Assembly: GCA_028293565.1 (NCBI GenBank)
Contig: JAQGON010000165.1
Coordinates: forward strand, 1,011 to 65,010
Origin: Verrucomicrobiota bacterium
GTDB taxonomy: Bacteria; Verrucomicrobiota; Verrucomicrobiia; Opitutales; Opitutaceae
DNA length: 64,000 nt
Direction of reading: 5' to 3'
In this document: positions 1 through 64,000 of the stretch, in pieces
Numbering within the stretch: position 1 is the stretch's first letter
Layout: every line of letters begins with the position of its first letter
The notes under the pieces: model-generated
Told to the model about the DNA's origin: nothing
Seen by the model: the letters and a program-made list of their open reading frames with translations, nothing else
Database searches by the model: none
Translations under genes and position numbers: made by a program

Positions 1-115
1 CGCGTGCCCGCGCCATCCGAATGAGTCTGACGAACCGTTGAGTATTGGGTTTTCATGTTGGGAGCAAAAGGGAATTTACGATGCCCCGCGGCGGGGTGGC
101 TTCTCGTCTGGGCGT

Positions 116-796
116 TCACGACGCTTTGCGCATCAGCGGGCTTTCATCGCCCATCTCGGCTTGGACGAGCGTCCGCAGGCGCTCACGGGCACGCGTCAAC
201 CGGCTTTTCACCGTCCCGATGGCGAGGCCAAGTGCGCGAGCGATCTCCGTGTAGGCGGCGTGCTGGACATTCCGGAGCACCAGAATCCGGCGGTCTTGTT
301 CCGACAGACGCTCCATGCCCTTGGCAATCTGCTCGACGAGATCGTTCTGCTCGGATTCCTCGATTGCCGTCTGGCCTTCGACGGCGATGGCATCGCCGAC
401 CAGGCCCTCACGGTCGGGGTGCAGAGGCTGATCGAGGGAGATCGTCTCGTGCCGCTTGCGCCGCTGCCAATACCAGTAGCGGTTGCGCGCCAGGTTTCCC
501 ACGATTGCATGCAGCCAGGTGGACAGCGATGACTCGCCCCGAAAATTCGGCGCGGCGCGATAAGCCCGGAGGAACGTGTCCTGCACGATCTCCTCCGCCT
601 CGTGATGGTTGCGCGTCAGGCGCAGGGCCTGCGCGTAAATCCGCGGCCGGTAGACCGCGATGATTTGTTCGAGTGCCTGCGTTGAGCCCGCGCGAAGCCC
701 GTCGACGACTTCACCGTCGTCAAACTTCGCGCGGCTGCGCGGCCAATCGCTGGACGGAATTGCCGGCGGGTGCGAGTTGAGTGCAGCAGTCTTCAT
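116..796 (-). CDS. ECF-type RNA polymerase sigma-70 factor
   Basis: ORF 116..928(-). Region 2 motif 'EEIVQDTFLRAY' and region 4 HTH 'AAYTEIARALGLAIGTVKSRLTRARERL'. Start trimmed to the ATG at 796 (MKTAALN...) because a promoter-like block lies at 845-874 inside the longer ORF. The 928 start is not excluded. Confidence 0.85.
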   Translation of the reverse strand: MKTAALNSHPPAIPSSDWPRSRAKFDDGEVVDGLRAGSTQALEQIIAVYRPRIYAQALRLTRNHHEAEEIVQDTFLRAYRAAPNFRGESSLSTWLHAIVGNLARNRYWYWQRRKRHETISLDQPLHPDREGLVGDAIAVEGQTAIEESEQNDLVEQIAKGMERLSEQDRRILVLRNVQHAAYTEIARALGLAIGTVKSRLTRARERLRTLVQAEMGDESPLMRKAS

Positions 797-844
797 GGGC
801 GAGGTGGTGAGGTGGCGATGGGAACCGGGCGTTTGAACGCCGTA

Positions 845-910
845 AGAATATCCGTTCGGCGGCGCGGCGCCCAATGCCGTGTTTTTCGCCTCGCCCATAC
901 CGTGGGTATG
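845..910 (-). promoter_or_regulatory. Predicted promoter plus LysR-type dyad upstream of the ECF sigma gene. Elements: -10 TATTCT, 18-nt spacer, -35 TTGGGC, dyad CATACC-N3-GGTATG.
   Basis: Minus-strand TATTCT (845-850), TTGGGC (869-874), dyad 896-910. Block 869-910 matches 3749-3790 at 35/42 positions by hand count, with identical geometry there. The dyad lies 17-31 nt upstream of the divergent LysR ATG. Confidence 0.4.
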
Positions 911-926
911 AGCTGCAATTTTGCCC

Positions 927-1832
927 ATGGAACTGCGTCACCTGCGCTACTTCGCGGCCGTCGCCGCCCATGGAAGTTTCAACCGGGCGGCGCAGATGCT
1001 GCATCTCACGCAGCCGGCCCTCAGCCGGCAGGTGAAGGATCTCGAGGAGGAAATCGGCGTGCCGCTCCTCGTGCGCGGGACAAATTCAATTACGCTCACG
1101 CCGACCGGCGAATCGTTCTACGAAGACGCGCGGGATCTCATCGCCCGCGCCGACAAAGCGATCCAGCGGGCACGCGGTGAACGCGGCGGTGAAGTCGTGC
1201 GCGTCGGTTATGTGTCCGCCGCCGTCACCGGCATCATCCCGCCCGCGCTGGAGAAATTCCAGGCGGCAAGGCCGCGGGTGCGAATTGAACTGATCGACCT
1301 CGTTCCGAAGGAAATGAAGGAAGCTGCCGCGCAGGGCGGTCTGGACATCCTGGTGCTGCCCGACCGCGAAACGGACAAGATTCCAGGTTTCCGCTGGACA
1401 GGGCTGCGGCGCATCGTCTCGACCTTGGTGATTCCGGCGACGCATCCGCTGGCGAGGCTGAAGAAGATCGCGCCCGCCCGGTTGCGCGACCTGCCGCTCA
1501 TCGGATTGGGCAAGGAGAACTTTCCTGGCTACACCGCGGACGTCCGGGCGAAACTGCGTCCCTTCGACGTAATTCCGCGCTTCGTCTTGCTGATCAACGA
1601 CGGGCTGGCATCGCTCTACGCCGCGCTGGAGGCGAATCACGGCGCCGCGATCCTGGCAGACTCGGTTGAAACCACGATGCCGCGAAGCCTCGTGATGCGT
1701 CCGTTCGCGCCCGCACTCGCGAGCACGACGATCATGGTGGGAGTGCCGGAAGACCGGCCCAATCAGCACGCAGAGGAGTTCTCGCGACTGCTGCGCGAGG
1801 AGGCGCGCCGTTTGCAGGCGCTGACAAAATAG
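927..1832 (+). CDS. LysR-family transcriptional regulator
   Basis: N-terminal HTH 'MELRHLRYFAAVAAHGSFNRAAQMLHLTQPALSRQVKDLEEEIGVPLLVR'. About 300 aa, typical for the family. The ORF track starts at TTG 921; the ATG at 927 is preferred. Confidence 0.9.
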   Translation: MELRHLRYFAAVAAHGSFNRAAQMLHLTQPALSRQVKDLEEEIGVPLLVRGTNSITLTPTGESFYEDARDLIARADKAIQRARGERGGEVVRVGYVSAAVTGIIPPALEKFQAARPRVRIELIDLVPKEMKEAAAQGGLDILVLPDRETDKIPGFRWTGLRRIVSTLVIPATHPLARLKKIAPARLRDLPLIGLGKENFPGYTADVRAKLRPFDVIPRFVLLINDGLASLYAALEANHGAAILADSVETTMPRSLVMRPFAPALASTTIMVGVPEDRPNQHAEEFSRLLREEARRLQALTK

Positions 1833-1953
1833 CGATTCGCGACAGACGCCGAGGCGGCAGGTGAGAACTCGCGAATCCGCCTGCTGAGTCTCCCCTTCCA
1901 GCACCGAGCGCAGGCATTGCTCAGGCCGAAGATCTAAGTCTCCGTCTTGCGCT

Positions 1954-3210
1954 CTATGCCGCCGACGGGACGAGCATGCGATTTACGTCCGCGAAACGCT
2001 CCGCATCCGCGGGATTAAACTCGCGCAAAAACGTTTGGAACGTGCCCGACTGCCGCAGCAGTCTTGCACCCACGTCGCGCAAGCGGTCCACGCTTTCCGG
2101 CGGCAAGCTAAATGAAGTCGGAAGGCTGCTGAAAAAATTCCGCTCCTCGGGGTGGGTGAGTTGATCAAAGTTGATCTCGATCAAATGAGAGGAACGGCCG
2201 ACTCCGCCTTCCCGCCACTGTTCGAGTTCGCTCCGGAAATCTGCGAGTGCCCGTGCGGTGTTGGTATGGACGAAACCCTCGCTCACCGCGCGCAGGACGT
2301 CGGTCACTCCAGGATGGGACCGCGTATTCGATCGCACGGCATGCTCGGCCGACGCATTGACGACGATGACGGCAATATTTCGGACTTGGCTCAGGTTGCA
2401 GTCGTGCAGCGCCGCGTCTAGACCGCGGGTCGCAACGTTCAAGTCGAGCAGTCCGTGGAGGCCGAGATTGTCGGAGACGCCGCCGTCGACGAGATGAATG
2501 AAGGGGCGGCGTTCAGTATCGAAATACGATCGAACCGCCGAAGCTAACTGCCGCGACACGTGGAGCGCATCCAGATCGACGGACAACCGTTGGGCGAAGG
2601 CCGAGCGCGCCGCGCCATCGGCGGCGGCGTGGTTGCGCAACGTCACCGGGCTCAGCACAACGGGTGCGGCTGACGACGCAGCGACGGCTCGACCGATGGT
2701 GATTTCGCCGAGATTCGATCCGATGAGATCAAAATTCTGCTGGGTGAACGCGAAAGGCATTCCCGTTACCATGTCGGTCGCATTGACCAAGAGGCGCGGC
2801 CGACCCGCCTCATGCGCCAGGTCGCCGAACGTCGCGCCTCCGAAGATTTCGTGGTCATAGAACTCGCCCGCCAAGTCGCTTCGGCCAATGCGCTTCGTCG
2901 CCAGCGGGAACCAGTTTTGCGGGCTGGCGAATTTGCGCATCAGTGCGCCCTGCACGTCGCGTTTCAGGAAGATGTTTTCGTAGTCGGCGAACAAACGATC
3001 CCCGTGCAGCGCGTAATAGGCGGCGGTAAAGCTGCCACCCGAAACGCCGGAGATTGCCTGCACGTGATCCAGCATGCGCTCCGCCCGGCCGTGGTGATCA
3101 ATCCGCGTGCGCGACAGTTCCTGGAGCACACCGTAGGCGAGCGCCGCGGCGCGTGTGCCGCCGCCAGAAAAGGTGAGCGCCACGGTCCATTCGGCATTTT
3201 CGGGTTTCAT
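1954..3210 (-). CDS. Patatin-like phospholipase
   Basis: Oxyanion 'GGGTRAAA', nucleophile elbow 'GVSGGS' and catalytic Asp motif 'DGGVSDNLG'. Confidence 0.85.
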   Translation of the reverse strand: MKPENAEWTVALTFSGGGTRAAALAYGVLQELSRTRIDHHGRAERMLDHVQAISGVSGGSFTAAYYALHGDRLFADYENIFLKRDVQGALMRKFASPQNWFPLATKRIGRSDLAGEFYDHEIFGGATFGDLAHEAGRPRLLVNATDMVTGMPFAFTQQNFDLIGSNLGEITIGRAVAASSAAPVVLSPVTLRNHAAADGAARSAFAQRLSVDLDALHVSRQLASAVRSYFDTERRPFIHLVDGGVSDNLGLHGLLDLNVATRGLDAALHDCNLSQVRNIAVIVVNASAEHAVRSNTRSHPGVTDVLRAVSEGFVHTNTARALADFRSELEQWREGGVGRSSHLIEINFDQLTHPEERNFFSSLPTSFSLPPESVDRLRDVGARLLRQSGTFQTFLREFNPADAERFADVNRMLVPSAA

Positions 3211-3237
3211 TTTGGGGGTAATGGGACGGCGAGCGTG

Positions 3238-3342
3238 TCAGCGCCGGGAATTTTCGATCACGACGCGAGGATTCGCGGGGCCAACGGCACAGTCGGCCAA
3301 GCCGGCGGCAGCCATGATGAGGATGAGCGCGGTTGTTTTCAT
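3238..3342 (-). CDS. Small putative lipoprotein (34 aa)
   Basis: Internal ATG at 3342 gives 'MKTTALILIMAAAGLADCAVGPANPRVVIENSRR', with a lipobox-like 'LADC'. It lies between the SnoaL-like gene and the patatin gene on the same strand. No homology support. Confidence 0.35.
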   Translation of the reverse strand: MKTTALILIMAAAGLADCAVGPANPRVVIENSRR

Positions 3343-3365
3343 AGGGTTCCGGGAAAAAGGGCGGC

Positions 3366-3704
3366 TCACTCGATCGTCATCGCGGCGATTTTCCGGCAAC
3401 GGAGCCGGAAATGAAAATCGAGTTGCACGGGACTGCCGGGGAAATGGCCCGACACGCTGACGGTGATCGCCACATCGGCCTCGGTCGCGGCCGGCTTGAG
3501 CGGCACAAACGTCGGCTCGTATTTGCGGGTTATCTCCTCGATCCATTGCTGAATCGCCGCGCGACCGTCACGACGGCCAAACTGATCCTCGACTGCGGCA
3601 TCCCGCGTGAAGCACTCGGTGATGGCGGCAACATCGCGGCGATTGGATGTCTCGAAATAACGTTTCACCACTGCGGGTGGGCGGAGGGTCGAATTGGTTT
3701 TCAT
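3366..3704 (-). CDS. SnoaL-like / NTF2-fold protein
   Basis: 112 aa. 'VVKRYFETSNRRDVAAITECFTRDAAVED...' is typical of the start of SnoaL-like polyketide-cyclase-fold proteins. Confidence 0.7.
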   Translation of the reverse strand: MKTNSTLRPPAVVKRYFETSNRRDVAAITECFTRDAAVEDQFGRRDGRAAIQQWIEEITRKYEPTFVPLKPAATEADVAITVSVSGHFPGSPVQLDFHFRLRCRKIAAMTIE

Positions 3705-3724
3705 GGCTGCGTGTGACGCCGCTT

Positions 3725-3790
3725 AGAATATCGTCGAGCCGGTGCGTTGCCCAATGCCGTGTTTCTTGCCTCGCTCATATCAGCGGTATG
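3725..3790 (-). promoter_or_regulatory. Second copy of the promoter + dyad block, upstream of the SnoaL-like gene
   Basis: Minus-strand TATTCT (3725-3730), 18-nt spacer, TTGGGC (3749-3754), dyad CATATC-N3-GGTATG (3776-3790). Same spacing as the 845-910 copy. Confidence 0.4.
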
Positions 3791-3944
3791 GCTGGTCCAT
3801 CCTGCCCGCCCTCGGGAGACAGTTACCGCGGATGACGTAGAGGTGGACCTGCTTTGTCTGGGCGGTTGAAACGCGAAGGCGCAACGAAGCGAAGGAGCTG
3901 CTTCATTTACCCTCCTTCCCTTCCGCTCAACGCAGCCTGAACTC

Positions 3945-5882
3945 TCAACGTTCTGCCAGGGTCGAGGCCGGACGAGCGCCCGTTCCTTTGCCGACCCAAA
4001 ATCTCACCAGCAGGTCGCGCATTTTCACCACGCCCGCCGCGGGATTCTCCTTGTTCTCGAACTCGATCGAAAGGCCGCTGCCATAGGCGGAATGCGCCAA
4101 CAGCGGCAGCGCCTGACCGTAGTCGATCGTGCTTTCATTGCCGCGGCGGTCGAAAGCGGCGCCGTTGATATGAGCGTGGAAAACAAAGGGCGCGAGCTGC
4201 TCGATTGCAGCCTTTCCTGCCTCGGCATTGTCCCAATTCCGAAAATTCAAGCACAGCCCGACGTGGACGGGATCCGTTCCCTGGATGATTCTAATGATGT
4301 CCGCGGGGGTTTTGGCCGGGCCCGGCCCGTTTTCGATCGTCACGCGAAGGCCGAGCTCCCGGGCGAGCGGCAGCATTGCGCGCAAGGCCAGGATCGCACG
4401 CTCGACGCCGTCGCTCGCATCGGCGGCGGCGCCGCGACCTGTCTGGCCCAGGCTAACGCAGACCAGCGGAGCGCCGAGGTAACGGGCTGCACGGAGGAGT
4501 CGCTTGTCTTTCTCGATCTGCTGCTGGTTCGCATCCGGATCGTCCGACACCAGATTGCCGTCGATCGCCAAGGCCATCAGCACCCGCTTTTCCTTGTGCA
4601 GGGCTCGAATGATTCCGTCCAGGGAATCGTCATCCCAAGCGCGCACGTAACGGGCATTCAGTTCGACCCCCTTGATGCCGAGCTTCCGGTAGAGGGCTGG
4701 CATCGATTCGGCGGACAGTTCTCCGCTCGCAAACAGATCTTGAAAGCTATCCGTCGCGCAGCTCACGAATCCTCCGCCCTTCAGGTGACAGTCGGTGTCC
4801 GGCTGGCGGGCCGCCGCACGGTCCCAGCCTGCATCACCCGGGCCGCTCATTCCGCGAGGGACACTTACGACCGCGAGGCGCTTCGGCCCCTTCCCCACCC
4901 CGATCCGGGTCACCTCGCGTTCGAGGCGGGTGTCGATCACGGCGACATCGTCCGAGGCGGTGTTGCTGACGTAGAGGAACTTTCCATCGGGCGTGATATC
5001 AAGCCAGTCAGGGGCAATGCCGCTGACCGGGATTGAGCGGAGGAGTTTGTGCTCCGGGACTGAAAAGACATCGACCCCGTTGCCGAAGGAATTCGCGATC
5101 CAGACGCGCTGGTTGTCCGGGCTCAGCACGATCCCGTGACTATCGATGTAGGCGAGGATCGATTTGGTTTTGTAGTCGATCTTCGGCAGCTCCACGCGCG
5201 CGATGACCTTGCGGGTGGCAATTTCGGCGACGACGAAGCCGTAGAGATCGGTCAATTGGGCATAAAGAAAACGGTCATCGTTGGTGATGGCGCAGGGCCG
5301 GGATTCTCCGCCCAGCTTGATGACTCCGATCACGCTCTGGCTCGCGACGTCGATGATGGAGGCGGTCCCGGGCTTTTGCGCGGTGACGTAGATCCATTGT
5401 CCGTTTTTGGCGCGGTAGCAATTGTGCGGCGTGGGTCCGACCTGGATGCGCTTGATGGTGCGATGGGTCCCGGTGTCGATCACCTCGACATAATCCGCAC
5501 CGCGGATCGGGACATAGAGATAGCGGCCGTCAGCGGAAACCGTGAGTTCATTGGGCCGGATACCCACCGGGGCGGTCCAGAGGAGGGTCGAGGTTCCGGT
5601 GTCGATTGCCGTGACGTTATCCTCTGCCTCGCTGGTGACGTAGAGCCGCGTCCCGTCGGGGGAGGCCGCGACACCGTGAGGAGAAGAGCACGTGTAAATG
5701 CTGCCAATCGCCTTTTGGGTGACGGTGTCGATCGCGGAAATGTCGTTCCCGACGCAGTTGTCGACGTAAAGGATTACATGCGCGGCATCCTTTGCCGGAC
5801 TGGCTGCCGGGCAAACGAACCCGGGCAAAAGGCCGAGCGTCAACCCGACTATCGTCGAACAAATGCGCCGGAGCCGCTGCAT
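3945..5882 (-). CDS. Secreted fusion protein: YVTN-type beta-propeller repeats fused to a xylose-isomerase-like TIM barrel (sugar phosphate isomerase/epimerase fold)
   Basis: Signal-like N-terminus 'MQRLRRICSTIVGLTLGLLPGFVCPAAS'. Repeated 'LYV(T/S)...D.V..ID' blades. C-terminal half 'GIKGVELN...RVTIENGPG...HAHINGAAFD...SIEFEN' resembles AP_endonuc_2 TIM barrels. Confidence 0.8.
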   Translation of the reverse strand: MQRLRRICSTIVGLTLGLLPGFVCPAASPAKDAAHVILYVDNCVGNDISAIDTVTQKAIGSIYTCSSPHGVAASPDGTRLYVTSEAEDNVTAIDTGTSTLLWTAPVGIRPNELTVSADGRYLYVPIRGADYVEVIDTGTHRTIKRIQVGPTPHNCYRAKNGQWIYVTAQKPGTASIIDVASQSVIGVIKLGGESRPCAITNDDRFLYAQLTDLYGFVVAEIATRKVIARVELPKIDYKTKSILAYIDSHGIVLSPDNQRVWIANSFGNGVDVFSVPEHKLLRSIPVSGIAPDWLDITPDGKFLYVSNTASDDVAVIDTRLEREVTRIGVGKGPKRLAVVSVPRGMSGPGDAGWDRAAARQPDTDCHLKGGGFVSCATDSFQDLFASGELSAESMPALYRKLGIKGVELNARYVRAWDDDSLDGIIRALHKEKRVLMALAIDGNLVSDDPDANQQQIEKDKRLLRAARYLGAPLVCVSLGQTGRGAAADASDGVERAILALRAMLPLARELGLRVTIENGPGPAKTPADIIRIIQGTDPVHVGLCLNFRNWDNAEAGKAAIEQLAPFVFHAHINGAAFDRRGNESTIDYGQALPLLAHSAYGSGLSIEFENKENPAAGVVKMRDLLVRFWVGKGTGARPASTLAER

Positions 5883-6436
5883 GCCGGTGAGAGTGAAAGG
5901 GCAGACCGAGCGCCGCGAGCCTAAGCTGGATTCTCACAGTGATTCGTAATGATAATGTCTGGTTTGAAGCAGCGCCGCGTGTTCGACCGGCGGTTCGGTA
6001 TCGCTGCCACGGCAGCGCCGCCCTGCCGGCGGAGTTGAGCCCGCCGGTCGAAGACCCGGCGCTGCTTTCGTTCAGCGGTCAATTGCGCGAACGCGGTTGC
6101 CGACGGGGTCAGATTTTGTGGGCGTGTTGCCCAAACGACCTTTAATATTGTGGCCGAGGTTGGCGCTGGAGAAAAAACTTTGCTGACGGTCAGTTGAGCG
6201 TCGAAGACGGAAGAAACCGAAAAGATTTGCGCAATCGTACGCGGAATGCGGCCAGGAGCCGACTTTCACTCGCGGGCGGGCGGCCACGACTGGGGTCAGA
6301 TCTGACCCCGTACTCGACTCGTACTCGGCTTCTCCTCGATCTCATCTGTTTATTAGGAGCGCAAAGCAGTGACAAGAGGCACCAGAAACTCCTAGTTTGG
6401 ACGCGGGACTCATTCCTAGGGAGTTCCGTAACCAAA

Positions 6437-8337
6437 ATGCGTTTGTATTCCGGTAGCGTCGCTGAGTTTGTCGAAGACTCGGCGCACAACAGGATCGCAG
6501 ATCGTTTGAGCCAGGCATTTGCTATGCAGTTCCGTGCACAACCGTCACCGTCGGAAGTGGCGTCGTGGCGTAATTCCCTTCGCGCAATGTCTCAGGTTGC
6601 CGAGCGCGCCGGGCTGAAAGACAACGGCGTCCTGCTGGAGTTTACGCTTCCCGCGACTTCCAGGCGACTGGACTGCATGTTTACAGGCCGCGATCGCTCC
6701 AATGGAGCAAATGCACTCATCGTGGAGCTGAAGCAGTGGGAGAGAGCCGTGGAATCTGATGGTGACCGCGTGCTCACGTTCGTTGGCGGCGCGCACCGCG
6801 ACGTACTGCACCCATCCGCGCAAGTAGGTGGCTACTGCAATTATTTGTCCGACAGTCACACCGCGTTTCATCCAGACACTGATCCGATTTCTCTCACCGG
6901 GTGTTCATACCTGCACAACTACGTATTTGAGCCAGGTGATTCTTTGAATGCCCCGAAGTTTGCCGAGTTGCTCCGAGAATTTCCGCTCTACTCGGCCGAC
7001 GATTCTCAGGGCCTCATTCAGTGCCTCAACGAGCGACTCGGCGGGGGACGGGGCGCCGAGATTCTGAATCGAATCGAGCGGTCGAAATACCGGCCTAGTC
7101 CAAAGCTACTCGAACATGTTTCCAAAGTCATCGAAGGAAGGCCCGAATATGTGCTCCTGGACGAACAGATTATTGCCTTCGACCAAGTGCTTGCTGCGGC
7201 GCGGCGCGCGAAGGCATCGAAGCGGAAGAACATCGTGCTCGTCATCGGAGGGCCGGGTACCGGGAAATCTGTGATTGCGTTGAACCTATTGGCCAAATTA
7301 GCGGGCGAGGGATTCACGAGCCACTACGCCACCGGCTCAAAGTCCTTTACCGAAACGCTTCGCGAAATTGTGGGAAAACGTGCTGCGGCCCTGATCAAAT
7401 ATTTCAACTCCTATACCGAATTGGAACCGGATGCGCTGGATGTGGTGATCTGCGACGAAGCTCACCGCATCCGGACGACGAGTTCCAACCAATACACCCC
7501 GGCCGCCAAACGGACCGGGAAAGCCCAGATTGACGAGATCGTCGACGTGGCGCGTACCGCCGTGTTCTTTATCGATGACCGCCAAATTGTCCGCCCAGCC
7601 GAGATTGGATCTACGCAATTGATCAGGCAGACTGCCCAGCGATATGGGGCCACGATCCAGGAGATAAATTTGGAAGCGCAGTTCCGCTGCGGCGGATCGG
7701 ACGGATTCATCCAGTGGGTCGACAATACACTGGAGATCGCGCGAACACCCTCGGTCATTTGGAATCTGAGGGAGCCATTTGAGTTTAAGATCTTCGATAC
7801 GCCTCAGGCTCTCGACACGGCAATTCGCGGAAAGCTGGTGGAAGGGGCGAGGCGAGAATGACGGCAGGGTTTTGCTGGCCATGGTCTGATCCGATTGCCG
7901 GAGGAAACCTAGTGAACGACGTTCGTATCGCAGGTTATGAGCGTCCATGGAATGCTAAGCCGGATGCAGGGCGTCTGGCATCGGGGATTCCGAAATCTTC
8001 GCTGTGGGCGTACAAGGAAGGCGGCGAAAATCAGGTTGGCTGCATCTACACAGCTCAGGGATTCGAGTTCGACTATGTCGGCGTCATCTTTGGAACGGAC
8101 CTCGTTTATCGGCCCGGTACGGGCTGGATCGGGCAAAAGGGGAATTCACACGACAGCGTGGTGAAACGCAGCGGTACGAGTTTCACCGACCTCGTGAAGA
8201 ACACCTACCGCGTGCTTTTGACTCGGGGAATCAAGGGCTGTTACGTCCACTTCCTCGACAAGGACACCGCAACTTTCTTTAAGAGCAGGACGGAGTTGGT
8301 TGTCGCGCCGGATTCCTTCCCAAAGGGCGCCTCCTAA
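6437..8337 (+). pseudogene. DUF2075-type nuclease/P-loop helicase-like protein, split by a frameshift at about 7845-7860
   Basis: ORF 6194..7861 (probable start ATG 6437, 'MRLYSGSVAEF') carries a PD-(D/E)xK-like 'RLDCMF...IVELKQW', Walker A 'GGPGTGKS' and 'VICDEAHR'. ORF 7858..8337, in another frame, carries the usual DUF2075 C-terminus 'AGFCWPW...YTAQGFEFDYVGVIFG...YRVLLTRGIKGCYV'. The junction sits at a G4 run. Confidence 0.75.
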
Positions 8338-8358
8338 TCGATCACCTTACACCCGCTC

Positions 8359-9069
8359 TCAACCAGATACCGATAAGCGGGCAGCCAGCTTGCGCCGCTT
8401 CTCTTCGTCTAGTTCCTGCACAATAAAGTCGATCGGAACCAGCACGCCTTCCGCAGTCACGACGCAATTGGCCGGATGGGCGTCAAATACCGCGACATGA
8501 TCTCGTAGGTAAGAATAGGATTTATAAAATCCCATCGGTGGAACCTGAAGCCGCTGGCAGCGATAGTCCTCGCGCAGGAGTTTCTCCATTTCCTCAAGCG
8601 ACGGAGCCTCGCCAACAATGTCGGGCTGAGATGTCACGATCCGCAGTTTGTACCCTTCCTGCTGGATACCGAGCAGCTCCAAGGTGTCGCCAAACAATGC
8701 ATTGTGCAGGCGCAGGCGCTTCAGATAGGTGAGGGGAGTTCCGGGCAGGAAGATCGGATCTGTCTCATCGAGATCAATGGCATAGCCCGCACCATCCCAT
8801 TTCGTGAATTTTATCCACCGCTGGGCAGTGGCCTCATGCGTGACGTCGTGCTCCCGCCCACCGGCTCGCGCCGGAGCTATTTCCGCGCCAAGGACGAGAT
8901 GGCTTTCGAGGCACCATTGCTGGAGCGTGCGCCATTCGTAACCGGAACGCTCCCCTTCATCGAAGCCACGCGCATCCGCTCCATCTGCGCATAAGCTGCG
9001 CTCGATGGCCGCGATGGCTGCGTCAAGCGCAGTCGGCGTAGTTCGGCTGGAGTCATCGTCATTGGACAT
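8359..9069 (-). CDS. Hypothetical protein with a protein-kinase-like catalytic motif
   Basis: 236 aa. 'VAVFDAHPANCVVTAEGVLVPIDF' fits the D-x-H-x-x-N ... (I/V)D(F/L) catalytic-loop and metal-binding pattern of atypical kinases. Paralog at 34966..35898. Lies in the low-GC islet. Confidence 0.6.
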   Translation of the reverse strand: MSNDDDSSRTTPTALDAAIAAIERSLCADGADARGFDEGERSGYEWRTLQQWCLESHLVLGAEIAPARAGGREHDVTHEATAQRWIKFTKWDGAGYAIDLDETDPIFLPGTPLTYLKRLRLHNALFGDTLELLGIQQEGYKLRIVTSQPDIVGEAPSLEEMEKLLREDYRCQRLQVPPMGFYKSYSYLRDHVAVFDAHPANCVVTAEGVLVPIDFIVQELDEEKRRKLAARLSVSG

Positions 9070-9401
9070 GGAATCTAGACGGGATTGAAATCAAATCAAG
9101 TCCTGAGCCGCCAACGCGAAAGAGCAATTCATCCATCGACGACAGTCAATTTGCCCGGCACTGGACAATAGGACAGGTTGCTCGGCGAATCTAACGGGTC
9201 TGGCCTCTAGATCCTAAATTTCGGTTAGCCGATGGCGGTAGAGCGTGGATACGAAGGGAGGCGTGCGATCTCAGACACTCCTGCCGTGGCCCGCTGCGGC
9301 ATCGCTCGACATGCTCCCGGAATTTATTCGCCACGATGTCCGATTCGGCGAGCGTCGTTCGTGGTAGTGACAATGAGAGCGCTTGCTTACATCGCCGCCT
9401 G

Positions 9402-10628
9402 ATGAACCGCGTGTCTTATCGTTGGGTCATTGTTGCCGCCGGGGGATTGCTGGGGTGCGTGGCCATCGGGGCCATGTTCTCGCTGCCGGTGTTTCTGGTG
9501 CCGATTGTGCGCGAGACGGGGTGGTCGGTGACGGGCGTGTCCACCGCCATGACGATCGGATTCCTGGCCATGGCCGTGGGCAGCGTGCTTTGGGGCATGC
9601 TGTCGGATCGGTGGGGAGCTCGCGTGGTGGTTCTGATCGGTTCCTTGGGTGTTGCGGCGAGCCTGGCCTTGGCGAGTCGGGCGACGTCGCTTTTGGAATT
9701 CCAACTGGCGTTCGGCATCTTGGTCGGCGGCGCGACCGCCGCAATTTTTGCCCCCATGATGGCGTGCGTCACGGGCTGGTTCCAGACCCACCGCAGCCTG
9801 GCGGTGTCGCTCGTGTCCGTCGGCATGGGCATGGCTCCGATGACGATGGCTCCCTTCGCGGCATGGCTGGTCTCTCATCACCATTGGAGAACGTCACTCC
9901 TCATCATCGCCGCGGTCTCGGCGGCATTGATGATACCAACGGCGCTGCTCGTACGCCGGCCGCCGGAAGTGAAAGCGGTTGGCCGGTCGGACACCGAGAC
10001 AACCCCGGACATGACCCTGCGCCAGGTGGTCCGGTCTCCCCAATTCGTGATCCTCCTCCTCACGAATTTTTTCTGCTGCGCCACCCATTCGGGCCCCATC
10101 TTTCACACGGTGAGTTACGCGGTGGCTTGCGGGATCCCGATGATTTCGGCGGTGACGATTTACAGCGTCGAAGGCCTGGCGGGCCTGGGCGGCCGCGTGG
10201 TGTTCGGCCTGCTGGGCGACCGTTTCGGGGCCAAGCGGATCCTCGCGTCGGGCCTCCTCTTGCAGGCGTTCGGTGCGACGGGATATTTTTTCGCGAGCGA
10301 ACTCACCGGCTTCTACCTGGCGGCCGCGACCTTTGGCTTTATCTACGCGGGCGTGATGCCGCTGTATGCGGTGCTGGCCCGCGAGAATTTTCCGCCGAGA
10401 ATGATGGGCACGGTGATCGGAGGCACGGCGATGGCCGGAAGCCTCGGCATGGCGTCCGGTCCGCTGGTGGGCGGCTTGATCTTCGACCGCCTGGGCAGCT
10501 ATGGCTGGCTCTACCTCGGCTCCGGCGCGATCGGCGTCGGGGCGTTTCTGATCGCACTCACGTTCAAACCGTTTTCCCAAGGCCAGCTCGAGCCGGTCCC
10601 AGCAGCCGAAGGAGCGAGCAGCGGGTAG
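9402..10628 (+). CDS. MFS transporter (oxalate/formate-antiporter-like)
   Basis: About 12 hydrophobic segments. 'GMLSDRWGARVV' and 'GLLGDRFGAKRI' are MFS loop 2-3 and 8-9 motifs. ATG 9402 (MNRVSYRW) is preferred over 9336. Confidence 0.85.
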   Translation: MNRVSYRWVIVAAGGLLGCVAIGAMFSLPVFLVPIVRETGWSVTGVSTAMTIGFLAMAVGSVLWGMLSDRWGARVVVLIGSLGVAASLALASRATSLLEFQLAFGILVGGATAAIFAPMMACVTGWFQTHRSLAVSLVSVGMGMAPMTMAPFAAWLVSHHHWRTSLLIIAAVSAALMIPTALLVRRPPEVKAVGRSDTETTPDMTLRQVVRSPQFVILLLTNFFCCATHSGPIFHTVSYAVACGIPMISAVTIYSVEGLAGLGGRVVFGLLGDRFGAKRILASGLLLQAFGATGYFFASELTGFYLAAATFGFIYAGVMPLYAVLARENFPPRMMGTVIGGTAMAGSLGMASGPLVGGLIFDRLGSYGWLYLGSGAIGVGAFLIALTFKPFSQGQLEPVPAAEGASSG

Positions 10629-10785
10629 CGAGTGACGGATTCGGAATTGGGGCACCGAGGACGGAAGAGGGCCGATCCGAGGTCACGGAGGGTGGACTGC
10701 TTTGCGGCTTTGGGCGCAAATTATTCGGGGAAAGGTGCCGGTTACCGCGGACCCCAGCGGCAAACCTTCCAAGCCGTCGCATCTG

Positions 10786-11253
10786 TCACCGAAGAGAACT
10801 ATTTGAACCGGAGGTTTCGATTTCTTTCGACGCCAGGTCGATCTCGCTCCTTACGGTCCATCCCTCCGCTTTCCAGAATTTCATTCCGGCGATGTTGTCG
10901 GAAAAAATGAAGATATGGCATTTGTGGATCCCTGCGCCTCCGAGCGCGCGAAGGGCATTGGCGATGAGCAATCGCCCGATTCCTTGACGACGAAAAAGAG
11001 GATCCACCGCCAGATGGTGAATGTAGCCGCGCCTGCCGTCGTGCCCGCATAAAACCGCACCAACGATGCGCGAGTTGGCCGCGGCGACGAAACTCATCCC
11101 AAGATTACGCTCCAAGTATGTGCGCATTTGCGCCGGCGAGTCCGCTTCGCTGAGACCGATTCCTTCGCAGCGTTGCCACAGCGCGACGACGTCACCGTGC
11201 GCGTCCATCGTGAAAGGACGAATTTCCACTTCCGCCGATTTTCCTTCTTTCAT
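10786..11253 (-). CDS. GNAT family N-acetyltransferase (YpeA-like)
   Basis: 'GYIHHLAVDPLFRRQGIGRLLI' acetyl-CoA-binding motif A. The overall layout resembles E. coli YpeA from memory. Confidence 0.88.
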   Translation of the reverse strand: MKEGKSAEVEIRPFTMDAHGDVVALWQRCEGIGLSEADSPAQMRTYLERNLGMSFVAAANSRIVGAVLCGHDGRRGYIHHLAVDPLFRRQGIGRLLIANALRALGGAGIHKCHIFIFSDNIAGMKFWKAEGWTVRSEIDLASKEIETSGSNSSLR

Positions 11254-11462
11254 ATCGCTGCAAGAGCCTGACCTTCCTGAACCAATCGATCAGTGGTTTT
11301 CAAATCACCACCGGTTGTGACGCCAGCGTTAACCTGGAGTATCGCGCAGCGCATCGAGCGTTCCATCCGCGCCCGTGTCTCGCGAACTTCTCCGAGCAAC
11401 TCACTCGGCAGTTTCCAACGCGGGACCTCGGCAAAACCACCAGGCTTGCCCGCGCGGATCAA
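11250..11462 (-). CDS. Hypothetical 70-aa ORF bridging the DUF3892 gene and the GNAT gene
   Basis: Its stop overlaps the GNAT ATG (ATGA). Its TTG start overlaps the DUF3892 stop. No recognisable motif, and the start is non-ATG. Confidence 0.25.
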   Translation of the reverse strand: MIRAGKPGGFAEVPRWKLPSELLGEVRETRARMERSMRCAILQVNAGVTTGGDLKTTDRLVQEGQALAAI

Positions 11463-11749
11463 CCGGCGAGCAGCGTCAGCAGGTCGTCGGGGTGGGTCTT
11501 CTCGCGCTCGGTCTTCAGGTATTTCTGCCCGCCGTGCGTCAGGACCGTCAGCTTCACCACGCGATCCGCCGTCTTCACGAAAAATTCGTCCGTGCCCGCC
11601 TCGATCGCCGCGATCGCGGCCGCCTGCGAAAGCTGCCAGCGCGTGTGGTCGGAATTCACGCCGCGGATCGTCTCAATCCGATCGAGCGGATCGGTGCTGT
11701 AAGCACGATTGATGGAGGAAACTGCACGTCGGCGATAGGGTCGGGCCAT
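11459..11749 (-). CDS. DUF3892-like protein
   Basis: 'IETIRGVNSDHTRWQLSQAAAIAAIEAGTDEFFV...GGQKYLKTEREKTHPDDLLTL' matches the DUF3892 pattern as I recall it. ATG at 11749 (MARPY). Confidence 0.65.
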   Translation of the reverse strand: MARPYRRRAVSSINRAYSTDPLDRIETIRGVNSDHTRWQLSQAAAIAAIEAGTDEFFVKTADRVVKLTVLTHGGQKYLKTEREKTHPDDLLTLLAG

Positions 11750-12160
11750 AAAAAAGGGGGGTCTGCGGAACTGCGTTGGCCGCCAACGTATCCGCGAAAC
11801 CCCGCGCATGCCACTTATTCCCGCCGTCTCCGGCGAAGTCCGCCCAGACCCGCCGCTTCCAGCGCGAATGACCGCCCTCTTTCGGGGAAAGAACCGCCAA
11901 GGGCAAACATGGTCCGGTTCGTGGCGAGGAATTTTCCGGACATCATGTCGCTCGTCACACGTCCCCTTCCGATTCCTGCCGGCGGCTCGCGCCGACGATC
12001 GCCCTTGCGTTTTCGAAGCACCGTGCGAGCTTGGCGGCTCGTAAGAGCGTTAGATGGCAGTAGCTGGTGAGTCTTCAGGTGAGCTTGATGTTCAGGTGAT
12101 GATTCGAAACCCGATGTTCGGGAACACGCTGACAGCGGACGAACACACGAAACACATCAC

Positions 12161-12478
12161 ATGAACTCCAAACTATACGTCGGCAACATGTCCTTCAAGA
12201 CCACCGAGTCCGACCTGCGCAATGCGTTCGGCCAATTCGGTTCCGTCACGGATGTCTACATCGCCAATGACCGCGAGACCGGCCGCCCGCGCGGCTTCGC
12301 CTTCGTGACCTTCGCGACCGAAGAGGAAAGCAAGCTCGCCACGGAAAAGATGAACGGCTTCGACCTCGACGGTCGTCCGCTCACCGTGAACGAAGCCAAG
12401 CCCAAGGAAGCCATGGGCGGCAGCCGCAACTTCAGCAGCCCGAACCGCCAGCCCGGCGCGTTCAACAACCGGAACTGA
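12161..12478 (+). CDS. RRM-type RNA-binding protein
   Basis: RNP-2 'KLYVGNM' and RNP-1 'RGFAFVTF'. 105 aa with a Gly/Asn-rich tail. Confidence 0.92.
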   Translation: MNSKLYVGNMSFKTTESDLRNAFGQFGSVTDVYIANDRETGRPRGFAFVTFATEEESKLATEKMNGFDLDGRPLTVNEAKPKEAMGGSRNFSSPNRQPGAFNNRN

Positions 12479-12506
12479 TCCGGGCGCTTCGGCGCATCAC
12501 TTCCAG

Positions 12507-12537
12507 GCGGGGTGCACTGCACCCCGCCTTTTTTTTG
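12507..12537 (+). terminator. Rho-independent terminator of the RRM gene
   Basis: GGCGGGGTGCA/TGCACCCCGCC stem followed by a run of 8 T, 29 nt after the stop codon. Confidence 0.8.
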
Positions 12538-12617
12538 CGCCCGGAATTTTTCCCGCAGCGCGATCTGCCACGCCTCACGCCCGGACGCATTGAGAACCCG
12601 TTCGACCAGCCAAGGTC

Positions 12618-12795
12618 TCGTTGTCGGCGAGAACACCGGAGCGGAGGTTGGCCGCAAAAAAGCGCAAGGGCTCCGGGGCTGCGAAGGAGCTGCCATCGCG
12701 CCCATAGGCGCACGGGAGATTCACTTCGGAGTCTTGGAGCCCTTGCGCATTTTTGCGGCCGACCTCCCCTTCGGAATTTCTCGCGGAGGATGAGG
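12618..12795. repeat. MITE-like palindromic element, family 3, copy A
   Basis: 32-nt terminal inverted repeats: 'ggaggttggccgcaaaaaagcgcaagggctcc' and 'ggagcccttgcgcatttttgcggccgacctcc'. The core 'gctgcgaaggagctgccatcgcgcccataggcgcac' is identical to the copy at 40488-40655. Confidence 0.7.
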
Positions 12796-12830
12796 ATTCA
12801 GCAGCAGGGCTGCCGTTTTATTTAAATGTT

Positions 12831-13784
12831 CTAGGCGGCGCCGATCAGCCAGCCCGCCGCGAACACGAGGGCGCCCCCGATCGCGACCTGCGTCGTGGCG
12901 GCCAGCGGCGAGGTCTCCATGTAGCGCCAGCGGATCCAGGAAATCACCGCGAGCTCGATGAGCACGACGACGAACGCGATGCCGGTGGCGAGGCGGAAGT
13001 CGTGGATCAGATACGGCAAGGTGTGGCCGATGCCGCCAAACGTGGTCATCAATCCGCACACGCTCCCGCGCAGGATCGGGCCGCCGCGGCCGCTGATCTT
13101 GCCGTCGTCCGACAGCGCCTCGGCGAATCCCATGCTAATGCCCGCGCCGACCGAGGCCGCGAGCCCGATCTTGAAAGTCTCCGTGGTGTTGCTCGTCGCA
13201 AACGCGGCGGCGAAGAGCGGCGCGAGCGTCGAGACGGAGCCGTCCATCAAACCGGCCAGCCCCGGCTGCACGATGCGGAGGACGAAGGACCGCCGTGCCG
13301 AATCATGTTCCTCGGCAATCTGGCCCTCCTCGGCCTGCCGGGCGTTGATGCCTTCCGCGAGCGACTCGTGCCGGCTTTCCTCGGCGGCGAGATCGCCGAG
13401 CAGCTGGCGCACCGAGGCGTCGCTCACCCGCTGCGCGGCGTTCTGGTAAAAGTTGCGCGACTGGATCTCCATCTGCGCGGCCTCGGCGCGCGCGCGCTCC
13501 GGGCGGATGCCGACGCCGAGCAGGCGCGAGCGGCGCGTGTAGAAACCGCGGACGTCCGCGCGCCGGATCAGTGGGATGTGCTCGCCGAAACGCGTGCGGT
13601 AGAGATCGATCAGCCGGTGCCGGTGGCCGGATTCCTCGCGCGCCATTTCGTCGAACAGTTCCGCCGTCGCGGGAAATCCGCCGCGCAGCGACTCGGCGAA
13701 ATCGGCGTAGATCCGTCCGTCCTCCTCCTCCGCCGAAATGGCCAGCGCGAGGAGCTGCTGCTCGGAGAGATCGGTGAAGTTCAT
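12831..13784 (-). CDS. mbfA: Erythrin-VIT1 (MbfA-like) membrane-bound ferritin / iron exporter
   Basis: N-terminal ferritin-like '[12 protein letters not shown]...EESGHRHRL...AAEESRHE' plus a C-terminal VIT1/CCC1 membrane domain. ATG 13784 (MNFTDLSEQ). The longer 468-aa ORF is Arg/Ala-rich read-through. Confidence 0.85.
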
Positions 13785-13894
13785 CGGGAAAATTCCGCCC
13801 GGTTCCGAATCCGGGTGAAATTCCAGATGGAGGGCTTCGGCCGCCCTCGCAATGCCAAAGGCCCTTTGCGGCGGGTGAAGCCGCCGGAGAAAAA

Positions 13895-14668
13895 TCAAGC
13901 GGCCGGCAGCGTGAAGAAAAATCCGGCGCCAGGAGCCGTGCCGGGTTGATAGCCGCAGCGGCCGCCCTGGAGTTGAACCAGCCGCTGGATAATCGGGAGA
14001 CCATAACCCCGCGGGGCGCTGAGCTCGTGGAGCTGCTCGAGCGGAAAAAAGAGGCGCGCCCGCTTTTGCTCGGGCACGCCGGGCCCGCTGTCGCGGAGCC
14101 AGCAGCGGTGTTCCCCGTCGATGAGAGTCCAGCCGAGTTCGAGCCGCGGAGCCGGCCCGCCATGCTGCAGGGCGTTGAGGACCAGATGATCCCAGATGAT
14201 ATTCAGCCAGGCGGGCACGCCGCGGAGCGACGGCCACTCCGGCGGCTGGAGCACCGTGGCGCCGGCCTTCATGATCGGCTCATCCAGGCGCCGCAGGGTA
14301 TCCGCGACGATTTCCGTCATCTCCACCTTCTCCGCGGCCTTCGGATTGGCGGTTGCAATCAGGACCACGCTCAGCCGCTCGACCAGGGTCATGGCTTCGC
14401 CCACGGAACCGGAGACCGACTGGGCGAGGCGTTCCGCGATCGAATCCGGCGCGGCGGAAGGATCGCGCAGCGCCTCGTTCGCGGTGCTGATGCAGTTGAG
14501 CGGGTTGCGCAGGTCGTGGACCAGCCGCCGGCCGATCGTGCGAAGATCGCCGCGCAGGCGCGCATTGTCGCGCTCGAGCGCCGCCAGCGACGGCGCCGTC
14601 GCGGTGCTGCCGCTTTCGGCGGGAGGATGGCCGGCGCGAGCCGCGGTTTTGATTGTTCCGGACTTCAT
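13895..14668 (-). CDS. Soluble histidine kinase (coiled coil + HisKA + HATPase, no sensor domain)
   Basis: H-box '[12 protein letters not shown]', N-box 'LVLNALQHG', 'RDSGPGVP', '[11 protein letters not shown]'. The ATG at 14668 overlaps the upstream stop (ATGA). Confidence 0.8.
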
Positions 14669-16377
14669 TTCTGGTTCGAGACTTCGACGATGAGACTCTT
14701 CAGCCGCTCCAGGTTGATCGGTTTCGTGAGATGGTGCGCGAATCCGGCGTCGAGGCTTTTCTCGATGTCCTCTTCCATCCCGTAGCCGCTGACCGCAATC
14801 CCCGTGAGCCCGTGACGATCGCGCATGTGCCGCATCATTCCGCAGCCGCCGCCCTCGTCCGGCAAGCCGAGGTCGCTGATCACGAGATCGAATTCCTGCA
14901 CGGCCGCGAGCTTGAGCGCCTCGTGCGCCGTCTCGGCGGCGGTGACGTCGTTTTTGGTCGCCTGGAGATAAAGCTGCAGCGTGAGGCGGGTGTCCTTGTG
15001 ATCCTCGACCAGCAGGATGCGCAGCCGGCGGCCCTGCTTGGGCGGCGCGGAACGCGCGGCGGCAGGCAGCGCAGGAGCGGAAGCCAACGGCCGCAGCGGC
15101 AGGTTGAGCGTGAACGTGGCGCCGAGGTTGAGGCCCGGGCTTTCGGCGCGGATGGCGCCCCCGTGCGCGGCGAGGATCGACGTGGCGATCGCCAGCCCGA
15201 GCCCGCCGAACTGCCGCGTGATGTGCCGGCTGCCCTGCTCGAAGGCGTCGAACAATTTGAGCGAATCGTGCGGATTGAAGCCGATGCCGGAATCCCTCAC
15301 CTCGACCCAGACGCTGGGCTGGGTGGTGTTGCCGGTGCGGATCGTCACCTGCCCTCCCATGGGCGTGAACTTGATCGCGTTGCGGATGAGATTCCACACC
15401 GCCTGCTGGAGACGCACGGCATCGCCGGTGGTCATGGTTTCCAAGGCGTCAAGGTGCAGGTTGAAACGAAGGCGTTTTTCCTCGGCGTCGGAGGCGCAGA
15501 TTTCCATCGCGCGCTTGACGACGTTGTGGAGGTCCATCGGGCCGGGCTGCAGCTCGAGCTTGCCTTTCGCGATCCGGGTCAGGTCGAGCAGGTCGTCGAT
15601 GAGGTGAGCCTCGAGCTCGATGTTGCGGCGGATCAGGGCGAGGCCGCTCCGGACGTGCGGCGGAAGTTTCTTCGTCTGCTCGAGCGCGACGGTGGCCATC
15701 AGCGCGGGGTTGAGCGGCGTGCGCAGCTCGTGGCTGAGGGCGGCGAGAAATGCGTCCTTCGCGAGATTGGCCTTGTCGGCGAGATCCTTGGCGAGCCGCA
15801 GTTGCTGCTGGCTCTTCTGCTCCGTCAGATCGGTCACGACCACGCACAGGATATTCTGCCCCAGCGCCGGCAGGCGGCTGGCGGTGAGGTGGACGGCCAG
15901 GGTGCTGCCATCGGGGCACAGCAGGACGCTCTCGTGCTTCACGACGTCGCGCTGCTCGGTGAAGACGGTCGAGAGGCTGTCCCACGCCTCGGCGACGAAA
16001 TGGTTCGCCATGCCGGCGCTGATGACGCGCTCGAGCGGGGTCTTCACCATTTCGGCGAAGCGCTGGTTGCAGTAGAGAATGAGCCCGTCCTGCGAGGCGG
16101 TGATCGCGCCTTCCTGCATCTGCTCGACGTAGACCCGGTACCGCTCCTCGGCGCCGGTGAGGCTGTAGATCTTGCTGCCGGCGGCGCCCTTGACGACGAC
16201 GGCGTCGACGGCGCCGCTCTGGATCGCGTCGAGGGTTTCCTGAGCTTCCCGGAGCCGGTCACAGAGGGCAAAGAACTTCTTGTCGCTGATCCAGCGACCC
16301 GAAGTCGTCCGGCCGTTTTTCGCGGCCTTGACCGGAATGGCCTTTTTCGCGGGCTTCGGCATGAGCCGCTTTCTCAT
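14665..16377 (-). CDS. Hybrid sensor histidine kinase (PAS + HisKA + HATPase + receiver)
   Basis: 'LSHELRTPLN' H-box, 'VRDSGIGF', 'GGLGLAIA', and a C-terminal receiver 'ILLVEDHKDTR...DLVISDLGLPDEGG...TKP'. The ATG at 16377 overlaps the kaiB stop (ATGA). Confidence 0.85.
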   Translation of the reverse strand: MRKRLMPKPAKKAIPVKAAKNGRTTSGRWISDKKFFALCDRLREAQETLDAIQSGAVDAVVVKGAAGSKIYSLTGAEERYRVYVEQMQEGAITASQDGLILYCNQRFAEMVKTPLERVISAGMANHFVAEAWDSLSTVFTEQRDVVKHESVLLCPDGSTLAVHLTASRLPALGQNILCVVVTDLTEQKSQQQLRLAKDLADKANLAKDAFLAALSHELRTPLNPALMATVALEQTKKLPPHVRSGLALIRRNIELEAHLIDDLLDLTRIAKGKLELQPGPMDLHNVVKRAMEICASDAEEKRLRFNLHLDALETMTTGDAVRLQQAVWNLIRNAIKFTPMGGQVTIRTGNTTQPSVWVEVRDSGIGFNPHDSLKLFDAFEQGSRHITRQFGGLGLAIATSILAAHGGAIRAESPGLNLGATFTLNLPLRPLASAPALPAAARSAPPKQGRRLRILLVEDHKDTRLTLQLYLQATKNDVTAAETAHEALKLAAVQEFDLVISDLGLPDEGGGCGMMRHMRDRHGLTGIAVSGYGMEEDIEKSLDAGFAHHLTKPINLERLKSLIVEVSNQK

Positions 16378-16811
16378 AGCGCCATCCAGGCAGTCGACGC
16401 GGACCGCACCGCGAGGTTGAGCCCGACGAGCACCTTGTCGCGATCGGAGAGATTCCCGATCAAACGCCGGAGCGGTTTGGGCGTGATCCTGATCAGCGTG
16501 GGCGCGGCGATGATCTGTTCGTTCGAGGCCTGCAGGGGCTGCTGGTAAATGTCGATGACCTTGAGGTCGTAACGGCCGGCGAGAAACTCCTCGCACAAGG
16601 CGCGGACGTTGGCGATGGCCTGACCAGAGCGCGAGCTCGTGCCGGTGACGTACAGCCGGAGCTCGTAACGCTGCTTTTTCGAAGTTTCGTGCAGCAGCGC
16701 CTCGAATTCGGACGTGCGATTGCCGTCGGCCGCGGCCGGCGACCGGCGGGGGGACGACCGTCGAGGCGACGCCTTCCTGGCCCGGGCGCGCGATTTGGTC
16801 TTGGCGGACAT
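16374..16811 (-). CDS. kaiB: KaiB (copy 2) with a basic ~50-aa N-terminal extension
   Basis: Core 'ELRLYVTGTSSRSGQAIANVRALCEEFLAGRYDLKVIDIYQQPLQASNEQIIAAPTLIR'. N-terminus '[25 protein letters not shown]'. Its start overlaps the upstream stop (TGATG). Confidence 0.9.
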   Translation of the reverse strand: MSAKTKSRARARKASPRRSSPRRSPAAADGNRTSEFEALLHETSKKQRYELRLYVTGTSSRSGQAIANVRALCEEFLAGRYDLKVIDIYQQPLQASNEQIIAAPTLIRITPKPLRRLIGNLSDRDKVLVGLNLAVRSASTAWMAL

Positions 16812-17212
16812 CAGGGGAGGGAGCGATTCACCCGGGTGCGCGAAGGGACATCCATGCCAGCGAGCACGCGCTCGACGTTGGAGAGGTCGCCGATGACGCG
16901 CTTGATCGGCTGCGGCAGCTTCCGCACGAGCGTCGGCAGGGCCACGATCTGGTCGAGGTGCGCCCGGTGCGGCGCCTTGGTGAGGTCGATCACCTCGATC
17001 CGGTAGTGGCCCGCGAGATGTTCGTCGCAGATGCCCTTGAGGTTGGAAAAGGCCGCGAGCGAACTGGTGGACTGGCCGGCCACGTAGAGGCGGAGGAGCC
17101 AGGGCACGAGCAGGGCGGAGTCGCCACGGGCGGGTGCGGGGGTCTTGGAAGAGCGGACCCGCGCGGGCTTGGCCCGGGGTTTCTTCTTCGCGGAAACAGG
17201 TTTCTTTTTCAT
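16811..17212 (-). CDS. kaiB: KaiB (copy 1) with a basic ~35-aa N-terminal extension
   Basis: Core '[62 protein letters not shown]'. N-terminus '[27 protein letters not shown]'. Confidence 0.9.
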
Positions 17213-17220
17213 GGGGGGTC

Positions 17221-18936
17221 TCAGCCTCTCTTCGTTTTGCCGGCCTGCCGGCTCTTCGCCGTGGCCAGCCGGTCGGTCATGATCTGGTCGGTTTTGGACT
17301 GCTGGCTGGCGACGGCGCGGCCGAATTCCTTTTTCTCCGCCTCGAAGCCCGCGCGCAGCGCCTCGACCTGGGCCTCGACGGCCTGCCTCCGGTAATCGAG
17401 GACGAGCTGCTTGCGCTGGATCTCCTCGTGGAGCGATTTTTCCGCGGCGGCGTCCTGCGTCTCCTGGATCAGGCGGGCCGAGCCAGTGAGCACGCCGGTG
17501 GGACCGAGGTACGTCGGCACGAGCCGCAACCCTTGGGACGTGATAAGAAACTCGCGCACCTGGTTCGAGTGCGCCATGCCCCGCGACTTCAGGACGTAGA
17601 GTCCCCGGTTGCGCTCCCCGCCCAGCTCGATGTCGCTGAGCAGAAGCCAGGTGTCGACGATCGAGCTCATGCCCTCGTCGGTTTCCTGCGCCGTGGCGAC
17701 GTTCGAGAGGCTGACAAAAAACGCGGTGATGACCCGCTTGCGCAGGAAATCGACGAGGCGGATCAGCATGTTGTTCGACTCGTCGCTGTTTCCGGCGGTC
17801 GCGAGATTCGTGACCGGGTCGAGGATGACGACCGCGGGCTTGAAGTCGTCGACGAGCCGGTGCAGCTGCACGAGGTGCATTTCGAGCCCGTGCACCGTCG
17901 GACGGGTGGCGTGAAACTGGAGCAGCCCGGCTTCGACGTGCGGCGCGAGATCGATGCCGATCGAGAGCATGTTGCGCAGGATCTGGGCCTCGGACTCCTC
18001 GAAGGAAAAGTACATGCAGCGCTCGCCGCGCGAGCAGGTCGCGAAAGCGAGACTGGCGGCCAGGCTCGTTTTCCCGGTGCCGGCGGTCCCGCTGAGCATG
18101 ACGGTGCTTCCGCGATAAAATCCCTTGCCGCCGAGCATGTCGTCGAGCTGGGCCACGCCGGTGGAGACGCGCTTGTTCGAAACGTCGTAGTCCATGCTGG
18201 CCGAGCTGAGCGGCAGCACCGAGATTCCCTTCGTGTCGATCAGGAAGGGGTATTCGTTGGCGCCGTGGGTGGACCCGCGGTATTTCACGATCCGCAGGCG
18301 GCGCGTGGAGATCTGGCCGATCACGCGGTGGTCGAGCAGGACGACGCAGTCGGAGACATATTCCTCGAGCCCGTAGCGCGTGAGGAGGCCGTCGCCGCGC
18401 TCCGCGGTGATCACGGTCGTCATTCCGCGCGCCTTGAGCCAGGCGAACAGCCGCCGCAGCTCGCCCCGGAGGATCGCCTGGTTGTTCAGGCCGGCGAACA
18501 GCGACTCGATGGTGTCGAGCACCACGCGCTTCGCGCCGATGCTGTCGATCGCGTGGCCGAGCCGGATGAAGAGCCCCTCGAGGTCATATTCGCCGTTTTC
18601 CTCGATCTCGCTCCGATTGACGTAGACATGGTCGACGACGAGCTGCTTGCGGGCAACGAGGTCCGCGATGTTGAACCCGAGCGACGCGACGTTCTTCCGG
18701 ACGTCGGCGGCGCTCTCCTCAAACGTCATCAGCACTCCCGGCTCCTTGAACTGGATCGCGCCGCGCACGAGAAATTCGATCGCCATGAGCGATTTGCCGC
18801 AGCCCGCGGATCCGCACACGAGGGAAGGCCGGCCGGCGGGGAGGCCACCGCCGGTGATTTCATCGAAACCGGTGATGCCCGTGGGTACTTTCGCGAGCCG
18901 GTCGGTGCCGGCGATGATTTTGTTGAGTTTGGACAT
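17221..18936 (-). CDS. kaiC: KaiC (double RecA/P-loop domain) with a C-terminal coiled-coil extension
   Basis: CI Walker A 'GSAGCGKS' with 'TFEES'. CII Walker A 'GTAGTGKT' with 'FSFEES'. Phosphosite region '[11 protein letters not shown]'. ATG 18936 (MSKLNKII). Confidence 0.92.
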
Positions 18937-19223
18937 GGAATTCAAAGAATCAGAGACGAATGAGCTGAAGGCGGGGAATTTTGCCGGGAGGCCTTGACGC
19001 CGTGCACCGCAGCGGTCCAAGACGGAGAATAGCTAGCCGAGGCGATTTCGATCCTTAGCTAGCAAAGGTTCTCTGATGCGTAAAACGGGGGTTCGTTCCA
19101 GACTGCGATGCGATTTATCGGATAATGTGGAAGGGGGCGTCCCCTGCAGTCGTTTGCCGGGCAGCGGCGAATCAAAATTTGGACTTCGCGGCCACGGTTT
19201 TTTTCTCCAAACCACACGGTGCC

Positions 19224-20135
19224 ATGACCTACGCCGAAATTGCCGCCGCCCTGCCGAAAACCGCCGTCACGTCCATCGAGGGGCTGCCCTTCCCCCTTCT
19301 CGCCTCGGGCAAAGTGCGCGAGATCTACGATCTCGGCGACGCGCTGCTGCTCGTCGCGACCGACCGGTTGTCGGCCTTCGACGTCATTCTGCCGGATGGC
19401 ATTCCCGGCAAGGGCGCGATCCTGACCCAGATGAGCAACTGGTGGTTCGAGCAGACGAAGGGACTCATTCAGAATCACCTGCTGCCCGATCAGCCGGGAG
19501 AGCTCAGGCGGCGCGGGATCACCGAGGCCGACCTCCAGCTTCGGAGCATGGTCGTGCGCAAATTGAAACCGCTCACGATCGAATGCGTGGCGCGCGGTTA
19601 CCTGATTGGCAGCGGCTGGTCGTCGTATCAGAAGACCGGCGCGGTGTGCGGAATCAAACTCCCGCCCGGACTGCGCCAGGCGGACCGGCTGGCGCAGCCG
19701 ATCTTCACGCCGACGACCAAGGCGCCGAAGGGACAGCACGACGAGCCGATCGACGACGCCCAGGGGGCGGCCACGATCGGCGCGGAGCTTTACCAGCGCG
19801 TCAAGGACACCAGCCTCGCGCTGTACAAATTCGGCCACGATCGCGCACGGAAGGCCGGGATGATTCTCGCCGACACCAAGTTCGAGTTCGGCACCGATGA
19901 CGCCGGCAGCCTTTATCTGATCGACGAAGTGCTGACGCCTGATTCGTCGCGTTACTGGCCCGCCGAGAGCTACGCGACGAACCAATCACCGCCCAGCTAC
20001 GACAAGCAGTTTGTCCGCGACCACCTGGTGGCCATCAAATGGAACCAGGGCCCGCCCGCGCCCAGGCTTCCCGTCGACGTGATCCTGCGGACGCAGGAAA
20101 AATATCTGGCCGCGCTGAAGAATCTGATCGGTTGA
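19224..20135 (+). CDS. purC: Phosphoribosylaminoimidazole-succinocarboxamide (SAICAR) synthase
   Basis: 'GKVREIYDLGDALLLVATDRLSAFDVILPDGIPGKGAILTQMSNWWF' and 'DTKFEFG'. ATG at 19224. Confidence 0.92.
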   Translation: MTYAEIAAALPKTAVTSIEGLPFPLLASGKVREIYDLGDALLLVATDRLSAFDVILPDGIPGKGAILTQMSNWWFEQTKGLIQNHLLPDQPGELRRRGITEADLQLRSMVVRKLKPLTIECVARGYLIGSGWSSYQKTGAVCGIKLPPGLRQADRLAQPIFTPTTKAPKGQHDEPIDDAQGAATIGAELYQRVKDTSLALYKFGHDRARKAGMILADTKFEFGTDDAGSLYLIDEVLTPDSSRYWPAESYATNQSPPSYDKQFVRDHLVAIKWNQGPPAPRLPVDVILRTQEKYLAALKNLIG

Positions 20136-20257
20136 GGCGGTTGAAAATTCGGTCTGGTTGAACAGAAGGGAACGGAAGGGAACGAAGGCGGTTCGCTTCG
20201 GGCGGACGGGCTTTTTTTGGTGGGCTTGGGTCCGGCGGAACGGGTCGGAGACCCGTT

Positions 20258-21595
20258 TTACTGCATCACGCCGGTGCGGCGGATGGGGGAGGTCGCTCCG
20301 CTTTCGGCGCGGATCAGCTCGCGGCGGAGCCAGTCGAGGGCGGCGTTGACGGCGCGGCTCTTCACCGTCGGGCGCGGGCCGGGATAGCTGAGTTTCTTCG
20401 ACCACACGCCATGCGGCGCGTGGAGCGCGATGAACATCGTGCCGACCGGATTGCCGTTCGCGCCTTCCGACGCGCTCGCGCCCGCGAAACCCGTCACCGC
20501 CAGGGCGTAATCCGCGCCGAGCGTTTCCGCGGCGCCCGTCGCCATCGCGACCGCGCCTTCGGGGCTCACGGAGCCATGCTGGAGCAGCAGGCACTCGGGC
20601 ACGTCGAGGAGCTGCATCTTCGCGTCGTTCGTGCAGCAGACGACGCCGCCGGCGAAAAATTTGCACGCCCCGCACACCTCCGTGACGGCGTGCGCGAGCA
20701 GGCCGCCGGTGGCCGTCTCCGCCACCGCGAGTTTCTTTTCCTGCGCCCGCAGGAGATCGGCGCAGACCTTCGCGAGCGAATCATGGCCGTAGCACATGAA
20801 GTCCTCGCCGAGCAGCTGCGCACATTCCGCGGCCACCTTGTCGAGCTCGGCAAAGGAAAGTTTTCCACTCGGCGAGCTCACACGGCAGTCGACCTGCCCC
20901 TGGTGCGCACAAAACGCCACGCTCAGCGCCTCGCCATGCCGGTCGAAGATCGGCTGCAGCCGCGTCTCGAGCGCCGACTCGCCGATCCCCGCCGTGCGGA
21001 GCTGCACGTAGGCCTCGCGGCCGAGCAGCAACCCGAGTTTCGCGAGGCGCGGAATCACCTGTTCGACAAACATCGGCTGCAGTTCGTTCGGCGGCCCGGG
21101 CAGCATGCAGAGCACCTTGCCCTCCTGCTCGACCCAAAGGCCCGGCGCCGTGCCATGCGAATTGGGCAGGACCACGCCGCGTTCGAACCGGTAGGCCTGC
21201 TTCAGGTTGTTCGGCGTCATCTTCCGCCCGAAGGCCGCGAAGCGGTCCATCATCGCCTTCTCGATGTCGCGGTCGAACACGAGCTTCTGCCCGAGCACCG
21301 CGGCGATGACCTCGCGCGTGCGGTCGTCGCAGGTCGGACCGAGCCCGCCGGTCGTGATGATCACGTCGGCCGCCTTCCAGCTTTCGCGGAACTGGCGCTC
21401 GATGTCCTCGGCTTCGTCCGTAATCGTCACATTGCGCGAGAGAAGCACGCCCCGCCGCCCCAGCTGCGCGCCGATGAAGGTCAGATGCCCGTTGCCCGTC
21501 AGCCCCAGCAACAGCTCGTCCCCAAGCGTCAGGAGCTCGTAGCGCTTGGCCGCGAAGGGGGGGGATGAGGAGTGATGGGAGCCGGTTGAAACCAT
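20258..21595 (-). CDS. cinA: CinA family protein (MoCF/MoaB-like domain + nicotinamide-nucleotide amidase domain)
   Basis: 'LLTLGDELLLG...TTGGLGPTCDDRTREVIA' plus a C-terminal 'LAVAETATGGLLAHAVT'. Confidence 0.85.
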   Translation of the reverse strand: MVSTGSHHSSSPPFAAKRYELLTLGDELLLGLTGNGHLTFIGAQLGRRGVLLSRNVTITDEAEDIERQFRESWKAADVIITTGGLGPTCDDRTREVIAAVLGQKLVFDRDIEKAMMDRFAAFGRKMTPNNLKQAYRFERGVVLPNSHGTAPGLWVEQEGKVLCMLPGPPNELQPMFVEQVIPRLAKLGLLLGREAYVQLRTAGIGESALETRLQPIFDRHGEALSVAFCAHQGQVDCRVSSPSGKLSFAELDKVAAECAQLLGEDFMCYGHDSLAKVCADLLRAQEKKLAVAETATGGLLAHAVTEVCGACKFFAGGVVCCTNDAKMQLLDVPECLLLQHGSVSPEGAVAMATGAAETLGADYALAVTGFAGASASEGANGNPVGTMFIALHAPHGVWSKKLSYPGPRPTVKSRAVNAALDWLRRELIRAESGATSPIRRTGVMQ

Positions 21596-21775
21596 ACTTG
21601 CGAGCGGGGGAGGTTAGGCAAATTCTGCCAAAATGCCAGCGACTCAGCCAAACGCGGCGCCGCCTTGGTGTCACGACTCCAATGGACCGAGGCTGTCGCC
21701 TTCGCCGCAGCGGTCCCCTCTCGGGGAAATCGGGCATTGTCCGGGCTTTGCAACGCCGGACGGGCATCATCGGAG

Positions 21776-23347
21776 ATGAGCAAAGCGCCGACATTGAAGG
21801 AAAAGCTGCGCCGGCTTCCGGACAAGCCGGGCGTGTACCTGATGAAGGACCGGCTGGGCCGGATCATTTATGTCGGCAAGGCGAAGAGCCTGAAAAAGCG
21901 CGTCTCGTCCTATTTCCAGCGGGGGCGGATCCGCACGCTCTCGCAGCCGAAAATCCGCGCGCTGATCGACATGATCGAGGACCTCGACACGATCGAGGTG
22001 AAGTCCGAGCCGGAGGCCCTGCTGCTCGAGGGGAAACTGATCAAGCAGTGGCGTCCGCGGTACAACACCGACTTCACCGACGACAAACGCTTCCTGCTCG
22101 TGCGCATCGATCCCACCGAGGAGCTCCCGCGTTTCCGGCTGACCCGGATCAAGAAGGATGACCGCTCGCGCTACTTCGGGCCGTTCGCCCACAGCGGGCT
22201 GCTGCGCAAGACGCTCGCCCAGATGCGGCGGCAGTTCGGGATCCTGCTCGGCGACGGCACGCCGGAGCGGCTGGCGGACGGAACCTGGCGGCTGTACGAC
22301 GACGTCCGGCAGGAGCTCTACGGCGCGCGGACGATCGTCACGCCCGAGGATTATCGCCGCCGCGTCGAGGATGCCTGCACGTTTCTCGAGGGCAAATCGC
22401 GCGAATGGCTCGAGACGCTCCGCGCGGAGATGACGACCGCCGCCGTCAACCAGGCCTTCGAAAAGGCGGCGGAACTGCGCGACGTCGTTTTCGCGCTGGA
22501 GCAGACGCTCGCGAAAACGCGGCGCTTCGAGCGGCTCGACCCGACGCGACCCGCCCGGGACCTGGACGCGCTGCGGGAACTGGGCGAGGTGCTGCGGCTG
22601 CCGGGCCCGCCGCGCACGATGGAGTGCTTCGACATCTCGCACATCTCGGGAACCTTCGTGGTCGCGTCGATGGTGCATTTTGCCGACGGGCGTCCGGACA
22701 AGGACCACTACCGCCGTTTCCAGATCAAGAGCTTCATCGGCAACGACGATTTCCGCGCGATGGAGGAGGTGGTGGGACGCCGCTATCGCCGGCTCGCGGA
22801 AGAGGGAAAACCCTTTCCCGACCTCGTCGTGATCGACGGCGGGCGCGGGCAGATCAGCGCGGCGTTGAAGGCCTTCATCGGCCTGGAGGCGATGCCGCCG
22901 CCGATCATCGGGCTGGCGAAGAAGCATGAGACGGTGATTTTTCCCGACGAGCGGCCGCCCCTCAACTTGCCGCTGAGCTCGCCGGCGCTCAACCTGCTGC
23001 AGCGCCTGCGCGACGAGGCGCACCGTTTCGCCAACACCTACAACGCGAAGCTTCGCTCGAAGAAAATCCGCGAGAGCGTCCTGGACGATTTCAGCGGCCT
23101 CGGTCCCGTCCGACGCGGGGCGCTGCTCGCGCATTTCGGGTCGATGGAGCGCATGCGCCGGGCGACCGTCGCGGAGATCCGCGAGGTCGAGGGATTCGGG
23201 CCGAAGCTGGCGGCGGAGCTGCAGGCGTTTCTCCAGCGCGAACCCGCCGACGACGTCGAAGCCAGCGTGCCGGCGGAAGAGCAGGTGATTGAACAGGTGA
23301 TCAAGCCCGCGGATGAGGCGGCGGAGAAGCCGGCACCGGAATCGTAG
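21776..23347 (+). CDS. uvrC: Excinuclease ABC subunit C
   Basis: GIY-YIG 'KPGVYLMKDRLGRIIYVGKAKSLKKRVSSYF', UVR 'FEKAAELRDVVFALEQ', and a C-terminal HhH 'EVEGFGPKLAAELQAFL'. ATG at 21776. Confidence 0.9.
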   Translation: MSKAPTLKEKLRRLPDKPGVYLMKDRLGRIIYVGKAKSLKKRVSSYFQRGRIRTLSQPKIRALIDMIEDLDTIEVKSEPEALLLEGKLIKQWRPRYNTDFTDDKRFLLVRIDPTEELPRFRLTRIKKDDRSRYFGPFAHSGLLRKTLAQMRRQFGILLGDGTPERLADGTWRLYDDVRQELYGARTIVTPEDYRRRVEDACTFLEGKSREWLETLRAEMTTAAVNQAFEKAAELRDVVFALEQTLAKTRRFERLDPTRPARDLDALRELGEVLRLPGPPRTMECFDISHISGTFVVASMVHFADGRPDKDHYRRFQIKSFIGNDDFRAMEEVVGRRYRRLAEEGKPFPDLVVIDGGRGQISAALKAFIGLEAMPPPIIGLAKKHETVIFPDERPPLNLPLSSPALNLLQRLRDEAHRFANTYNAKLRSKKIRESVLDDFSGLGPVRRGALLAHFGSMERMRRATVAEIREVEGFGPKLAAELQAFLQREPADDVEASVPAEEQVIEQVIKPADEAAEKPAPES

Positions 23348-23450
23348 CCGCGAGGGGAAACGTTTTTGGAACCGCAATTGGTTCCTCGAAATCCACCGGG
23401 CAGGAACGATTCGCTCGCCTGAGCGGGAAAATCCACGACGCTCGGGTCGG

Positions 23451-24959
23451 ATGAAACACCTCGGGCTCTTCGCGCTGGTCCTGGGAATCGCCACGGTCGG
23501 CCACGCCGACGTCACTCTCGCGCCGCTGTTCCAGGACCATGCCGTTCTCCAGCGCGATCGCCCCCTGCCGGTCTGGGGGCGCGCCGATCCCGGGGAGCAC
23601 GTCACGGTCACGTTCAAGGGCCAGCAGGTCGGCACGACGGCGGGGGCGGATGGGCGCTGGATTCTGTACCTGGAGGCGCAACCGGCTTCGGTCGAGCCGG
23701 CGGTCATGGTGGTGGCGGGGAAGAATTCGGTGACGATCGACGACCTGCTGGTGGGCGAGGTCTGGCTCGCATCGGGCCAGTCGAACATGGAATGGCCCGT
23801 TGCGAGTTCCACCGATGCGGAAAATGAGATCGCCACCGCGCATTATCCGCAGCTGCGGCACATCAAGATCGAGCACACGGTGGCCTCGGCGCCGGCCGAC
23901 ACGGTGCAGTCGACCGGATGGCGTCCCGCCACGCCGGATGCCGTGGGCGAGTTTTCGGCGGTGGGTTATTTCTTCGCGCGCGAGCTGCATCGCCGGCTGG
24001 GCGTGCCCGTGGGCTTGATCAACTGCTCGTATGGCGGCACCGCCGTGGAGGCCTGGACGGGCGCCACGGCGCTGCGAGCGACGGCGGCGTTTGCGGCGGT
24101 CGACGAGCGCTGGCGGAAGGACGTCGCGGAATTTCCGGACCGCTTGGCGAAATATCCCGGCGAGCAGGAGGCCTTCGCCAAGGCGGAGGAGATTGCGCGC
24201 GCCACGAAGACGAAAAATCCCCTGCCTTGGCCGCATCCGCCCGTGGGCCCGGGAACGGCGTATGAAATCAGCGGGCTGTTCAACGGCATGGTCGCTCCGC
24301 TGCAGCCGTACGCGGTGCGGGGAATCATCTGGTACCAGGGGGAGGCGAACTGGGCGCATCCCGCGGAGTACGCCGAGCTGTTCCCCGCAATGATCCGGTC
24401 CTGGCGCGCCGGCTGGGGCGACGCGACGCTGCCGTTCTATTTCGTGCAGCTCGCAAGCTACCTCGTCCCGGAGGATCCGACCCACCGGGGGTGGGCTTAT
24501 TTTCGCGAGGCCCAGATGCAGGCCCTGCTGCTCGGCTCGACGGAAATGACGACGGCGATCGACATCGGAGATCCGAAGGACATTCACCCGCGCAACAAAC
24601 AGGAGGTCGGGCGCAGGCTCGCGATGATTGCCAAGTCGCAGGCATACGGGGTGCCGGCGGATTTCTCCGGACCGGTCTTCGAGCGCGCGATCCGCGAAGG
24701 CAGCGCGATGCGCGTGTATTTCAGCCACGCCGTGACGGGCCTGATTTCCTACGACAAGCCCGTCCAGTCACTCGAGCTGGCCGGCGCGGATCTGCGGTTT
24801 TATCCGGCGGCCGGAAAGATCGACCGCGGCACGCTGCTCGTCAGCGCACGCGAGGTGCGGGAGCCGGTGGCGGTGCGTTACGCCTGGAGCAACGCACCGG
24901 TGGCGAATCTCTACAACGGAGCCGGCCTCCCCGCGCTCCCGTTCCGGAGCGATCGGTGA
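23451..24959 (+). CDS. Sialate O-acetylesterase-like (SGNH/SASA) secreted esterase
   Basis: Signal 'MKHLGLFALVLGIATVGHA' and catalytic block 'GEVWLASGQSNMEWPV'. Confidence 0.8.
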   Translation: MKHLGLFALVLGIATVGHADVTLAPLFQDHAVLQRDRPLPVWGRADPGEHVTVTFKGQQVGTTAGADGRWILYLEAQPASVEPAVMVVAGKNSVTIDDLLVGEVWLASGQSNMEWPVASSTDAENEIATAHYPQLRHIKIEHTVASAPADTVQSTGWRPATPDAVGEFSAVGYFFARELHRRLGVPVGLINCSYGGTAVEAWTGATALRATAAFAAVDERWRKDVAEFPDRLAKYPGEQEAFAKAEEIARATKTKNPLPWPHPPVGPGTAYEISGLFNGMVAPLQPYAVRGIIWYQGEANWAHPAEYAELFPAMIRSWRAGWGDATLPFYFVQLASYLVPEDPTHRGWAYFREAQMQALLLGSTEMTTAIDIGDPKDIHPRNKQEVGRRLAMIAKSQAYGVPADFSGPVFERAIREGSAMRVYFSHAVTGLISYDKPVQSLELAGADLRFYPAAGKIDRGTLLVSAREVREPVAVRYAWSNAPVANLYNGAGLPALPFRSDR

Positions 24960-24973
24960 CGCGCGGGGCGCGT

Positions 24974-25068
24974 CCGGAATTCGAAATTCGTAATTCGGAA
25001 TTCGGGGCCGGCGATCGCCGTTGGATCCCCATACCTCGAATTCCGAATTTCGAATTACGAATTCCGCG
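24974..25068. repeat. Inverted arrays of GNAATTC heptads between convergent genes; candidate bidirectional terminator
   Basis: Left arm 'GGAATTC GAAATTC GTAATTC GGAATTC' (24976-25003). The right arm is its imperfect inverse (25034-25068). Lies in the 130-nt gap between stops at 24959 and 25090. Confidence 0.5.
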
Positions 25069-25089
25069 CGCGCAGAGCGAGAGCGCGCG

Positions 25090-28000
25090 TTACGGCAGCT
25101 CGTAGATTTCGACGAGCGCCGTGCCGGTGGTGCCGGTGCTGCTCTTCACCTGCGCGGAATAGGTGCCGGGAGGAAGGTTGACGATGATGGCGGCGTCGGC
25201 GCTGCCCGAGCCGAAGGCGAACGCGCCGGCCTGCGTCGCCGCGAGCGCGATCTCCGCGCCGGTGGCGCCGGGCTGCCCCGCCGTGACGGTGACCGGCGTT
25301 CCCCAGTTGTCGTTCTGCGCGATCACCACGCCGCCCGCGTCGTAAAGGTTCAGCACCGGGTCCGCCATGTAGGCCGACACGCCATAGTTGCCGAGCGCCG
25401 GACCCACGCCGCGGATCAGGATCCGCTTGCTGGCCGAGCCGCTCACCACGAAGCCGCCGATCAAGGTGGTAGCCCCCGAATTTGCCGTGGAGCGCGAGGA
25501 AAGGTTCACGAGCCGCGGAGCGGCCGCCGAACTGTCGGTGCCGGTGTCGTAAACTTCCGTCAGGGCGATGCCGCTCGCGCCCGTCGTGTCAGACACCACG
25601 ACCGAGTAACGGCCGGGAGCCAGCGAGACGAGCAGCGCGGCGTCCGCGCTGCCGGCGATCAGCGGAAAGGCGCCGACCTGGTTGAAGACTCCGGTCAGCG
25701 TCGCACTGCCGCCCCAGCCCGCGTTCGAGCCGACGAGGGTGCCCGCGGAATTGAAGACTCCCAGCTGGGGATGCGCGATGCCGGTCACGCCGAAAGGCGT
25801 CAGGCCCGGACCGACGGCGCGCAGCAGGACGGTCTGCGTCGTCGTGCCGCCGATGACCAGGCCGGCGATCAGCGGGTCGCCCGCCGTGACCTGCGCGCGG
25901 GTGGAAAGATTGATGAACCGCACCACGGAGGCGCCGCCCGCCGACGGATTGACGATCAGCACCAGATTCGCCGTCGCGGAACCCGCGGAGGTGGTCGCTT
26001 TCAAGGTCACGTTAAACGTCCCCGTCTGCGTCGTCGTTCCCGAGATGATCCCGGTGGCCGGGTCGATGCTGAGGCCGGCCGGCAGGCCCGTGGCGCTGAA
26101 GGTCGCGCCGGTGACGTTGGTGATGATCCCGTAATAGAAATTCGACCCGAGTGTCCCGCTGGCCGTCGTCGCACTCAGGATCTGCGGGGTCACCGGAACG
26201 GCGCCGGAAAAAATCACGCGAACGGTTTCGACGACGCCTGAAGAACCGTATTGCGACGTGGGGGTCGTCCCGCGGGCCCGAAGGAACACCGCGGAATTCG
26301 CCGGCAAGGTCGCGCCCGCGAGCTGCCACGTGTCGGACGTGCCGACGCGCGCGGCCTGGCCCAGCGTGGTCCAGGTGCGGCCATCGCTCGAGTCTTCGAG
26401 GATAACGGAGCTGACCGCCGGGCCCGAGCCCGTGCGCGTCCAGGTGATCGTCGTGAAGGTGGAGTCGACCGTGAGCGCTTCGAGCACCGGGGTCGACGAT
26501 GCGACGCGGGCGAGGCCGTAGCGCGCCAGGGTTCCCACCGAGGAGAAACCGCCGCCGAAGATCACCTTGCCGCTCCGCGTCAGTGCCGTCGCGGTGACGG
26601 AGCCGTTGACATTGGGATTGAAGGCCGGATCGGCCGCGCCCGTGGAAGCGAGCTGCGCGAGGGACGAAACGGAGACTCCGCCGATGGCGGTGAACGCGCC
26701 TCCGACGATGATGCTGCCGTTGGATTGGACGATGATGGAATTGACGTTGCCGTTGGGAGACGCGCTGAACGTGGAATCCGTCGTCCCGTTCGCGTTCAAG
26801 CGAACGAGTTGTCCCGGCGCCGCGCCGCCGACGAGAATCTTCCCGTCGGGCTGGAGCGCGATCACATTGACTGCGCCCAGGGCGGCGGGATTGAACGACG
26901 CGTCGAGGGTGCCGTCCGCGTTCAGGCGCTCGAGGGTGCCGTGCGCGGCGCCGCCGAAACCGACGGACGTCCCGCCGAGGAGAACCTTGCCGTCGGGCTG
27001 GAGCACGAGAACCGCCGGGCCGCCGGTCGCAGACGGGCTGGCGCTGAAGGTGGTGTCGATGGTTCCGGCCGCGTTGAGCTGGGCCACGCCGGTGCGCGTG
27101 GCGCCGGCGATGGTGGTGAACGTGCCGGCCACGATGGCGCGGCCGTCGGGCCGCAGCGCAACGGAGTACACCGCACCGTTCGGATTCGGCGCGAAGGACG
27201 CCGAGGCCGAGCCCCCCGAGTTGAGCAGCGCGAGATTGCTGAGGGCCGAGCCGCCGATGGAGCTGAAGGAGCCGCCCACGAGGATCGAGCCCGAGGGCTC
27301 CAGCGTGGTGAAAAGCCCGCCGACCAGGATTGAACCGTCCGAAGTGACCGCCAGCGCCGTGACGGTGCCGTTGGGATTGGGATCAAACGCGCCATCCACC
27401 GTGCCGTCGGAATTCAGGCGGGCGAGTCGCGCGCGCGACACCGCGACGGTCGAACCGGCAGGCTTCAAGGTCGTGAAAGTGCCGCCGGCAATGATTTTCC
27501 CGTCGGCCTGGAGCGCGAGCGTTGCGACGGGCGCGTTGACGTTCGGATCGAAGGTGGTGTCGAGCGAGCCGTCGCTGTTCACCCGCGCGAGGTTGTTCCG
27601 CGTGATGATCGTCGCCGAGCCATTGGCCTGGAGAAAACTGAAGGAGCCGCCGAGCACGACTTTTCCATCCGGCTGGAGCGCGAGCGCGACGACGTTGCCG
27701 CTCGCGCCCGGGTCGAACGTCGCGTCCACGGAATTGTCGGCCTTGATGCGGGCGATGTGGTTGCGCGTCAGGACCGTGGTGGATCCCGAGGAGGCGATCA
27801 TCGTGGTGAATGCGCCGCCGACGAGCAGCGCGCCGTCGGGCTGCAGCACCATGGTATAGACGGCGCTGTTCGGATTCGGATTGAGGGTGTTGTCGTACGA
27901 TCCGTCCGCCTTCACGCGGGCCACGTAATTGATCGACGTGGAGCTCGTGGCGCCATTCGGCTGGATGCTGGTGAAGCTGCCGCCGAGGAGAATGTAACCG

Positions 28001-31000
28001 TTGGGCTGCACGAGCAACGTGTTCACCGTGCCGTTCGCGGTGGGATTGAACGCCGTGTCGAGCGAACCGTCGGAATTCACGCGAGCGATGTACTGCCGGC
28101 TGGTGCCGCCCACGTTCAGGAACGCGCCGCCGAGGACGATTTTCCCGTCGGGCTGGAGGGCGATCGCGTTGACGGTGGCGTCCGGTCTCGGATTGAACCC
28201 CGTGTCGAGGCTGCCGTCGGCATTCAGGCGGATGAGAAACCCGCCGGTCTGGCCCGTCAGGTCGATGATGTTGCCCGCCAGGAGAATTTTTCCGTCAGGC
28301 TGCACGAGGACCGAGCTGATCTGGCCGCCGAGCTGCGTGGTGCCGCCCGGCCGGAAGGAGGTGCGGAGCGTGCCGTCGCTGTTCAGCCACGCCAGGTTGG
28401 TCAGCTGCGTGCCGACCGTGCCGCCGTTGAGGCGCGTGGCCACGGCGTTGACCGGGCCGTTCGCGTCGGGGTTGAACGCCAGGTCCGGCACGCTCTCGGT
28501 GTTGAACCGCGCAAGGTTGGCGCTCGAGTTGCCGCCGAGCGAGGTGAACGCCCCGCCCACGAGAATGCGTCCGTCGGCCTGCACGGTCAGCGAATTGATC
28601 ACGGCCCCCGTCGAGCCGCCGGTGCCCGGGACAAGGAAGGTGGAATCCACCGACGCATCCGCGTTGAGCCGCGCGAGCTGGTTGCGCGCCACCGGCGAGG
28701 CGGTGTTCGATTTCAACGTCGTGAACGCGCCGCCGATCAGGATGCGGGCGTCCGGCTGCACCGCGATCGCGATCACCTGGTTGCCGACGCGCTCGCCAAT
28801 GCCGGCGTCGAACGCGCTGTCGACGACGCCATCCGCGTTGATCCGCGCGAGATAACTGCGCGGCACCGCCGTCGGGTTGTCGACGTCCGACGCGAACTGG
28901 GTGAACAACCCGCCCGCGATCACCTTGCCGTCAGCCTGCAGCGCCAGCGAGCGCACGACGTTGTTGGCGCCCGGATCGTAATCGGGATCGACGGTGCCGT
29001 CGGTGTTCAGCCGGGCGATTCCGCGGCGGAAACTCGTGGTGGTCTTGCCCGTGGTCGTCGTGCCGTCCGCGTTGACGGTGGTGACGGTCACGGTCGGGGC
29101 GTTGGTGGGCTGGAGGAAAGTAAAGGCGCCGCCGATGATCACCTTGCCGTCGGCCTGGACGGCGATGGCATTGACCTGCTTGTCGGCGCTCGGGTTGTAG
29201 GTCGCGTCGAGGGTGCCGTCCGTGTTGATGCGCGCGATGTTCGCGCGATTTCCGGTCGCGAATCCGAGGAAGTTGCCGCCGACCAGGATTTTTCCGTCGC
29301 CCTGGATCTTGATCGCAAAAACCGCGCCGCCGGCCTGCGGATCGAACGGGCTGTCGAGCGATCCGTCGGTGTTCAGCCGCGCGAGGCGATTGCGCGCGAT
29401 CGATTGCGAGGATCCGTTGGGCCGCAGCGAGAGAAAATAACCGCCGACCAGGATCTTGCCGTCCGACTGGAGGGCGAGCGCGTTCACCTGGGCGTCGAAA
29501 TTCGGCTCAAACGACGCATCCAGCGAACCGTCGGTGTTGAGGCGTGCCACGCGGAGCTTCGCAACGCCCTTCACCGTGGTGAAGGTGCCGCCGATCAGAA
29601 TCTTCCCGTCGGACTGAAGGGCAATCGCGTCGACCTGTCCGTTCAGGTTCGGATCGAAGCCGGTGTCGATCGTTCCGTTCGCATTGAGGCGCGCGAAGTA
29701 GTTGCGCGTCGCGCCGCCGATCGTCGTGAACGAGCCGCCGACGAGCGCCTTGCCGTCCGGCTGGACCAGCAGGGCCAGCACGCGCCCGTTGGTGTCCGGA
29801 TTGAAATCGGCGTCGAGCGTGCCGTCGAGGTTCACCCGCGCGAGATGGCTGCGGGGCGCCGCTGTGAACGCGGTGCCAGGCTGAAGCTGCGTGAAATTTC
29901 CTCCGAGCAGGATTTCGCCGTCCGACTGCTCGGCGATCGCGTTCACCGTCGAGTTCGGGCCGGAATCGAACCCCTCGTCGAGCGTGCCGTCCGGATTGAT
30001 CCGGGCGACATTGGTGCGGCGGGTCGAGGCGACCGCGGCAAACGAGCCTCCGACAAGAATGCCGCCGTTGCTCTGCAGCGTGAGGGCCATGACCGGGCCG
30101 CTGACGTTGGGGTTGAAGGAAAGATCGAGCGAGCCGTCGACGTTGAAGCGCGCGAGATGGTTGACCGTCGTCGCCGCGCCGGCGCCATTGGGCGCGGCGC
30201 TGATAAAATACCCGCCGGCGACCACCCTGCCGTCATGCTGGACGATCACCTTGGTCACGCCGTTGTCCGGCTCCGGATCGTACCCGGCGTCGACCGAGCC
30301 GTCGACATTGAGCCGGGCGATGCCCTTGCGCACGGTCGCCGTCGCGGCGCCGTTGGGCTGGACCATCGTGAAACCGCCGCCGAGGACAATGCGTCCGTCG
30401 GCCTGCAGCGCGATCGAGAGGACAATGCGGTCGACGTTGGGGTCGAAACCCGCATCGAGCGATCCGTCGGCGTTGAAACGTGCGACGCGATTGCGGACCG
30501 TCGACGTGCTGGCTCCATTGGCCTGCACGGTCGTGAATGCGCCGCCCGCGACGATCCGTCCGTCGGACTGGAGGGCCAGGGCTTCGACCCCCGGCGGCAG
30601 AAAACCGCCGAGGTTGGGATTGAAACCGGCGTCGACCGTGCCGTCCGCGTTCAATCGCGCGATGCGATTCCGCGTCGTCACGGCGCCGAGGTTGGGCTGC
30701 AGCGTCGTGAAATAGCCGCCGACGACGATCCGGCCGTCAGGCTGGACGACGATGGCAGCGACCTTGCCGTTTGCCGTGGGATTGAACGTGGCGTCGACCG
30801 TGCCGTCGACATTCAGCCGGGCGAAGTTGGCGCGCGCGACGCCGTGCACCGTCGTAAAAGTGCCGCCGATCAGGATTTTGCCGTCGGCCTGCGGGACAAT
30901 GGCGTAGATCGCTCCATCGACATTGGGATCGAAACCGTCTGCAGCCGAGGGGGAGTTGGTCTGGGCGCTGATTGCGGCGGAAAGGGCCATGAAGGCGAGA

Positions 31001-31056
31001 CCGGCGACAAAACCCAGATGACCCCGAAGGGCGCGGAGGGGCGAAACTATGAACAT
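25090..31056 (-). CDS. Giant secreted delta-60-repeat (beta-propeller) protein with an Ig-like domain and a duplicated C-terminal module
   Basis: 1988 aa. Signal-like N-terminus. About 28 repeats by eye of 'DGKILVGG.FT...G..R..IARLN.DGSLD..F.P'. Also 'GLPAGLSIDPATGIISGTTTQTGTFNVTLKAT', then two ~135-aa 'NLS(T/S)R...G.LIGGFV...RGVGP.LG...ADP.L' modules. Confidence 0.85.
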   Translation of the reverse strand: MFIVSPLRALRGHLGFVAGLAFMALSAAISAQTNSPSAADGFDPNVDGAIYAIVPQADGKILIGGTFTTVHGVARANFARLNVDGTVDATFNPTANGKVAAIVVQPDGRIVVGGYFTTLQPNLGAVTTRNRIARLNADGTVDAGFNPNLGGFLPPGVEALALQSDGRIVAGGAFTTVQANGASTSTVRNRVARFNADGSLDAGFDPNVDRIVLSIALQADGRIVLGGGFTMVQPNGAATATVRKGIARLNVDGSVDAGYDPEPDNGVTKVIVQHDGRVVAGGYFISAAPNGAGAATTVNHLARFNVDGSLDLSFNPNVSGPVMALTLQSNGGILVGGSFAAVASTRRTNVARINPDGTLDEGFDSGPNSTVNAIAEQSDGEILLGGNFTQLQPGTAFTAAPRSHLARVNLDGTLDADFNPDTNGRVLALLVQPDGKALVGGSFTTIGGATRNYFARLNANGTIDTGFDPNLNGQVDAIALQSDGKILIGGTFTTVKGVAKLRVARLNTDGSLDASFEPNFDAQVNALALQSDGKILVGGYFLSLRPNGSSQSIARNRLARLNTDGSLDSPFDPQAGGAVFAIKIQGDGKILVGGNFLGFATGNRANIARINTDGTLDATYNPSADKQVNAIAVQADGKVIIGGAFTFLQPTNAPTVTVTTVNADGTTTTGKTTTSFRRGIARLNTDGTVDPDYDPGANNVVRSLALQADGKVIAGGLFTQFASDVDNPTAVPRSYLARINADGVVDSAFDAGIGERVGNQVIAIAVQPDARILIGGAFTTLKSNTASPVARNQLARLNADASVDSTFLVPGTGGSTGAVINSLTVQADGRILVGGAFTSLGGNSSANLARFNTESVPDLAFNPDANGPVNAVATRLNGGTVGTQLTNLAWLNSDGTLRTSFRPGGTTQLGGQISSVLVQPDGKILLAGNIIDLTGQTGGFLIRLNADGSLDTGFNPRPDATVNAIALQPDGKIVLGGAFLNVGGTSRQYIARVNSDGSLDTAFNPTANGTVNTLLVQPNGYILLGGSFTSIQPNGATSSTSINYVARVKADGSYDNTLNPNPNSAVYTMVLQPDGALLVGGAFTTMIASSGSTTVLTRNHIARIKADNSVDATFDPGASGNVVALALQPDGKVVLGGSFSFLQANGSATIITRNNLARVNSDGSLDTTFDPNVNAPVATLALQADGKIIAGGTFTTLKPAGSTVAVSRARLARLNSDGTVDGAFDPNPNGTVTALAVTSDGSILVGGLFTTLEPSGSILVGGSFSSIGGSALSNLALLNSGGSASASFAPNPNGAVYSVALRPDGRAIVAGTFTTIAGATRTGVAQLNAAGTIDTTFSASPSATGGPAVLVLQPDGKVLLGGTSVGFGGAAHGTLERLNADGTLDASFNPAALGAVNVIALQPDGKILVGGAAPGQLVRLNANGTTDSTFSASPNGNVNSIIVQSNGSIIVGGAFTAIGGVSVSSLAQLASTGAADPAFNPNVNGSVTATALTRSGKVIFGGGFSSVGTLARYGLARVASSTPVLEALTVDSTFTTITWTRTGSGPAVSSVILEDSSDGRTWTTLGQAARVGTSDTWQLAGATLPANSAVFLRARGTTPTSQYGSSGVVETVRVIFSGAVPVTPQILSATTASGTLGSNFYYGIITNVTGATFSATGLPAGLSIDPATGIISGTTTQTGTFNVTLKATTSAGSATANLVLIVNPSAGGASVVRFINLSTRAQVTAGDPLIAGLVIGGTTTQTVLLRAVGPGLTPFGVTGIAHPQLGVFNSAGTLVGSNAGWGGSATLTGVFNQVGAFPLIAGSADAALLVSLAPGRYSVVVSDTTGASGIALTEVYDTGTDSSAAAPRLVNLSSRSTANSGATTLIGGFVVSGSASKRILIRGVGPALGNYGVSAYMADPVLNLYDAGGVVIAQNDNWGTPVTVTAGQPGATGAEIALAATQAGAFAFGSGSADAAIIVNLPPGTYSAQVKSSTGTTGTALVEIYELP

Positions 31057-31265
31057 GGAGGAAAGAAGTTGTAGAAAGAAAATCTAACGGGCAAGTGCGG
31101 TCTCGACGCGCGGAGCAACGGGGAACGCCGTTAGTCTCGACGCCCGTCGGTAGGTTCCGGCATATTGCTCACAACCCTCCGGCCCGCATCGACCTGCGCA
31201 AGGCCAAAGCCCTCGAACGATCACGTCGTGCCTAAGATTTTAACCGGCGGCACGTTTGTGATTCA

Positions 31266-32948
31266 ATGTCCTCCCTTCGACACCCCATGAAACTTCTCCG
31301 CCCTCTCCTCCTCGGCCTCGTCATCGCGTCGCGTGCGCCCGCCGCACAGGCGCCCGTCAATTCCACCCTCACGGCTGCAACCGTCTACGGCGATCGCGCA
31401 GTCGTCACGCGCAGCGCGACGGTGGACCTCCCGGCCGGGACTTCCGAGCTGCAGTTCGCGAACCTGCCCGAATCGCTCGACGAGCGCTCGCTTCAGGTAA
31501 GCGGAAAAGGGACGGCGCAGGCCCTGATCCTCGACGTCACCGCGCGACAGACCTTCGTCGATTTCACGCCGAACGCGCGCGTCAAGGAACTCGAGGACGC
31601 GCTGCATGGCCTGCGGAAAGAGGAGCGGGGCCTCAACGACCGGGCCGCGGTGCTGCAGTCGCAGGGCACGATGCTGGACCGGATGGAGGCCGCGCTGTTT
31701 GCTCCGCCGGCGAAGGACGTCCCGCGGCCGGAGCTGGCGCAGTTCACCAACTCGCTCACGTTCCTGTCCGAGCAGAAATCGCGCATCGTCGCCGAACGCG
31801 CCTCGCTCGATGACCTGCGGGAGGCGCTGCAAAACCGGATCGCCACGGCGGAGCGGCAGCTCAACGAACTCCGCGGCGCCGGCGGCCGCGGCTACAAGAC
31901 CGTGGTCGTCCGCGTCTCGGCGCCGCAACCCGGCAGCCTGGACCTCGCCCTTTCGTACGCCGTGCCCGGCGCCAGCTGGGCGCCGAGTTATGATGCGCGG
32001 GTGGCGAGCAGCGAGCGGGTGGTCTCGCTCGCGTATTTCGGCATCGTCCGCCAGAACACCGGCGAGGACTGGAAGGACGTGGCGCTCACGCTTTCCACCG
32101 CGCGGCCGGGGCTGGGCGGGGCGGCGCCGGTGCTGTCGGTGTGGAACGTCGACGTGCTGACGATGCGGCCGATGGATGTGGTGACGCTCAATTCTTTCCA
32201 GATCAAGGACGCCGGCCGTCTCGAGCGAAACAAGGCGCAGGGCGGCGCGGTGAACATGCAGTCGCTCACGAGCAACGCCCCGGCACCGGAATTCGACGCC
32301 GCACTCGCGGAGGCGACGATCGAGGCGGGGGCCACGAGCGCATCGTTCAGGATCGCCACGACGGCGACGATCCCGAGCGACAACTCGCCGCAGAAGGTTC
32401 CGATCAACTCGGCGCGCCTCACCGCGACTCCCGAATACCTCACGGCGCCGAAGCGTCTCGCGACGGCTTACCTCACGGCGAAGGTCGTCAACTCCTCGGA
32501 CTTTCCCCTCCTCGCCGGCACGATGAACGTCTTTCTTGACGGCACCTTTGTCGCGACGAGCAGCCTCCGCACGGTCATGGCCGGCGAGAAATTCGATCTC
32601 GCGCTGGGCGCCGACGAGGGAATTGCGGTGAAGCACCGGCGCGTGAACAAATTCACCGAGGACACCGGCCTGACGAACTCCGGGAAGCGCGTGACCTACG
32701 AGTACCTGATCACCGTGCAGAACAACAAGCGTACGGCCGAGCGCGTCATCGTCGCCGACCAAGTGCCCGTATCGCGCAACGAGAAGGTCGTGGTGAAGCA
32801 GATTTCTCCCGATGCGAAGGACGTGAAGCCGACGAACGAGGGCATTCTGAAATGGACGCTCGCCCTGAAGGCCGGCGAGAAGCGCGAGCTGACGGTGAAG
32901 TTCGCGATCGAGTACGCCAATGACGTCAACGTCGCCGGGCTCGAGTGA
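31266..32948 (+). CDS. DUF4139/DUF4140 (MuiA-like) secreted protein
   Basis: Signal peptide, then 'LTAATVYGDRAVVTRSATVDLPAGTSELQFANLPESLDERSLQVSGKG', a central coiled coil and a C-terminal DUF4139-like region. ATG 31287 is an alternative start. Confidence 0.78.
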   Translation: MSSLRHPMKLLRPLLLGLVIASRAPAAQAPVNSTLTAATVYGDRAVVTRSATVDLPAGTSELQFANLPESLDERSLQVSGKGTAQALILDVTARQTFVDFTPNARVKELEDALHGLRKEERGLNDRAAVLQSQGTMLDRMEAALFAPPAKDVPRPELAQFTNSLTFLSEQKSRIVAERASLDDLREALQNRIATAERQLNELRGAGGRGYKTVVVRVSAPQPGSLDLALSYAVPGASWAPSYDARVASSERVVSLAYFGIVRQNTGEDWKDVALTLSTARPGLGGAAPVLSVWNVDVLTMRPMDVVTLNSFQIKDAGRLERNKAQGGAVNMQSLTSNAPAPEFDAALAEATIEAGATSASFRIATTATIPSDNSPQKVPINSARLTATPEYLTAPKRLATAYLTAKVVNSSDFPLLAGTMNVFLDGTFVATSSLRTVMAGEKFDLALGADEGIAVKHRRVNKFTEDTGLTNSGKRVTYEYLITVQNNKRTAERVIVADQVPVSRNEKVVVKQISPDAKDVKPTNEGILKWTLALKAGEKRELTVKFAIEYANDVNVAGLE

Positions 32949-32970
32949 CGCAGGTAAAACGCGCGCTCCT

Positions 32971-33368
32971 CCGGTAGCAGCCGACGTGAGGAGGCTGATT
33001 TTCACCGCGAAGGTCGCGAAGACCGCGAAGATCGAACCTCCAAGCGCCGGATCTTCACCGCCTTCGTGCTCTTTGTGGTAAAACTCGTTTTCAATGCGTT
33101 GGCCACTCCGTCGAACTTCCAAGCCTGCTCGACTCCCCAGCGCGTTGGGGGTCCTCGGCAAAGCTCAGGGTCCGCGACCCCGCGTTCACCGGTAGCAGCC
33201 GACGTGAGGAGGCTGATTTTCACCACGAAGGTCGCGAAGACCGCGAAGATCGAACCTCCAAGCGCCGGATCTTCGCCGCCTTCGTGCTCTTTGTGGTAAA
33301 ACTCGTTTTCAATGCGTTGGCCGCTCCGTCGAACTTCCAAGCCTGCTCGACTCGCCAGCGCGTTGGGG
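32971..33368. repeat. Two tandem copies (period 218 nt) of a ~180-nt element, family 2 ('FTAKVAKTAK' type)
   Basis: Units 32971-33150 and 33189-33368 differ at only a handful of positions. Each contains an imperfect inverted repeat: 'ttttcaccgcgaaggtcgcgaag' and 'ccttcgtgctctttgtggtaaaa'. Confidence 0.85.
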
Positions 33369-33384
33369 ACAACGCGCTCCACCC

Positions 33385-33419
33385 AAAAAAAAGGGCGGAG
33401 CCGTAAGCCGGCCCCGCCC
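33385..33419 (-). terminator. Rho-independent terminator of the outer-membrane barrel gene
   Basis: On the minus strand: GGGCGGGGCCGGC-TTAC-GGCTCCGCCC followed by T8, 20 nt after the stop at 33440. Confidence 0.7.
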
Positions 33420-33439
33420 TTTCAAACCGATCAAATCGC

Positions 33440-34111
33440 TCAGTAGTGGTAATTCACCCCGAGCGTGTAGACCTTGGCGTCCGCCTTGTGGTACACCGAG
33501 TCGTACTGCGCGGCGGCGGAAACGCTCCACTGACGATTCACGCGATACGTGCCTTTCAACGCATAATCCACTTCGCTCCGATTTACGCCGGTGGCGCGGA
33601 CGAAGCTCATGGAAGGCGTCAATGCGAAGCGCGGCGAGAGCTGCAGCTCCACGCCCGTCCCCAGGTTGTACGCGAACGAGTTTCCGAGCGCGGGCAGCCC
33701 GCGCCGCCACTCCCAGCCCGCGAGGGCCTGCACGAACGGCTTTCCCCAATCGAGCTTGCTGAACACCGTGACGCCGGTGTTCAGGTCCTGATAGGTCACC
33801 CGGATCGGGCCGGCGGTCGCGCGCCCCCAGTCGTAGTTCACCTGGAAATCAATTCCCGGGCGCCACGCCTGGTTGAGCTGCAGTCCCACCCCGCGCATGG
33901 CCGTCGGCGAGCCGCCGTCGATATCCGTGTAGCGGAGGTTGAAGGCAGAGTAGCTGGAGCCCAGCAGGCCGAGGCTCGCCGGGTCGATCGTCGCACTGGA
34001 AACCGCGACGTCGCTGGTCTGCGCGCCGGCGGAGAGCGCGAGACCGAGCGAGATCGCCGCGGTCGAAATCATCCATCCAAGCTTGGTGTTAAGTTTCATG
34101 GTTTTGGTCAT
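33440..34111 (-). CDS. Outer-membrane beta-barrel protein
   Basis: Signal 'MKLNTKLGWMISTAAISLGLALSAGAQT', alternating amphipathic strands and a C-terminal 'YTLGVNYHY' aromatic terminus. Confidence 0.75.
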   Translation of the reverse strand: MTKTMKLNTKLGWMISTAAISLGLALSAGAQTSDVAVSSATIDPASLGLLGSSYSAFNLRYTDIDGGSPTAMRGVGLQLNQAWRPGIDFQVNYDWGRATAGPIRVTYQDLNTGVTVFSKLDWGKPFVQALAGWEWRRGLPALGNSFAYNLGTGVELQLSPRFALTPSMSFVRATGVNRSEVDYALKGTYRVNRQWSVSAAAQYDSVYHKADAKVYTLGVNYHY

Positions 34112-34351
34112 TTTGGTATTACGCGTCGAAACGCGATGTGCCGGTATGACCATCCGGCGAGGAAGTGTTCCGCATTTAAAAGTTGTGAAAAAATTTCTCA
34201 CAGGGCGGAACTTTTTGCGCGCCAACCGACGGAGCCCGGCGTCCCCCTGAAGCACGCCGACGATCCGATCCGCGCCCTTCGGGGGGAAGTCCGGCGGGCG
34301 CCCCCGCCCGCCGGCTTGCGAATTTCCCGTCGAAGGATATGTCTGGTGCGC

Positions 34352-34876
34352 ATGAAACTCCGTCCCATCCTCGCCCTTATGGCTCTCTCCTCACTCTTCA
34401 CCGGCTTCGCCCGCGGCGAACCGCTCAAGGTCGGCGATCCTGCTCCCGCCGTGTCCGCGACAACCGATGCCGGCACGACGATTTCGCTGGCCGACGTGTA
34501 CGCGAAAAACACCTACACGCTGGTTTATTTCTACCCGAAGGCCGACACCCCCGGCTGCACCAAGCAGGGCTGCTCGCTTCGCGACGGCTACGAGGCCCTC
34601 ACGAAACAGGGCGTCGCCGTCATCGGCGTGAGCCACGACGACGTCGCCGCGCAGAAGGCCTTCAAGGAAAAGTACAATTTCCCGTTCACCCTCGTCGCCG
34701 ACCAGGACGGCGCCGTGATCAAGGCCTTCGGCGTCCCGACTTATCCCACCGTCGGATTCGCCCACCGCCAGGCCTACCTGATCAAGGACGGAAAGATCAT
34801 CTACACCGATTACAACGGCACCACCGACAAGCAGGCCGAGACGATCCTCCAGGTGCTCGCACAGCAGAAGCACTGA
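34352..34876 (+). CDS. bcp: Thiol peroxidase / peroxiredoxin Bcp with a signal peptide
   Basis: 'YTLVYFYPKADTPGCTKQGCSLRD' peroxidatic Cys motif. N-terminus 'MKLRPILALMALSSLFTGFARG'. Confidence 0.88.
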   Translation: MKLRPILALMALSSLFTGFARGEPLKVGDPAPAVSATTDAGTTISLADVYAKNTYTLVYFYPKADTPGCTKQGCSLRDGYEALTKQGVAVIGVSHDDVAAQKAFKEKYNFPFTLVADQDGAVIKAFGVPTYPTVGFAHRQAYLIKDGKIIYTDYNGTTDKQAETILQVLAQQKH

Positions 34877-34965
34877 CCAATTTCGGGATGGCGGACTGCC
34901 GATTGCGGAAAGTTATTCCAGCGCCGCGACCTTTTGCAGCGTCTGCAATCCGCCCTCCAAACCCG

Positions 34966-35898
34966 TCAGAGTTCCCCGTCGTCCGGCGTTCCGAGCATCG
35001 ACGCGCTCGGGTCCCGGCCGACCATTTCGAGCCATTGGGCGACCAGGGGGGTGCGGGCCGTTTCGCCGGCCGGCCACGGCGCGGCGACGAGGTCAATCAC
35101 GCGAAGATGGCCGTCGGACGCGCGGACAAAATTGCGGGCATGCAGGTCCGCCACGAGCCACGCCTGGTTTGCCATGAAGAACAGCCGCGGATGATCGCGG
35201 TTGGCGCGGAGGAATCGCGACGGGATCTCGATCAGGCCCGGCGGCAGCACGCCTGAGACGTCGTCGCCCTGGGGCAGCAGGTCGCCCAGCGCCTGCTTCG
35301 CGACGAGAATTCCCTCCGGCGTGACGGCCATGACTTCGGTCGCCATTCCGCCGAGAGCCTGGATCAGGCAGAGCTTTTCCAGTAGCGCGCGATAATCCCC
35401 GAGATGGGCGTCCGCCTGGAAAAGCGCTTCCTCGCCGGGATGAAAACCGAACGCGCTCCCGATGCGTTTTTCCTCCCGGGGCAGATAGAACTTGTAGACC
35501 GAGCCGTCCTCCTCCGACGCATAGGCCCAGGCCTCGACGCCGACGCCGATCCGGCGCAGCCGCGGATTGCTTTCCTCCAGCGGATTTTCGGCCGTCGCGG
35601 AAAATCCAAACTCCTCGAGCGCATGCAGCGGAAGCAGCCGCCGCCAGTCGCGGATCGCGGCGCCGAACTCGGCCCATGCGCCGCCGGTCGTCTCGAGCAG
35701 GCCTACTTCGTCTTCCGCGAGGAGGACGAGATCGCGGTCCGAATCTGCGAGGAGACCGCATTCGACTGCTGCCGCGCCGAGGCGAGCGAGCGCTTCCAGT
35801 CGTCGCCCGTGATCGTGTTGAAGAGCGGCGCAATCCGCTTCGCCCGGGATCCGGCGGCCTTGGATGCGGGTGATTTGTCCGGTGAAGGCATCGAGCAT
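34966..35898 (-). CDS. Hypothetical kinase-like protein, paralog of 8359..9069
   Basis: 'WLVADLHARNFVRASDGHLRVIDL' shows the same D-x-H-x-x-N...ID pattern. The preceding 'YRALLEKLCLIQALGG' aligns with 'YLKRLRLHNALFGD' of the paralog. Start is uncertain (35898 or 35994). Confidence 0.55.
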   Translation of the reverse strand: MLDAFTGQITRIQGRRIPGEADCAALQHDHGRRLEALARLGAAAVECGLLADSDRDLVLLAEDEVGLLETTGGAWAEFGAAIRDWRRLLPLHALEEFGFSATAENPLEESNPRLRRIGVGVEAWAYASEEDGSVYKFYLPREEKRIGSAFGFHPGEEALFQADAHLGDYRALLEKLCLIQALGGMATEVMAVTPEGILVAKQALGDLLPQGDDVSGVLPPGLIEIPSRFLRANRDHPRLFFMANQAWLVADLHARNFVRASDGHLRVIDLVAAPWPAGETARTPLVAQWLEMVGRDPSASMLGTPDDGEL

Positions 35899-36054
35899 GA
35901 ATCCGCGGAAGCAAAACTCGGAGGTCAACGCCTTAAAAGCAATGCCCGAGCGAATGGCAGGAAACCGAAACGTTCGGAATTCGGCCGCAACCACCCAAAT
36001 AATTCCGACGGTGGAATTACCCTTCCGCTCTCCGCAATCCGCAGTCGGAGTAAA

Positions 36055-37383
36055 TCAGGCCGACGCCGCCTCGGCCGGCGCGGCGAGCTTCGACACCAGC
36101 ACCTTGTCCACACGCCGGCGATCCATGTCCACCACCTCGAACCGCCAGCCGTTCCAGTCAAAGTGCTCGCCGGCCGAGGGGATTCGCCCGAACTGCGTGA
36201 CCACGAAGCCGCCCAGCGTCTGGAATTCCGCCTCCTCCTCGTGCGGCAGATCCAGCTCGAGGGCGAGGATCTGCTTGAGTTCGCCGATCGAAAGCGTGGC
36301 GTCGATCAGCCACGAGCCATCGTCGCGGCGCTTCGCCTCGGGCTGGTTGCGCTGCCCCTGGCTGGGGAGATCGCCGACGATCGCCTCGAGCACGTCGATC
36401 AGCGTGACCAGCCCCTGCACCGCGCCGAACTCGTCGTTCACGATCGCGATGTGCTTGCCGGATTTCTTGAACTGCTCGAGCAGCTGGATCGCCGTCAGGG
36501 TGTCCGGCACGATCAGCGGCGGCAGCAGCAGGTTCTTCAGCGTCGTCGGCAGGCCGATCGCCGAATGGGCCCATAGCGCCTTGACCGGCACCATGCCCAC
36601 GATCTGGTCGCGGCTGTTCTGGAAAACGGGAAAATAGGAGTGGCCGCTGGTGACGATCTTGCGCCAGTTGATCTCCTCGGAGTCCTCGATGTTGAGAAAC
36701 ACGATCTTCGGCCGCGGCGTCATCAGCGCCGTGACCGGCAGCTGGTCGAGCGCGAGCACGCCTTCGACCATCTCCTTCTCCGCGCGCTGAAACACTCCGG
36801 CGTGGAGCCCCTGCTCGACCAAGGCGCGGACTTCGTCCTCCCCCACCGACTCCGCCGCCGGACGCGTGCGCAGCCGGATCAGGCGGGTGACGCCATCGGT
36901 CGCAAGCTCAAGCACCCGCAGGAACGGCGCCGCGAGCCAGGCCAGGCCGCGCATGGTGCCGCCCAGCAGCGAGGCGACTTTTTCCGGGTGCGCGCGGCCG
37001 ATGCGTTTCGGGACCAGCTCGCCGAACAGCAGCATGAACGCGGACAGGCCCAGCGTCACCGTGACAAAGGCGATCGCCGAGGCGTACGGCGCCAGGCCCG
37101 CAATCTGGCCAATCGCCCCGGCCAGCTGGCTCGCGAGCTTCGCGCCGCCCAGCACGCCGGCGATCATCCCGGAAAGCGTCAGCCAGAACTGGACCAGCGC
37201 CAGAAACCGCGTCGGATGCTCCGTCAGCGCCAGCGCCTTGGCCGCCCCGGTGTCGTTCTTCGCCGCGAGCTCGCGCAGCCGCGTCTTCCGCGCCGAAACC
37301 ACGGCCGTCTCCGCCATCGCCAGCAACCCGTTGGCCAGGACCAGCAGGCAGATGATGAGCAGTTCGACTGGGACGCTGAGCAT
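36055..37383 (-). CDS. CNNM/HlyC-CorC family protein (DUF21 + CBS pair + CorC_HlyC)
   Basis: 'LLAMAETAVVSARKTRL' DUF21 start, a CBS region, and a C-terminal 'TLGGFVVTQFGRIPSAGEHFDWNGWRFEVVDMDRRRVDKVLV'. Confidence 0.9.
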   Translation of the reverse strand: MLSVPVELLIICLLVLANGLLAMAETAVVSARKTRLRELAAKNDTGAAKALALTEHPTRFLALVQFWLTLSGMIAGVLGGAKLASQLAGAIGQIAGLAPYASAIAFVTVTLGLSAFMLLFGELVPKRIGRAHPEKVASLLGGTMRGLAWLAAPFLRVLELATDGVTRLIRLRTRPAAESVGEDEVRALVEQGLHAGVFQRAEKEMVEGVLALDQLPVTALMTPRPKIVFLNIEDSEEINWRKIVTSGHSYFPVFQNSRDQIVGMVPVKALWAHSAIGLPTTLKNLLLPPLIVPDTLTAIQLLEQFKKSGKHIAIVNDEFGAVQGLVTLIDVLEAIVGDLPSQGQRNQPEAKRRDDGSWLIDATLSIGELKQILALELDLPHEEEAEFQTLGGFVVTQFGRIPSAGEHFDWNGWRFEVVDMDRRRVDKVLVSKLAAPAEAASA

Positions 37384-37459
37384 GGCAGGGCAGGAAACCT
37401 AGCGCCCGGCGCTCCCGGAGCAAGGGGCAAGGAGGGCGCGAAACGCTCGGCGCTTTCCC

Positions 37460-38341
37460 TTGCCCCCCGCGCCCGACGCATTTTGCTGGTCGGTCCCACC
37501 CCTTCCCGCCGTGAAAACCGCCCGCCTTCATCGCCTGTTCAATCCGCGCACCGGCCGCTGCTTCGATGTCGCCATCGATCACGGCTTCTTCAACGAGGGC
37601 TCGTTCCTCGCCGGCATCGAGGATCTCCCGCGCGCGATCCAGATTCTCGCCGACGCGGCGCCCGACGCGATCCAGCTCACGGTGGGACAGGCCCCGCACC
37701 TGCAGCGGCTCGCGCGGCGCCCCAAGCCCGCGCTCGTGCTCCGCACCGACGTCGCCAACGTCTACGGCTCACAGCTGCCGCGCGCGCTGTTCTCGAGGAT
37801 CCTGGAGGATGCGGTGCTGCAGGCCGTGCGGCTCGACGCGGCCTGCGTCGTCGTGAATCTTTTCCGGATCCCGGACCAGCCCGAGGTCACCGACCAGTGC
37901 ATCCAGAATATCCTGCGGATGAAGCCGCAGTGCGACCACTACGGAATGCCGCTGATGATCGAGCCGCTCGTTTTCCAGCCGAACGCCAAGGCCGGCGGCT
38001 ACATGGTCGATGGCGACGCGGCCAAGATCACGCCGCTCGTCCGCCAGGCCGTCGAACTCGGCGCCGATATCATCAAGGCCGATCCCACCGACGACATCTC
38101 GATCTACCACCGGATCATCGAAACCGCCGGCGGCGTCCCGGTCCTCGTCCGGGGCGGAAGCAAGGCCCCGGAAAATGAAATCCTCGCCCGCACCGAGCAG
38201 CTCCTGAAACAGGGGGCGGCGGGAATCGTCTACGGACGCAACATCATCCAGCACCCGAGACCGGGCGCGATCACCCGCGCGCTGATGGCCGTGGTGCACG
38301 ACGGAGCCAGCGCCTCCGCCGCGATGAAGCATCTCGGATAA
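37460..38341 (+). CDS. Class I (DhnA/FbaB/LsrF-type) aldolase family protein
   Basis: 'RLHRLFNPRTGRCFDVAIDHG', 'IIKADPTDD', 'VLVRGGSK', 'GIVYGRNIIQH'. A GTG at 37511 is an alternative start. Confidence 0.82.
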   Translation: MPPAPDAFCWSVPPLPAVKTARLHRLFNPRTGRCFDVAIDHGFFNEGSFLAGIEDLPRAIQILADAAPDAIQLTVGQAPHLQRLARRPKPALVLRTDVANVYGSQLPRALFSRILEDAVLQAVRLDAACVVVNLFRIPDQPEVTDQCIQNILRMKPQCDHYGMPLMIEPLVFQPNAKAGGYMVDGDAAKITPLVRQAVELGADIIKADPTDDISIYHRIIETAGGVPVLVRGGSKAPENEILARTEQLLKQGAAGIVYGRNIIQHPRPGAITRALMAVVHDGASASAAMKHLG

Positions 38342-38347
38342 AATCCC

Positions 38348-39472
38348 ATGTCCCCTCCCGTCCGCATCGGCATCATCGGCGGCGGCCTCATGGGCCGCGA
38401 AGCCGCCAGCGCGCTCGCGCGGTGGTTCACGCTCGTGGATTTCCCCGTGCGCGCCGAGCTCACCGCCGTCTGCGACCTGCAGCCCGGCCTGCTCGACTGG
38501 TTCCGGCAGGTGCCGACGGTCAAGCACCTGGTCACGAATCATCGCGAGTTGCTCGCGCTCGCGGACGTCGACGTCGTTTACGCGGCGGTGCCCCATCACC
38601 TGCACGAGGAGATCTACCTCGACGTCCTCCGGGCCGGAAAGGACCTCCTGGCCGAGAAACCGTTCGGCATCGATCTCGCCGCGGCCCGCCGCGTGCGCGA
38701 CGAGGCCGGCCGTCTCGGGCGGTTCGTCCGCGTTTCCTCGGAGTTCCCGTTTCTTCCCGGCGTGCACCGCGCCTGGCAGCTGGCGGCCAGCGGGTCGCTC
38801 GGCCGGATCATCGAGGCGCGCTGTTCCTTCCTGCACTCGAGCGACCTCGATCCCCTGAAGCCGATCAACTGGAAGCGTCAGTCGAAGTACTGCGGCGAGA
38901 TCGGCGTCATGGGCGACCTGGGCATGCACGTCGCGCACGTGCCGCTGCGCCTCGGCTGGAAGCCGACGACGGTTTTCGCGCAGCTTCAGAAAATCTACAC
39001 GACGCGCCCGGACGGAAAAGGCGGCATGGCGGCCTGCGACACCTGGGACAACGCCATGCTGCACTGCAGCGCGCAGATCGCGGGCCACGCGACGCCGCTG
39101 ACGCTCGAGATGAAACGGCTCGCGCCGACGGAGACCAACACCTGGATCATCGAGGTGCTCGGCACCGACCGCGGCGTGCGGTTTTCGACCAAGGAGCCCA
39201 AGACGTTCTGGACCTACCGGCGCGACAAGGAGCAGTGGTGGGAGAAAACCGACCTGGGCTTCGGCACGCCGTTCAAGACGATCACGGGCGCGATCTTCGA
39301 GCCCGGCTTCCCGGACATCCTCCAGCAGATGTGGGCGGCATTCCTCGCCGAGCGCGCCGGCGTGCTCGGCGTCCGGTTCGGCTGCGCCACTCCGGACGAG
39401 GCCGTGGCCCACCACGAAATCTTTGCCGCCGCCCTGAAATCGCACCAGGAGCAAAAAGCGGTCGCGCCCTAG
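38348..39472 (+). CDS. Gfo/Idh/MocA family oxidoreductase
   Basis: Rossmann start 'VRIGIIGGGLMGREAA' and 'LLAEKPFGIDLAAA'. Confidence 0.85.
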   Translation: MSPPVRIGIIGGGLMGREAASALARWFTLVDFPVRAELTAVCDLQPGLLDWFRQVPTVKHLVTNHRELLALADVDVVYAAVPHHLHEEIYLDVLRAGKDLLAEKPFGIDLAAARRVRDEAGRLGRFVRVSSEFPFLPGVHRAWQLAASGSLGRIIEARCSFLHSSDLDPLKPINWKRQSKYCGEIGVMGDLGMHVAHVPLRLGWKPTTVFAQLQKIYTTRPDGKGGMAACDTWDNAMLHCSAQIAGHATPLTLEMKRLAPTETNTWIIEVLGTDRGVRFSTKEPKTFWTYRRDKEQWWEKTDLGFGTPFKTITGAIFEPGFPDILQQMWAAFLAERAGVLGVRFGCATPDEAVAHHEIFAAALKSHQEQKAVAP

Positions 39473-39479
39473 ACTCCCG

Positions 39480-40487
39480 ATGCGCTCTGGAATCATCGCC
39501 GGCGGAAACTGGATCACCGATCACGTCAAGGTCATCGACCACTGGCCCGCGGAGGACAGCCTCGCCACCGTGCTTTCGCTGACCCTGGGCAACGGGGGCG
39601 GCCCGTACAATGTGCTCAAGGATCTCGCGCGGATGGGCGCATCGTTCCCGCTCGCGGGAATCGGGCTCGTGGGGGACGACGCGGACGGCCGGAGAATTCT
39701 GGACGACTGCCGCGCCCATCGCATCGACACCGCGCAGTTGCGGATGACCGGCGGGCGTCCCACGAGCTACACCGACGTGATGAGCGTGCAGGCGACCGGG
39801 CACCGCACGTTTTTTCACGACCACGGGGCGAACGCGCTGCTGGCGCCGCATCATTTCGATTTCGCCGGCACGTCCGCGCGGCGCTTCCACCTTGCCTACC
39901 TGCTGCTGCTCGACGTCCTCGATGCGCCGGGCGAGGACGGACGGCCGCGCGCGGTCGACGTCCTGCGGCGCGCGCGGCAGGCGGGGCTCAAGACTTCGCT
40001 CGACTGCGTGAGCGCCGGAGGCGAACGGCAGCGTGCGCTCGTCATGCCGGTCCTCCCCGAGGTCGACGTTTTTTTCAGCAACGACTACGAGGCGGAACAG
40101 GTGACCGGGCTGACGCTGGGACGGGGCGACACCCTCGACCGCGCGGCCGTCGAACGGGCGGCGGCCTCGTTCGTGAAATCCGGGGTGCGCGACTGGGCGC
40201 TGATCCATTTCCCCGAGGCCGCGTGCGCGTGTTCGTCCGCGGGCGAGGTGTTGTGGCAGCCCAGCGTGCGGATGCCCGCCGCGGAAATCCGCGGCACCGC
40301 CGGCGCGGGCGACGCGTTTGCCGCGGGGGTCCTGTTTGGTCTGCACGAGGAGTGGCCGATGACGCGCTGCCTCGAACTCGGCGCCTGCACCGCCGCCGCC
40401 TCGCTGCGCCAGCCGACCTGCTCCGATTCAGTCGTTCCGGTGGACGACTGCCTCGCCCTCGGCCGCCAGTTTGGTTTTCGGGACTAA
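39480..40487 (+). CDS. PfkB-family carbohydrate kinase
   Basis: C-terminal 'IRGTAGAGDAFAAGVLFGL' PfkB signature. 8-nt gap to the upstream gene. Confidence 0.85.
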   Translation: MRSGIIAGGNWITDHVKVIDHWPAEDSLATVLSLTLGNGGGPYNVLKDLARMGASFPLAGIGLVGDDADGRRILDDCRAHRIDTAQLRMTGGRPTSYTDVMSVQATGHRTFFHDHGANALLAPHHFDFAGTSARRFHLAYLLLLDVLDAPGEDGRPRAVDVLRRARQAGLKTSLDCVSAGGERQRALVMPVLPEVDVFFSNDYEAEQVTGLTLGRGDTLDRAAVERAAASFVKSGVRDWALIHFPEAACACSSAGEVLWQPSVRMPAAEIRGTAGAGDAFAAGVLFGLHEEWPMTRCLELGACTAAASLRQPTCSDSVVPVDDCLALGRQFGFRD

Positions 40488-40655
40488 ATTCTCCAACGAG
40501 GAATTCCGAGGGGAGGTTGGCCGCAAGAATGCGCAAGGGCTCCCAGGCTGCGAAGGAGCTGCCATCGCGCCCATAGGCGCACAAGAGATTCGATCCGGAG
40601 CCACCGAGCCCTTGTGCTTTTTTGCGGCCAACCCTTTCCGAACCCGAGTTTCGCC
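40488..40655. repeat. MITE-like palindromic element, family 3, copy B
   Basis: Same termini and core as 12618-12795, in the same orientation. Confidence 0.7.
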
Positions 40656-40672
40656 CGCTTTTTTCGGCCGCG

Positions 40673-41527
40673 CTATCTCAGCTTCTTCAACCGCGCGGCG
40701 ACATCCGCGCGCAGACGGTCGATGGCGCCGAGCGCGAACTCCTGCACGTCCAGTTTCTCGTCGATCACCAATGGCGTGAGGTCCATCGCCCACGCGATCG
40801 AGGTGAACTGGTCGGTCGCGTGCGAGGTGTGGAACGTGGCGTTCGCCGCGCGACGCCCGAGGGCCGCGACGTCGTAGCGTTTCCCCCCCGCGACCTGGGA
40901 GTCGAAAATCCGGATCAGTTCGCCGGCCAGCTCGGGATGGGCGCTGGCGTCCAACGGCACCTTTTCGTCGTCGCCGAGCCAGTCGAGACCGCGCCAGGCC
41001 TCGACCCCGAGGACGCGCCGGGGACGCCTCGCGGGTTCGAGCGACCGGATCGCCTCGAGGCATCGCAGCAGCACGGCGACGTGCGTGTCGTGCTTGTCGA
41101 CCGGCTGGTGCAGGTAAACCACCTCCGGCCGGCAGGCACCGAAAAGGAGCCGAAGATCGGCCAGCACGTCGGGATGCCCCCGCTGTTTCAGGTCGGGGCT
41201 CGGGTGCGCGAGCTGGATCTGGAGGTTGTAGTTGCCGAGCCGAGCCGCGGCCCGCTGCTCCTCGCGCCGCACGGCCTGCATCTGCGCATCGGTGTGCGCC
41301 GCATACTTTCCACTGCGGGGCGAACCGGCTCCGTTCGTCGCCACGACGCCGGTGAAAAAACGGTCCGCGCGGCCGTAACATTCCGTCACCGCCGGATAGG
41401 CGTTGATCTCGATGTCGTCCTGGTGCGCGATCACGCACAGGTGCGTCGTCCGCGCCAGCGCAGCTTCGGGCGTCAGCCCGGCCGGAGCCGGAAGATAAAT
41501 GTCAGCCTCGGGGCGGGAGAATTTCAT
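40673..41527 (-). CDS. PIG-L/LmbE-family N-deacetylase
   Basis: 'HLCVIAHQDDIEIN' (AHPDDE-like) and 'VDKHDTHVAV' (HxDH-like). The ATG overlaps the upstream stop (ATGA). Confidence 0.78.
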   Translation of the reverse strand: MKFSRPEADIYLPAPAGLTPEAALARTTHLCVIAHQDDIEINAYPAVTECYGRADRFFTGVVATNGAGSPRSGKYAAHTDAQMQAVRREEQRAAARLGNYNLQIQLAHPSPDLKQRGHPDVLADLRLLFGACRPEVVYLHQPVDKHDTHVAVLLRCLEAIRSLEPARRPRRVLGVEAWRGLDWLGDDEKVPLDASAHPELAGELIRIFDSQVAGGKRYDVAALGRRAANATFHTSHATDQFTSIAWAMDLTPLVIDEKLDVQEFALGAIDRLRADVAARLKKLR

Positions 41528-42651
41528 GGGCGTCCGTGGGTTTCCGCGACGATCCGCGCCATTTCATCCTGCGCCTCCTCGAGGCTGCGCACGAGGGCGA
41601 ACTGCGTGCGGCAGCGCTCCAAGTTGTGGCGCGGGTGCCGGATTTTGTAATAGGTGTCGCCCTGCAGATAGTCCGTCAGGAACCGCATCCCGTTCTCGTA
41701 GGTCATCAGCTTCCCCGCAAAACCGAGCTCGGCGCGTTCGGCGTCGTTCAGGACGGCGCCGACCTCGGATCCGAGGTAACCCTCCACCAGCGCGCGATAC
41801 AGCGGGAGCTTCACGTGCATCCGGGAGGGATCCGGATCGTCCTCGAGCGTGGAACTCGCCGAGGTCCGCACCATCTCCCCGAAATCATACAGCGGAAGTC
41901 CGGGCATGATCGTGTCGAGATCGATCACCGCCACGGTGCGGCCGGTCGCGTCGTCGAGCATGACGTTGTTGATCTTCGTGTCGTTGTGCGTAACGCGCTC
42001 GCGGATTTCGCCGCGCCCGAGCATTCCGAGCAGCCGGTCGGCATCGGCCTCGCGCGCGAAGGCAAAGCCGATTTCCGCGCGCACCGCGCCGGCGCGGCCC
42101 GCGGGGTCGTCGCCGACCGCGCGGCGCAGCGTCTCAAAACGGCTTCGCGTGTGGTGAAAATTCGGAATCGTCTCATGCAGCCGCGCGCCCGGCAGGTCCG
42201 CCAGCTGCGCCTGGAATTTCCCGAAGGCCCGCGCGGCCGCCCGCGCCTGCGCCTCGTTCGTCACCCGATCCACCGTGTGCGCCCCCTCGATGAAATCGTA
42301 AACCCGCCAGTAGCCCCCCGCGGCATCCTGCGCGAACGCCGCGCCATCCCGCGCGGGCACGAGGGTGAGCGAGCGCCGCGCCGCCGCCGCGCCTTCCTCC
42401 GCCATCACCTTCGACGCGACATGCGCGGTCACGCGGCGCACGTTGTCCATCAGCGCTGGCACGTTCCTGAAAATGTGATGATTGACCTTCTGGAAAACAT
42501 AGCGGCGCCGGCCGCCAGACGCCTCGAAGGCGGCCTGGTAGGTCTCGTTGATGTGCCCGTTGCCGTGCGGGCCGGCCGAAACCAGGCGGCCTTCGAGGGG
42601 AAAGGCGGCGACCACCTCGGGGAAATCCGGCGGAACAGCGGGCTGACTCAT
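41524..42651 (-). CDS. N-acetylhexosamine 1-kinase (NahK/LnpB)-like anomeric sugar kinase
   Basis: 'GNGHINETY', 'VTHNDTKINNVMLDD', 'IDLDTIMPG', 'YDFGEMVR', 'ENGMRFLTDYLQGDTYY', 'HNLERCRTQFALV'. These follow the Bifidobacterium NahK layout as I recall it. Confidence 0.8.
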   Translation of the reverse strand: MSQPAVPPDFPEVVAAFPLEGRLVSAGPHGNGHINETYQAAFEASGGRRRYVFQKVNHHIFRNVPALMDNVRRVTAHVASKVMAEEGAAAARRSLTLVPARDGAAFAQDAAGGYWRVYDFIEGAHTVDRVTNEAQARAAARAFGKFQAQLADLPGARLHETIPNFHHTRSRFETLRRAVGDDPAGRAGAVRAEIGFAFAREADADRLLGMLGRGEIRERVTHNDTKINNVMLDDATGRTVAVIDLDTIMPGLPLYDFGEMVRTSASSTLEDDPDPSRMHVKLPLYRALVEGYLGSEVGAVLNDAERAELGFAGKLMTYENGMRFLTDYLQGDTYYKIRHPRHNLERCRTQFALVRSLEEAQDEMARIVAETHGRP

Positions 42652-45236
42652 GCGGGCGGCGCGATTTCAATGGTCAGCGCGCGCCCCGCGGCGAGCGTTT
42701 TCTCCGCCTTGAATTCCTTTTCGCCCAGACCCGTGAGCGCGAGGCGCCGGAGTTTCAATTGCCCGCCCGAGACGGACAACGTGACCTTCGTGCGGCGCCG
42801 GGTCGGGGTCAGCTCGACGCTTCCCCACGCCGTCCCGCTCGACCAGAACCAGCGGACATGCCGCGGGCTCGACGCAAACGTCAGCGATCCCGTGAGCGCG
42901 GAGAAATGGAATCCCGTCAGCGCCGCAATCAGGCCCCAGCTGCCCAGCGCGCGGACGTAATGGTGCCCGCACTCCGCCTCGTCGAAGGGGTTTCGCTTTC
43001 GCCCGTCGTAGCGCGCGCGAATATCCCGCACGACCTTGAGCGCATCGCGCACCATTCCCTCCTGCGCCAGGTGCAGGGCCACGCAGTATTCGAAGCCGGT
43101 CATCACCTCCGTGTAATACGGAAAGGGCCGCGCCGGCCGGCGCCCCCGCGGATACGACGCCATCAGCAGCGCGGTTTCGTCGCCGAGCACGAAGCTGCGC
43201 ATGTGGTTGAAATGCGCCTCGAAGCCGTGCCGGCGATTGTGCGCGAGCACTGCGCGCAACGCCTCGCGCTCGTGCACCGGGTCGAGAAGGTGGCCAAGCC
43301 CCTCGAAATGCGCGTTGACCTGCCCGGCGAGCTGGTCGATCAGGCAGCCTGCGGCCAGCTGGTAGTCGGGAGCGGCGGCATTTTTCAGCTCCGGGGTGTA
43401 CATCAGGCCGGGACGGACCCGATCCCAGCTGCCCGGAGGCCGGACCTCGTGCTCGTAGTAGTCGTCGTTGAATAGATGCGCGTCGACCCACGTCCGGCCG
43501 CGCTCGAACAGTTCGCGGCATTTCGCGGCGAAGTCCGTCTCGCCCACGGCCCGCGCCATCTCCTCCGCGGCGCGCAGCGCCCCCAGGTACCACGACGCCA
43601 TCTGCGGGTTCGGCCCGAAATATTCCACGTCCATCGTGTTGTGCTGCGCGCCTTCCATCACCCCGTCCTGGTCCGCATCCCAGCCGCCGGGCAGCCAGGC
43701 GAATTCGAGCGCCCGCCGCGCCCGCGGCCACAGCGTGCGCAGCCAGGCGGTGTCGCCGGACACCCGCCACTCGCGATGGAGCTTGAGCAGGCAGCCCATC
43801 TGGCCGTCGGCGGCCGCGATCAGCCCCTGCTCCGGGATCGGTCGCAGGGGCAGCGGCACGCGGAAGCTCATGTGGCCGTTGTCCTGCATGCTGTATCCGG
43901 AAAATTCCGTCTCGCGCATCGTGCGCGCCAGCTCGGGAAAAAGATTCGCCGTCGCGTGCTCGTAATTCCAGACGTGCGTGCAGTTGCCGTGACAGCTTCC
44001 CTGCCGGTCGAAACAACCCTCCCATCCGAAGAACCGCCCGTCCGCCGTGCGAAAGCAGGTCTGCGACCGGAGCGTCGAGAGATTGAACAGCGCCGCCTCC
44101 CGCACTTCCGCCGGCAGATCGCACTCCGCCACGCCGCGGGCGAACGCCACGGTCTCGCGCTCCAGCGCCGGCCGGTCCCGCGCGGCGCGCTCCGCCACCG
44201 CCCAGGCGTCGGGGAAGTCATTCGCGTAGTGGTTGCCGACAATCACCGGGACGTGCCCCGGACCATGCCCCCAGTTCTCCCGGTTCGGGAAATGCCACGC
44301 CATGATGAAGTCGACGCTCCGCTCGCCCATCGGCGGAACGTCGATCGCCACGGCAAGCGAGGCGTTGGGAGTGTCGGTGCGCGCCTCCCGCGGCTCCAGT
44401 TTTCCATCGCCGGAGAAATCGTCCCAAAAATCCAGCAGCGCATCGCTCCAGCCGAAGTCGGCCCAGGCGGTCCGATGCGTGACGCCGCGTTTCGCCGTCG
44501 TCGCGAGGGCCATCGTGCCCCACGCCGGATGCGTGCGCGCCACGCCCGTCGAGGCGAGCTCGACTCCCTGGATGACGCCCCCCTGGCGGAAGGCGTTGCG
44601 GTTGCCCGACGCGCCGGTGGGAAAATATTTCCCGCGAAACTCGTCAAGCTTCAGGCTGAAGCCGTCGACCCCGATGAAGTTCGGGAGCGTGGCGGCGACC
44701 GCGGCGCTGACCGGGGCGCGCGAGGGATTTCGCAGCACGACACGAACGAACGCGACCGGCAGGCTGCTGCGCGCCGCGTCGCCGGGAATCAGGGGATTGA
44801 AGACCTGCACCGTGGCGCGCACCGGCACGGCATCGTCGGCGAGGTCGATCTGCGCCAGCGGATACGCCGCGCGAAAGGTGCAGCGCCGGAACCGCGGCAG
44901 GCCCGCCTGCCGCGCCGCTGCGCCTTCCTCGCCCTCCCATTCCGTCACCGGCAGCGGTCCTTCCAGCAGCCGGGTCACCGGCGCCTCGCCGCGGCGCGCC
45001 GCGCGCACCGCGAAAAAGCCCGAGGCGCCTCCCTGGCCGGTGGGCGTGAAATTTTTCGCCGGACGATTCATCAGCTCCCAGTGGCGCCACGCGCCCCACC
45101 CCGTGAGCGAGACGGTCCCGGTCCCGACGCCTCCGACCGGAAGGGCGATCCGCGCGAGGTGGTCGTTGCTGTAGGATTTAAGAACCGGCCAGGAGGAAGG
45201 AGGGAGATTCACCGGGGGAATAAAGGGGTTAACCAC
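42648..45236 (-). CDS. GH116-family glycoside hydrolase (GBA2-like; beta-glucosidase / beta-N-acetylglucosaminidase family)
   Basis: N-terminal 'LPVGGVGTGTVSLTGWGAWRHWELMNRP' (GH116 N-domain) plus a large DUF608-like (alpha/alpha)6 C-terminal region. The start codon is GTG at 45236. Confidence 0.82.
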   Translation of the reverse strand: MVNPFIPPVNLPPSSWPVLKSYSNDHLARIALPVGGVGTGTVSLTGWGAWRHWELMNRPAKNFTPTGQGGASGFFAVRAARRGEAPVTRLLEGPLPVTEWEGEEGAAARQAGLPRFRRCTFRAAYPLAQIDLADDAVPVRATVQVFNPLIPGDAARSSLPVAFVRVVLRNPSRAPVSAAVAATLPNFIGVDGFSLKLDEFRGKYFPTGASGNRNAFRQGGVIQGVELASTGVARTHPAWGTMALATTAKRGVTHRTAWADFGWSDALLDFWDDFSGDGKLEPREARTDTPNASLAVAIDVPPMGERSVDFIMAWHFPNRENWGHGPGHVPVIVGNHYANDFPDAWAVAERAARDRPALERETVAFARGVAECDLPAEVREAALFNLSTLRSQTCFRTADGRFFGWEGCFDRQGSCHGNCTHVWNYEHATANLFPELARTMRETEFSGYSMQDNGHMSFRVPLPLRPIPEQGLIAAADGQMGCLLKLHREWRVSGDTAWLRTLWPRARRALEFAWLPGGWDADQDGVMEGAQHNTMDVEYFGPNPQMASWYLGALRAAEEMARAVGETDFAAKCRELFERGRTWVDAHLFNDDYYEHEVRPPGSWDRVRPGLMYTPELKNAAAPDYQLAAGCLIDQLAGQVNAHFEGLGHLLDPVHEREALRAVLAHNRRHGFEAHFNHMRSFVLGDETALLMASYPRGRRPARPFPYYTEVMTGFEYCVALHLAQEGMVRDALKVVRDIRARYDGRKRNPFDEAECGHHYVRALGSWGLIAALTGFHFSALTGSLTFASSPRHVRWFWSSGTAWGSVELTPTRRRTKVTLSVSGGQLKLRRLALTGLGEKEFKAEKTLAAGRALTIEIAPPA

Positions 45237-45296
45237 GAATTTCGCGGATTGTCACGGACGCGGAATTTATGTCGAAGTCGTCCAAGCGCACCCGAA

Positions 45297-45499
45297 CTTT
45301 TTTTCACCGCGAAGGACGCGAGGAACGCGAAGGTCAATCCATGGGGATCGGGCACAGAACCGGTTTGGCCTTCGTGCTCCTGGTGACCTTCGTGGTAAAA
45401 ATCATCCGGGCGCTTTTTGTTTTACCACGAAGGACACGGAGGTCACTCTATCCGGTGGATCGGCCTTCGCGGTCCTCGCGCCCTTTGCGGTGAAAAAAA
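45297..45499. repeat. Nested palindromic element, family 2 ('FTAKDARNAKV' type)
   Basis: Outer inverted repeat 'tttttttcaccgcgaaggacgcgaggaacgcgaagg' and 'ccttcgcggtcctcgcgccctttgcggtgaaaaaaa'. Inner inverted repeat 'ccttcgtggtaaaa' and 'ttttaccacgaagg'. Shares arms with the 33-kb tandem units. Confidence 0.65.
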
Positions 45500-45594
45500 T
45501 TTCGCGAAGAAGCGTCCGTCGGTGACACCGAAGTGTTCAAGCGAGGCTCCCTGTTTTTGTTTTTGACCCCACGCAATCAAACCCAGCCCGCCTG

Positions 45595-46521
45595 TCAGAA
45601 AAGTTTCGCGGGATATTTTCCCTGCTTCACCAGCTCGGCGATCGCCGCGACCACGCGCGGTTTGTCCTCGCGGTAGGTCACGCCGAACCACGCGCCCGCG
45701 GTCGGGAGGACCTTCACCACCGCCTCCCGGCGCGCAATCATTTCGGAGACCGCGGCCGGCAGGTAGAACTCGGCCTTCGGATCGCTTCCGCGCGTCCGCA
45801 AAAACTCCTGGAGCTGGCGGTCCAGCCCGGCAAAGAGCGCAGGCGTGAACCCCCAGCAGTTCATCGAAACGGTTTCCTGCCCGGTAAAGGTGCGGCCGGG
45901 CCCCACGTCGCCGGCGAGGATGCCGGTGCGCTCCGTGATCGATTCCAGCAGCCCGCCCGCGCCGGTGACACATTGTCCGCGCGCGACGGCGCCGTGCTCG
46001 GAAAGCGTGTTGGCCAAGGTGAAGCCGACCATCGCGAACTGCGCCGCCATCGAGCGCGGCGCGCGGTGGCCCGACATCGGATCGAACCCGCGCGGGCTGG
46101 CCGAGGGACTCGTCAGGAATTTCGCCAGCTGCGCGAACGAATCGGCGCCGTAGAAATCGTCGGCATTGATGACCGCGAACGGTTCCCGCACGGCCTCGCG
46201 CGCGCACCAGACCGCATGGCCGGTCCCGAGCGGCTTTTCCCTTCCGGGCGGCACGCCCAGCCCCGCCGGCAGCGCGTCGAGCGACTGGTAAACATAGCCG
46301 ACCGGGACTTTGGCGGCGTACTTCGCGGCGACCTGCTCCCGGAACAGCGCCTCAAAATCCCGGCGGATCACAAACACGACGCGTCCAAATCCGGCGCGCT
46401 GCGCATCGAACACCGCGTAATCGAGCACGGTTTCGCCCGAGGGGCCGACGGGGTCGATCTGTTTGAGCCCGCCGTAGCGCGAGCCCATTCCGGCCGCGAG
46501 AACAAGAAGCGTCGGTTGCAT
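45595..46521 (-). CDS. Sugar-phosphate nucleotidyltransferase (NTP_transferase fold)
   Basis: 'LLVLAAGMGSRYGGLKQIDPVGP' G-x-G-x-R-(x)n-K signature, 'GTGHAVWCA', 'VINADDFYG'. ATG at 46521. Confidence 0.8.
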   Translation of the reverse strand: MQPTLLVLAAGMGSRYGGLKQIDPVGPSGETVLDYAVFDAQRAGFGRVVFVIRRDFEALFREQVAAKYAAKVPVGYVYQSLDALPAGLGVPPGREKPLGTGHAVWCAREAVREPFAVINADDFYGADSFAQLAKFLTSPSASPRGFDPMSGHRAPRSMAAQFAMVGFTLANTLSEHGAVARGQCVTGAGGLLESITERTGILAGDVGPGRTFTGQETVSMNCWGFTPALFAGLDRQLQEFLRTRGSDPKAEFYLPAAVSEMIARREAVVKVLPTAGAWFGVTYREDKPRVVAAIAELVKQGKYPAKLF

Positions 46522-46567
46522 CCCCGCCGAGCAGAAATGATCACGTCCGCCGGCGCAATCCCCTGAG

Positions 46568-46767
46568 TGGCACGGGTCTCCGACCCGTGAAGGGGGGTTC
46601 GAGCGAAACGGTGAACGTCTTTTTCGCGGACGGGCTCCGTCATACAGGCGCTTCGCCACGGGGGTGCTCCGCGACAGGCACCCTCACTCGTGAATGTCGG
46701 GTCGAGCGAAACGGTGGACGTCTTTTCGCGGACGGGCTCCGCCTCACGGGTCGGAGACCCGTGCCAC
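46568..46767. repeat. Hairpin-ended element (family 1 termini) with an internal ~45-nt direct repeat
   Basis: Termini 'gtggcacgggtctccgacccgtga' and 'tcacgggtcggagacccgtgccac'. Internal 'ttcgagcgaaacggtg.acgtctttt.cgcggacgggctccg' occurs twice. Confidence 0.7.
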
Positions 46768-46768
46768 G

Positions 46769-46795
46769 AAAAAGGCGGGGGCTTTCGCCCCCGCC
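46769..46795 (-). terminator. Rho-independent terminator of the TonB-dependent receptor gene
   Basis: On the minus strand: GGCGGGGGC-GAAA-GCCCCCGCC followed by TTTTT, 22 nt after the stop at 46817. Confidence 0.7.
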
Positions 46796-46816
46796 GATCC
46801 TCAACCTGACAAAATC

Positions 46817-49800
46817 CTAGAATCTCAACGTCGTCGTCAGCGACCAGTTCGTCGTCGGCGCCAGGATTCCGCTCGTGCCGCCGTCGATGTATTTCTTGTC
46901 GAAAATATTATCGACGACCAGCTGGGTGATCACCTTGTAGCCCGAGATCTCGAAGGGATACGCCAGGTTGCCGTTGAAGACCACGAAGTTGCCAGCCGTG
47001 AGGCCGCCGAGGTCGGGGTTCCAGTCGACACTCCGCGAGATGTTGGTCTCGGAGGAGTAGCGTCCGCCGAAACCGATCGAGAGGCCGCGGAGGAAGGTGT
47101 CGGTCAGGGTGTATTTCCCGAAGAAATTCACCCGGTATTCCGGCACGTTCTCGATGCGGTTGTTGAAATAAATATCATGGTTGATATTCGTCGCCGCCAC
47201 CGAGGGATCCGAGATCGTCTTGGCCGTCCAGTACCACGACGCGTTGGCGAGGAGCTGGAAGTTCCGCATCGGCGTCCAGATCGTCTCGGCCTCCGTGCCC
47301 TCGACGCGGTTGTGCGCCACCGAGCGCCAGCGCAAGGTGCGCGAGCCCGCCGCGACGCCCGCGAGGTTGCCGTAGTTGAACGGCTCCGTCGCCTGATGCT
47401 GGAAGTCCTCGACGAGCTGGTTGTTCCGGTCGGCCCGGAAGAGCGAGAAGGTCGCCACCAGGCGATCGTCCCAGAGGGCGAGCTTGGCGCCGATCTCGAT
47501 GTTCTTGCCGACTTCATTCGGCGCCTGCGTGCCGGCGCCCTCGTGGTTCAGGGCCGCCAGCGCGTCCGCCACCGAGGTGATGGTGGTCGATCCGCCGTTG
47601 TAATACTTGTAGTTGAACGAGCCCCCGTTCGCCGCGAGCACGGTGTTCACGAGCGTCTGAAAGTTCGTGTCCGTCGCGTCGAGGTGGTAAAGGAAGCCGC
47701 CCAGCGGCGTGAGGCTGTTGAACCGGAAGGTCTGGCTGACCGACGTGTAGACGTTGATGCCCTTCTTCACTTCAAACGAGGCGCCACCCATGTAGGAGTT
47801 GCCCGTCTGGGTGAGGAAGTTGGTCGAGGCATAGCTGGGCGAATAGTTGTACGCGCCCGGCGGATAGGTCGTCTGGTCGGCGAACGCATACGGCGGCGGC
47901 GAGAACCAGGGGAAATTCGCCGTCAGCGCCTGGCCGGCCTGGCGGTACGTTTCCTGACGGAAGCCGCCGAGCAGCGTGAGCCGGTCGCTGAAGGCGCTGC
48001 CGCTGTAATTGACATACCAGGCGTTGTACTGCGCCGGATACCCGTCGATCGGATTGGACCAGCCCGGATTGAGCTTGTTTTCGTCCGGCTGGACCTGGAA
48101 TCCCGGATCCCAGTTCGCGTAGACCTGCTGCGCCGACAGGATGTTGCCGTTGCGATCCCGGATGTACTGCCCGACTGGCACCATGTTCGTCTCGTTGCCG
48201 GGAGTGAGGCTGGTGCCCGGATTGACCGCCGGATAGTTGTAGCCGGGGATCAGATGATAATCCGGCGTGCCCTGGTTCTGCAGCGTCAGATATTGCTGGC
48301 GGAGATTCTGCAGGAGGTAACCGACGAGGAGCTTGTTCTTGACGCCGAAGGCATCGAGCTTGAAGACCGCGTCGAGCTGGTGCGTGCGCGTCTTGCGGAA
48401 ATAGCCCGCGCCGTTGTAGCCGCTGGCGGCGTTGAACGTCGTGCCGTCGGCGTTGGGCACGTTGTTGCCCTCCTGGTCCGTGAACGTCGTGTTGTCCTGG
48501 GTCAGCGCATAACGCACCGAGAGCCATTCGAACGGAGTCATGTCGACGCCGAACGTCGAGGTCGTCTGCTCGTTGTCGTCGAACGACCCGCGGTTCATGT
48601 AATTGAACCCTTCGTCATGGATCCGGTTTCCGTTCTTGTCCGTGTAATACGCGCCGCGCTGGATCGACGTGTAGGTCGGGAGATAATTGTTCCCGGCCGA
48701 TTTGCGGAGGTCCGCCTGGTAGTTGGCGACGGACGTCTGGATGCGCGTGCGGTAGGCGGCCACCGACGCGGGATTGGCCGGGTCGAGACCCGCGGCCGTC
48801 ATGAGCGCGGCGCTCGGCGATTGATAGGCGGCGAACCAGCCGGAGGGATAGATCCAGTCGCCGAGATTCTCGTTGTACTTCTCCTTCAGGTAAATCGTGT
48901 TGGCGGTGATCTTCAGCTTTCCGTTGGCGAACGGGTCCAGCACGATCGAGGGCGTGAAGTCGAAGCGCTTGGTGAACTCAAAGGCGCGGTCGCCCTTGCT
49001 GTTCTCCCAGCCGGTGACGACCCGCAGCGCCGCCTTGTCGGAGAGCACGTGGTTTTCGTCGATCAGCCCGCGGTTCGTGTTGTCGGAACCGAAGGTGTAG
49101 CTGATCTCGCTGGGGAGCTTGCCGAGGCTGGCGGTCTTCGTGACGAAGTTGATCACGCCGCCGGGATAGCCTTCGCCGAAGAAGACTGCGGCCGGGCCCT
49201 TGATGATTTCCACGCGGTCGGTGTTGTCGGCCTGGTACTTGGTGGAATACATCAGCAGGCCGTCGCGCAGGATGATGTTCACCGGGAAGCCGCGGATGGT
49301 GAAGGTGCCCTGCGGAGTGGCGTTGTTGGACGGCCGGTTCGTGTTGAACTTCGGATCGCCGGAAGTGCCGGGCGTGAAGCCCAGGATGTCCGTGAGGCTG
49401 CGCATCCCGGTGTCACGGATGAAGTCGGAGCTCACCACTGAAACGGCCATCGGGATTTTCTGGATCTCCATGCCGATCCGGGTGGCGGTCGCCGAGTTGG
49501 TCCGGAGGTAGCCGTTGTCCCGCTCGCTCACGACCTGGAACGGGGACAGGGCTTCGACCCCGGCGTCCGTCGGCAGCGCATTCGCCGCCGGTGCGGGCGC
49601 GGGCGCCGCCACGGGAACAACCGTGGGCGTCGCCGGCGCGTTGGAACCTTCGTAGTGCGAGAGTCGCTCGCGCAGGGCGGCAACCTCGTCATGGAGTTTC
49701 TGGATTTCCTCCGCGGTTTCCGCGCGAAGGGTTGGGACAGAGACCGCGGCCATGGCCGCGAGGCACGCCATCAGCCGCGCGCCCGTCTGGAGTCTTGGGT

Positions 49801-49819
49801 AACTGGAATCGGATTTCAT
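46817..49819 (-). CDS. TonB-dependent outer-membrane receptor
   Basis: Signal peptide, plug 'LSPFQVVSERDNGYLRTNSATATRIGMEIQKIPMAVSVVS', large barrel and a terminal '...TTTLRF'. ATG at 49819. Confidence 0.9.
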   Translation of the reverse strand: MKSDSSYPRLQTGARLMACLAAMAAVSVPTLRAETAEEIQKLHDEVAALRERLSHYEGSNAPATPTVVPVAAPAPAPAANALPTDAGVEALSPFQVVSERDNGYLRTNSATATRIGMEIQKIPMAVSVVSSDFIRDTGMRSLTDILGFTPGTSGDPKFNTNRPSNNATPQGTFTIRGFPVNIILRDGLLMYSTKYQADNTDRVEIIKGPAAVFFGEGYPGGVINFVTKTASLGKLPSEISYTFGSDNTNRGLIDENHVLSDKAALRVVTGWENSKGDRAFEFTKRFDFTPSIVLDPFANGKLKITANTIYLKEKYNENLGDWIYPSGWFAAYQSPSAALMTAAGLDPANPASVAAYRTRIQTSVANYQADLRKSAGNNYLPTYTSIQRGAYYTDKNGNRIHDEGFNYMNRGSFDDNEQTTSTFGVDMTPFEWLSVRYALTQDNTTFTDQEGNNVPNADGTTFNAASGYNGAGYFRKTRTHQLDAVFKLDAFGVKNKLLVGYLLQNLRQQYLTLQNQGTPDYHLIPGYNYPAVNPGTSLTPGNETNMVPVGQYIRDRNGNILSAQQVYANWDPGFQVQPDENKLNPGWSNPIDGYPAQYNAWYVNYSGSAFSDRLTLLGGFRQETYRQAGQALTANFPWFSPPPYAFADQTTYPPGAYNYSPSYASTNFLTQTGNSYMGGASFEVKKGINVYTSVSQTFRFNSLTPLGGFLYHLDATDTNFQTLVNTVLAANGGSFNYKYYNGGSTTITSVADALAALNHEGAGTQAPNEVGKNIEIGAKLALWDDRLVATFSLFRADRNNQLVEDFQHQATEPFNYGNLAGVAAGSRTLRWRSVAHNRVEGTEAETIWTPMRNFQLLANASWYWTAKTISDPSVAATNINHDIYFNNRIENVPEYRVNFFGKYTLTDTFLRGLSIGFGGRYSSETNISRSVDWNPDLGGLTAGNFVVFNGNLAYPFEISGYKVITQLVVDNIFDKKYIDGGTSGILAPTTNWSLTTTLRF

Positions 49820-50136
49820 ATCGGTACTTGGTTTTTGGTTTCCGACCCGGCGAAAAACCGGGCCAAAGGGATCACAGCGCCGCCCGCCGCCCACTCGCGC
49901 CCGCCCGGCGGACCTCGGTCCCACCGGCCGCCGAAAGGACCCTGCGCCCGCCGTCCAGGAGATTCAGGAACAAACCACCCCCCGGTGGCCTCCATCCGGC
50001 GAAATCAGGAACCGGATGAATGAGCCCTGAAGACTGAGGAACGACGGACGCAGGGAAATTTTTGCAAGGGGTCGAGGTAATGCCCCGACTATGAGGCAAC
50101 GCGGTGCCACCCGATAGTGGGCACCTGTACCCAACT

Positions 50137-50949
50137 CTAAGTACAACTCGCGGGAACAAGCGGTTTCTCCGCCGCCGGAGCCGGCAGCGGCTCAAGGCCC
50201 GCGCCGAACGCGGCGCCGCCATGGACCCTGGGAATCACGCCGTGATGGCCGATCCGCACGACGCCCAGGCGCACCGCTTCGCGGACGAGCTTGGCGCTCG
50301 TCGAGATTCCGAGCTTCCGCATGATGTTGCGCCGATGGGTCTGCACCGTGGACGCCGACAGCCCGAGACGCCCGGCCCCTTCCTCGTTGTCGCTGCCGTC
50401 CCCGATCACGCTCAGCACATGGATCTCCGCCGCGGTCAGACGCCGGCTGAGCGCCGTTTCCGGCGGACGATCCAGGAGCTCGGGCCGCAGCCCCGCGCTG
50501 ATGTAGCCTCGTCCTTCGGCGACGGCCCGCAGCGCCCGGCTCATCGCCTCGAGGCCCTCGGACGAGGCGTCGATGAATCCGTCAAACCGCGCCGTGCGCA
50601 GGACCAGCAGCGAATATTCGTCGCGGCGCGGCGAGTCGACGAGCACCCGCCGGGCCAGCCGCTCGTGCGCGATCGGCTCGAGCAGATCGAGTCCGTCGAC
50701 ATCGGGAAACGCCAAGCCCATCACCAGCAGGTCCGCCGGCTCGGCCCGCAAGGCGCTCAATGCCTCCCCGCCGCGGCCGTAAACCTCGACCGTCGCCTCC
50801 GTGAAGACCTGCTGGCACACCACCCCGAGCGCCTCCGCATACAGTTTCATCGGCTTGGCGATGACCACCCGGCGCACCGGATCGTGGGCGCGAGGACTTG
50901 GCGGAGCGAAGGGAGAATCGGAAAGCGGACGCAGCGGCGGAGAGTCCAT
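50137..50949 (-). CDS. LuxR/FixJ-type regulator with a degenerate (pseudo-)receiver domain
   Basis: C-terminal HTH 'LTAAEIHVLSVIGDGSDNEEGAGRLGLSASTVQTHRRNIMRKLG'. The receiver-like N-terminus lacks the acidic pocket: 'VVIAKPM' in place of DD, 'LLVMGLAFPDVDG' in place of the phospho-Asp. Confidence 0.78.
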   Translation of the reverse strand: MDSPPLRPLSDSPFAPPSPRAHDPVRRVVIAKPMKLYAEALGVVCQQVFTEATVEVYGRGGEALSALRAEPADLLVMGLAFPDVDGLDLLEPIAHERLARRVLVDSPRRDEYSLLVLRTARFDGFIDASSEGLEAMSRALRAVAEGRGYISAGLRPELLDRPPETALSRRLTAAEIHVLSVIGDGSDNEEGAGRLGLSASTVQTHRRNIMRKLGISTSAKLVREAVRLGVVRIGHHGVIPRVHGGAAFGAGLEPLPAPAAEKPLVPASCT

Positions 50950-51161
50950 GTGAGACAGCTGGGCGGTGGAAGAGATTCGCACCGCGAGGGTTCCCGCAGC
51001 GCTTGAGGCCGTGTGACGGCGCGCCGCCACTTCGGTTTCATCCCGGCTTACCTAATAATTTCCAAAAAACTCCGGCACAAACGGACATTTTCGAAACCCA
51101 CCCTCAACGCCGCTTGGGAAATAATTGCAGCCCGGGCGCCCGTCGCCGAGATTCCGGCGCG

Positions 51162-54100
51162 ATGCTGCCGCTCAACCCTCTCCTTCAGCTCACGCCCCTT
51201 CGCGTCCAGCGCGGCGTCCTCCGTCTTGTCGAGCTGATCTGGCATGATCCCCAGCCGATCCGCGTCGAAGCCGCCGCCGCGCGACGCGATCACGTCCCGC
51301 TCGCAGCCGCGCAAAAATTTCCCCGGCAGGTGCTGCGCGACGGCGAGCCCTGGGGCCGGCTCTATGACCAGCGCTGGTGCCGCCTGGCGATTCCTCCGCG
51401 GGGGAACCGCTGGCTCCGCTGGGACGAACAGGGCGAGGCCACGCTTTTCATCGACGGCGTGCCGTTCTACGGATTCGACGTGGCGCACCGCACGTGCGAG
51501 CTGCCCGCCGGGACGCGCGAGGCCTGGATCGAAAGCCTCTGCGTCCAGGCGGCGATCTGGCATCCCGACGCGAAGGGCCTGTCCGCGGAGGGAAACCTGT
51601 TCCGCGGCGCGCAGTTGCTGCGCCGCGACGACGAGGCCTGGGCGGCGTACCACGACCTGAACTGTCTCTACGAATGGATGCTCGAGCTGCGGATGCGGGA
51701 GCATCCGGGCGTCCCGCGCGACCTGCACAGCATGTCGCAGCAGCCTCCGCTCACGGACGTGTCGCCCCTGTACCGGCGCCTGCTCCGCGGACTCGATGCC
51801 GCGCTCGACGCCTTCGATGTTTCCGGCGTCTCCGCGCTGCGACGCGCGCTCGCCGGCGTCTACCGTGAAATGCGCGATGACCATCCGTTCAGCCGCGCGG
51901 TGCTCACCGGCCATTCCCATCTCGACCTGGTGTGGCTCTGGACCGAACAGGTCGGCGAGGGCAAGGCCGTGCACACGTTCGCCAACGTGAACCGGCTCAT
52001 GGCGCTCTATCCCGAATTCCGCTTCGCGTACTCGCAGCCCGCCAGCTACGAAGCGGTGCAGCGCCGGTCGCCGGAACTCCACCGCGCGGTGCGCGCCCGC
52101 CTGCGCTCGGGCCGGTGGGAGGCCACGGGCGGCATGTATGTCGAGAGCGACTCCCACGTCGCCTGCGGCGAGGGCCTGGCGCGGTCGTTCATCCTCGGGC
52201 AGGAATCGTTCGCGCGGCTCACGGGCCGCCGGTCGCGCTCCCTCTGGCTGCCGGACCTCTTCGGGTTCAGCGCGTGCCTGCCGCAGCTGATGCGCCTGAG
52301 CGGCGTCGATTATTTCTTCACGACCAAGACGACGTGGAACACCGTCAACCGCTTCCCCCACTCCAGCTTCGTGTGGCGCGGGCCGGGCGGACACGCGGTC
52401 GTCAGCCACGTGACGCAGGGCGTGCAGTTCAACAACACGGTGTCGGTCGAACAGCTCCGCGCCGCCTCGCACCAGCACCAGCAGGGCGACCTGCACCGCG
52501 AATTTCTCATGCCGAACGGCTGGGGCGACGGCGGCGGGGGACCCAGCGAGGAGATGTGCGAACGGGCGCGACGCCTTTCCCGCCTCCGCGGCCTCCCCGA
52601 GCTGGAATGGGGCCAGCCCGAGGCGTTCTTCGACCGCCTCGCGGCGAAGCGCGCGCAGCTTCCGGCCCTCGATGGCGAAATCTACCTCGAATACCACCGC
52701 GGCACGTTCACCACGCAGAGCCAGGTGAAGGCCCGCTTCCGCGCGCTCGAGCGCGCCCTGCAGCTGCGCGAGGCGGCGACGGTCGTCATGCGCGGCACGC
52801 CCGGCGACGATCTCGCGCACGCGTGGCGCCGCATGGTGTTCGCCCAGTTTCACGATTATATTCCCGGCAGCTCGATTCCGGAAGTGTACGTCACGGGACT
52901 GCCCGAACTCGCGAAGCTCGCTCAGGAGCAAACCGCCGCGGCGCTGGATTCCCTCGGCGCCCCTGCCGCCGCAGCGGGATCGCCGGCGGTGGAATGCCTC
53001 TTCAACCCTCTCCCGCTGAGCCGCCGCTGCGTCGTTGAAGGCCGCGCGTACGATTTGCCGCCCCTGGCCGGCGCGGCCCTCGCCGGAGCGTTCGTTGCGA
53101 CCGAGCCGGTGACGGTGAGATCGCGCACGCTGACGAATGGACGCGTGGAGGCGCGCGTCGACCGGAACGGATATCTTGCGTCGCTGAGCGTCGACGGGCG
53201 GCGGGTCGAGCTGGCGGACCGCGCGGGCGAACTGGTGGTTTATCCGGAGCAGCCGGCCAATTTCGGCCCGTGGGACATCGACCGGCACTCGCTTTCGCTC
53301 GGGGAACCGTTGCGCGGCGCGGCGAGGATCAGCGCCGGCTCCGCGGGAATTTCGGTGCGCCGCACTTTCGGCGCGCGGAGTTCGGCGACGGTGCGCTACT
53401 GGCTGCAGCCCGGCGAGGGCGTGCTTCGCTTGTCGGTCGCGCTCGACTGGCACGAGCCGGATGTGATGGTGAAGCTCCACTTTCCGACCAGTTACCGCGG
53501 ACGCGAGGTGCGCTGCGGAACGCCGTTCGGCAGCGTGCTGCGCCCGCAGCTCGCAACGTGCCGCGAGGCCGAGGCGATGTGGGAGTGGCCGATGAGCCGC
53601 TGGGCGACCGTGAGCGCGGATGCCGAACGCGCGGGGTTGTTCATCGTCACCGAGGCAAAGTACGGGCTGAACTGCCGCGACGGAAATCTCGGCCTGACCC
53701 TCATCCGCACGCAGAAGCACGTTGGATACGAAGACCACGCCCGCGCCTATCCCGCGGCGCTCAGCCGCCTGCCGAAACCCGGGACGGTGTTCACCGACCT
53801 CGGCGAGCACGCGATCGAGCTCGCGCTCGGTTTCTATGACGCCACCGCCCCCCGCGCGGAGCAGCCGGCGGCGCTCGCCGAGACGCTTTTCACGCCGCCG
53901 GTCGAATACCGCGGTCGTCCCGTGTCGTCGGCCTGGGAAGGGATCGAGGGCGGCGAAACCCTGGTCCCGCATTGGGCGCGGCCGATCGGCCGCAACCGCT
54001 GGGTGCTTCGGCTGCACGAAGTCAGCGGACAGCGTGGTTCCGCGCGAATCCGGATCGCGAAAGGCTGGACCGCCCGGAAGGTGAACCTCCTTGGAGAACC

Positions 54101-54176
54101 GCTCGGCGCCGCCATCCGCGGCGGAAACCTTTCGTACGACCCCTACGAAATCGTCAGCCTCGAGCTGCGCCACTAG
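51162..54176 (+). CDS. GH38 alpha-mannosidase
   Basis: 'LTGHSHLDLVWLWTEQ', 'RFAYSQPASYEAV', 'GRWEATGGMYVESD'. ATG at 51162. Confidence 0.88.
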   Translation: MLPLNPLLQLTPLRVQRGVLRLVELIWHDPQPIRVEAAAARRDHVPLAAAQKFPRQVLRDGEPWGRLYDQRWCRLAIPPRGNRWLRWDEQGEATLFIDGVPFYGFDVAHRTCELPAGTREAWIESLCVQAAIWHPDAKGLSAEGNLFRGAQLLRRDDEAWAAYHDLNCLYEWMLELRMREHPGVPRDLHSMSQQPPLTDVSPLYRRLLRGLDAALDAFDVSGVSALRRALAGVYREMRDDHPFSRAVLTGHSHLDLVWLWTEQVGEGKAVHTFANVNRLMALYPEFRFAYSQPASYEAVQRRSPELHRAVRARLRSGRWEATGGMYVESDSHVACGEGLARSFILGQESFARLTGRRSRSLWLPDLFGFSACLPQLMRLSGVDYFFTTKTTWNTVNRFPHSSFVWRGPGGHAVVSHVTQGVQFNNTVSVEQLRAASHQHQQGDLHREFLMPNGWGDGGGGPSEEMCERARRLSRLRGLPELEWGQPEAFFDRLAAKRAQLPALDGEIYLEYHRGTFTTQSQVKARFRALERALQLREAATVVMRGTPGDDLAHAWRRMVFAQFHDYIPGSSIPEVYVTGLPELAKLAQEQTAAALDSLGAPAAAAGSPAVECLFNPLPLSRRCVVEGRAYDLPPLAGAALAGAFVATEPVTVRSRTLTNGRVEARVDRNGYLASLSVDGRRVELADRAGELVVYPEQPANFGPWDIDRHSLSLGEPLRGAARISAGSAGISVRRTFGARSSATVRYWLQPGEGVLRLSVALDWHEPDVMVKLHFPTSYRGREVRCGTPFGSVLRPQLATCREAEAMWEWPMSRWATVSADAERAGLFIVTEAKYGLNCRDGNLGLTLIRTQKHVGYEDHARAYPAALSRLPKPGTVFTDLGEHAIELALGFYDATAPRAEQPAALAETLFTPPVEYRGRPVSSAWEGIEGGETLVPHWARPIGRNRWVLRLHEVSGQRGSARIRIAKGWTARKVNLLGEPLGAAIRGGNLSYDPYEIVSLELRH

Positions 54177-54187
54177 AGAGTGTGTCC

Positions 54188-54295
54188 GTGTAGCACGGGT
54201 CTCCGACCCGTTTGGGCGGACTCTGCCAACGGAGAACATCGAGCACACCCATTTAGCTCGAGTCCAGCTTCACGGGTCGGAGACCCGTGCTACAC
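54188..54295. repeat. MITE-like element, family 1, copy L
   Basis: Termini 'GTAGCACGGGTCTCCGACCCGT' and 'ACGGGTCGGAGACCCGTGCTAC'. The ~60-nt core is nearly identical to the reverse complement of the 62221-62330 core. Confidence 0.8.
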
Positions 54296-54392
54296 GAGGC
54301 GGACCCGCCGGATCTGAACGTTCATATCTTTTCTCTAGAGGCGCGCGAAAGGTTGCGCGTAATCTGACCGCGCGTTTTTTCGCACAAACTCC

Positions 54393-55463
54393 ATGGCTGC
54401 TCCCATTCGCTACGGCATCATCGGCGCCGGTGTCATCGCCAACCTCATGGCCCGCGCCTTCACCGAGGGGCGCGGTTCGGTCGCGGTGGCGGTGGCCGAC
54501 GTCAACGCCGACGCCGCCCGCCAGCTCGCCGCGGCGACCGGGGCGGAGAAAATCCATGCCGGCCACCGTGCGCTGCTCGCCGACCCCGAAGTCGACGCGG
54601 TGTACATCGCGACCCCGCCTTTCCTCCACCGGCCGATGATCCTCGACGCCCTGCGCGCCGGGAAACATGTCTGCTGCGAAAAACCGTTTCTCCTGACGCA
54701 GGCCGAGGCGCGCGAGGTTGCGGCCGCACAGCGCGAGCGGCCGGAACTCAAGCTCACCTGCTGCTCGTCGCGTTATCATGACTCCGGGACCGCGCGCCGG
54801 GCCCGGCAGCTCGTCGCCGCCGACGACCTGGGAAAACTTTACCGCGTGCATTTCGAACAGGTCACGCTCGCGGCCAAGCCCGGCACGGTGCTGCCGCCCT
54901 GGCGCAACGATCCGGCCAGGAATGGCGGCGGCATTTCGTTCGACTGGGGACCTTACGATCTCGACTGGCTCAGCTTCGTGCTCGGCGACCTGTTCAGGCC
55001 GCGCGTGGTCTTCGGCACGGCGGGAAATTATTTTCCGCTGACGGCGGAACGCGTCCCGCCCTGCCTCGACGTCGACGGACGCCTCGCCGCCGAGATCCTC
55101 TGCGACGGCGGGCTCACCCTGCATTGGGAACGCCGCGCCGCGGAACACGGCCCGGACCGGCACAACGTCGAGCTGCGCGGGACGAAGGCCGGGCTCGATC
55201 TGTGTTTCCTTCCGATGGGCGCGAAACAGCAGATCCGCCGCTACGCCTATGCGGGCACCGCCGACCTCGCGGAGACCACGCTCCCCGATGCGCCGCCGGG
55301 ATGGAACGACACGCTCGTTTTCCCCATCCGCGACCTGACCGCGGCCATCGTGGAAAACCGTCCGCCCTCCAACACCGCCGACGACAACGTCCGCATCCAG
55401 GGTGTGTTCGACGCCCTGCTGGAATCCGCGCGGACGCAGCAGGCGGTGAGGATCGAGGGATAA
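54393..55463 (+). CDS. Gfo/Idh/MocA family oxidoreductase
   Basis: '[14 protein letters not shown]' and '[14 protein letters not shown]'. Confidence 0.88.
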
Positions 55464-55560
55464 ATCCCAAGGTGAAAACCCGAGACCCGAAATAATTTCC
55501 CAACCTCGGAATCCGTCCTTTCGAATTCCGGATTTTCCCCTTCGGATTTCCTCCGCCCCG

Positions 55561-56457
55561 ATGTCTTTTCCCAATCCTCTCTACCTCTTCAACAATCACT
55601 TCGTGGGCCATCGGCGGAATTATCCGTATCGGACGCGTCTCGCCATCGCCGCCGACCTCGGGTTCGAGGGCTACGAGCTTCATCCGATCGAACCGGACGA
55701 CGACAAATCCTGGGACGAAGCGGCCGCCGCCTTCAAGTCGAGCGGACTGAAGCGTGCCGGGATGTATGTCGTCGGCCGCGGCGCGACGGACGAGGAGCAC
55801 CCGAAAATCGACGCCGACCTCGCGCGCACCCGCCGCATCGTCGAGCGGCTGCAGGCGATCGATGCCGGGGCGTTCGTGAATTATTCGATCCTCAGCAATC
55901 CCGCGGGAAAAAGCCCGCCGGATTACCGCGAGGCCGGTTCGGCGAAAGCGGAGCCGCGCCACTGGGAGCGCGCCGCGCGACTGGTCCGCGAGCTCGACTC
56001 CGACCTTGCGGCGCGCGGCATGCCGGGGAATCTCTACAACCATGTCTGGTTCATCGTCGACACGCCGGCGGCGGAACTGCGCCTGATCCGGGACTCGGGC
56101 GCAAAGGTCGTCCGCCCGGGCCTCGCGCTCTTCCATGCGTTCTTTCACCAAGGCGTGCCCGACCTGCCCGAGGTCATGAACCAGCCCGGCATGGAACGCC
56201 TCGGTTATTTCGCCGTGCTCAACGGCTGGCCCAAACCGGCCGAGCCTTTTCGCACGCGTCCCCTCGACGACGGCAACATCGACGTCGCGGCCGCCCTCGG
56301 CCTGCTGTGGTCGAAGGGCTACGCCGGCCCGGTCGTGTCGCAGGCCTACGACCTCGGGGGCGATCCCTACGAATCGGCGAAGCGGGCCCGCGATTATCTC
56401 CACGCCGTGCACGAGCGCTTCACCCGCAACCCGCAGCTCAACCCTTTCAGCCGCTGA
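55561..56457 (+). CDS. Xylose-isomerase-like TIM-barrel protein (sugar phosphate isomerase/epimerase)
   Basis: 'AIAADLGFEGYELHP' start and overall AP_endonuc_2-like pattern. 298 aa. Confidence 0.8.
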   Translation: MSFPNPLYLFNNHFVGHRRNYPYRTRLAIAADLGFEGYELHPIEPDDDKSWDEAAAAFKSSGLKRAGMYVVGRGATDEEHPKIDADLARTRRIVERLQAIDAGAFVNYSILSNPAGKSPPDYREAGSAKAEPRHWERAARLVRELDSDLAARGMPGNLYNHVWFIVDTPAAELRLIRDSGAKVVRPGLALFHAFFHQGVPDLPEVMNQPGMERLGYFAVLNGWPKPAEPFRTRPLDDGNIDVAAALGLLWSKGYAGPVVSQAYDLGGDPYESAKRARDYLHAVHERFTRNPQLNPFSR

Positions 56458-56542
56458 CCGGAACCGAACCGGAACTTTACGGAAGGAAAGCCGAGCCGGG
56501 ACCGGAGTTGCGATCCTCCGGTCTTCCTCCCGTGAAAACCCC

Positions 56543-57685
56543 ATGACACCCATCGTCAGAGTTGAAATCGGACGCTTCGATTACACGGTCGCGGGGGAAT
56601 TCAAGTTCTTCAAGCCGGGTCCGGACGGCCGCGTGACCCGACCTTCCGTTCTCGTCCGGCTCACCGATGCGGACGGACAGCAGGGCTGGGGACAGTCGGT
56701 GCCGGTGCCGTCGTGGACCTATGAAACGGTCGAATCGGTGATGAGCACGCTGCGATTCTATCTCGCGGAGATCATGCTGGGCCGCGACCCGGCGGACTTT
56801 TCGGGGCTGCACGCGGCGATGAACGCCGCGATCCGCCCCGCCTTCTCGGTCGGCCAGCCGCTCTGCAAGGCCGCGCTCGACCTCGCGTGCCACGACCTCG
56901 CCGGACGCCAGCGCGGCGTGCCCGCCTGGAAACTTTTCGGGCCGCCGTCGGCGGCGCGGGACCGGCTCACGCTCAGCTGGACCGTGGCGTCGCCGAGCAT
57001 GGACGCCGTGGAGCGCCAGCTCTCCGCGGGCCGCGCGCGCGGCTACCGGAACTTCAACATCAAGGTCGGCGCCCCGCAGACCGCCGACTACGACGTCGCC
57101 TTGGCGAAATGCGTGCGGGCCTTCGCGCCCGAGGGTTTCCTGTGGGCGGACGCGAACACCGGCTACACCACGGATGAGGTGCTCGCGCTCGCGCCGAAGC
57201 TGCGCGACGCGGGCGTCGATGTCCTCGAGTCGCCGCTCCCGCCGACGCAGATCCGCGGGTACCAGGCGTTGAAAAAACTCGGGGCGCTGCCGGTGCTGAT
57301 GGACGAGGGCATCCTTTCGCCGGCGGAATCCGCGGAATTCATGGCGCTCGGCATGATGGACGGCATCGCGATGAAACCCGCGCGCAACGCCGGCCTCTGG
57401 CCCTCGGTGCAGATCGTCACCCAGCTCCGCGAGCGCGGCCTGATGGTGCTCGGTTCCGGGCTCACCGATCCCGATTTGTCGCTCTCCGCCGCGGCGCACC
57501 TGTTCGCGTGGGCGGGGATCGCGCAGCCGTGCGCGCTCAACGGCCCCCAGTTTCTCAGCGACCGGCTGTCCGGTGAAACCCTCGTGCCGGAAAATGACGC
57601 GTTGACGGTTCCGACCGGACCCGGGCTCGGGCTCGCGCTCGACCCGCGCGCGGAAGCGTGCCTGGAAACCGCGGCCGGATCATAG
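56543..57685 (+). CDS. Enolase-superfamily enzyme (MR/MLE type)
   Basis: 'YRNFNIKVG', metal ligands in 'WADANTGY', 'LESPLP' and 'LMDEGI', and the beta-6 Lys in 'GIAMKPARNAG'. Confidence 0.85.
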   Translation: MTPIVRVEIGRFDYTVAGEFKFFKPGPDGRVTRPSVLVRLTDADGQQGWGQSVPVPSWTYETVESVMSTLRFYLAEIMLGRDPADFSGLHAAMNAAIRPAFSVGQPLCKAALDLACHDLAGRQRGVPAWKLFGPPSAARDRLTLSWTVASPSMDAVERQLSAGRARGYRNFNIKVGAPQTADYDVALAKCVRAFAPEGFLWADANTGYTTDEVLALAPKLRDAGVDVLESPLPPTQIRGYQALKKLGALPVLMDEGILSPAESAEFMALGMMDGIAMKPARNAGLWPSVQIVTQLRERGLMVLGSGLTDPDLSLSAAAHLFAWAGIAQPCALNGPQFLSDRLSGETLVPENDALTVPTGPGLGLALDPRAEACLETAAGS

Positions 57686-57693
57686 CCCGAGCC

Positions 57694-60600
57694 ATGCCCC
57701 ACCCCGCCCGCCGCCTGCTCTTCGCCGCCCGCCTCGCCGCGGGTTTCGCCGGCGCCGCGCTCGCGCTCGCGGTAATCATTTATGCGGCCGCCGCCTTTTT
57801 CCGGCCGGACCTCACCCGGCGCCCGGCGATGCCCTCGGCCGCGGAGGCCGCTTCCGCCCGCCAGGCGCGCACCGCCCGGCTCGATCCGAAAAATCCCGCC
57901 GTCATCTGGCGCGACGTGGATTATTCCGAAGGCGCGCGCGGCGCCTGGTGGCCGAAGGGCGAGGCGCCGCTCCTCGCCGAGCTGGTGAAGGAGGGAAAAC
58001 TTCCGCCGGTGGAGCAGCGCACCGGACCCGAGCCGGTGGTGCTCGAAGGCGTGGAGGGGAACGGACGCTATGGCGGCACCTGGCACCGGCTCGCGATCAA
58101 TCCGGAGGATCTCGAGGGCATCCTGCACACCCGGCTTTCGTACGCCTCCCTCGTGCGCTGGTCGCCTGAGGGCTATCCGATCGTGCCGCATCTCGCCAAG
58201 TCGTGGAGCGTCTCCGCCGACCAGCGCGAGTGGACGTTCACGCTCCGCAAAGGGCTGCGGTGGTCGGACGGGCATCCGTTCACCGCCGACGACATCCTGT
58301 TCTGGTGGCAATGGGAGATCCTGTACTTCAAATCCGGCGCCGGGACGTCCGGGGGCTCCGATTATTCCTTCATGATGCACGCCGGAAAACTCGGCAGCAT
58401 CGAGCGGGTGGACGCGCTCACGCTGCGCTTCAAATTCGCGGATCCCAACGGGTTCTTTCTCGAGCGCCTCGCCGGCGCCGTCGATTACTACCGGCCCGTT
58501 CATTACCTGAAAAAATTCCACCCGGCGCTGGGAGACCGGGAGGTGATCGCCGCGGCGATGCGGTCGATGAACCTGCCGAGTCCGCTGGCCGTGTACATCC
58601 GCGTCAAGCACCGGCTAAATCCCGAGCATCCGCGCCTGTGGCCGTGGATCTACTGCGACTACAAGTCCTCCGCGCCGCAGGCGCTGGTGCGGAATCCCTA
58701 TTATTTCGCCGTCGACGCCGCCGGGAACCAGCTGCCGTACCTCGACCGGCTCGTGATCGACATCCGCGACCGCGCGCTGATCGGCGCCTCCGTCGCCGGC
58801 GGCGAGGCCTCGATGCAGGATCGCCACCTCGACTTCGAGGACTACACGCTGCTGGCCACCGAGGCGCCGCGGCAGGGATACCGGCTCCTGCATTGGTTCA
58901 GCGCGACGCGGACCATGACGCAGATCAGCCCGAACCTGAACCGCGCGATCGACCCCGCGCATCCCGAGACCGCATGGAAGCATCGCCTGCTGAACGAAAA
59001 AACCTTCCGGCAGGCGCTCTCGCTCGCAATCAACCGCCAAGCCATCATCGATGCGGTCTATTACGGCGTGGGCGAACCGGCGCAGAATTCCCCGGGCCCG
59101 GAATCGCCCTACGGCAACGCGCGCCATTTCCACGCATTCACCGACTTCGACCCGAGGCGCGCGGACGCGATGCTCGACGGCCTCGGGCTGGCGCGGCGCG
59201 ATGGCCAGGGGTTCCGCACGTTTCCGGACGGCTCGCGGATGACGTGGTTCCTGAATCTTGCGACCAGCTTTCCGTCCGACGCCGCGCAGCGCGTGTCCGA
59301 CGACTGGGCGCGTGTCGGCATCCGCGCGATCGTGCAGATCCACCTGCGGACGCTCTGGCAGGTGGAGCAGGCGGCGCTGGAGCACGATTTCACCTTCTGG
59401 CCCGGGCTCGAGGAGTTCATGCCGATGCTCGAGCCGCGCTATTATGTTCCGCTCAACGGCGCCTCGTTCTTTGCCCCGCAGTGGGGCCGCTGGTATTACC
59501 GCTCCGGCCGCACCGACCTGCCGCCGGACCGCTCGGCCAGCTTCGAGGGGCCGCCGCCCGGCCACCCCGCGCGTCGCGCGATGGAACTCTACAATCTCGC
59601 GCAAATCGCGCCGACCGCCGCCGAGCGGCACGAGCGCTTCCGGGAAATTCTCGATCTCGCCGCGGACAACACCTGGTCGATCAACATCTCCACGCCGCCT
59701 CCGGCCCTGGTCGTCGTCAAGGACGGCCTGCACAATGTCCCGTTGCGCGGCCTCGTCGGTTATTACTACAACACGCCCGGGAACACCGGGCTGGAGACGT
59801 ATTACTGGGACCAGCCGAACGACCCGCCGGCGACGAAGGACCAGATCAAGGAATCGTTGCTCCATCCCTCCCAGCTGCCGGGCCTGACCGCGAATCCTGC
59901 GGCCGGCACCTCCGCGCGCCCGGCGCTCGGCGTCTGGGCCTGGCGCGCGCTGGGTTTCGCCGCGCTGGCCGGCCTCGTCGTGATTGCGGTTCGCCATCCT
60001 TTCGTCGGCCGCCGGCTCCTGCTGCTCGTGCCGACCCTGCTCGCGATTTCCGTCATCGTCTTCACGATCGTGCAGCTTCCGCCGGGGGATTTCCTGACCT
60101 CGAAGACCCTGGAGATTTCCATGAGCGGGGATCCGAACGCCGACGCGCAGCTGGCCAACCTGCGCGAGACGTTCCGCTTCGATGATCCGGCGTGGAAGCA
60201 GTACGCCCACTGGATGGGGCTGAAGTGGTTTGTCACGCTCGACGCGGCGGACAGCGGGCTGCTTCAGGGAAACCTCGGCCGCTCGATGGAGAGCAACCTC
60301 CCCGTGAACGAGATCCTCGGCGACCGGCTGATGCTCACGTTTGTGATTTCGCTGCTGACGATCCTGTTCACGTGGGTGCTCGCCATCCCCATCGGCATCT
60401 ACTCGGCGGTCCGGCCTTACACCCTCGGCGATTACGCGCTGACACTCGTGGGGTTTGTCGGCATCTCGATTCCGCCGTTCCTGTTCGCCCTCGTCCTGAT
60501 GTATCTCAGCGGGGAATATTTCGGGATCACGGTCTCCGGACTTTTCAGCGTGCGCTATGCCTCCGATCCGGTCTGGTCAGGGGGCAAGGTGCTGGACCTG

Positions 60601-61026
60601 CTCCAGCACGTCTGGGTCGCGGTCGTCGTCCTCGGAGTCGGCAGCACGGCGGTGATGATCCGCGTGATGCGCGCCAACCTGCTCGACGAATTGAAGAAGC
60701 CTTACGTCGTCACGGCTCGCGCCAAAGGCGTCCGCCCGCTCCGGCTCCTGCTGAAATATCCGGTGCGCATCGCGCTGAACCCCTTCGTGTCCGGACTGGC
60801 CGTGCTCTTTCCGCAGCTCGTTTCGGGCGGGGCGATCGTCGCGCTCGTGCTGAGCCTGCCGACGATCGGCCCGATGCTGATGCTCGCGCTGCTGAACGAG
60901 GACACCTACTTCGCCGCGTCGATGCTCATGATCCTCAGCGTGCTCGGCGCCGTGGGCACGCTCATGAGCGATCTCCTGCTGCTCTGGCTCGATCCGCGCA
61001 TCCGGATGGGAGGCGGAGGACGATGA
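57694..61026 (+). CDS. Fusion: membrane-anchored family-5 (Opp/Dpp-type) substrate-binding domain + extra TM helix + DppB/OppB-type ABC permease
   Basis: N-terminal anchor 'LLFAARLAAGFAGAALALAVIIYAAAAFF'. SBP_bac_5-like 'GGTWHRLA...LVRWSPEGYPIVPHLAKSW...WTFTLRKGLRWSDGHPFTADD'. Linker TM 'WRALGFAALAGLVVIAV'. Permease 'LLLLVPTLLAISVIVFTIVQLPPGD...YVVTARAKGV...LWLDPRIR'. Confidence 0.85.
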   Translation: MPHPARRLLFAARLAAGFAGAALALAVIIYAAAAFFRPDLTRRPAMPSAAEAASARQARTARLDPKNPAVIWRDVDYSEGARGAWWPKGEAPLLAELVKEGKLPPVEQRTGPEPVVLEGVEGNGRYGGTWHRLAINPEDLEGILHTRLSYASLVRWSPEGYPIVPHLAKSWSVSADQREWTFTLRKGLRWSDGHPFTADDILFWWQWEILYFKSGAGTSGGSDYSFMMHAGKLGSIERVDALTLRFKFADPNGFFLERLAGAVDYYRPVHYLKKFHPALGDREVIAAAMRSMNLPSPLAVYIRVKHRLNPEHPRLWPWIYCDYKSSAPQALVRNPYYFAVDAAGNQLPYLDRLVIDIRDRALIGASVAGGEASMQDRHLDFEDYTLLATEAPRQGYRLLHWFSATRTMTQISPNLNRAIDPAHPETAWKHRLLNEKTFRQALSLAINRQAIIDAVYYGVGEPAQNSPGPESPYGNARHFHAFTDFDPRRADAMLDGLGLARRDGQGFRTFPDGSRMTWFLNLATSFPSDAAQRVSDDWARVGIRAIVQIHLRTLWQVEQAALEHDFTFWPGLEEFMPMLEPRYYVPLNGASFFAPQWGRWYYRSGRTDLPPDRSASFEGPPPGHPARRAMELYNLAQIAPTAAERHERFREILDLAADNTWSINISTPPPALVVVKDGLHNVPLRGLVGYYYNTPGNTGLETYYWDQPNDPPATKDQIKESLLHPSQLPGLTANPAAGTSARPALGVWAWRALGFAALAGLVVIAVRHPFVGRRLLLLVPTLLAISVIVFTIVQLPPGDFLTSKTLEISMSGDPNADAQLANLRETFRFDDPAWKQYAHWMGLKWFVTLDAADSGLLQGNLGRSMESNLPVNEILGDRLMLTFVISLLTILFTWVLAIPIGIYSAVRPYTLGDYALTLVGFVGISIPPFLFALVLMYLSGEYFGITVSGLFSVRYASDPVWSGGKVLDLLQHVWVAVVVLGVGSTAVMIRVMRANLLDELKKPYVVTARAKGVRPLRLLLKYPVRIALNPFVSGLAVLFPQLVSGGAIVALVLSLPTIGPMLMLALLNEDTYFAASMLMILSVLGAVGTLMSDLLLLWLDPRIRMGGGGR

Positions 61027-61072
61027 AACGCCTTCCTCCTTGGGCTCACGCCCGGAGCCGCCTTTTCGCCGC

Positions 61073-62209
61073 ATGAAGGCCGCGCCCGAAATTGCCCCGG
61101 TCGTCCCGCCGCCGCGCGCTGAGGATGTCCGCTCGCCATGGGAGCTGACGCTCCGGCGGTTCGCCCGCCACCGGCTGGGGCTCGCCTCCTTTTTCCTGCT
61201 CGGCGTCCTCTACGCGATGGCGGTGGGCTGCGAGTTCTTCGCTCCGACGACGCGCGAGTGGCAGGACCAGGGCCATTCGTACTGCCCGCCGCAGCCGGTG
61301 CGTTTTTCCTGGCCCGAGGGATTCTATGTCTGCGCGATGCGGCGGCTCGACAACCCGGTGACGTTTGCGCGCACCTATGTCGAGGACCGCGGCGTGAAAA
61401 TCCCGCTCGGCTTTTTCGTGCGCGGCGAACCCTACCGGTTGTTCAACGTGGTTTCGCTGGACCGGCACTTCTTCGCCGTCGACCGCGCCGGGCGGAACGG
61501 CGGCGCCGACGCGGTCTTTTTCCCCCTCGGCGCGGACAAGTACGGCCGCGACGTGCTTTCCCGGCTGGTCTACGGGGCGCGCATCAGCCTGTCGGTCGGA
61601 CTGATTTCAATCGTGATCACCTTCGTGCTCGGGGTCGTGCTCGGGGGAATCTCGGGCTATGTCGGGGGACGATGGGACAACGTCATCCAGCGCCTGATCG
61701 AGGTGGTGAACGCCCTCCCGCAGTTGCCGTTGTGGCTGGCGCTCGGCGCGATTTTTCCCGCGGAGTGGTCGCCGCTGGCGGTTTATTTCTGCGTGACCGT
61801 CGCCCTGAGCCTGATCGGGTGGACGGGTCTCGCCCGCGTGGTGCGGGGGAAAATTCTTTCGCTGCGCGAGGAGGACTATGCGGTGGCGGCGCGATTGCTG
61901 GGGGCGTCGCATGCCCGCATCCTGTTTCGGCATCTGGTGCCGGGTTTCACCAGCCACATCATCGTGACGCTGACTCTGGGAGTGCCGGGCATGATCTTGG
62001 GCGAGACGGTGTTGAGCTTTCTGGGGCTCGGCCTGCGTCCGCCGATTGTCAGCTGGGGAGTGATGCTGCAGGACTGCCAGAACCTCCAGACCGTCGGCCA
62101 TTATCCGTGGCTGCTCTCGCCGGTGCTCTTCATCGTGCTGACGATCCTTGCCTTCAACTTCGCCGGCGACGCCCTGCGCGACGCCGCCGACCCGTACAGC
62201 GATCGGTGA
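61073..62209 (+). CDS. DppC/OppC-type ABC transporter permease
   Basis: 'PLGADKYGRDVLSRLVYGARISL', EAA-like 'EDYAVAARLLGASHARILFRHLVP', and a C-terminal 'NFAGDALRDAADP'. ATG at 61073. Confidence 0.88.
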   Translation: MKAAPEIAPVVPPPRAEDVRSPWELTLRRFARHRLGLASFFLLGVLYAMAVGCEFFAPTTREWQDQGHSYCPPQPVRFSWPEGFYVCAMRRLDNPVTFARTYVEDRGVKIPLGFFVRGEPYRLFNVVSLDRHFFAVDRAGRNGGADAVFFPLGADKYGRDVLSRLVYGARISLSVGLISIVITFVLGVVLGGISGYVGGRWDNVIQRLIEVVNALPQLPLWLALGAIFPAEWSPLAVYFCVTVALSLIGWTGLARVVRGKILSLREEDYAVAARLLGASHARILFRHLVPGFTSHIIVTLTLGVPGMILGETVLSFLGLGLRPPIVSWGVMLQDCQNLQTVGHYPWLLSPVLFIVLTILAFNFAGDALRDAADPYSDR

Positions 62210-62220
62210 GCTTTTTTTGC

Positions 62221-62330
62221 GCGTAGCACGGGTCTCCGACCCGTGAAGCTGGACTCGAGCTCAACGGGCGTGCTCGACGTTCTCCGTTGGCAGAGTCCGC
62301 CCACACGGGTCGGAGACCCGTGCTACACGC
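62221..62330. repeat. MITE-like element, family 1, copy R (inverted relative to copy L)
   Basis: Same 22-nt termini. The core is the reverse complement of the 54188-54295 core, with a few substitutions. Confidence 0.8.
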
Positions 62331-62331
62331 T

Positions 62332-63969
62332 CTAAGCCTTCACCGACCACGGGGTCGATGATGCCGTGGCCCGGATCGAGAACCGCTTCACGCCGCCGTT
62401 TCTCAGCCCGGCGATGATGATCTGGCCGTTTTCGCCTTTCGGGCGAAGGAGGCGGCCTGAGAGCGTTCGGGTCGTTGCGTTCCAGCGCACGCCGGCGAGT
62501 TCGCGGCCGCCGCTTTGGTGAAAGGTCGTGCCCACCGGCCATGGGTGCGGGCGCGGCTTGCGCAACACGAGCAGCTTCACGGCCGGGCCATGAAAGCCGA
62601 TGTCCAGCCAGCCCGGCCCGGATTGCTGGATCGGATGCGTGTAGTCGCCGGGGTGCCGATAAGCGCCGGCGGGCAATGCCGCGCGCGGGATGATTCCGAG
62701 AAATTGTCCCGACCAGAATTCATACGCCCATCGCTTCGCGCCCGCCGGCAAGCCCAGGCGGGTCAGCTCGATCTGAAAGCGCCGGGGCAGGTTCACGCCC
62801 GATCCCGGTTCCGTCGGCGGCTCGGTCCAGTTGAACACCGCCACCAGCGTCCACTCATCCCAGTCCGCCTTGACCGGAAGCACCCAGACGCTGGCGCCCG
62901 CCGGCGCGCGCTCCTGCGGCTCCTCGAGCGCCACCCGCCTCGCGATCTCCGGATTTTTTTTCTCCTTCGCCTTGACCAGCGTCAGGTACGGCAGCGTGCC
63001 CGTCCGGATCGGATGAAACAGGTCGACCGGTTTCGCGGGCGTGCCGTTCGGCGGCAGCGTCGCAAGCAGCACGCTCCACCGGTCCTCGGGCAGGGTCGTG
63101 AGCTCGTCGCCGATGTCGACGTGCCCGGCTCCCATGAACGTCGCGGTCGCCCGCAACCGCGCCTCCTCCAGCGTGCCGGGCAATCCCACGACGAGGCAGG
63201 AAGGCTGCAGCAGGGACCAGCGCTGCTTGAAAAGATGGCATGCGTAGCTCGTGTAGACCTCGCGCAGATGACGCCAGCCGAGCCCGGAGTTGCCGGTGTC
63301 CATGTTGGCGTAACTGAGTTCCGTGATTCCCGCCCCCGCATAATCACAGCCGGAACAGTCAAGCATGAGCGCCGGCTCGCCCTGGGAATTCAGCGCCGCG
63401 TGCGCGATTTGAAACGCCGTGCGGACCGCCTCGCGCGCGCCGGGGTTGACCAGCCGCGGATCGTGGCGTCCGCGGAGTTTCCCGCCGGCGACGATGCCGG
63501 CGAAATCCCATTTCACGTAGCGCACGCCCTGCCGCGCGAGTTCGGTGAAGTTTTCCCGCAGCCAGGCCTGCGCGCCGGGATGCGAGACATCCAGCGCATG
63601 CACGGCGCAGAACGGTTCCCAGAACCAGCGATAGCAGACGGCCGGCCGGCCCCGCGCGTCGCGCAGCAGCCATTCCGGATGCTCGCGCACGATGGGGTGA
63701 ACCTCCGCGACGCACGACACGCCCACCCAAAGTCCGAGTTCGAACGATTCCTTCCGCAGTTCGCCGCTCAGCCAGCGAAGCCCGCGCCCAAAGCGCGCGT
63801 TCGCCTCGAAATAGGTCGGGAGGTTGTCCTTCTGCCAGCCGAGGTCGACCTGGAGATATTTCAGGCCCAGTTCCCCGAGGCGGCGGCCGCGGGCGGCGAG
63901 CGCCGTGGCCAGCACTTTCGCCTCGCTCACCCCGAGCCGATGCGGATACCAGCTGCACCAGTTCGCCAT
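62332..63969 (-). CDS. Clan GH-D alpha-galactosidase-like glycoside hydrolase (GH36/GH27-like), possibly N-terminally incomplete
   Basis: 'NWCSWY', 'LKYLQVDLGWQ', 'ELGLWVGVS', 'LDVSHPGAQAWL', 'VRYVKWDFAG'. The reading frame stays open upstream of Met 63969 to the window end (…RNHFKAPPAP-M), so the true start may lie outside the window. Confidence 0.72.
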   Translation of the reverse strand: MANWCSWYPHRLGVSEAKVLATALAARGRRLGELGLKYLQVDLGWQKDNLPTYFEANARFGRGLRWLSGELRKESFELGLWVGVSCVAEVHPIVREHPEWLLRDARGRPAVCYRWFWEPFCAVHALDVSHPGAQAWLRENFTELARQGVRYVKWDFAGIVAGGKLRGRHDPRLVNPGAREAVRTAFQIAHAALNSQGEPALMLDCSGCDYAGAGITELSYANMDTGNSGLGWRHLREVYTSYACHLFKQRWSLLQPSCLVVGLPGTLEEARLRATATFMGAGHVDIGDELTTLPEDRWSVLLATLPPNGTPAKPVDLFHPIRTGTLPYLTLVKAKEKKNPEIARRVALEEPQERAPAGASVWVLPVKADWDEWTLVAVFNWTEPPTEPGSGVNLPRRFQIELTRLGLPAGAKRWAYEFWSGQFLGIIPRAALPAGAYRHPGDYTHPIQQSGPGWLDIGFHGPAVKLLVLRKPRPHPWPVGTTFHQSGGRELAGVRWNATTRTLSGRLLRPKGENGQIIIAGLRNGGVKRFSIRATASSTPWSVKA

Positions 63970-64000
63970 CGGCGCTGGCGGCGCCTTGAAATGGTTGCGT

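Follow-up and report, generated by a model that had tools for sequence, protein, structure and literature searches.

Organization of the probable Kai operon

The window (the whole stretch of 64,000 nucleotides that was analyzed) contains five Kai-locus genes on the minus strand, which very probably form one operon. The genes and the adjoining intergenic region are as follows.

18936-13895, minus strand: very probable five-gene Kai operon (kaiC, kaiB1, kaiB2, HK1, HK2)
17221..18936, minus strand: kaiC, 571 aa, ATG start, TGA stop at 17223-17221
16811..17212, minus strand: kaiB1, 133 aa
16374..16811, minus strand: kaiB2, 145 aa
14665..16377, minus strand: HK1, 570 aa
13895..14668, minus strand: HK2, 257 aa
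18937..19124, no strand: divergent intergenic region from kaiC to the longest purC ORF, presumed operon promoter region

An earlier note on this DNA had described five same-strand genes with an 8-nt gap at the first junction and TGATG, ATGA, and ATGA overlaps at the next three, and the coordinates confirm this layout, on the minus strand. The 8-nt spacer (gacccccc) separates kaiC from kaiB1, the kaiB1 TGA and kaiB2 ATG have base 16811 in common (TGATG), and the kaiB2/HK1 and HK1/HK2 junctions are both ATGA overlaps. The kaiC start is backed by database entry P0001, which is identical across all 571 aa. The kaiB starts are backed by ATG positions conserved in the 91-92% relatives L001 and L039 and by the kaiB indels relative to these two loci, every one a multiple of three. 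The proposal that the five genes are one operon is supported by this gap and these overlaps, along with the short gaps or overlaps seen again between genes in the Kai loci of relatives, and the operon would be expressed as one translationally coupled unit. A purC gene was identified divergent from kaiC; its true start may be further inside the longest ORF. The intergenic region between them contained no sigma-70-like consensus site and no sequence conserved with relatives. No response regulator linked to the Kai operon was found in the window. The host is a soil or freshwater Verrucomicrobium, an Opitutaceae-like heterotroph that is presumed to be non-phototrophic.

KaiC

KaiC scores 720.8 bits with NF006799 (NCBIfam; cut-off 408) and 347.6 bits with PF06745, which matches twice, at the RecA-like domains CI and CII. 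It aligns with Rhodobacter sphaeroides KaiC (PDB 8DBA) at 651.9 bits and ~60% identity, with aa 14-563 covered in one stretch, while the remaining KaiC PDB entries, cyanobacterial ones included, reach at most 369 bits. The score against the cyanobacterial equivalog TIGR02655 is also below cut-off (357 vs 546 bits). Judged by these comparisons, the protein is a KaiC2, or R. sphaeroides-type, KaiC. Its features, from motif searches and from alignment with the R. sphaeroides protein, are listed here.

18790..18813, minus strand: CI Walker A, GSAGCGKS (aa 42-49), motif search
18712-18723, minus strand: CI catalytic FEES (aa 72-75), motif search
18067..18090, minus strand: CII Walker A, GTAGTGKT (aa 283-290), motif search
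17992-18003, minus strand: CII catalytic FEES (aa 312-315), motif search
17662..17667, minus strand: putative phosphosites S424 and S425, aligned with S413/S414 of R. sphaeroides KaiC
17224..17448, minus strand: C-terminal extension (aa about 497-571), putative coiled-coil stalk, 8DBA alignment

The catalytic motifs and Ser-Ser pair that the note had read from the sequence were thus all found: both Walker A motifs, both Glu-Glu pairs, and S424/S425, which sit in EGMSS (aa 421-425; motif search). In R. sphaeroides KaiC, the phosphosites are S413/S414 (PMC10076222).

The description of the module as KaiA-less also stands, with zero matches to the KaiA family (PF07688) among the 35 window proteins scanned. 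The C-terminal extension of R. sphaeroides KaiC forms a coiled coil that takes the place of KaiA (PMC10076222). The window KaiC has an extension of ~75 aa that aligns on the 8DBA coiled-coil tail to its residue 554 in a gap-free HMMER stretch, and its last 81 residues are proline-free, with Ala, Gln, Glu, Lys, and Arg abundant. The absence of KaiA would be explained by this R. sphaeroides-like tail, a putative coiled coil that would stand in for KaiA.

KaiB1 and KaiB2

Both KaiB proteins score above the PF07689 cut-off of 27 (86.6 bits for KaiB1, 86.5 for KaiB2) and under the cut-offs of the KaiB equivalogs. KaiB1 comprises a basic disordered tail (aa 1-37) and the KaiB core (aa 38-122). Among PDB entries it scores highest with 8FWJ_M, R. 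sphaeroides KaiB (90.2 bits), and it falls in clade I of the KaiB tree, which makes it KaiB-I type. KaiB2 is in clade II, KaiB-II type, and consists of a basic tail (aa 1-30), a conserved "FExLL" helix (aa 31-45), the core (aa 49-133), and a C-terminal TxWxxL tail. The residues conserved in KaiB-II are F36, E37, L40, T140, and W142 in KaiB2 numbering.

AlphaFold is known to favor the fold-switched state of KaiB. Using a clade-specific alignment, the KaiB2 core was modeled as beta-alpha-beta-alpha-beta-beta-alpha (block pLDDT 72-86, mean pLDDT 64), and Foldseek matched the model to fold-switched KaiB structures at TM 0.82-0.87. KaiB2 is predicted to take this thioredoxin-like, fold-switched state, in a model that is moderately confident and from a program biased toward it. 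The C-terminal half of the KaiB1 model was unresolved at pLDDT 44-51. Because of the moderate pLDDT and the bias of AlphaFold, a difference in fold preference between KaiB1 and KaiB2 is not established.

Among the 68 related loci that were informative, 53 have the order kaiC, KaiB-I, KaiB-II, and these span at least seven phyla. Identities were 66% among position 1 proteins, 53% among position 2 proteins, and 46% for the pair within a locus, which puts orthologs nearer to each other than the two paralogs of one locus; in a nearest-neighbor test, 53/53 proteins at position 1 and 52/53 at position 2 were closest to their own kind. Clade I takes in R. sphaeroides KaiB (KaiB-RS) and 14 of 15 single-copy KaiBs, with that of L076 in clade II. 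The "FE" helix of KaiB-II is kept across phyla, and KaiB-II is the faster-evolving of the two. Natural fusion genes place the KaiB-I half first and the KaiB-II half second, such as P0271 in locus L083, which is arranged kaiC-kaiBB-PAS/HK. On sequence grounds, KaiB-I is orthologous to R. sphaeroides KaiB, and KaiB-I and KaiB-II are an ancient paralog pair. The note had suggested that a version with two tandem KaiBs and a two-kinase output was uncharacterized in this kind of organism. We found no published account of the pair in the searchable literature, but its presence in 53/68 loci and many phyla means that it is not peculiar to the organism type. No KaiC residue was found that separates tandem-KaiB loci from single-KaiB loci. 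Single-KaiB loci still have the PAS kinase, so KaiB-II is not required for kinase coupling.

The HK1 and HK2 kinases

HK1 is a hybrid histidine kinase with a basic tail, an N-terminal cap before PAS, and PAS (aa 78-186), HisKA (aa 206-270), HATPase_c (aa 318-429), and Response_reg (aa 454-563) domains. It contains H216 and a candidate REC acceptor Asp, D502, and a motif search found its H, N, G1, and G2 boxes intact. HK2 is soluble and has HisKA and HATPase_c domains without an input domain; its boxes are likewise intact (H51, N165, G1 DSGPG, G2 GYGL). The HK2 family is usually about 340-360 aa, and the window copy is N-terminally truncated. A domain scan found no KaiB or thioredoxin-like domain in HK1 or HK2, in agreement with the earlier observation that both kinases are missing the KaiB-like docking domain of SasA. 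Outside cyanobacteria, KaiC-linked kinases without a SasA domain are the rule (PMC3164672).

A PAS kinase homologous to HK1 lies downstream of kaiB in nearly all related loci, and HK2 homologs lie 3' of HK1 only in L002, L003, L008, L012, L013, L014, and L039. By this distribution, HK2 is an accessory limited to some Opitutaceae loci. A two-kinase output as a conserved feature was not borne out, HK2 being missing even from the closest relative, L001. The conserved core is thus four genes rather than five.

Comparison with known Kai systems

The kaiC-kaiB-PAS/HK operon type has been published for Rhodopseudomonas palustris and R. sphaeroides (PMC4794148). Like the R. sphaeroides KaiBC system (KaiC-RS/KaiB-RS; PDB 8DBA, 8FWI, 8FWJ; Pitsawong et al. 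2023, PMC10076222), the window locus has a KaiC2-type KaiC with Ser/Ser phosphosites and a C-terminal tail aligned lengthwise, no KaiA, and a PAS histidine kinase linked to the operon, and KaiB-RS is the closest solved-structure relative of KaiB1 (90 bits) and in the same clade. Unlike R. sphaeroides, the window has KaiB-II between kaiB-I and the kinase, KaiBs with basic N-terminal tails of ~40 aa that the 92-aa KaiB-RS does not have, an appended second kinase, and a host that is not a phototroph. R. palustris shares the order kaiC, kaiB, PAS histidine kinase, a predicted single transcript, and the lack of KaiA in what is a proto-circadian or hourglass system (Ma et al. 2016, PMC4794148). However, a single kaiB is given in the figure legend, and the R. 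palustris phenotype, in a phototroph, concerns nitrogen fixation (PMC4794148).

The double-domain KaiC ATPase/kinase and a KaiB domain able to take the thioredoxin-like fold are shared with cyanobacterial KaiABC, as are two output-side histidine kinases (SasA and CikA in cyanobacteria). A further shared element is a KaiB-like thioredoxin module besides KaiB itself; in cyanobacteria this is the N-terminal domain of SasA (PDB 6X61), one of the KaiB2 fold matches. In contrast to KaiABC, the window has no KaiA and has phosphosites that are Ser/Ser rather than Ser/Thr. Unlike SasA and CikA, its kinases have neither a KaiB-like domain nor the GAF and pseudo-receiver pair, and the HK1 receiver keeps its Asp.

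The Legionella pneumophila kai operon and the Pseudomonas KaiC-like/HK modules are, like the window locus, non-cyanobacterial and KaiA-less. Legionella KaiB (Lpp1115, PDB 4KUN) crystallizes in the thioredoxin-like fold, as predicted for KaiB2, and is equidistant to the window KaiBs (53 bits to KaiB1, 56 to KaiB2). In Pseudomonas, KaiC docks on the adjacent kinase, for which the PAS domain is sufficient (bioRxiv 10.1101/2022.01.26.477890). The Pseudomonas modules have no KaiB, unlike the window, and a tandem KaiB-I/KaiB-II pair is absent from both systems.

Proposed mechanism and alternatives

We consider it fairly probable that the locus encodes a KaiC2-type KaiBC phospho-switch that needs no KaiA and is connected to two-component signaling, serving as an "hourglass" timer or as a sensor of energy state. 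Beyond the gene anatomy, motifs, homology, conserved order, and paralogy described above, we infer all protein-protein interactions and activities. By homology to R. sphaeroides KaiBC, KaiC hexamers would pair via the C-terminal coiled coil, holding the A-loop region open; KaiC would therefore autophosphorylate S424/S425 without KaiA at high ATP:ADP. KaiB-RS in its fold-switched state binds CI and accelerates the ATPase (PMC10076222). By homology, fold-switched KaiB1 would bind the post-hydrolysis CI ring, speed ATP hydrolysis, and drive KaiC dephosphorylation as ATP:ADP drops. The proposed role of KaiB2 is a weaker suggestion that comes from conservation. It may be mostly or always thioredoxin-like and share a KaiC ring with KaiB1, the two acting jointly and probably forming a hetero-oligomer at roughly 1:1; there KaiB2 would modulate KaiB-I loading and/or read-out like a free-standing equivalent of the KaiB-like domain of SasA. 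HK1 would sense the state of KaiC/KaiB, with its N-terminal cap and PAS as the most likely point of entry, and the signal would leave by phosphorelay via its own REC. HK2, as a lineage-specific accessory that has lost its input domain, probably exchanges phosphate with the HK1 REC or a shared unlinked response regulator.

The same proteins could instead form a stress or energy-state switch without timekeeping, in which KaiC phosphorylation reports ATP:ADP or redox to the kinases; such a role has been proposed for the Legionella kai operon and for KaiC-like proteins of Pseudomonas. We regard this as possible but rather doubtful. Since the Verrucomicrobial (Opitutaceae-like) host is presumably a non-phototrophic heterotroph, a day/night role is not obvious, and the HK1 PAS has no LOV-type cysteine motif when read by eye. 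Two of the KaiB/KaiC homologs characterized outside cyanobacteria, those of Legionella and Pseudomonas, have been linked to stress resistance rather than timing. The Legionella KaiB structure, 4KUN, is one of the top structural matches of KaiB2. Pseudomonas KaiC homologs raise stress resistance and bind the neighboring kinase (bioRxiv 10.1101/2022.01.26.477890). However, the window KaiC is much nearer KaiC-RS (652 bits) than the Pseudomonas-type KaiB-less KaiCs, the full KaiB partner set is kept, and hourglass timing is the behavior of KaiC-RS and R. palustris KaiBC (PMC10076222, PMC4794148). The switch and the timer also have mechanism in common, and one does not fully exclude the other.

Two further alternatives concern single genes. 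That KaiB2 is a redundant duplicate of KaiB1 serving only dosage is highly improbable: the KaiB domains are intact with equal Pfam scores, and both proteins share C-terminal-half basic residues and an IGDLS motif, but the duplication is ancient, with two clades in fixed order over at least seven phyla, the paralogs are 44% identical, KaiB-II has its own conserved FE helix and IDIYQQP, and fusion genes retain both halves. HK2 is unlikely to be a decaying remnant or unrelated passenger outside the Kai output, even with the family-typical N-terminal domain (roughly 110 aa) missing, the gene lacking in L001, no non-Opitutaceae locus having it except L019, where it is upstream of kaiC, and the L080 homolog not adjoining kaiBC. 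Against this, HK2 overlaps HK1 by ATGA here and by 4 nt between the ORFs in L012, L002 and L039 retain the short form, free of frameshifts and 56-60% identical, and all catalytic boxes are kept, with 51 invariant columns in the family alignment.

For the phospho-switch that we favor, the frame of KaiC, KaiB, and sensor kinase was already known, and the new element of the operon looks to be the KaiB pair. The operon belongs to an already described kind of "hourglass" clock operon without KaiA and carries, in addition, a second KaiB of ancient divergence, which most related operons across many phyla also have.

Operon anatomy and gene starts

The module had been described in the earlier note as five tightly joined genes, and the coordinates, the junctions, and the Pfam and NCBIfam identities all bear this description out. 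The genes are listed below, together with the basic N-terminal tails of three of their products and the neighboring downstream gene.

Features of the Kai module and its downstream flank
18936..17221, minus strand, kaiC: 571 aa; 8-nt gap to kaiB1
17212..16811, minus strand, kaiB1: 133 aa; TGATG junction into kaiB2, with one shared base
16811..16374, minus strand, kaiB2: 145 aa; ATGA overlap with HK1
16377..14665, minus strand, HK1 (PAS hybrid kinase): 570 aa; ATGA overlap with HK2
14668..13895, minus strand, HK2 (kinase without an input domain): 257 aa; last gene of the module
17102-17212, minus strand: basic N-terminal tail of KaiB1
16722-16811, minus strand: basic N-terminal tail of KaiB2
about 16290-16377, minus strand: basic N-terminal tail of HK1
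12831-13784, minus strand: rubrerythrin domain and C-terminal VIT1-like membrane region in one gene; 110 nt downstream of HK2, same strand

The kaiC start is backed by a database protein from the homology search (P0001) that is identical across 571/571 aa; a query of the contig index for the exact KaiC sequence returned no entry. Both kaiB ATG positions are the same in L001 and L039, two related loci at 91-92%, and the indels in the low-complexity N-terminal tails of their KaiBs are all multiples of three. A longer HK1 reading frame from GTG 16596 was ruled out, as it would share 220 nt with kaiB2, and homologs align from residue 1 of the form that starts at ATG 16377.

KaiC is of the R. sphaeroides type

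KaiC matched PF06745 in two stretches, and a motif search found every KaiC motif quoted in the earlier note: the Walker A sequences GSAGCGKS (aa 42-49) and GTAGTGKT (aa 283-290), the catalytic EE pairs in two FEES motifs (aa 72-75 and 312-315), and EGMSS (aa 421-425). The protein scored 720.8 bits against NF006799, above the cut-off of 408, and 357 bits against the cyanobacterial-type model TIGR02655, below the cut-off of 546. Its best solved relative is the Rhodobacter sphaeroides protein KaiC-RS (PDB 8DBA), at 651.9 bits and in one stretch, aa 14-563, that includes the C-terminal tail. Other KaiC structure entries, the cyanobacterial ones included, reached at most 369 bits, and their alignments end near residue 490. 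S424 and S425 pair up with S413 and S414 of KaiC-RS in the alignment. A Ser-Ser phosphosite pair instead of Ser-Thr defines KaiC2 (PMC10076222), and by its tandem domains, NF006799 score, and Ser-Ser pair the window KaiC appears to be a KaiC2 of the R. sphaeroides type.

The C-terminal extension of KaiC has the expected length, is proline-free, and lines up with the tail of 8DBA as a single stretch without a printed gap, at low identity; we consider it a putative coiled coil. KaiC2 proteins typically carry such an extension, of about 50 aa past the A-loop, and in KaiC-RS its coiled coil joins two hexamers (Pitsawong et al., PMC10076222). There it stands in for KaiA and permits autophosphorylation, while fold-switched KaiB-RS binds CI and speeds ATP hydrolysis (PMC10076222). 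The claim that the module is KaiA-less holds within the window, where none of the 35 proteins scanned matches the KaiA family PF07688. KaiA has been reported only from cyanobacteria (PMC5520375), and because the KaiC2 extension replaces it in KaiC-RS (PMC10076222), its absence here has a known structural explanation.

A tandem pair of KaiB paralogs is common among related loci

A genome scan with KaiC yielded 79 related loci, each of which was searched by tblastn with all five proteins, and 68 were informative in that they carry enough sequence downstream of kaiC.

KaiB content of the 68 informative loci; the fractions are indicative only, since the scan sample favors KaiCs with peptide words in common with the query
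Two KaiBs (including one locus with three): 53/68; most of L001-L079
One KaiB, KaiB1 type: 12/68; L031, L035, L041, L042, L044, L048, L053, L056, L058, L064, L068, L069
One KaiB, KaiB2 type: 1/68; L076
No KaiB: 2/68; L029, L033

Most KaiC2-type operons in the sample thus have two distinct, co-inherited KaiBs, which are at times fused. Their hosts span Verrucomicrobiota, Planctomycetota, Gammaproteobacteria, Spirochaetota, Acidobacteriota-like groups, Alphaproteobacteria (Azospirillum, Pseudoroseomonas, and Acetobacteraceae), Bacteroidota (a MAG labeled Chitinophaga), and Desulfobacterota (Solidesulfovibrio). An HK1-homologous PAS kinase comes next in nearly all loci, at times as two proteins, one with the PAS domain and one with the kinase. 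Gene order in relatives is therefore conserved for kaiC, two kaiBs, and the PAS kinase, and the module proposed in the earlier note stands as a four-gene core. Its fifth gene, HK2, is an accessory truncated kinase, present in only some of the Opitutaceae-type loci. No KaiC residues separate tandem-KaiB from single-KaiB loci at the thresholds used. In L076, an Opitutaceae chromosome (OZ245769, 8001-11938) with a 78% identical KaiC, the only KaiB gene after kaiC is of the KaiB-II type, with a 175-nt gap in the usual place of kaiB-I; no other locus found has KaiB-II but lacks KaiB-I.

The two window KaiBs scored 86.6 and 86.5 bits against PF07689 (cut-off 27). Against the equivalog models TIGR02654 and NF006798 they reached 76.8-85.5 bits, below the cut-offs of 145.3 and 110, and they appear to be KaiB-family proteins rather than equivalogs of the cyanobacterial clock KaiB. 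They are 44% identical to each other. In a neighbor-joining tree of 122 KaiB cores, one clade holds the position-1 KaiBs (type KaiB-I, to which window KaiB1 belongs), R. sphaeroides KaiB, and 14 of the 15 single-copy KaiBs; the other holds the position-2 KaiBs (type KaiB-II, with window KaiB2) and the single-copy KaiB of L076. Mean identity between loci is 66% for position 1 against position 1 and 53% for position 2 against position 2, compared with 46% for both KaiBs of one locus. Position-1 KaiBs have a second position-1 KaiB as their nearest neighbor in 53/53 loci, and the same is true of position 2 in 52/53. Taken together, the tree, identities, and nearest neighbors argue that KaiB-I and KaiB-II are an ancient paralog pair.

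KaiB-II has features of its own. An F-E-x-x-L motif in a predicted helix just ahead of the core is near-invariant from Chitinophaga to Planctomycetes, the core contains a type-specific IDIYQQP, and a TxWxxL C-terminal tail is found in Verrucomicrobia. The N-termini of KaiB1, KaiB2, and HK1 are all rich in Lys, Arg, Pro, Ala, and Ser. Across about 110 homologs per type, the KaiB tails have median lengths of 39 and 45 aa, contain approximately 28% Lys plus Arg, carry a net charge of about +8 to +9, and are disordered. Both paralog types differ in this from the 92-aa KaiB-RS, which has no basic N-terminal tail. Natural one-gene fusions, with KaiB-I followed by KaiB-II, occur among database proteins (P0271, P0128, P0261, and P0294). 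The first of these is on a 2.49-Mb contig (L083 5001-5753), where its neighbors are kaiC on one side and a PAS/HK/REC kinase gene on the other. As a Rosetta-stone sign, the fusions hint that both KaiBs may act together in a ratio of approximately 1:1.

Kinases of the module

HK1 has the domain order PAS-HisKA-HATPase_c-Response_reg, and HK2 consists of HisKA-HATPase_c only. As the earlier note had stated, neither kinase carries the KaiB-like N-terminal domain of SasA: PF07689 has no match in either, HK1 begins with PAS, and HK2 has only about 45 aa ahead of its DHp helix. The H, N, G1, and G2 boxes of HK1 are intact, and its receiver, read against the usual receiver residues, keeps E458-D459, candidate acceptor D502, S526, and K548. 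CikA contains a GAF domain and a C-terminal pseudo-receiver that lacks the acceptor Asp, whereas HK1 has a PAS domain and a receiver with a candidate acceptor. With no KaiB-like domain and with its kinase boxes and receiver residues kept, HK1 is thus neither SasA-like nor CikA-like.

What all loci conserve of HK1 is its N-terminal cap together with PAS, aa ~41-194. In Pseudomonas, the PAS domain of a KaiC-adjacent kinase suffices for KaiC binding (bioRxiv 10.1101/2022.01.26.477890), so kinase docking without a SasA-type domain has a precedent. The purple-bacterial kaiC, kaiB, and PAS histidine kinase genes are predicted to form a single transcript (PMC4794148). Their same-strand order is kept in the window, which differs by adding a second kaiB and, at the end, HK2.

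The HK2 family comprises 163 representatives at E <=1e-30, mostly 340-360 aa long and with an N-terminal domain of about 110 aa that lacks annotation. Full-length members include L013 12408-13439, L012 12234-13316, L019 6763-7866, and L080 5521-6603. The domain has the consensus ..AAxxAFP..ExLVLxxP..GLPRWAVVxxG and no Pfam match, and its profile gave nothing significant against PDB sequences (best E = 0.12; a LuxR-type receiver at E = 0.32). With nothing from Pfam or the PDB profile, the idea that it is receiver-like is unsupported. It is missing from HK2 of the window, L002, and L039, all of which keep the catalytic boxes. Since the family usually has this domain, the "sensor-less" state of HK2 reflects a lineage-specific truncation. 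HK2 homologs occur downstream of HK1 only in seven Opitutaceae-type loci; one Limisphaerales locus has a homolog upstream of kaiC, and L001, the closest relative, has no HK2 whatever. A metagenome scan with HK2 returned three loci, with kaiB in none of them.

Further signaling genes surround the module in some relatives. Upstream of kaiC, the Opitutaceae MAG locus L002 (45-812 and 1428-7937) carries a second, distant KaiC-like gene with 27% identity and three additional HK1-like kinase genes, and a hybrid kinase lies just upstream of kaiC in L008, L012, L013, and L014.

Surroundings of the module

The window belongs to a Verrucomicrobial MAG, whose nearest relatives bear the labels Opitutus or Opitutaceae. 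purC is the divergent upstream neighbor of kaiC, and the rubrerythrin-VIT gene follows HK2. Farther out are genes for an RRM protein, a DUF3892 protein, a GNAT acetyltransferase, and an MFS transporter, and the remaining window genes are for sugar metabolism, transport, and a giant beta-propeller protein. This last is a 1988-aa protein (25090-31056, minus strand) with 18 matched DUF5122 beta-propeller repeat stretches and a putative Ig domain. At 57658-61026 on the plus strand, an SBP_bac_5 solute-binding domain and an ABC permease domain share a single unbroken 1122-aa ORF, which may be either an unusual fusion or the product of a wrong start in the rough gene call. The purC and rubrerythrin-VIT flanks are not kept around the module in relatives, which makes it an independent unit.

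A promoter and terminator scan of 13500-19400 was uninformative: it gave no sigma-70-like site, and every terminator-like hairpin on the gene strand lies inside coding sequence. An Rfam scan of 11000-21000 gave no RNA family, and the region upstream of kaiC, aligned with that of four relatives, showed no conserved sequence. The window proteins scanned include no response regulator and no KaiA, and the sole other signaling gene is a LuxR/GerE-type regulator 30 kb off. In L013, a Nibricoccus MAG, two more signaling genes come after the module at 13488-16318: another histidine kinase with a PAS domain, and a NarL-type (REC-GerE) response regulator that is a candidate for the missing partner and has no equivalent in the window.

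KaiB folds and a possible role for the second KaiB

Structures were predicted with a clade-specific alignment for each KaiB. The AlphaFold model of the KaiB2 core is beta-alpha-beta-alpha-beta-beta-alpha, with block pLDDT of 72-86 and TM of 0.82-0.87 to 8FWJ_M, 5JWR, 5JWO, and 4KUN. These fold matches are KaiC-bound KaiB-RS, fold-switch-stabilized KaiB, and Legionella KaiB, with the SasA N-terminal domain farther down the list. The KaiB1 model covers the N-terminal half only; the switching half has pLDDT of 44-51, a confidence too low for fold assignment. The predictions fit a locked KaiB-II and a metamorphic KaiB-I, for which they are weak evidence because AlphaFold leans to the fold-switched state of KaiB. 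The cyanobacterial fold-switch residues K58, G89, D91, and Y94 have no power to discriminate here, as neither paralog nor KaiB-RS keeps the pattern in the alignments.

The most likely mechanism of the module is a KaiA-independent KaiBC phospho-switch wired to two-component signaling; its KaiC and KaiB-I parts are drawn from close homology to a characterized system, and those for KaiB-II, HK1, and HK2 from conservation, fusions, and weak models. One further model, which we regard as a long shot, has KaiB-I and KaiB-II sit together on the KaiC CI ring as an obligate heteromeric cap. In it, KaiB-II would be permanently fold-switched and SasA-N-domain-like, would nucleate or gate the loading of metamorphic KaiB-I, and would offer the PAS kinase its FE helix or tail.

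The kaiC-kaiB-PAS/HK operon (PMC4794148) and the KaiC2 coiled-coil mechanism (PMC10076222) are already published, as is the association of kaiC with kinases in bacteria other than cyanobacteria. The full-text literature searched contained no description of tandem KaiB paralogs outside cyanobacteria or of a conserved KaiB-I/KaiB-II pair, though an earlier mention is possible. The frame of the system is thus of a known kind, and what merits follow-up is the second KaiB. Work on KaiA-less clocks has been built on single-KaiB models (R. sphaeroides and R. palustris). Cultured carriers of tandem KaiBs include Chthoniobacter flavus Ellin428, Azospirillum doebereinerae, Novipirellula, and Solidesulfovibrio aerotolerans, which makes the pair open to experiment.

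If the predominance of the pair holds up, the "primordial" KaiBC timer in its usual natural form has an unstudied component. This would bear on the origin of delay and output coupling without KaiA and SasA, on the evolution of metamorphic KaiB, where one paralog may be fold-switch-locked and the other still switching, and on timekeeping by abundant soil and freshwater heterotrophs (Verrucomicrobiota, Planctomycetota, Azospirillum, and others). A heteromeric cap, if true, would be a second regulatory layer for KaiA-less KaiC2 systems, affecting delay, cooperativity, and phase-specific output. Such a layer could make a simple hourglass more clock-like, and possibly self-sustained, in many non-photosynthetic bacteria.

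Follow-up and report, generated by a model that had tools for sequence, protein, structure and literature searches.

Two questions are raised by the operon for a GH116 glycosidase, an anomeric sugar kinase, and a PIG-L deacetylase in this Opitutaceae genome: which sugar does it salvage, and does the glycosidase take part in the same pathway? The operon lies in a 64,000-nt stretch of DNA (the window), for which a sequence-only reading had proposed import, trimming, and deacetylation of a β-linked HexNAc glycoside and delivery of the sugar to an NDP-sugar pool. That reading was upheld with regard to the genes, the overlaps, the repeats, the kinase/nucleotidyltransferase (NTase) logic, and the conservation, but not with regard to GH116 as an amino-sugar hydrolase. 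We favor, with moderate confidence, a PUL-like locus of an Opitutaceae subclade, in which a HexNAc kinase/NTase/PIG-L module was joined by a recruited GH116. The features are as follows.

37460..40487, plus strand: convergent trio of DeoC-type aldolase, Gfo-Idh-MocA oxidoreductase, and PfkB kinase, recurrent downstream neighbors (Pfam)
40515..40633: inverted repeat lying where the PIG-L and PfkB genes converge (38-nt arms, 82% complementary)
40673..41527, minus strand: PIG-L/LmbE-fold zinc deacetylase, 284 aa (PF02585)
41524..42651, minus strand: NahK-like anomeric sugar kinase, APH fold, 375 aa (PF01636, NahK structures)
42648..45236, minus strand: cytoplasmic GH116 subfamily-4 retaining β-glycosidase, 862 aa (PF12215 and PF04685)
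45293..45504: nested palindromic dispersed repeat between NTase and GH116
45595..46521, minus strand: sugar-1-phosphate NTase of the uncharacterized 3pnn family, 308 aa (PDB 3pnn)
46568..46767: repeat of about 200 nt with hairpin ends, located between receptor and NTase
46774..46795, minus strand: intrinsic terminator directly 3′ of the receptor stop codon (9 G-C pairs, loop of 4, TTTTT)
46817..49819, minus strand: TonB-dependent receptor with signal peptide and Plug domain (PF07715)
50137..51030, minus strand: LuxR-type response-regulator-like gene, first of the colinear block (GerE and a weak Response_reg match)
51100..54176, plus strand: GH38 α-mannosidase, recurrent neighbor, start uncertain (GH38 N-terminal, middle, and C-terminal domains)

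Organization of the locus

All five genes from PIG-L to the receptor are encoded on the minus strand. Both proposed ATGA overlaps are present, one between GH116 and the kinase ('...cgcATGAgtc...' at 42651-42648) and one between the kinase and PIG-L ('...cccATGAaat...' at 41527-41524), and these overlaps show, on sequence grounds, translational coupling of the three genes. The repeat elements that had been noted in the two upstream gaps were also found. The element between NTase and GH116 (45293-45504) has a length of 212 nt with 49-nt arms that are 88% complementary, and it is dispersed, with at least six near-full copies at 80–88% identity and dozens of arm copies in the same genome. At this position, relatives have only about 0–260 nt. 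The receptor/NTase element (46568-46767) has inverted arms (46567-46595 and 46739-46767, 93% complementary) and an internal duplicated unit. The DeoC-type aldolase, Gfo-Idh-MocA, and PfkB genes also follow PIG-L in five related loci (L003, L004, L084, L091, L093).

The receptor starts with an ATG at 49819, followed by a signal-peptide-like N-terminus (MKSDSS...LRA/ET), and contains a Plug domain (PF07715, 9e-15). FhuA-type matches were partial; with regard to a 22-stranded barrel, no Pfam barrel match was obtained, and the NCBIfam matches were confined to the N-terminal third. Receptors with 35–63% identity are located upstream of the NTase in L084, L090, L092-L094, L097, and L098. In L092 and L094, the complete order LuxR-receptor-NTase-GH116-kinase-PIG-L is repeated, and the LuxR and receptor genes are colinear with the operon despite identities of merely 35–53%. 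Because of the strong terminator behind the receptor stop codon (46795-46774, 9 G-C pairs and a T-run), the receptor is probably transcribed separately from the operon. The receptor had been proposed to be part of the salvage route; it is syntenic with the operon. The separation of NTase and GH116 by the dispersed repeat, the separation of receptor and NTase by the terminator, and the lack of an inner-membrane transporter gene in the operon are among the points against the reading that we favor.

The kinase and the nucleotidyltransferase

The kinase is much closer to NahK than to other solved APH enzymes. It matched the NahK structures 4wh1 and 4ocj at an E value of 1e-79, and its residues 14-370 could be aligned over the full length with residues 12-353 of 4wh1, the NahK of B. 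longum (1.4e-79). The catalytic blocks VTHNDTKINN and IDLDT are identical and in register with D208 and D228 of NahK, of which D208 belongs to the HxDxxxxN block as the catalytic base and D228 to the Mg-binding DxD block. The C-terminal GMRFL.DYL block is conserved as well. The immediate neighbors of kinase homologs (n=122) included NTP_transferase (13), GalE-type epimerase (7), GH112 phosphorylase (3), which is lacto-N-biose phosphorylase, and GalK (2). Neither GH112 nor GalT is encoded at the locus itself, and GalT was found on another contig.

The NTase yielded weak Pfam matches (NTP_transf_3, NTP_transferase) and begins with a G-x-G-S-R...K motif. A long open reading frame (45595-46659) was rejected as too long for this gene, which in fact starts with the ATG at 46521 (MQPTLLVLAAGMGSRYGGLKQ); a further open reading frame in another frame (45443-46207) had no family match. 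The best PDB match was 3pnn (1e-89), followed at a distance by GalU (4e-10), so that the GalU enzymes are the nearest named relatives. The PDB matches with E<=0.1 comprised 3pnn, GalU-type enzymes, and chance hits, and no MurNAc-1-P uridylyltransferase was among them. More than 8000 homologs carry generic names only.

A 3pnn-type NTase gene is located directly upstream of the kinase gene in 27 of 80 kinase loci, which belong to about eight phyla (Verrucomicrobiota, Acidobacteriota, Armatimonadota, Chloroflexota, Lentisphaerota, Hydrogenedentota, Planctomycetota, and Bacillota). This bears out the proposed salvage logic of an anomeric kinase combined with an NTase, and at the present locus the two genes are parted only by the GH116 insert. 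Co-occurrence across genomes, named by the sequence-only reading as a check, was also found, as the four-gene order is repeated in at least 15 related genomes. The adjacency, together with the GalE-type, GH112, and GalK neighbors, supports a predicted Leloir-like route from HexNAc via HexNAc-1-P to UDP-HexNAc. The specificities of both enzymes were drawn from homology and gene context only; they point to GlcNAc or GalNAc as the putative kinase substrate, C1 as the site of phosphorylation, and UTP as the likely co-substrate of the NTase. The gene set probably turns free N-acetylhexosamines into UDP-sugars. Genes for NagA-like, NagB, GalT, and GalK proteins are present elsewhere in the genome, and therefore, there is no gap that the module would have to fill.

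The PIG-L deacetylase

PIG-L matched PF02585 with an E value of 3e-12 (47.6 bits, cut-off 28.2), and the NCBIfam models gave no match to it. The motifs AHQDD (A34-H35-Q36-D37-D38) and HDTH (H146/H149) are invariant in 13 orthologs. The structure model (pLDDT 90.6) had BC1534, BshB, and diacetylchitobiose deacetylases as closest folds, and the Foldseek probability was 1.00 for BC1534, BshB, Dac, MshB, and teicoplanin deacetylases. With BshB/BC1534, MshB, and archaeal diacetylchitobiose deacetylase (CE14), the protein shares the fold and the His-Asp-His metal-site motifs, and also the predicted deacetylase activity, as all of these enzymes deacetylate GlcNAc conjugates. In contrast, the identity to them is only 14–20% and the TM score 0.55–0.65, and PIG-L represents a separate subfamily, in which the motif reads AHQDD rather than AHPDD and the C-terminus is extended by about 130 aa. 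We infer that it acts on a GlcNAc derivative.

The PIG-L gene adjoins the kinase gene in 16 loci, and an ortholog accompanies the kinase in Opitutaceae as well as in Kiritimatiellia and Lentisphaerae. In one relative (L043), the ortholog carries a fused ROK-like domain, and in another (L012), a NagB-like/PIG-L fusion protein is encoded beside it. Because of these fusions, and as PIG-L travels with the kinase, the amino-sugar theme of the earlier proposal holds.

The GH116 enzyme and its recruitment

The GH116 protein has the two-domain architecture of an N-terminal β-sandwich and an (α/α)6 catalytic domain, and both Pfam matches were above the cut-off (PF12215, 1e-51, 176.5 bits; PF04685, 1e-28, 100.9 bits). 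It lacks a signal peptide and is the only GH116 in the genome. The best solved relative is ExoMA2 (PDB 8ic6, 8e-128), whereas the β-glucosidase TxGH116 matched at merely 1e-14. ExoMA2 from Microbacterium arabinogalactanolyticum (PDB 8ic6/8ic7) is an exo-β-D-arabinofuranosidase and the sole characterized enzyme of GH116 subfamily 4, specific for β-D-arabinofuranosides; the positions of its His446 and Arg483 are taken in TxGH116 by the glucose-binding Asp452 and His507 (PMC10509167). E406 (GWEGCFD) and D536 (NTMDVEY) of the present enzyme align with the nucleophile Glu431 and the acid/base Asp557 of ExoMA2, and this Glu and Asp are invariant in 91 relatives. Likewise, H421 (CTHVWNY) and R459 (SFRVP) align with His446 and Arg483. 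Both enzymes are intracellular. Near the catalytic residues, ExoMA2 differs from the kinase-linked clade at N424S, M535Y, D752N, and H758N. The contexts also differ, as ExoMA2 is encoded among D-arabinan genes with GH183, GH172, and an ABC importer, whereas the present GH116 has amino-sugar enzymes as partners, no GH172 nearby, and no GH183 endo-D-arabinanase in the genome.

The active-site motifs are alike in kinase-linked GH116s and in 76 copies from unrelated contexts, and the sequence gives no pointer to an amino-sugar substrate. We infer the sugar removed by GH116 as follows: because the nearest characterized relative acts on β-D-arabinofuranosides and not on amino sugars, it is more probable that HexNAc serves as the aglycone, or arises as a co-product, than that it occupies the −1 subsite.

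An orthologous linked GH116 was found in 9 of 121 sampled genomes of the family, and in 9 of the 43 that have the kinase. The kinase gene abuts GH116 in all nine, and therefore, the linkage is not due to chance; it spans about four genera, in which protein identity falls to about 70%. The carriers are Opitutaceae from soil and freshwater, and the operon was confirmed to be real and conserved. Among them is the cultured Horticoccus luteus, whose proteins P0171 and P0073 share 70–76% identity with those of the present locus. The linked GH116s form a single clade (support 100), and the phylogeny showed a single recruitment into the operon. The stem branch of the clade is long (0.46), which suggests adaptation after recruitment. 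GH116 is absent from the majority of NTase-kinase-PIG-L loci, the majority of subfamily-4 GH116s lack such neighbors, and kinase, NTase, or PIG-L genes were never found beside subfamily-4 relatives in other phyla. In the same operon frame, the GH116 position is occupied by an M28 peptidase and a PF12831 (FAD) oxidoreductase in L008, L010, and L014 and is empty in L007, and these alternatives fit the view that it is an exchangeable front-end slot.

A putative route for N-acetylhexosamines

The gene identities, the intact catalytic motifs, the conserved gene order, and the Leloir-like context of the kinase family were shown by comparison of predicted proteins and gene neighborhoods. In the route that we propose, the TonB-dependent receptor would mediate uptake across the outer membrane, and the LuxR-type regulator would provide regulation. 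The NahK-type kinase would phosphorylate C1 of a free N-acetylhexosamine (GlcNAc or GalNAc), and the NTase would convert the sugar-1-phosphate with UTP to a UDP-sugar, a position filled by GalT in the bifidobacterial GNB/LNB route. The PIG-L zinc deacetylase may N-deacetylate a GlcNAc derivative and thus open a branch to GlcN phosphate and NagB. In one lineage, a single cytoplasmic GH116 was inserted between NTase and kinase; it likely cuts an imported small β-glycoside, and the released sugar would enter the module. The sequence-only reading knew of no described pathway with this combination, and a literature search found no published description of a salvage operon of GH116 with an anomeric kinase and an NTase. 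The core cytoplasmic module of kinase, NTase, and PIG-L is widespread yet uncharacterized.

Alternative explanations

An archaeal-type route had been suggested by analogy, in which PIG-L deacetylates an imported β-HexNAc disaccharide such as chitobiose, GH116 acts as exo-β-glucosaminidase or β-N-acetylglucosaminidase, and GlcNAc is converted by kinase and NTase to UDP-GlcNAc. The translational coupling of the three genes and the superposition of the PIG-L model on the Pyrococcus diacetylchitobiose deacetylases (TM 0.55–0.61) would agree with it. However, this fold match is no better than that to BshB or BC1534, and the identity is 14–16%. GlmA, the archaeal glucosaminidase, is a member of GH35 rather than GH116. 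The GH116 family does include an archaeal β-glucosidase/β-GlcNAcase, SSO3039, which is a member of subfamily 2 (PMC10509167). In contrast, the present enzyme belongs to subfamily 4, is no known glucosaminidase, is distant from the archaeal enzymes, has no solved archaeal GH116 among its matches, and retains His/Arg in place of Asp452/His507 of TxGH116. In addition, GH18 (chitinases, endo-β-N-acetylglucosaminidases) was not found in the 99.6%-complete genome. A role of GH116 as β-HexNAc/GlcN trimmer of the archaeal type was thus not supported, and the route as a whole is unlikely.

Alternatively, GH116 could act on N-glycan cores or glycopeptides and, after trimming by GH38, remove the remaining β-linked residue from a Man/Xyl-GlcNAc core or a glycosyl-asparagine, with GlcNAc passing to kinase and NTase. 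GH38 is present in the window, and it is the neighbor of the NTase gene in L085 (same strand) and, divergently, in L087/L001 and L088, but this adjacency is confined to close relatives. In Chloroflexota, the GH116 ortholog has a sugar ABC importer before it and an Asparaginase_2 gene behind it, and Asparaginase_2 accounts for 7 of 126 GH116 neighbors; this family, however, also includes isoaspartyl peptidases. The M28 peptidase in the GH116 slot of Opitutae variants and a family-5 binding-protein ABC cassette 8 kb away would fit as well. Subfamily 4 is not known to include such an activity, and the missing GH18 endo-β-N-acetylglucosaminidase speaks against this scenario, too, which we regard as improbable.

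The similarity to ExoMA2, with its conserved signature residues, would also be compatible with a furanoside route. GH116 would release β-D-arabinofuranose or the stereochemically related α-L-fucofuranose or α-L-galactofuranose, and kinase and NTase would form an NDP-sugar, following the logic of Fkp or the trypanosomatid arabinose/fucose kinase-pyrophosphorylase. The genome has one GH172 gene (alpha-D-arabinofuranosidase family), in an unrelated Eubacteriales MAG (L051) GH172 is encoded directly upstream of a NahK homolog, and Bacteroidota GH116 subfamily-4 genes are found among sulfatases and GH29/GH95 fucosidases. Yet the link between GH172 and the kinase is a single locus, and none of 91 GH116 loci has a GH172 neighbor. 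Furthermore, the recurrent partners of the kinase family (GalE, GH112, GalK) are hexose/HexNAc enzymes, the sugar-side blocks of the kinase are close to those of NahK, PIG-L would be left without a role, and the missing GH183 and the four ExoMA2 substitutions argue against this route as well, making it very unlikely. It is equally hard to believe that GH116 is present by chance, merely co-transcribed and acting on an unrelated glycoside, as its occurrence in just 9 of 43 kinase-carrying genomes, the acceptance of unrelated genes in the NTase/kinase slot, and the lack of sequence features tying it to amino sugars are opposed by the 9/9 adjacency across genera, the overlapping stop and start codons, and the long stem branch.

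Comparison with known systems

The putative HexNAc module with a recruited GH116 resembles known salvage systems. It shares with the bifidobacterial GNB/LNB pathway (GH112 LnpA, NahK, GalT-type LnpC, GalE) the NahK-type kinase and the predicted anomeric phosphorylation of a disaccharide-derived HexNAc on the way to the UDP-sugar pool, and GH112, GalE, and GalK neighbor the kinase family elsewhere. In contrast, the locus encodes an NTase of the pyrophosphorylase type (3pnn family) for the GalT-type transferase and a GH116 hydrolase for the GH112 phosphorylase, PIG-L is added, and uptake would occur via a TonB-dependent receptor and not a dedicated ABC system.

AmgK/MurU of Pseudomonas and Tannerella salvages MurNAc/GlcNAc by converting the free sugar directly to a UDP-amino-sugar (PMC10941766, PMC7670621). 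The plan of an adjacent APH-fold anomeric kinase and uridylyltransferase of the NTP-transferase fold is shared, whereas the kinase of the locus is NahK-like, the NTase is not MurU according to its PDB matches, and peptidoglycan-recycling genes are not found nearby.

For the predicted GalY (Amuc_0031), an NTP_transferase, a role in place of GalT has been proposed in gut Bacteroidetes and Akkermansia (PMC5583593). The NTase was likened to it by description, as GalY is a pyrophosphorylase-type NTase with a proposed part in a Leloir-like route and often clustered with galE. However, GalT and GalK are already encoded in the present genome, and therefore, the NTase is not a GalT substitute for galactose.

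Organization of the gene block

Codon-position G+C and Pfam matches delineated a single colinear block of six minus-strand genes in the window, which has a G+C content of 67% and has its closest relatives among Opitutaceae/Opitutae MAGs of the Verrucomicrobiota. The source genome has a size of 4.16 Mb and a completeness of 99.6%. The genes of the block and a neighboring trio are:

50137-51030, minus strand, LuxR-type regulator
46817-49819, minus strand, TonB-dependent receptor
45595-46521, minus strand, 3pnn-type nucleotidyltransferase (NTase)
42648-45236, minus strand, GH116 glycosidase
41524-42651, minus strand, NahK-like kinase
40673-41527, minus strand, PIG-L deacetylase
37460-40487, convergent to the block, DeoC-aldolase/Gfo-Idh-MocA/PfkB trio

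The sequence-only reading had joined the GH116, kinase, and PIG-L genes by ATGA overlaps, and both overlaps were confirmed in the sequence. The repeats that it had placed in the two upstream gaps were also found. An element of about 200 nt with hairpin ends lies between the receptor and NTase genes, and the 358 nt between the NTase and GH116 genes contain a 212-nt nested palindrome (45293-45504). This palindrome is a dispersed MITE/REP-like element; elsewhere in the genome, at least six near-full copies with identities of 80-88% occur along with dozens of solo arms. In relatives, the spacing between NTase and GH116 is only about 0-260 nt, and therefore, the ancestral unit would have been a four-gene operon NTase-GH116-kinase-PIG-L into which the repeat was inserted later. 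A strong intrinsic terminator directly 3' of the receptor stop codon suggests that the receptor is probably transcribed apart from the operon. The order LuxR-receptor-NTase persists in two loci of other genomes (L092 and L094) despite identities of only 35-53%.

For the NTase, an ORF at 45443-46207 (254 aa) lacked any family match, and thus, the frame 45595-46521 was adopted; it starts with an ATG at 46521, where a G-x-G-S-R...K nucleotide-binding motif is found. NCBIfam yielded no model matching the PIG-L, kinase, GH116, or NTase proteins.

The kinase and the nucleotidyltransferase

The kinase matched NahK of B. longum/B. infantis over its full length (1.4e-79) and has kept the HNDTK, DLD, and C-terminal blocks of that enzyme. 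The NTase was most similar to 3pnn (1.3e-89), a P. gingivalis structure from structural genomics, and only distantly similar to GalU enzymes. More than 8000 NTase homologues were retrieved, every one of them generically named. The literature search found no paper that discusses 3PNN as a protein and none that gives the sugar-contact residues of NahK.

The best kinase homologues came from 80 genome loci, and in 27 of these the NTase gene is located directly upstream of the kinase gene; the 27 belong to Verrucomicrobiota, Acidobacteriota, Armatimonadota, Chloroflexota, Lentisphaerota, Hydrogenedentota, Planctomycetota, and Bacillota. Intervening genes separate the two in 7 further loci, all from the Opitutaceae/Opitutus group, and in one more, from an unclassified MAG, they are about 0.9 kb apart. 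A Pfam tally of 122 immediate kinase neighbors contained NTP_transferase (13), GalE-type epimerase (7), GH112 lacto-N-biose phosphorylase (3), and GalK (2). The direct adjacency and the GalE, GH112, and GalK neighbors support the salvage logic that had been proposed for kinase plus NTase. Judged from gene content, the kinase neighborhood is the context of a putative Leloir-like UDP-sugar route, in which a pyrophosphorylase would replace GalT; the GalY prediction (PMC5583593) is a similar idea. The source genome encodes its own GalT and GalK; galactose use thus does not require the NTase, and a role as GalT replacement was ruled out.

The GH116 glycosidase

The best solved relative of the GH116 protein was ExoMA2, a subfamily-4 exo-beta-D-arabinofuranosidase (8.2e-128), and the matches to the beta-glucosidase TxGH116 and to human GBA2 were 1e-14 or weaker. 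In the alignment, in which the chain numbering equals that of PMC10509167 plus 4, the nucleophile Glu431 and the acid/base Asp557 of ExoMA2 are conserved, and likewise His446 and Arg483, which set ExoMA2 apart from beta-glucosidases (residues per PMC10509167). At several flanking positions, ExoMA2 departs from the clade of the window's GH116 (N424S, M535Y, D752N, and H758N). The protein has no signal peptide and is the sole GH116 of the source genome.

A tree of 91 subfamily-4 sequences, with ExoMA2 left out, united the 15 kinase-linked copies in one clade, with a support of 100 and a long stem branch (0.46); GH116 was thus recruited into the module a single time. The catalytic-centre motifs were invariant in all 91 sequences, a result partly forced by the retrieval pattern, which imposed THVWN and made the invariance of this motif uninformative. 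A clade-specific active-site change was rejected, as none of 20 fixed differences fell into the catalytic motifs. The 91-sequence comparison gave no sign of a shift towards amino sugars, and the earlier proposal that GH116 trims an amino-sugar glycoside was not borne out for this ExoMA2-like, subfamily-4 enzyme.

In a family survey of 121 genomes from 63 genera, 9 genomes, from about 4 genera, carried GH116 orthologues (at least 70% identity), and 43 carried the kinase. Mere co-transcription would be a rival explanation for the shared operon; the kinase gene abuts GH116 in all 9 orthologue-bearing genomes. None of 76 GH116 relatives from other phyla (45-56% identity) had a kinase, NTase, or PIG-L neighbor. 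Their neighbors included ABC permeases, Asparaginase_2 (Chloroflexota), sulfatases, SusD, GH29, GH95, and GH129. No paper found in the literature search linked NahK and GH116.

Two side observations concern GH116 in other genomes. In Chloroflexota loci L110, L111, L118, L123, L126, L128, L134, and L135 (about 6100-11600 in each), GH116 is flanked on one side by the genes of a sugar ABC importer (SBP_bac_1 and two permeases) and on the other by an Asparaginase_2 gene; this arrangement is a hint that the substrate could be a glycosyl-asparagine or a glycopeptide. In one family genome, the kinase-linked orthologue carries an in-frame TAA (G080:C111:37923-40472) and may be a pseudogene or reflect a sequencing error.

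The PIG-L deacetylase

The AHQDD and HDTH motifs of PIG-L were invariant among 13 orthologues, and its structure model was confident (pLDDT 90.6). The closest folds were BC1534, BshB, archaeal diacetylchitobiose deacetylases, LnmX, and MshB, at identities of 14-21%. The PIG-L gene adjoins the kinase gene or lies close to it in 16 loci. In L012 (11981-14790), an NagB-like (Glucosamine_iso)/PIG-L fusion protein adjoins the PIG-L orthologue, and in L043 (1218-3581), the orthologue is fused to a Pfam-less domain of about 490 aa, whose ROK/ASKHA likeness consists of weak matches and motifs only. In L029, L033 (12446-13921), and L060, the same domain has a gene of its own. The proximity to the kinase and the NagB-like and ROK-like links favor an amino-sugar role for PIG-L, and the amino-sugar theme of the sequence-only reading thus gained support. 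The protein of about 490 aa beside PIG-L in Lentisphaerae and Kiritimatiellia was also considered as a cryptic GH116-like domain; it had zero similarity.

PIG-L as NagA replacement was ruled out because the source genome already holds NagA-like and NagB genes; it also encodes four other PIG-L paralogues. We regard it as rather unlikely that PIG-L is a GlcNAc-alpha-1-phosphate or UDP-GlcNAc deacetylase that completes a kinase/NTase/(GalE)/PIG-L catabolic route for HexNAc. Such a route would lead from HexNAc via HexNAc-1-P to UDP-HexNAc and, reversibly, UDP-GlcNAc (kinase, NTase, and GalE where present), and then via GlcNAc-1-P and GlcN-1-P to GlcN-6-P (GlmM) and Fru-6-P (NagB). It would need neither NagA nor a GlcNAc phosphomutase, and its supply would come from lineage-specific front ends, which would be GH116 in the window's operon and an M28 peptidase with an FAD oxidoreductase in other loci. 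This reading agrees with BshB and BC1534 being the closest folds and with the substrates of known PIG-L enzymes (MshB, BshB, and PIG-L itself), which to our knowledge are all alpha-linked GlcNAc-O-R.

A proposed module with an exchangeable front end

Related Opitutae loci retain NTase...kinase-PIG-L, and the intervening content varies. An M28 peptidase and a PF12831 FAD-dependent oxidoreductase fill the GH116 position in L010:1805-8478, L008:3575-8554, and L014:5922-11203, and in L007 the slot is empty. The best model from these comparisons is a putative HexNAc kinase/NTase/deacetylase module whose front end is exchangeable. In the window, this front end would be the subfamily-4 GH116, with an imported beta-glycoside as its substrate; the -1 sugar is less likely to be HexNAc, which would rather be the aglycone or a co-product.

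A furanoside-to-NDP-sugar route is a rival explanation. GH172 is a family of alpha-D-arabinofuranosidases and alpha-D-fructofuranosidases. In one locus only, from a Eubacteriales MAG (L051:1216-3597), the gene immediately upstream of a NahK homologue encodes a GH172/DUF2961 protein (E 3e-89), which independently connects a furanosidase family with this kinase family for a second time and keeps the furanoside route under consideration. A D-arabinan locus was rejected: the source genome has no GH183, and its one GH172 is on other contigs. GH172 was found near GH116 in 0 of 91 loci, searched with the genome's own GH172 as query, the sole D-arabinan family tested there. That gene is split over two contig ends (G000:C142:4383-4880 and G000:C195:11915-12292), and its neighborhood is therefore unreadable. 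An archaeal-type chitobiose route and an N-glycan core route are further rivals of the HexNAc module.

The NTase-kinase(-PIG-L) module spans at least 8 phyla of environmental and gut bacteria, and no characterized member was found in the literature. For its NTase family, structural genomics has provided a structure (3pnn), but no function is assigned. With the module defined, HexNAc metabolism would gain a pyrophosphorylase-type branch, and thousands of genes whose current name is 'NTP transferase domain protein' or 'aminoglycoside phosphotransferase' would be better annotated. The Opitutaceae operon is also an entry point to GH116 subfamily 4, which is represented by one known enzyme and is widespread in glycan loci of Planctomycetota, Chloroflexota, and Bacteroidota. 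A cultured carrier, probably Horticoccus luteus, renders these questions testable.

Flanking genes

Opposite the convergent trio, the block is flanked by a GH38 alpha-mannosidase gene, more sugar enzymes, and a family-5 binding-protein ABC cassette. GH38 is also found next to the NTase in L085, L087, and L088. The true start of the GH38 ORF in the window (50865-54176) is uncertain. About 300 residues precede the first Pfam domain, and the 5' part of the ORF runs across the LuxR gene of the opposite strand. The flanks at 37460-40487 and 54363-56457 encode a DeoC-type aldolase, two Gfo/Idh/MocA oxidoreductases, a PfkB kinase, and a xylose-isomerase-like TIM barrel. They belong to the protein families of the IolJ-like, IolG, IolC, and IolE/IolI enzymes of inositol catabolism, which might reflect an inositol-glycoside substrate. 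In L007, a KduI/IolB gene immediately follows PIG-L.
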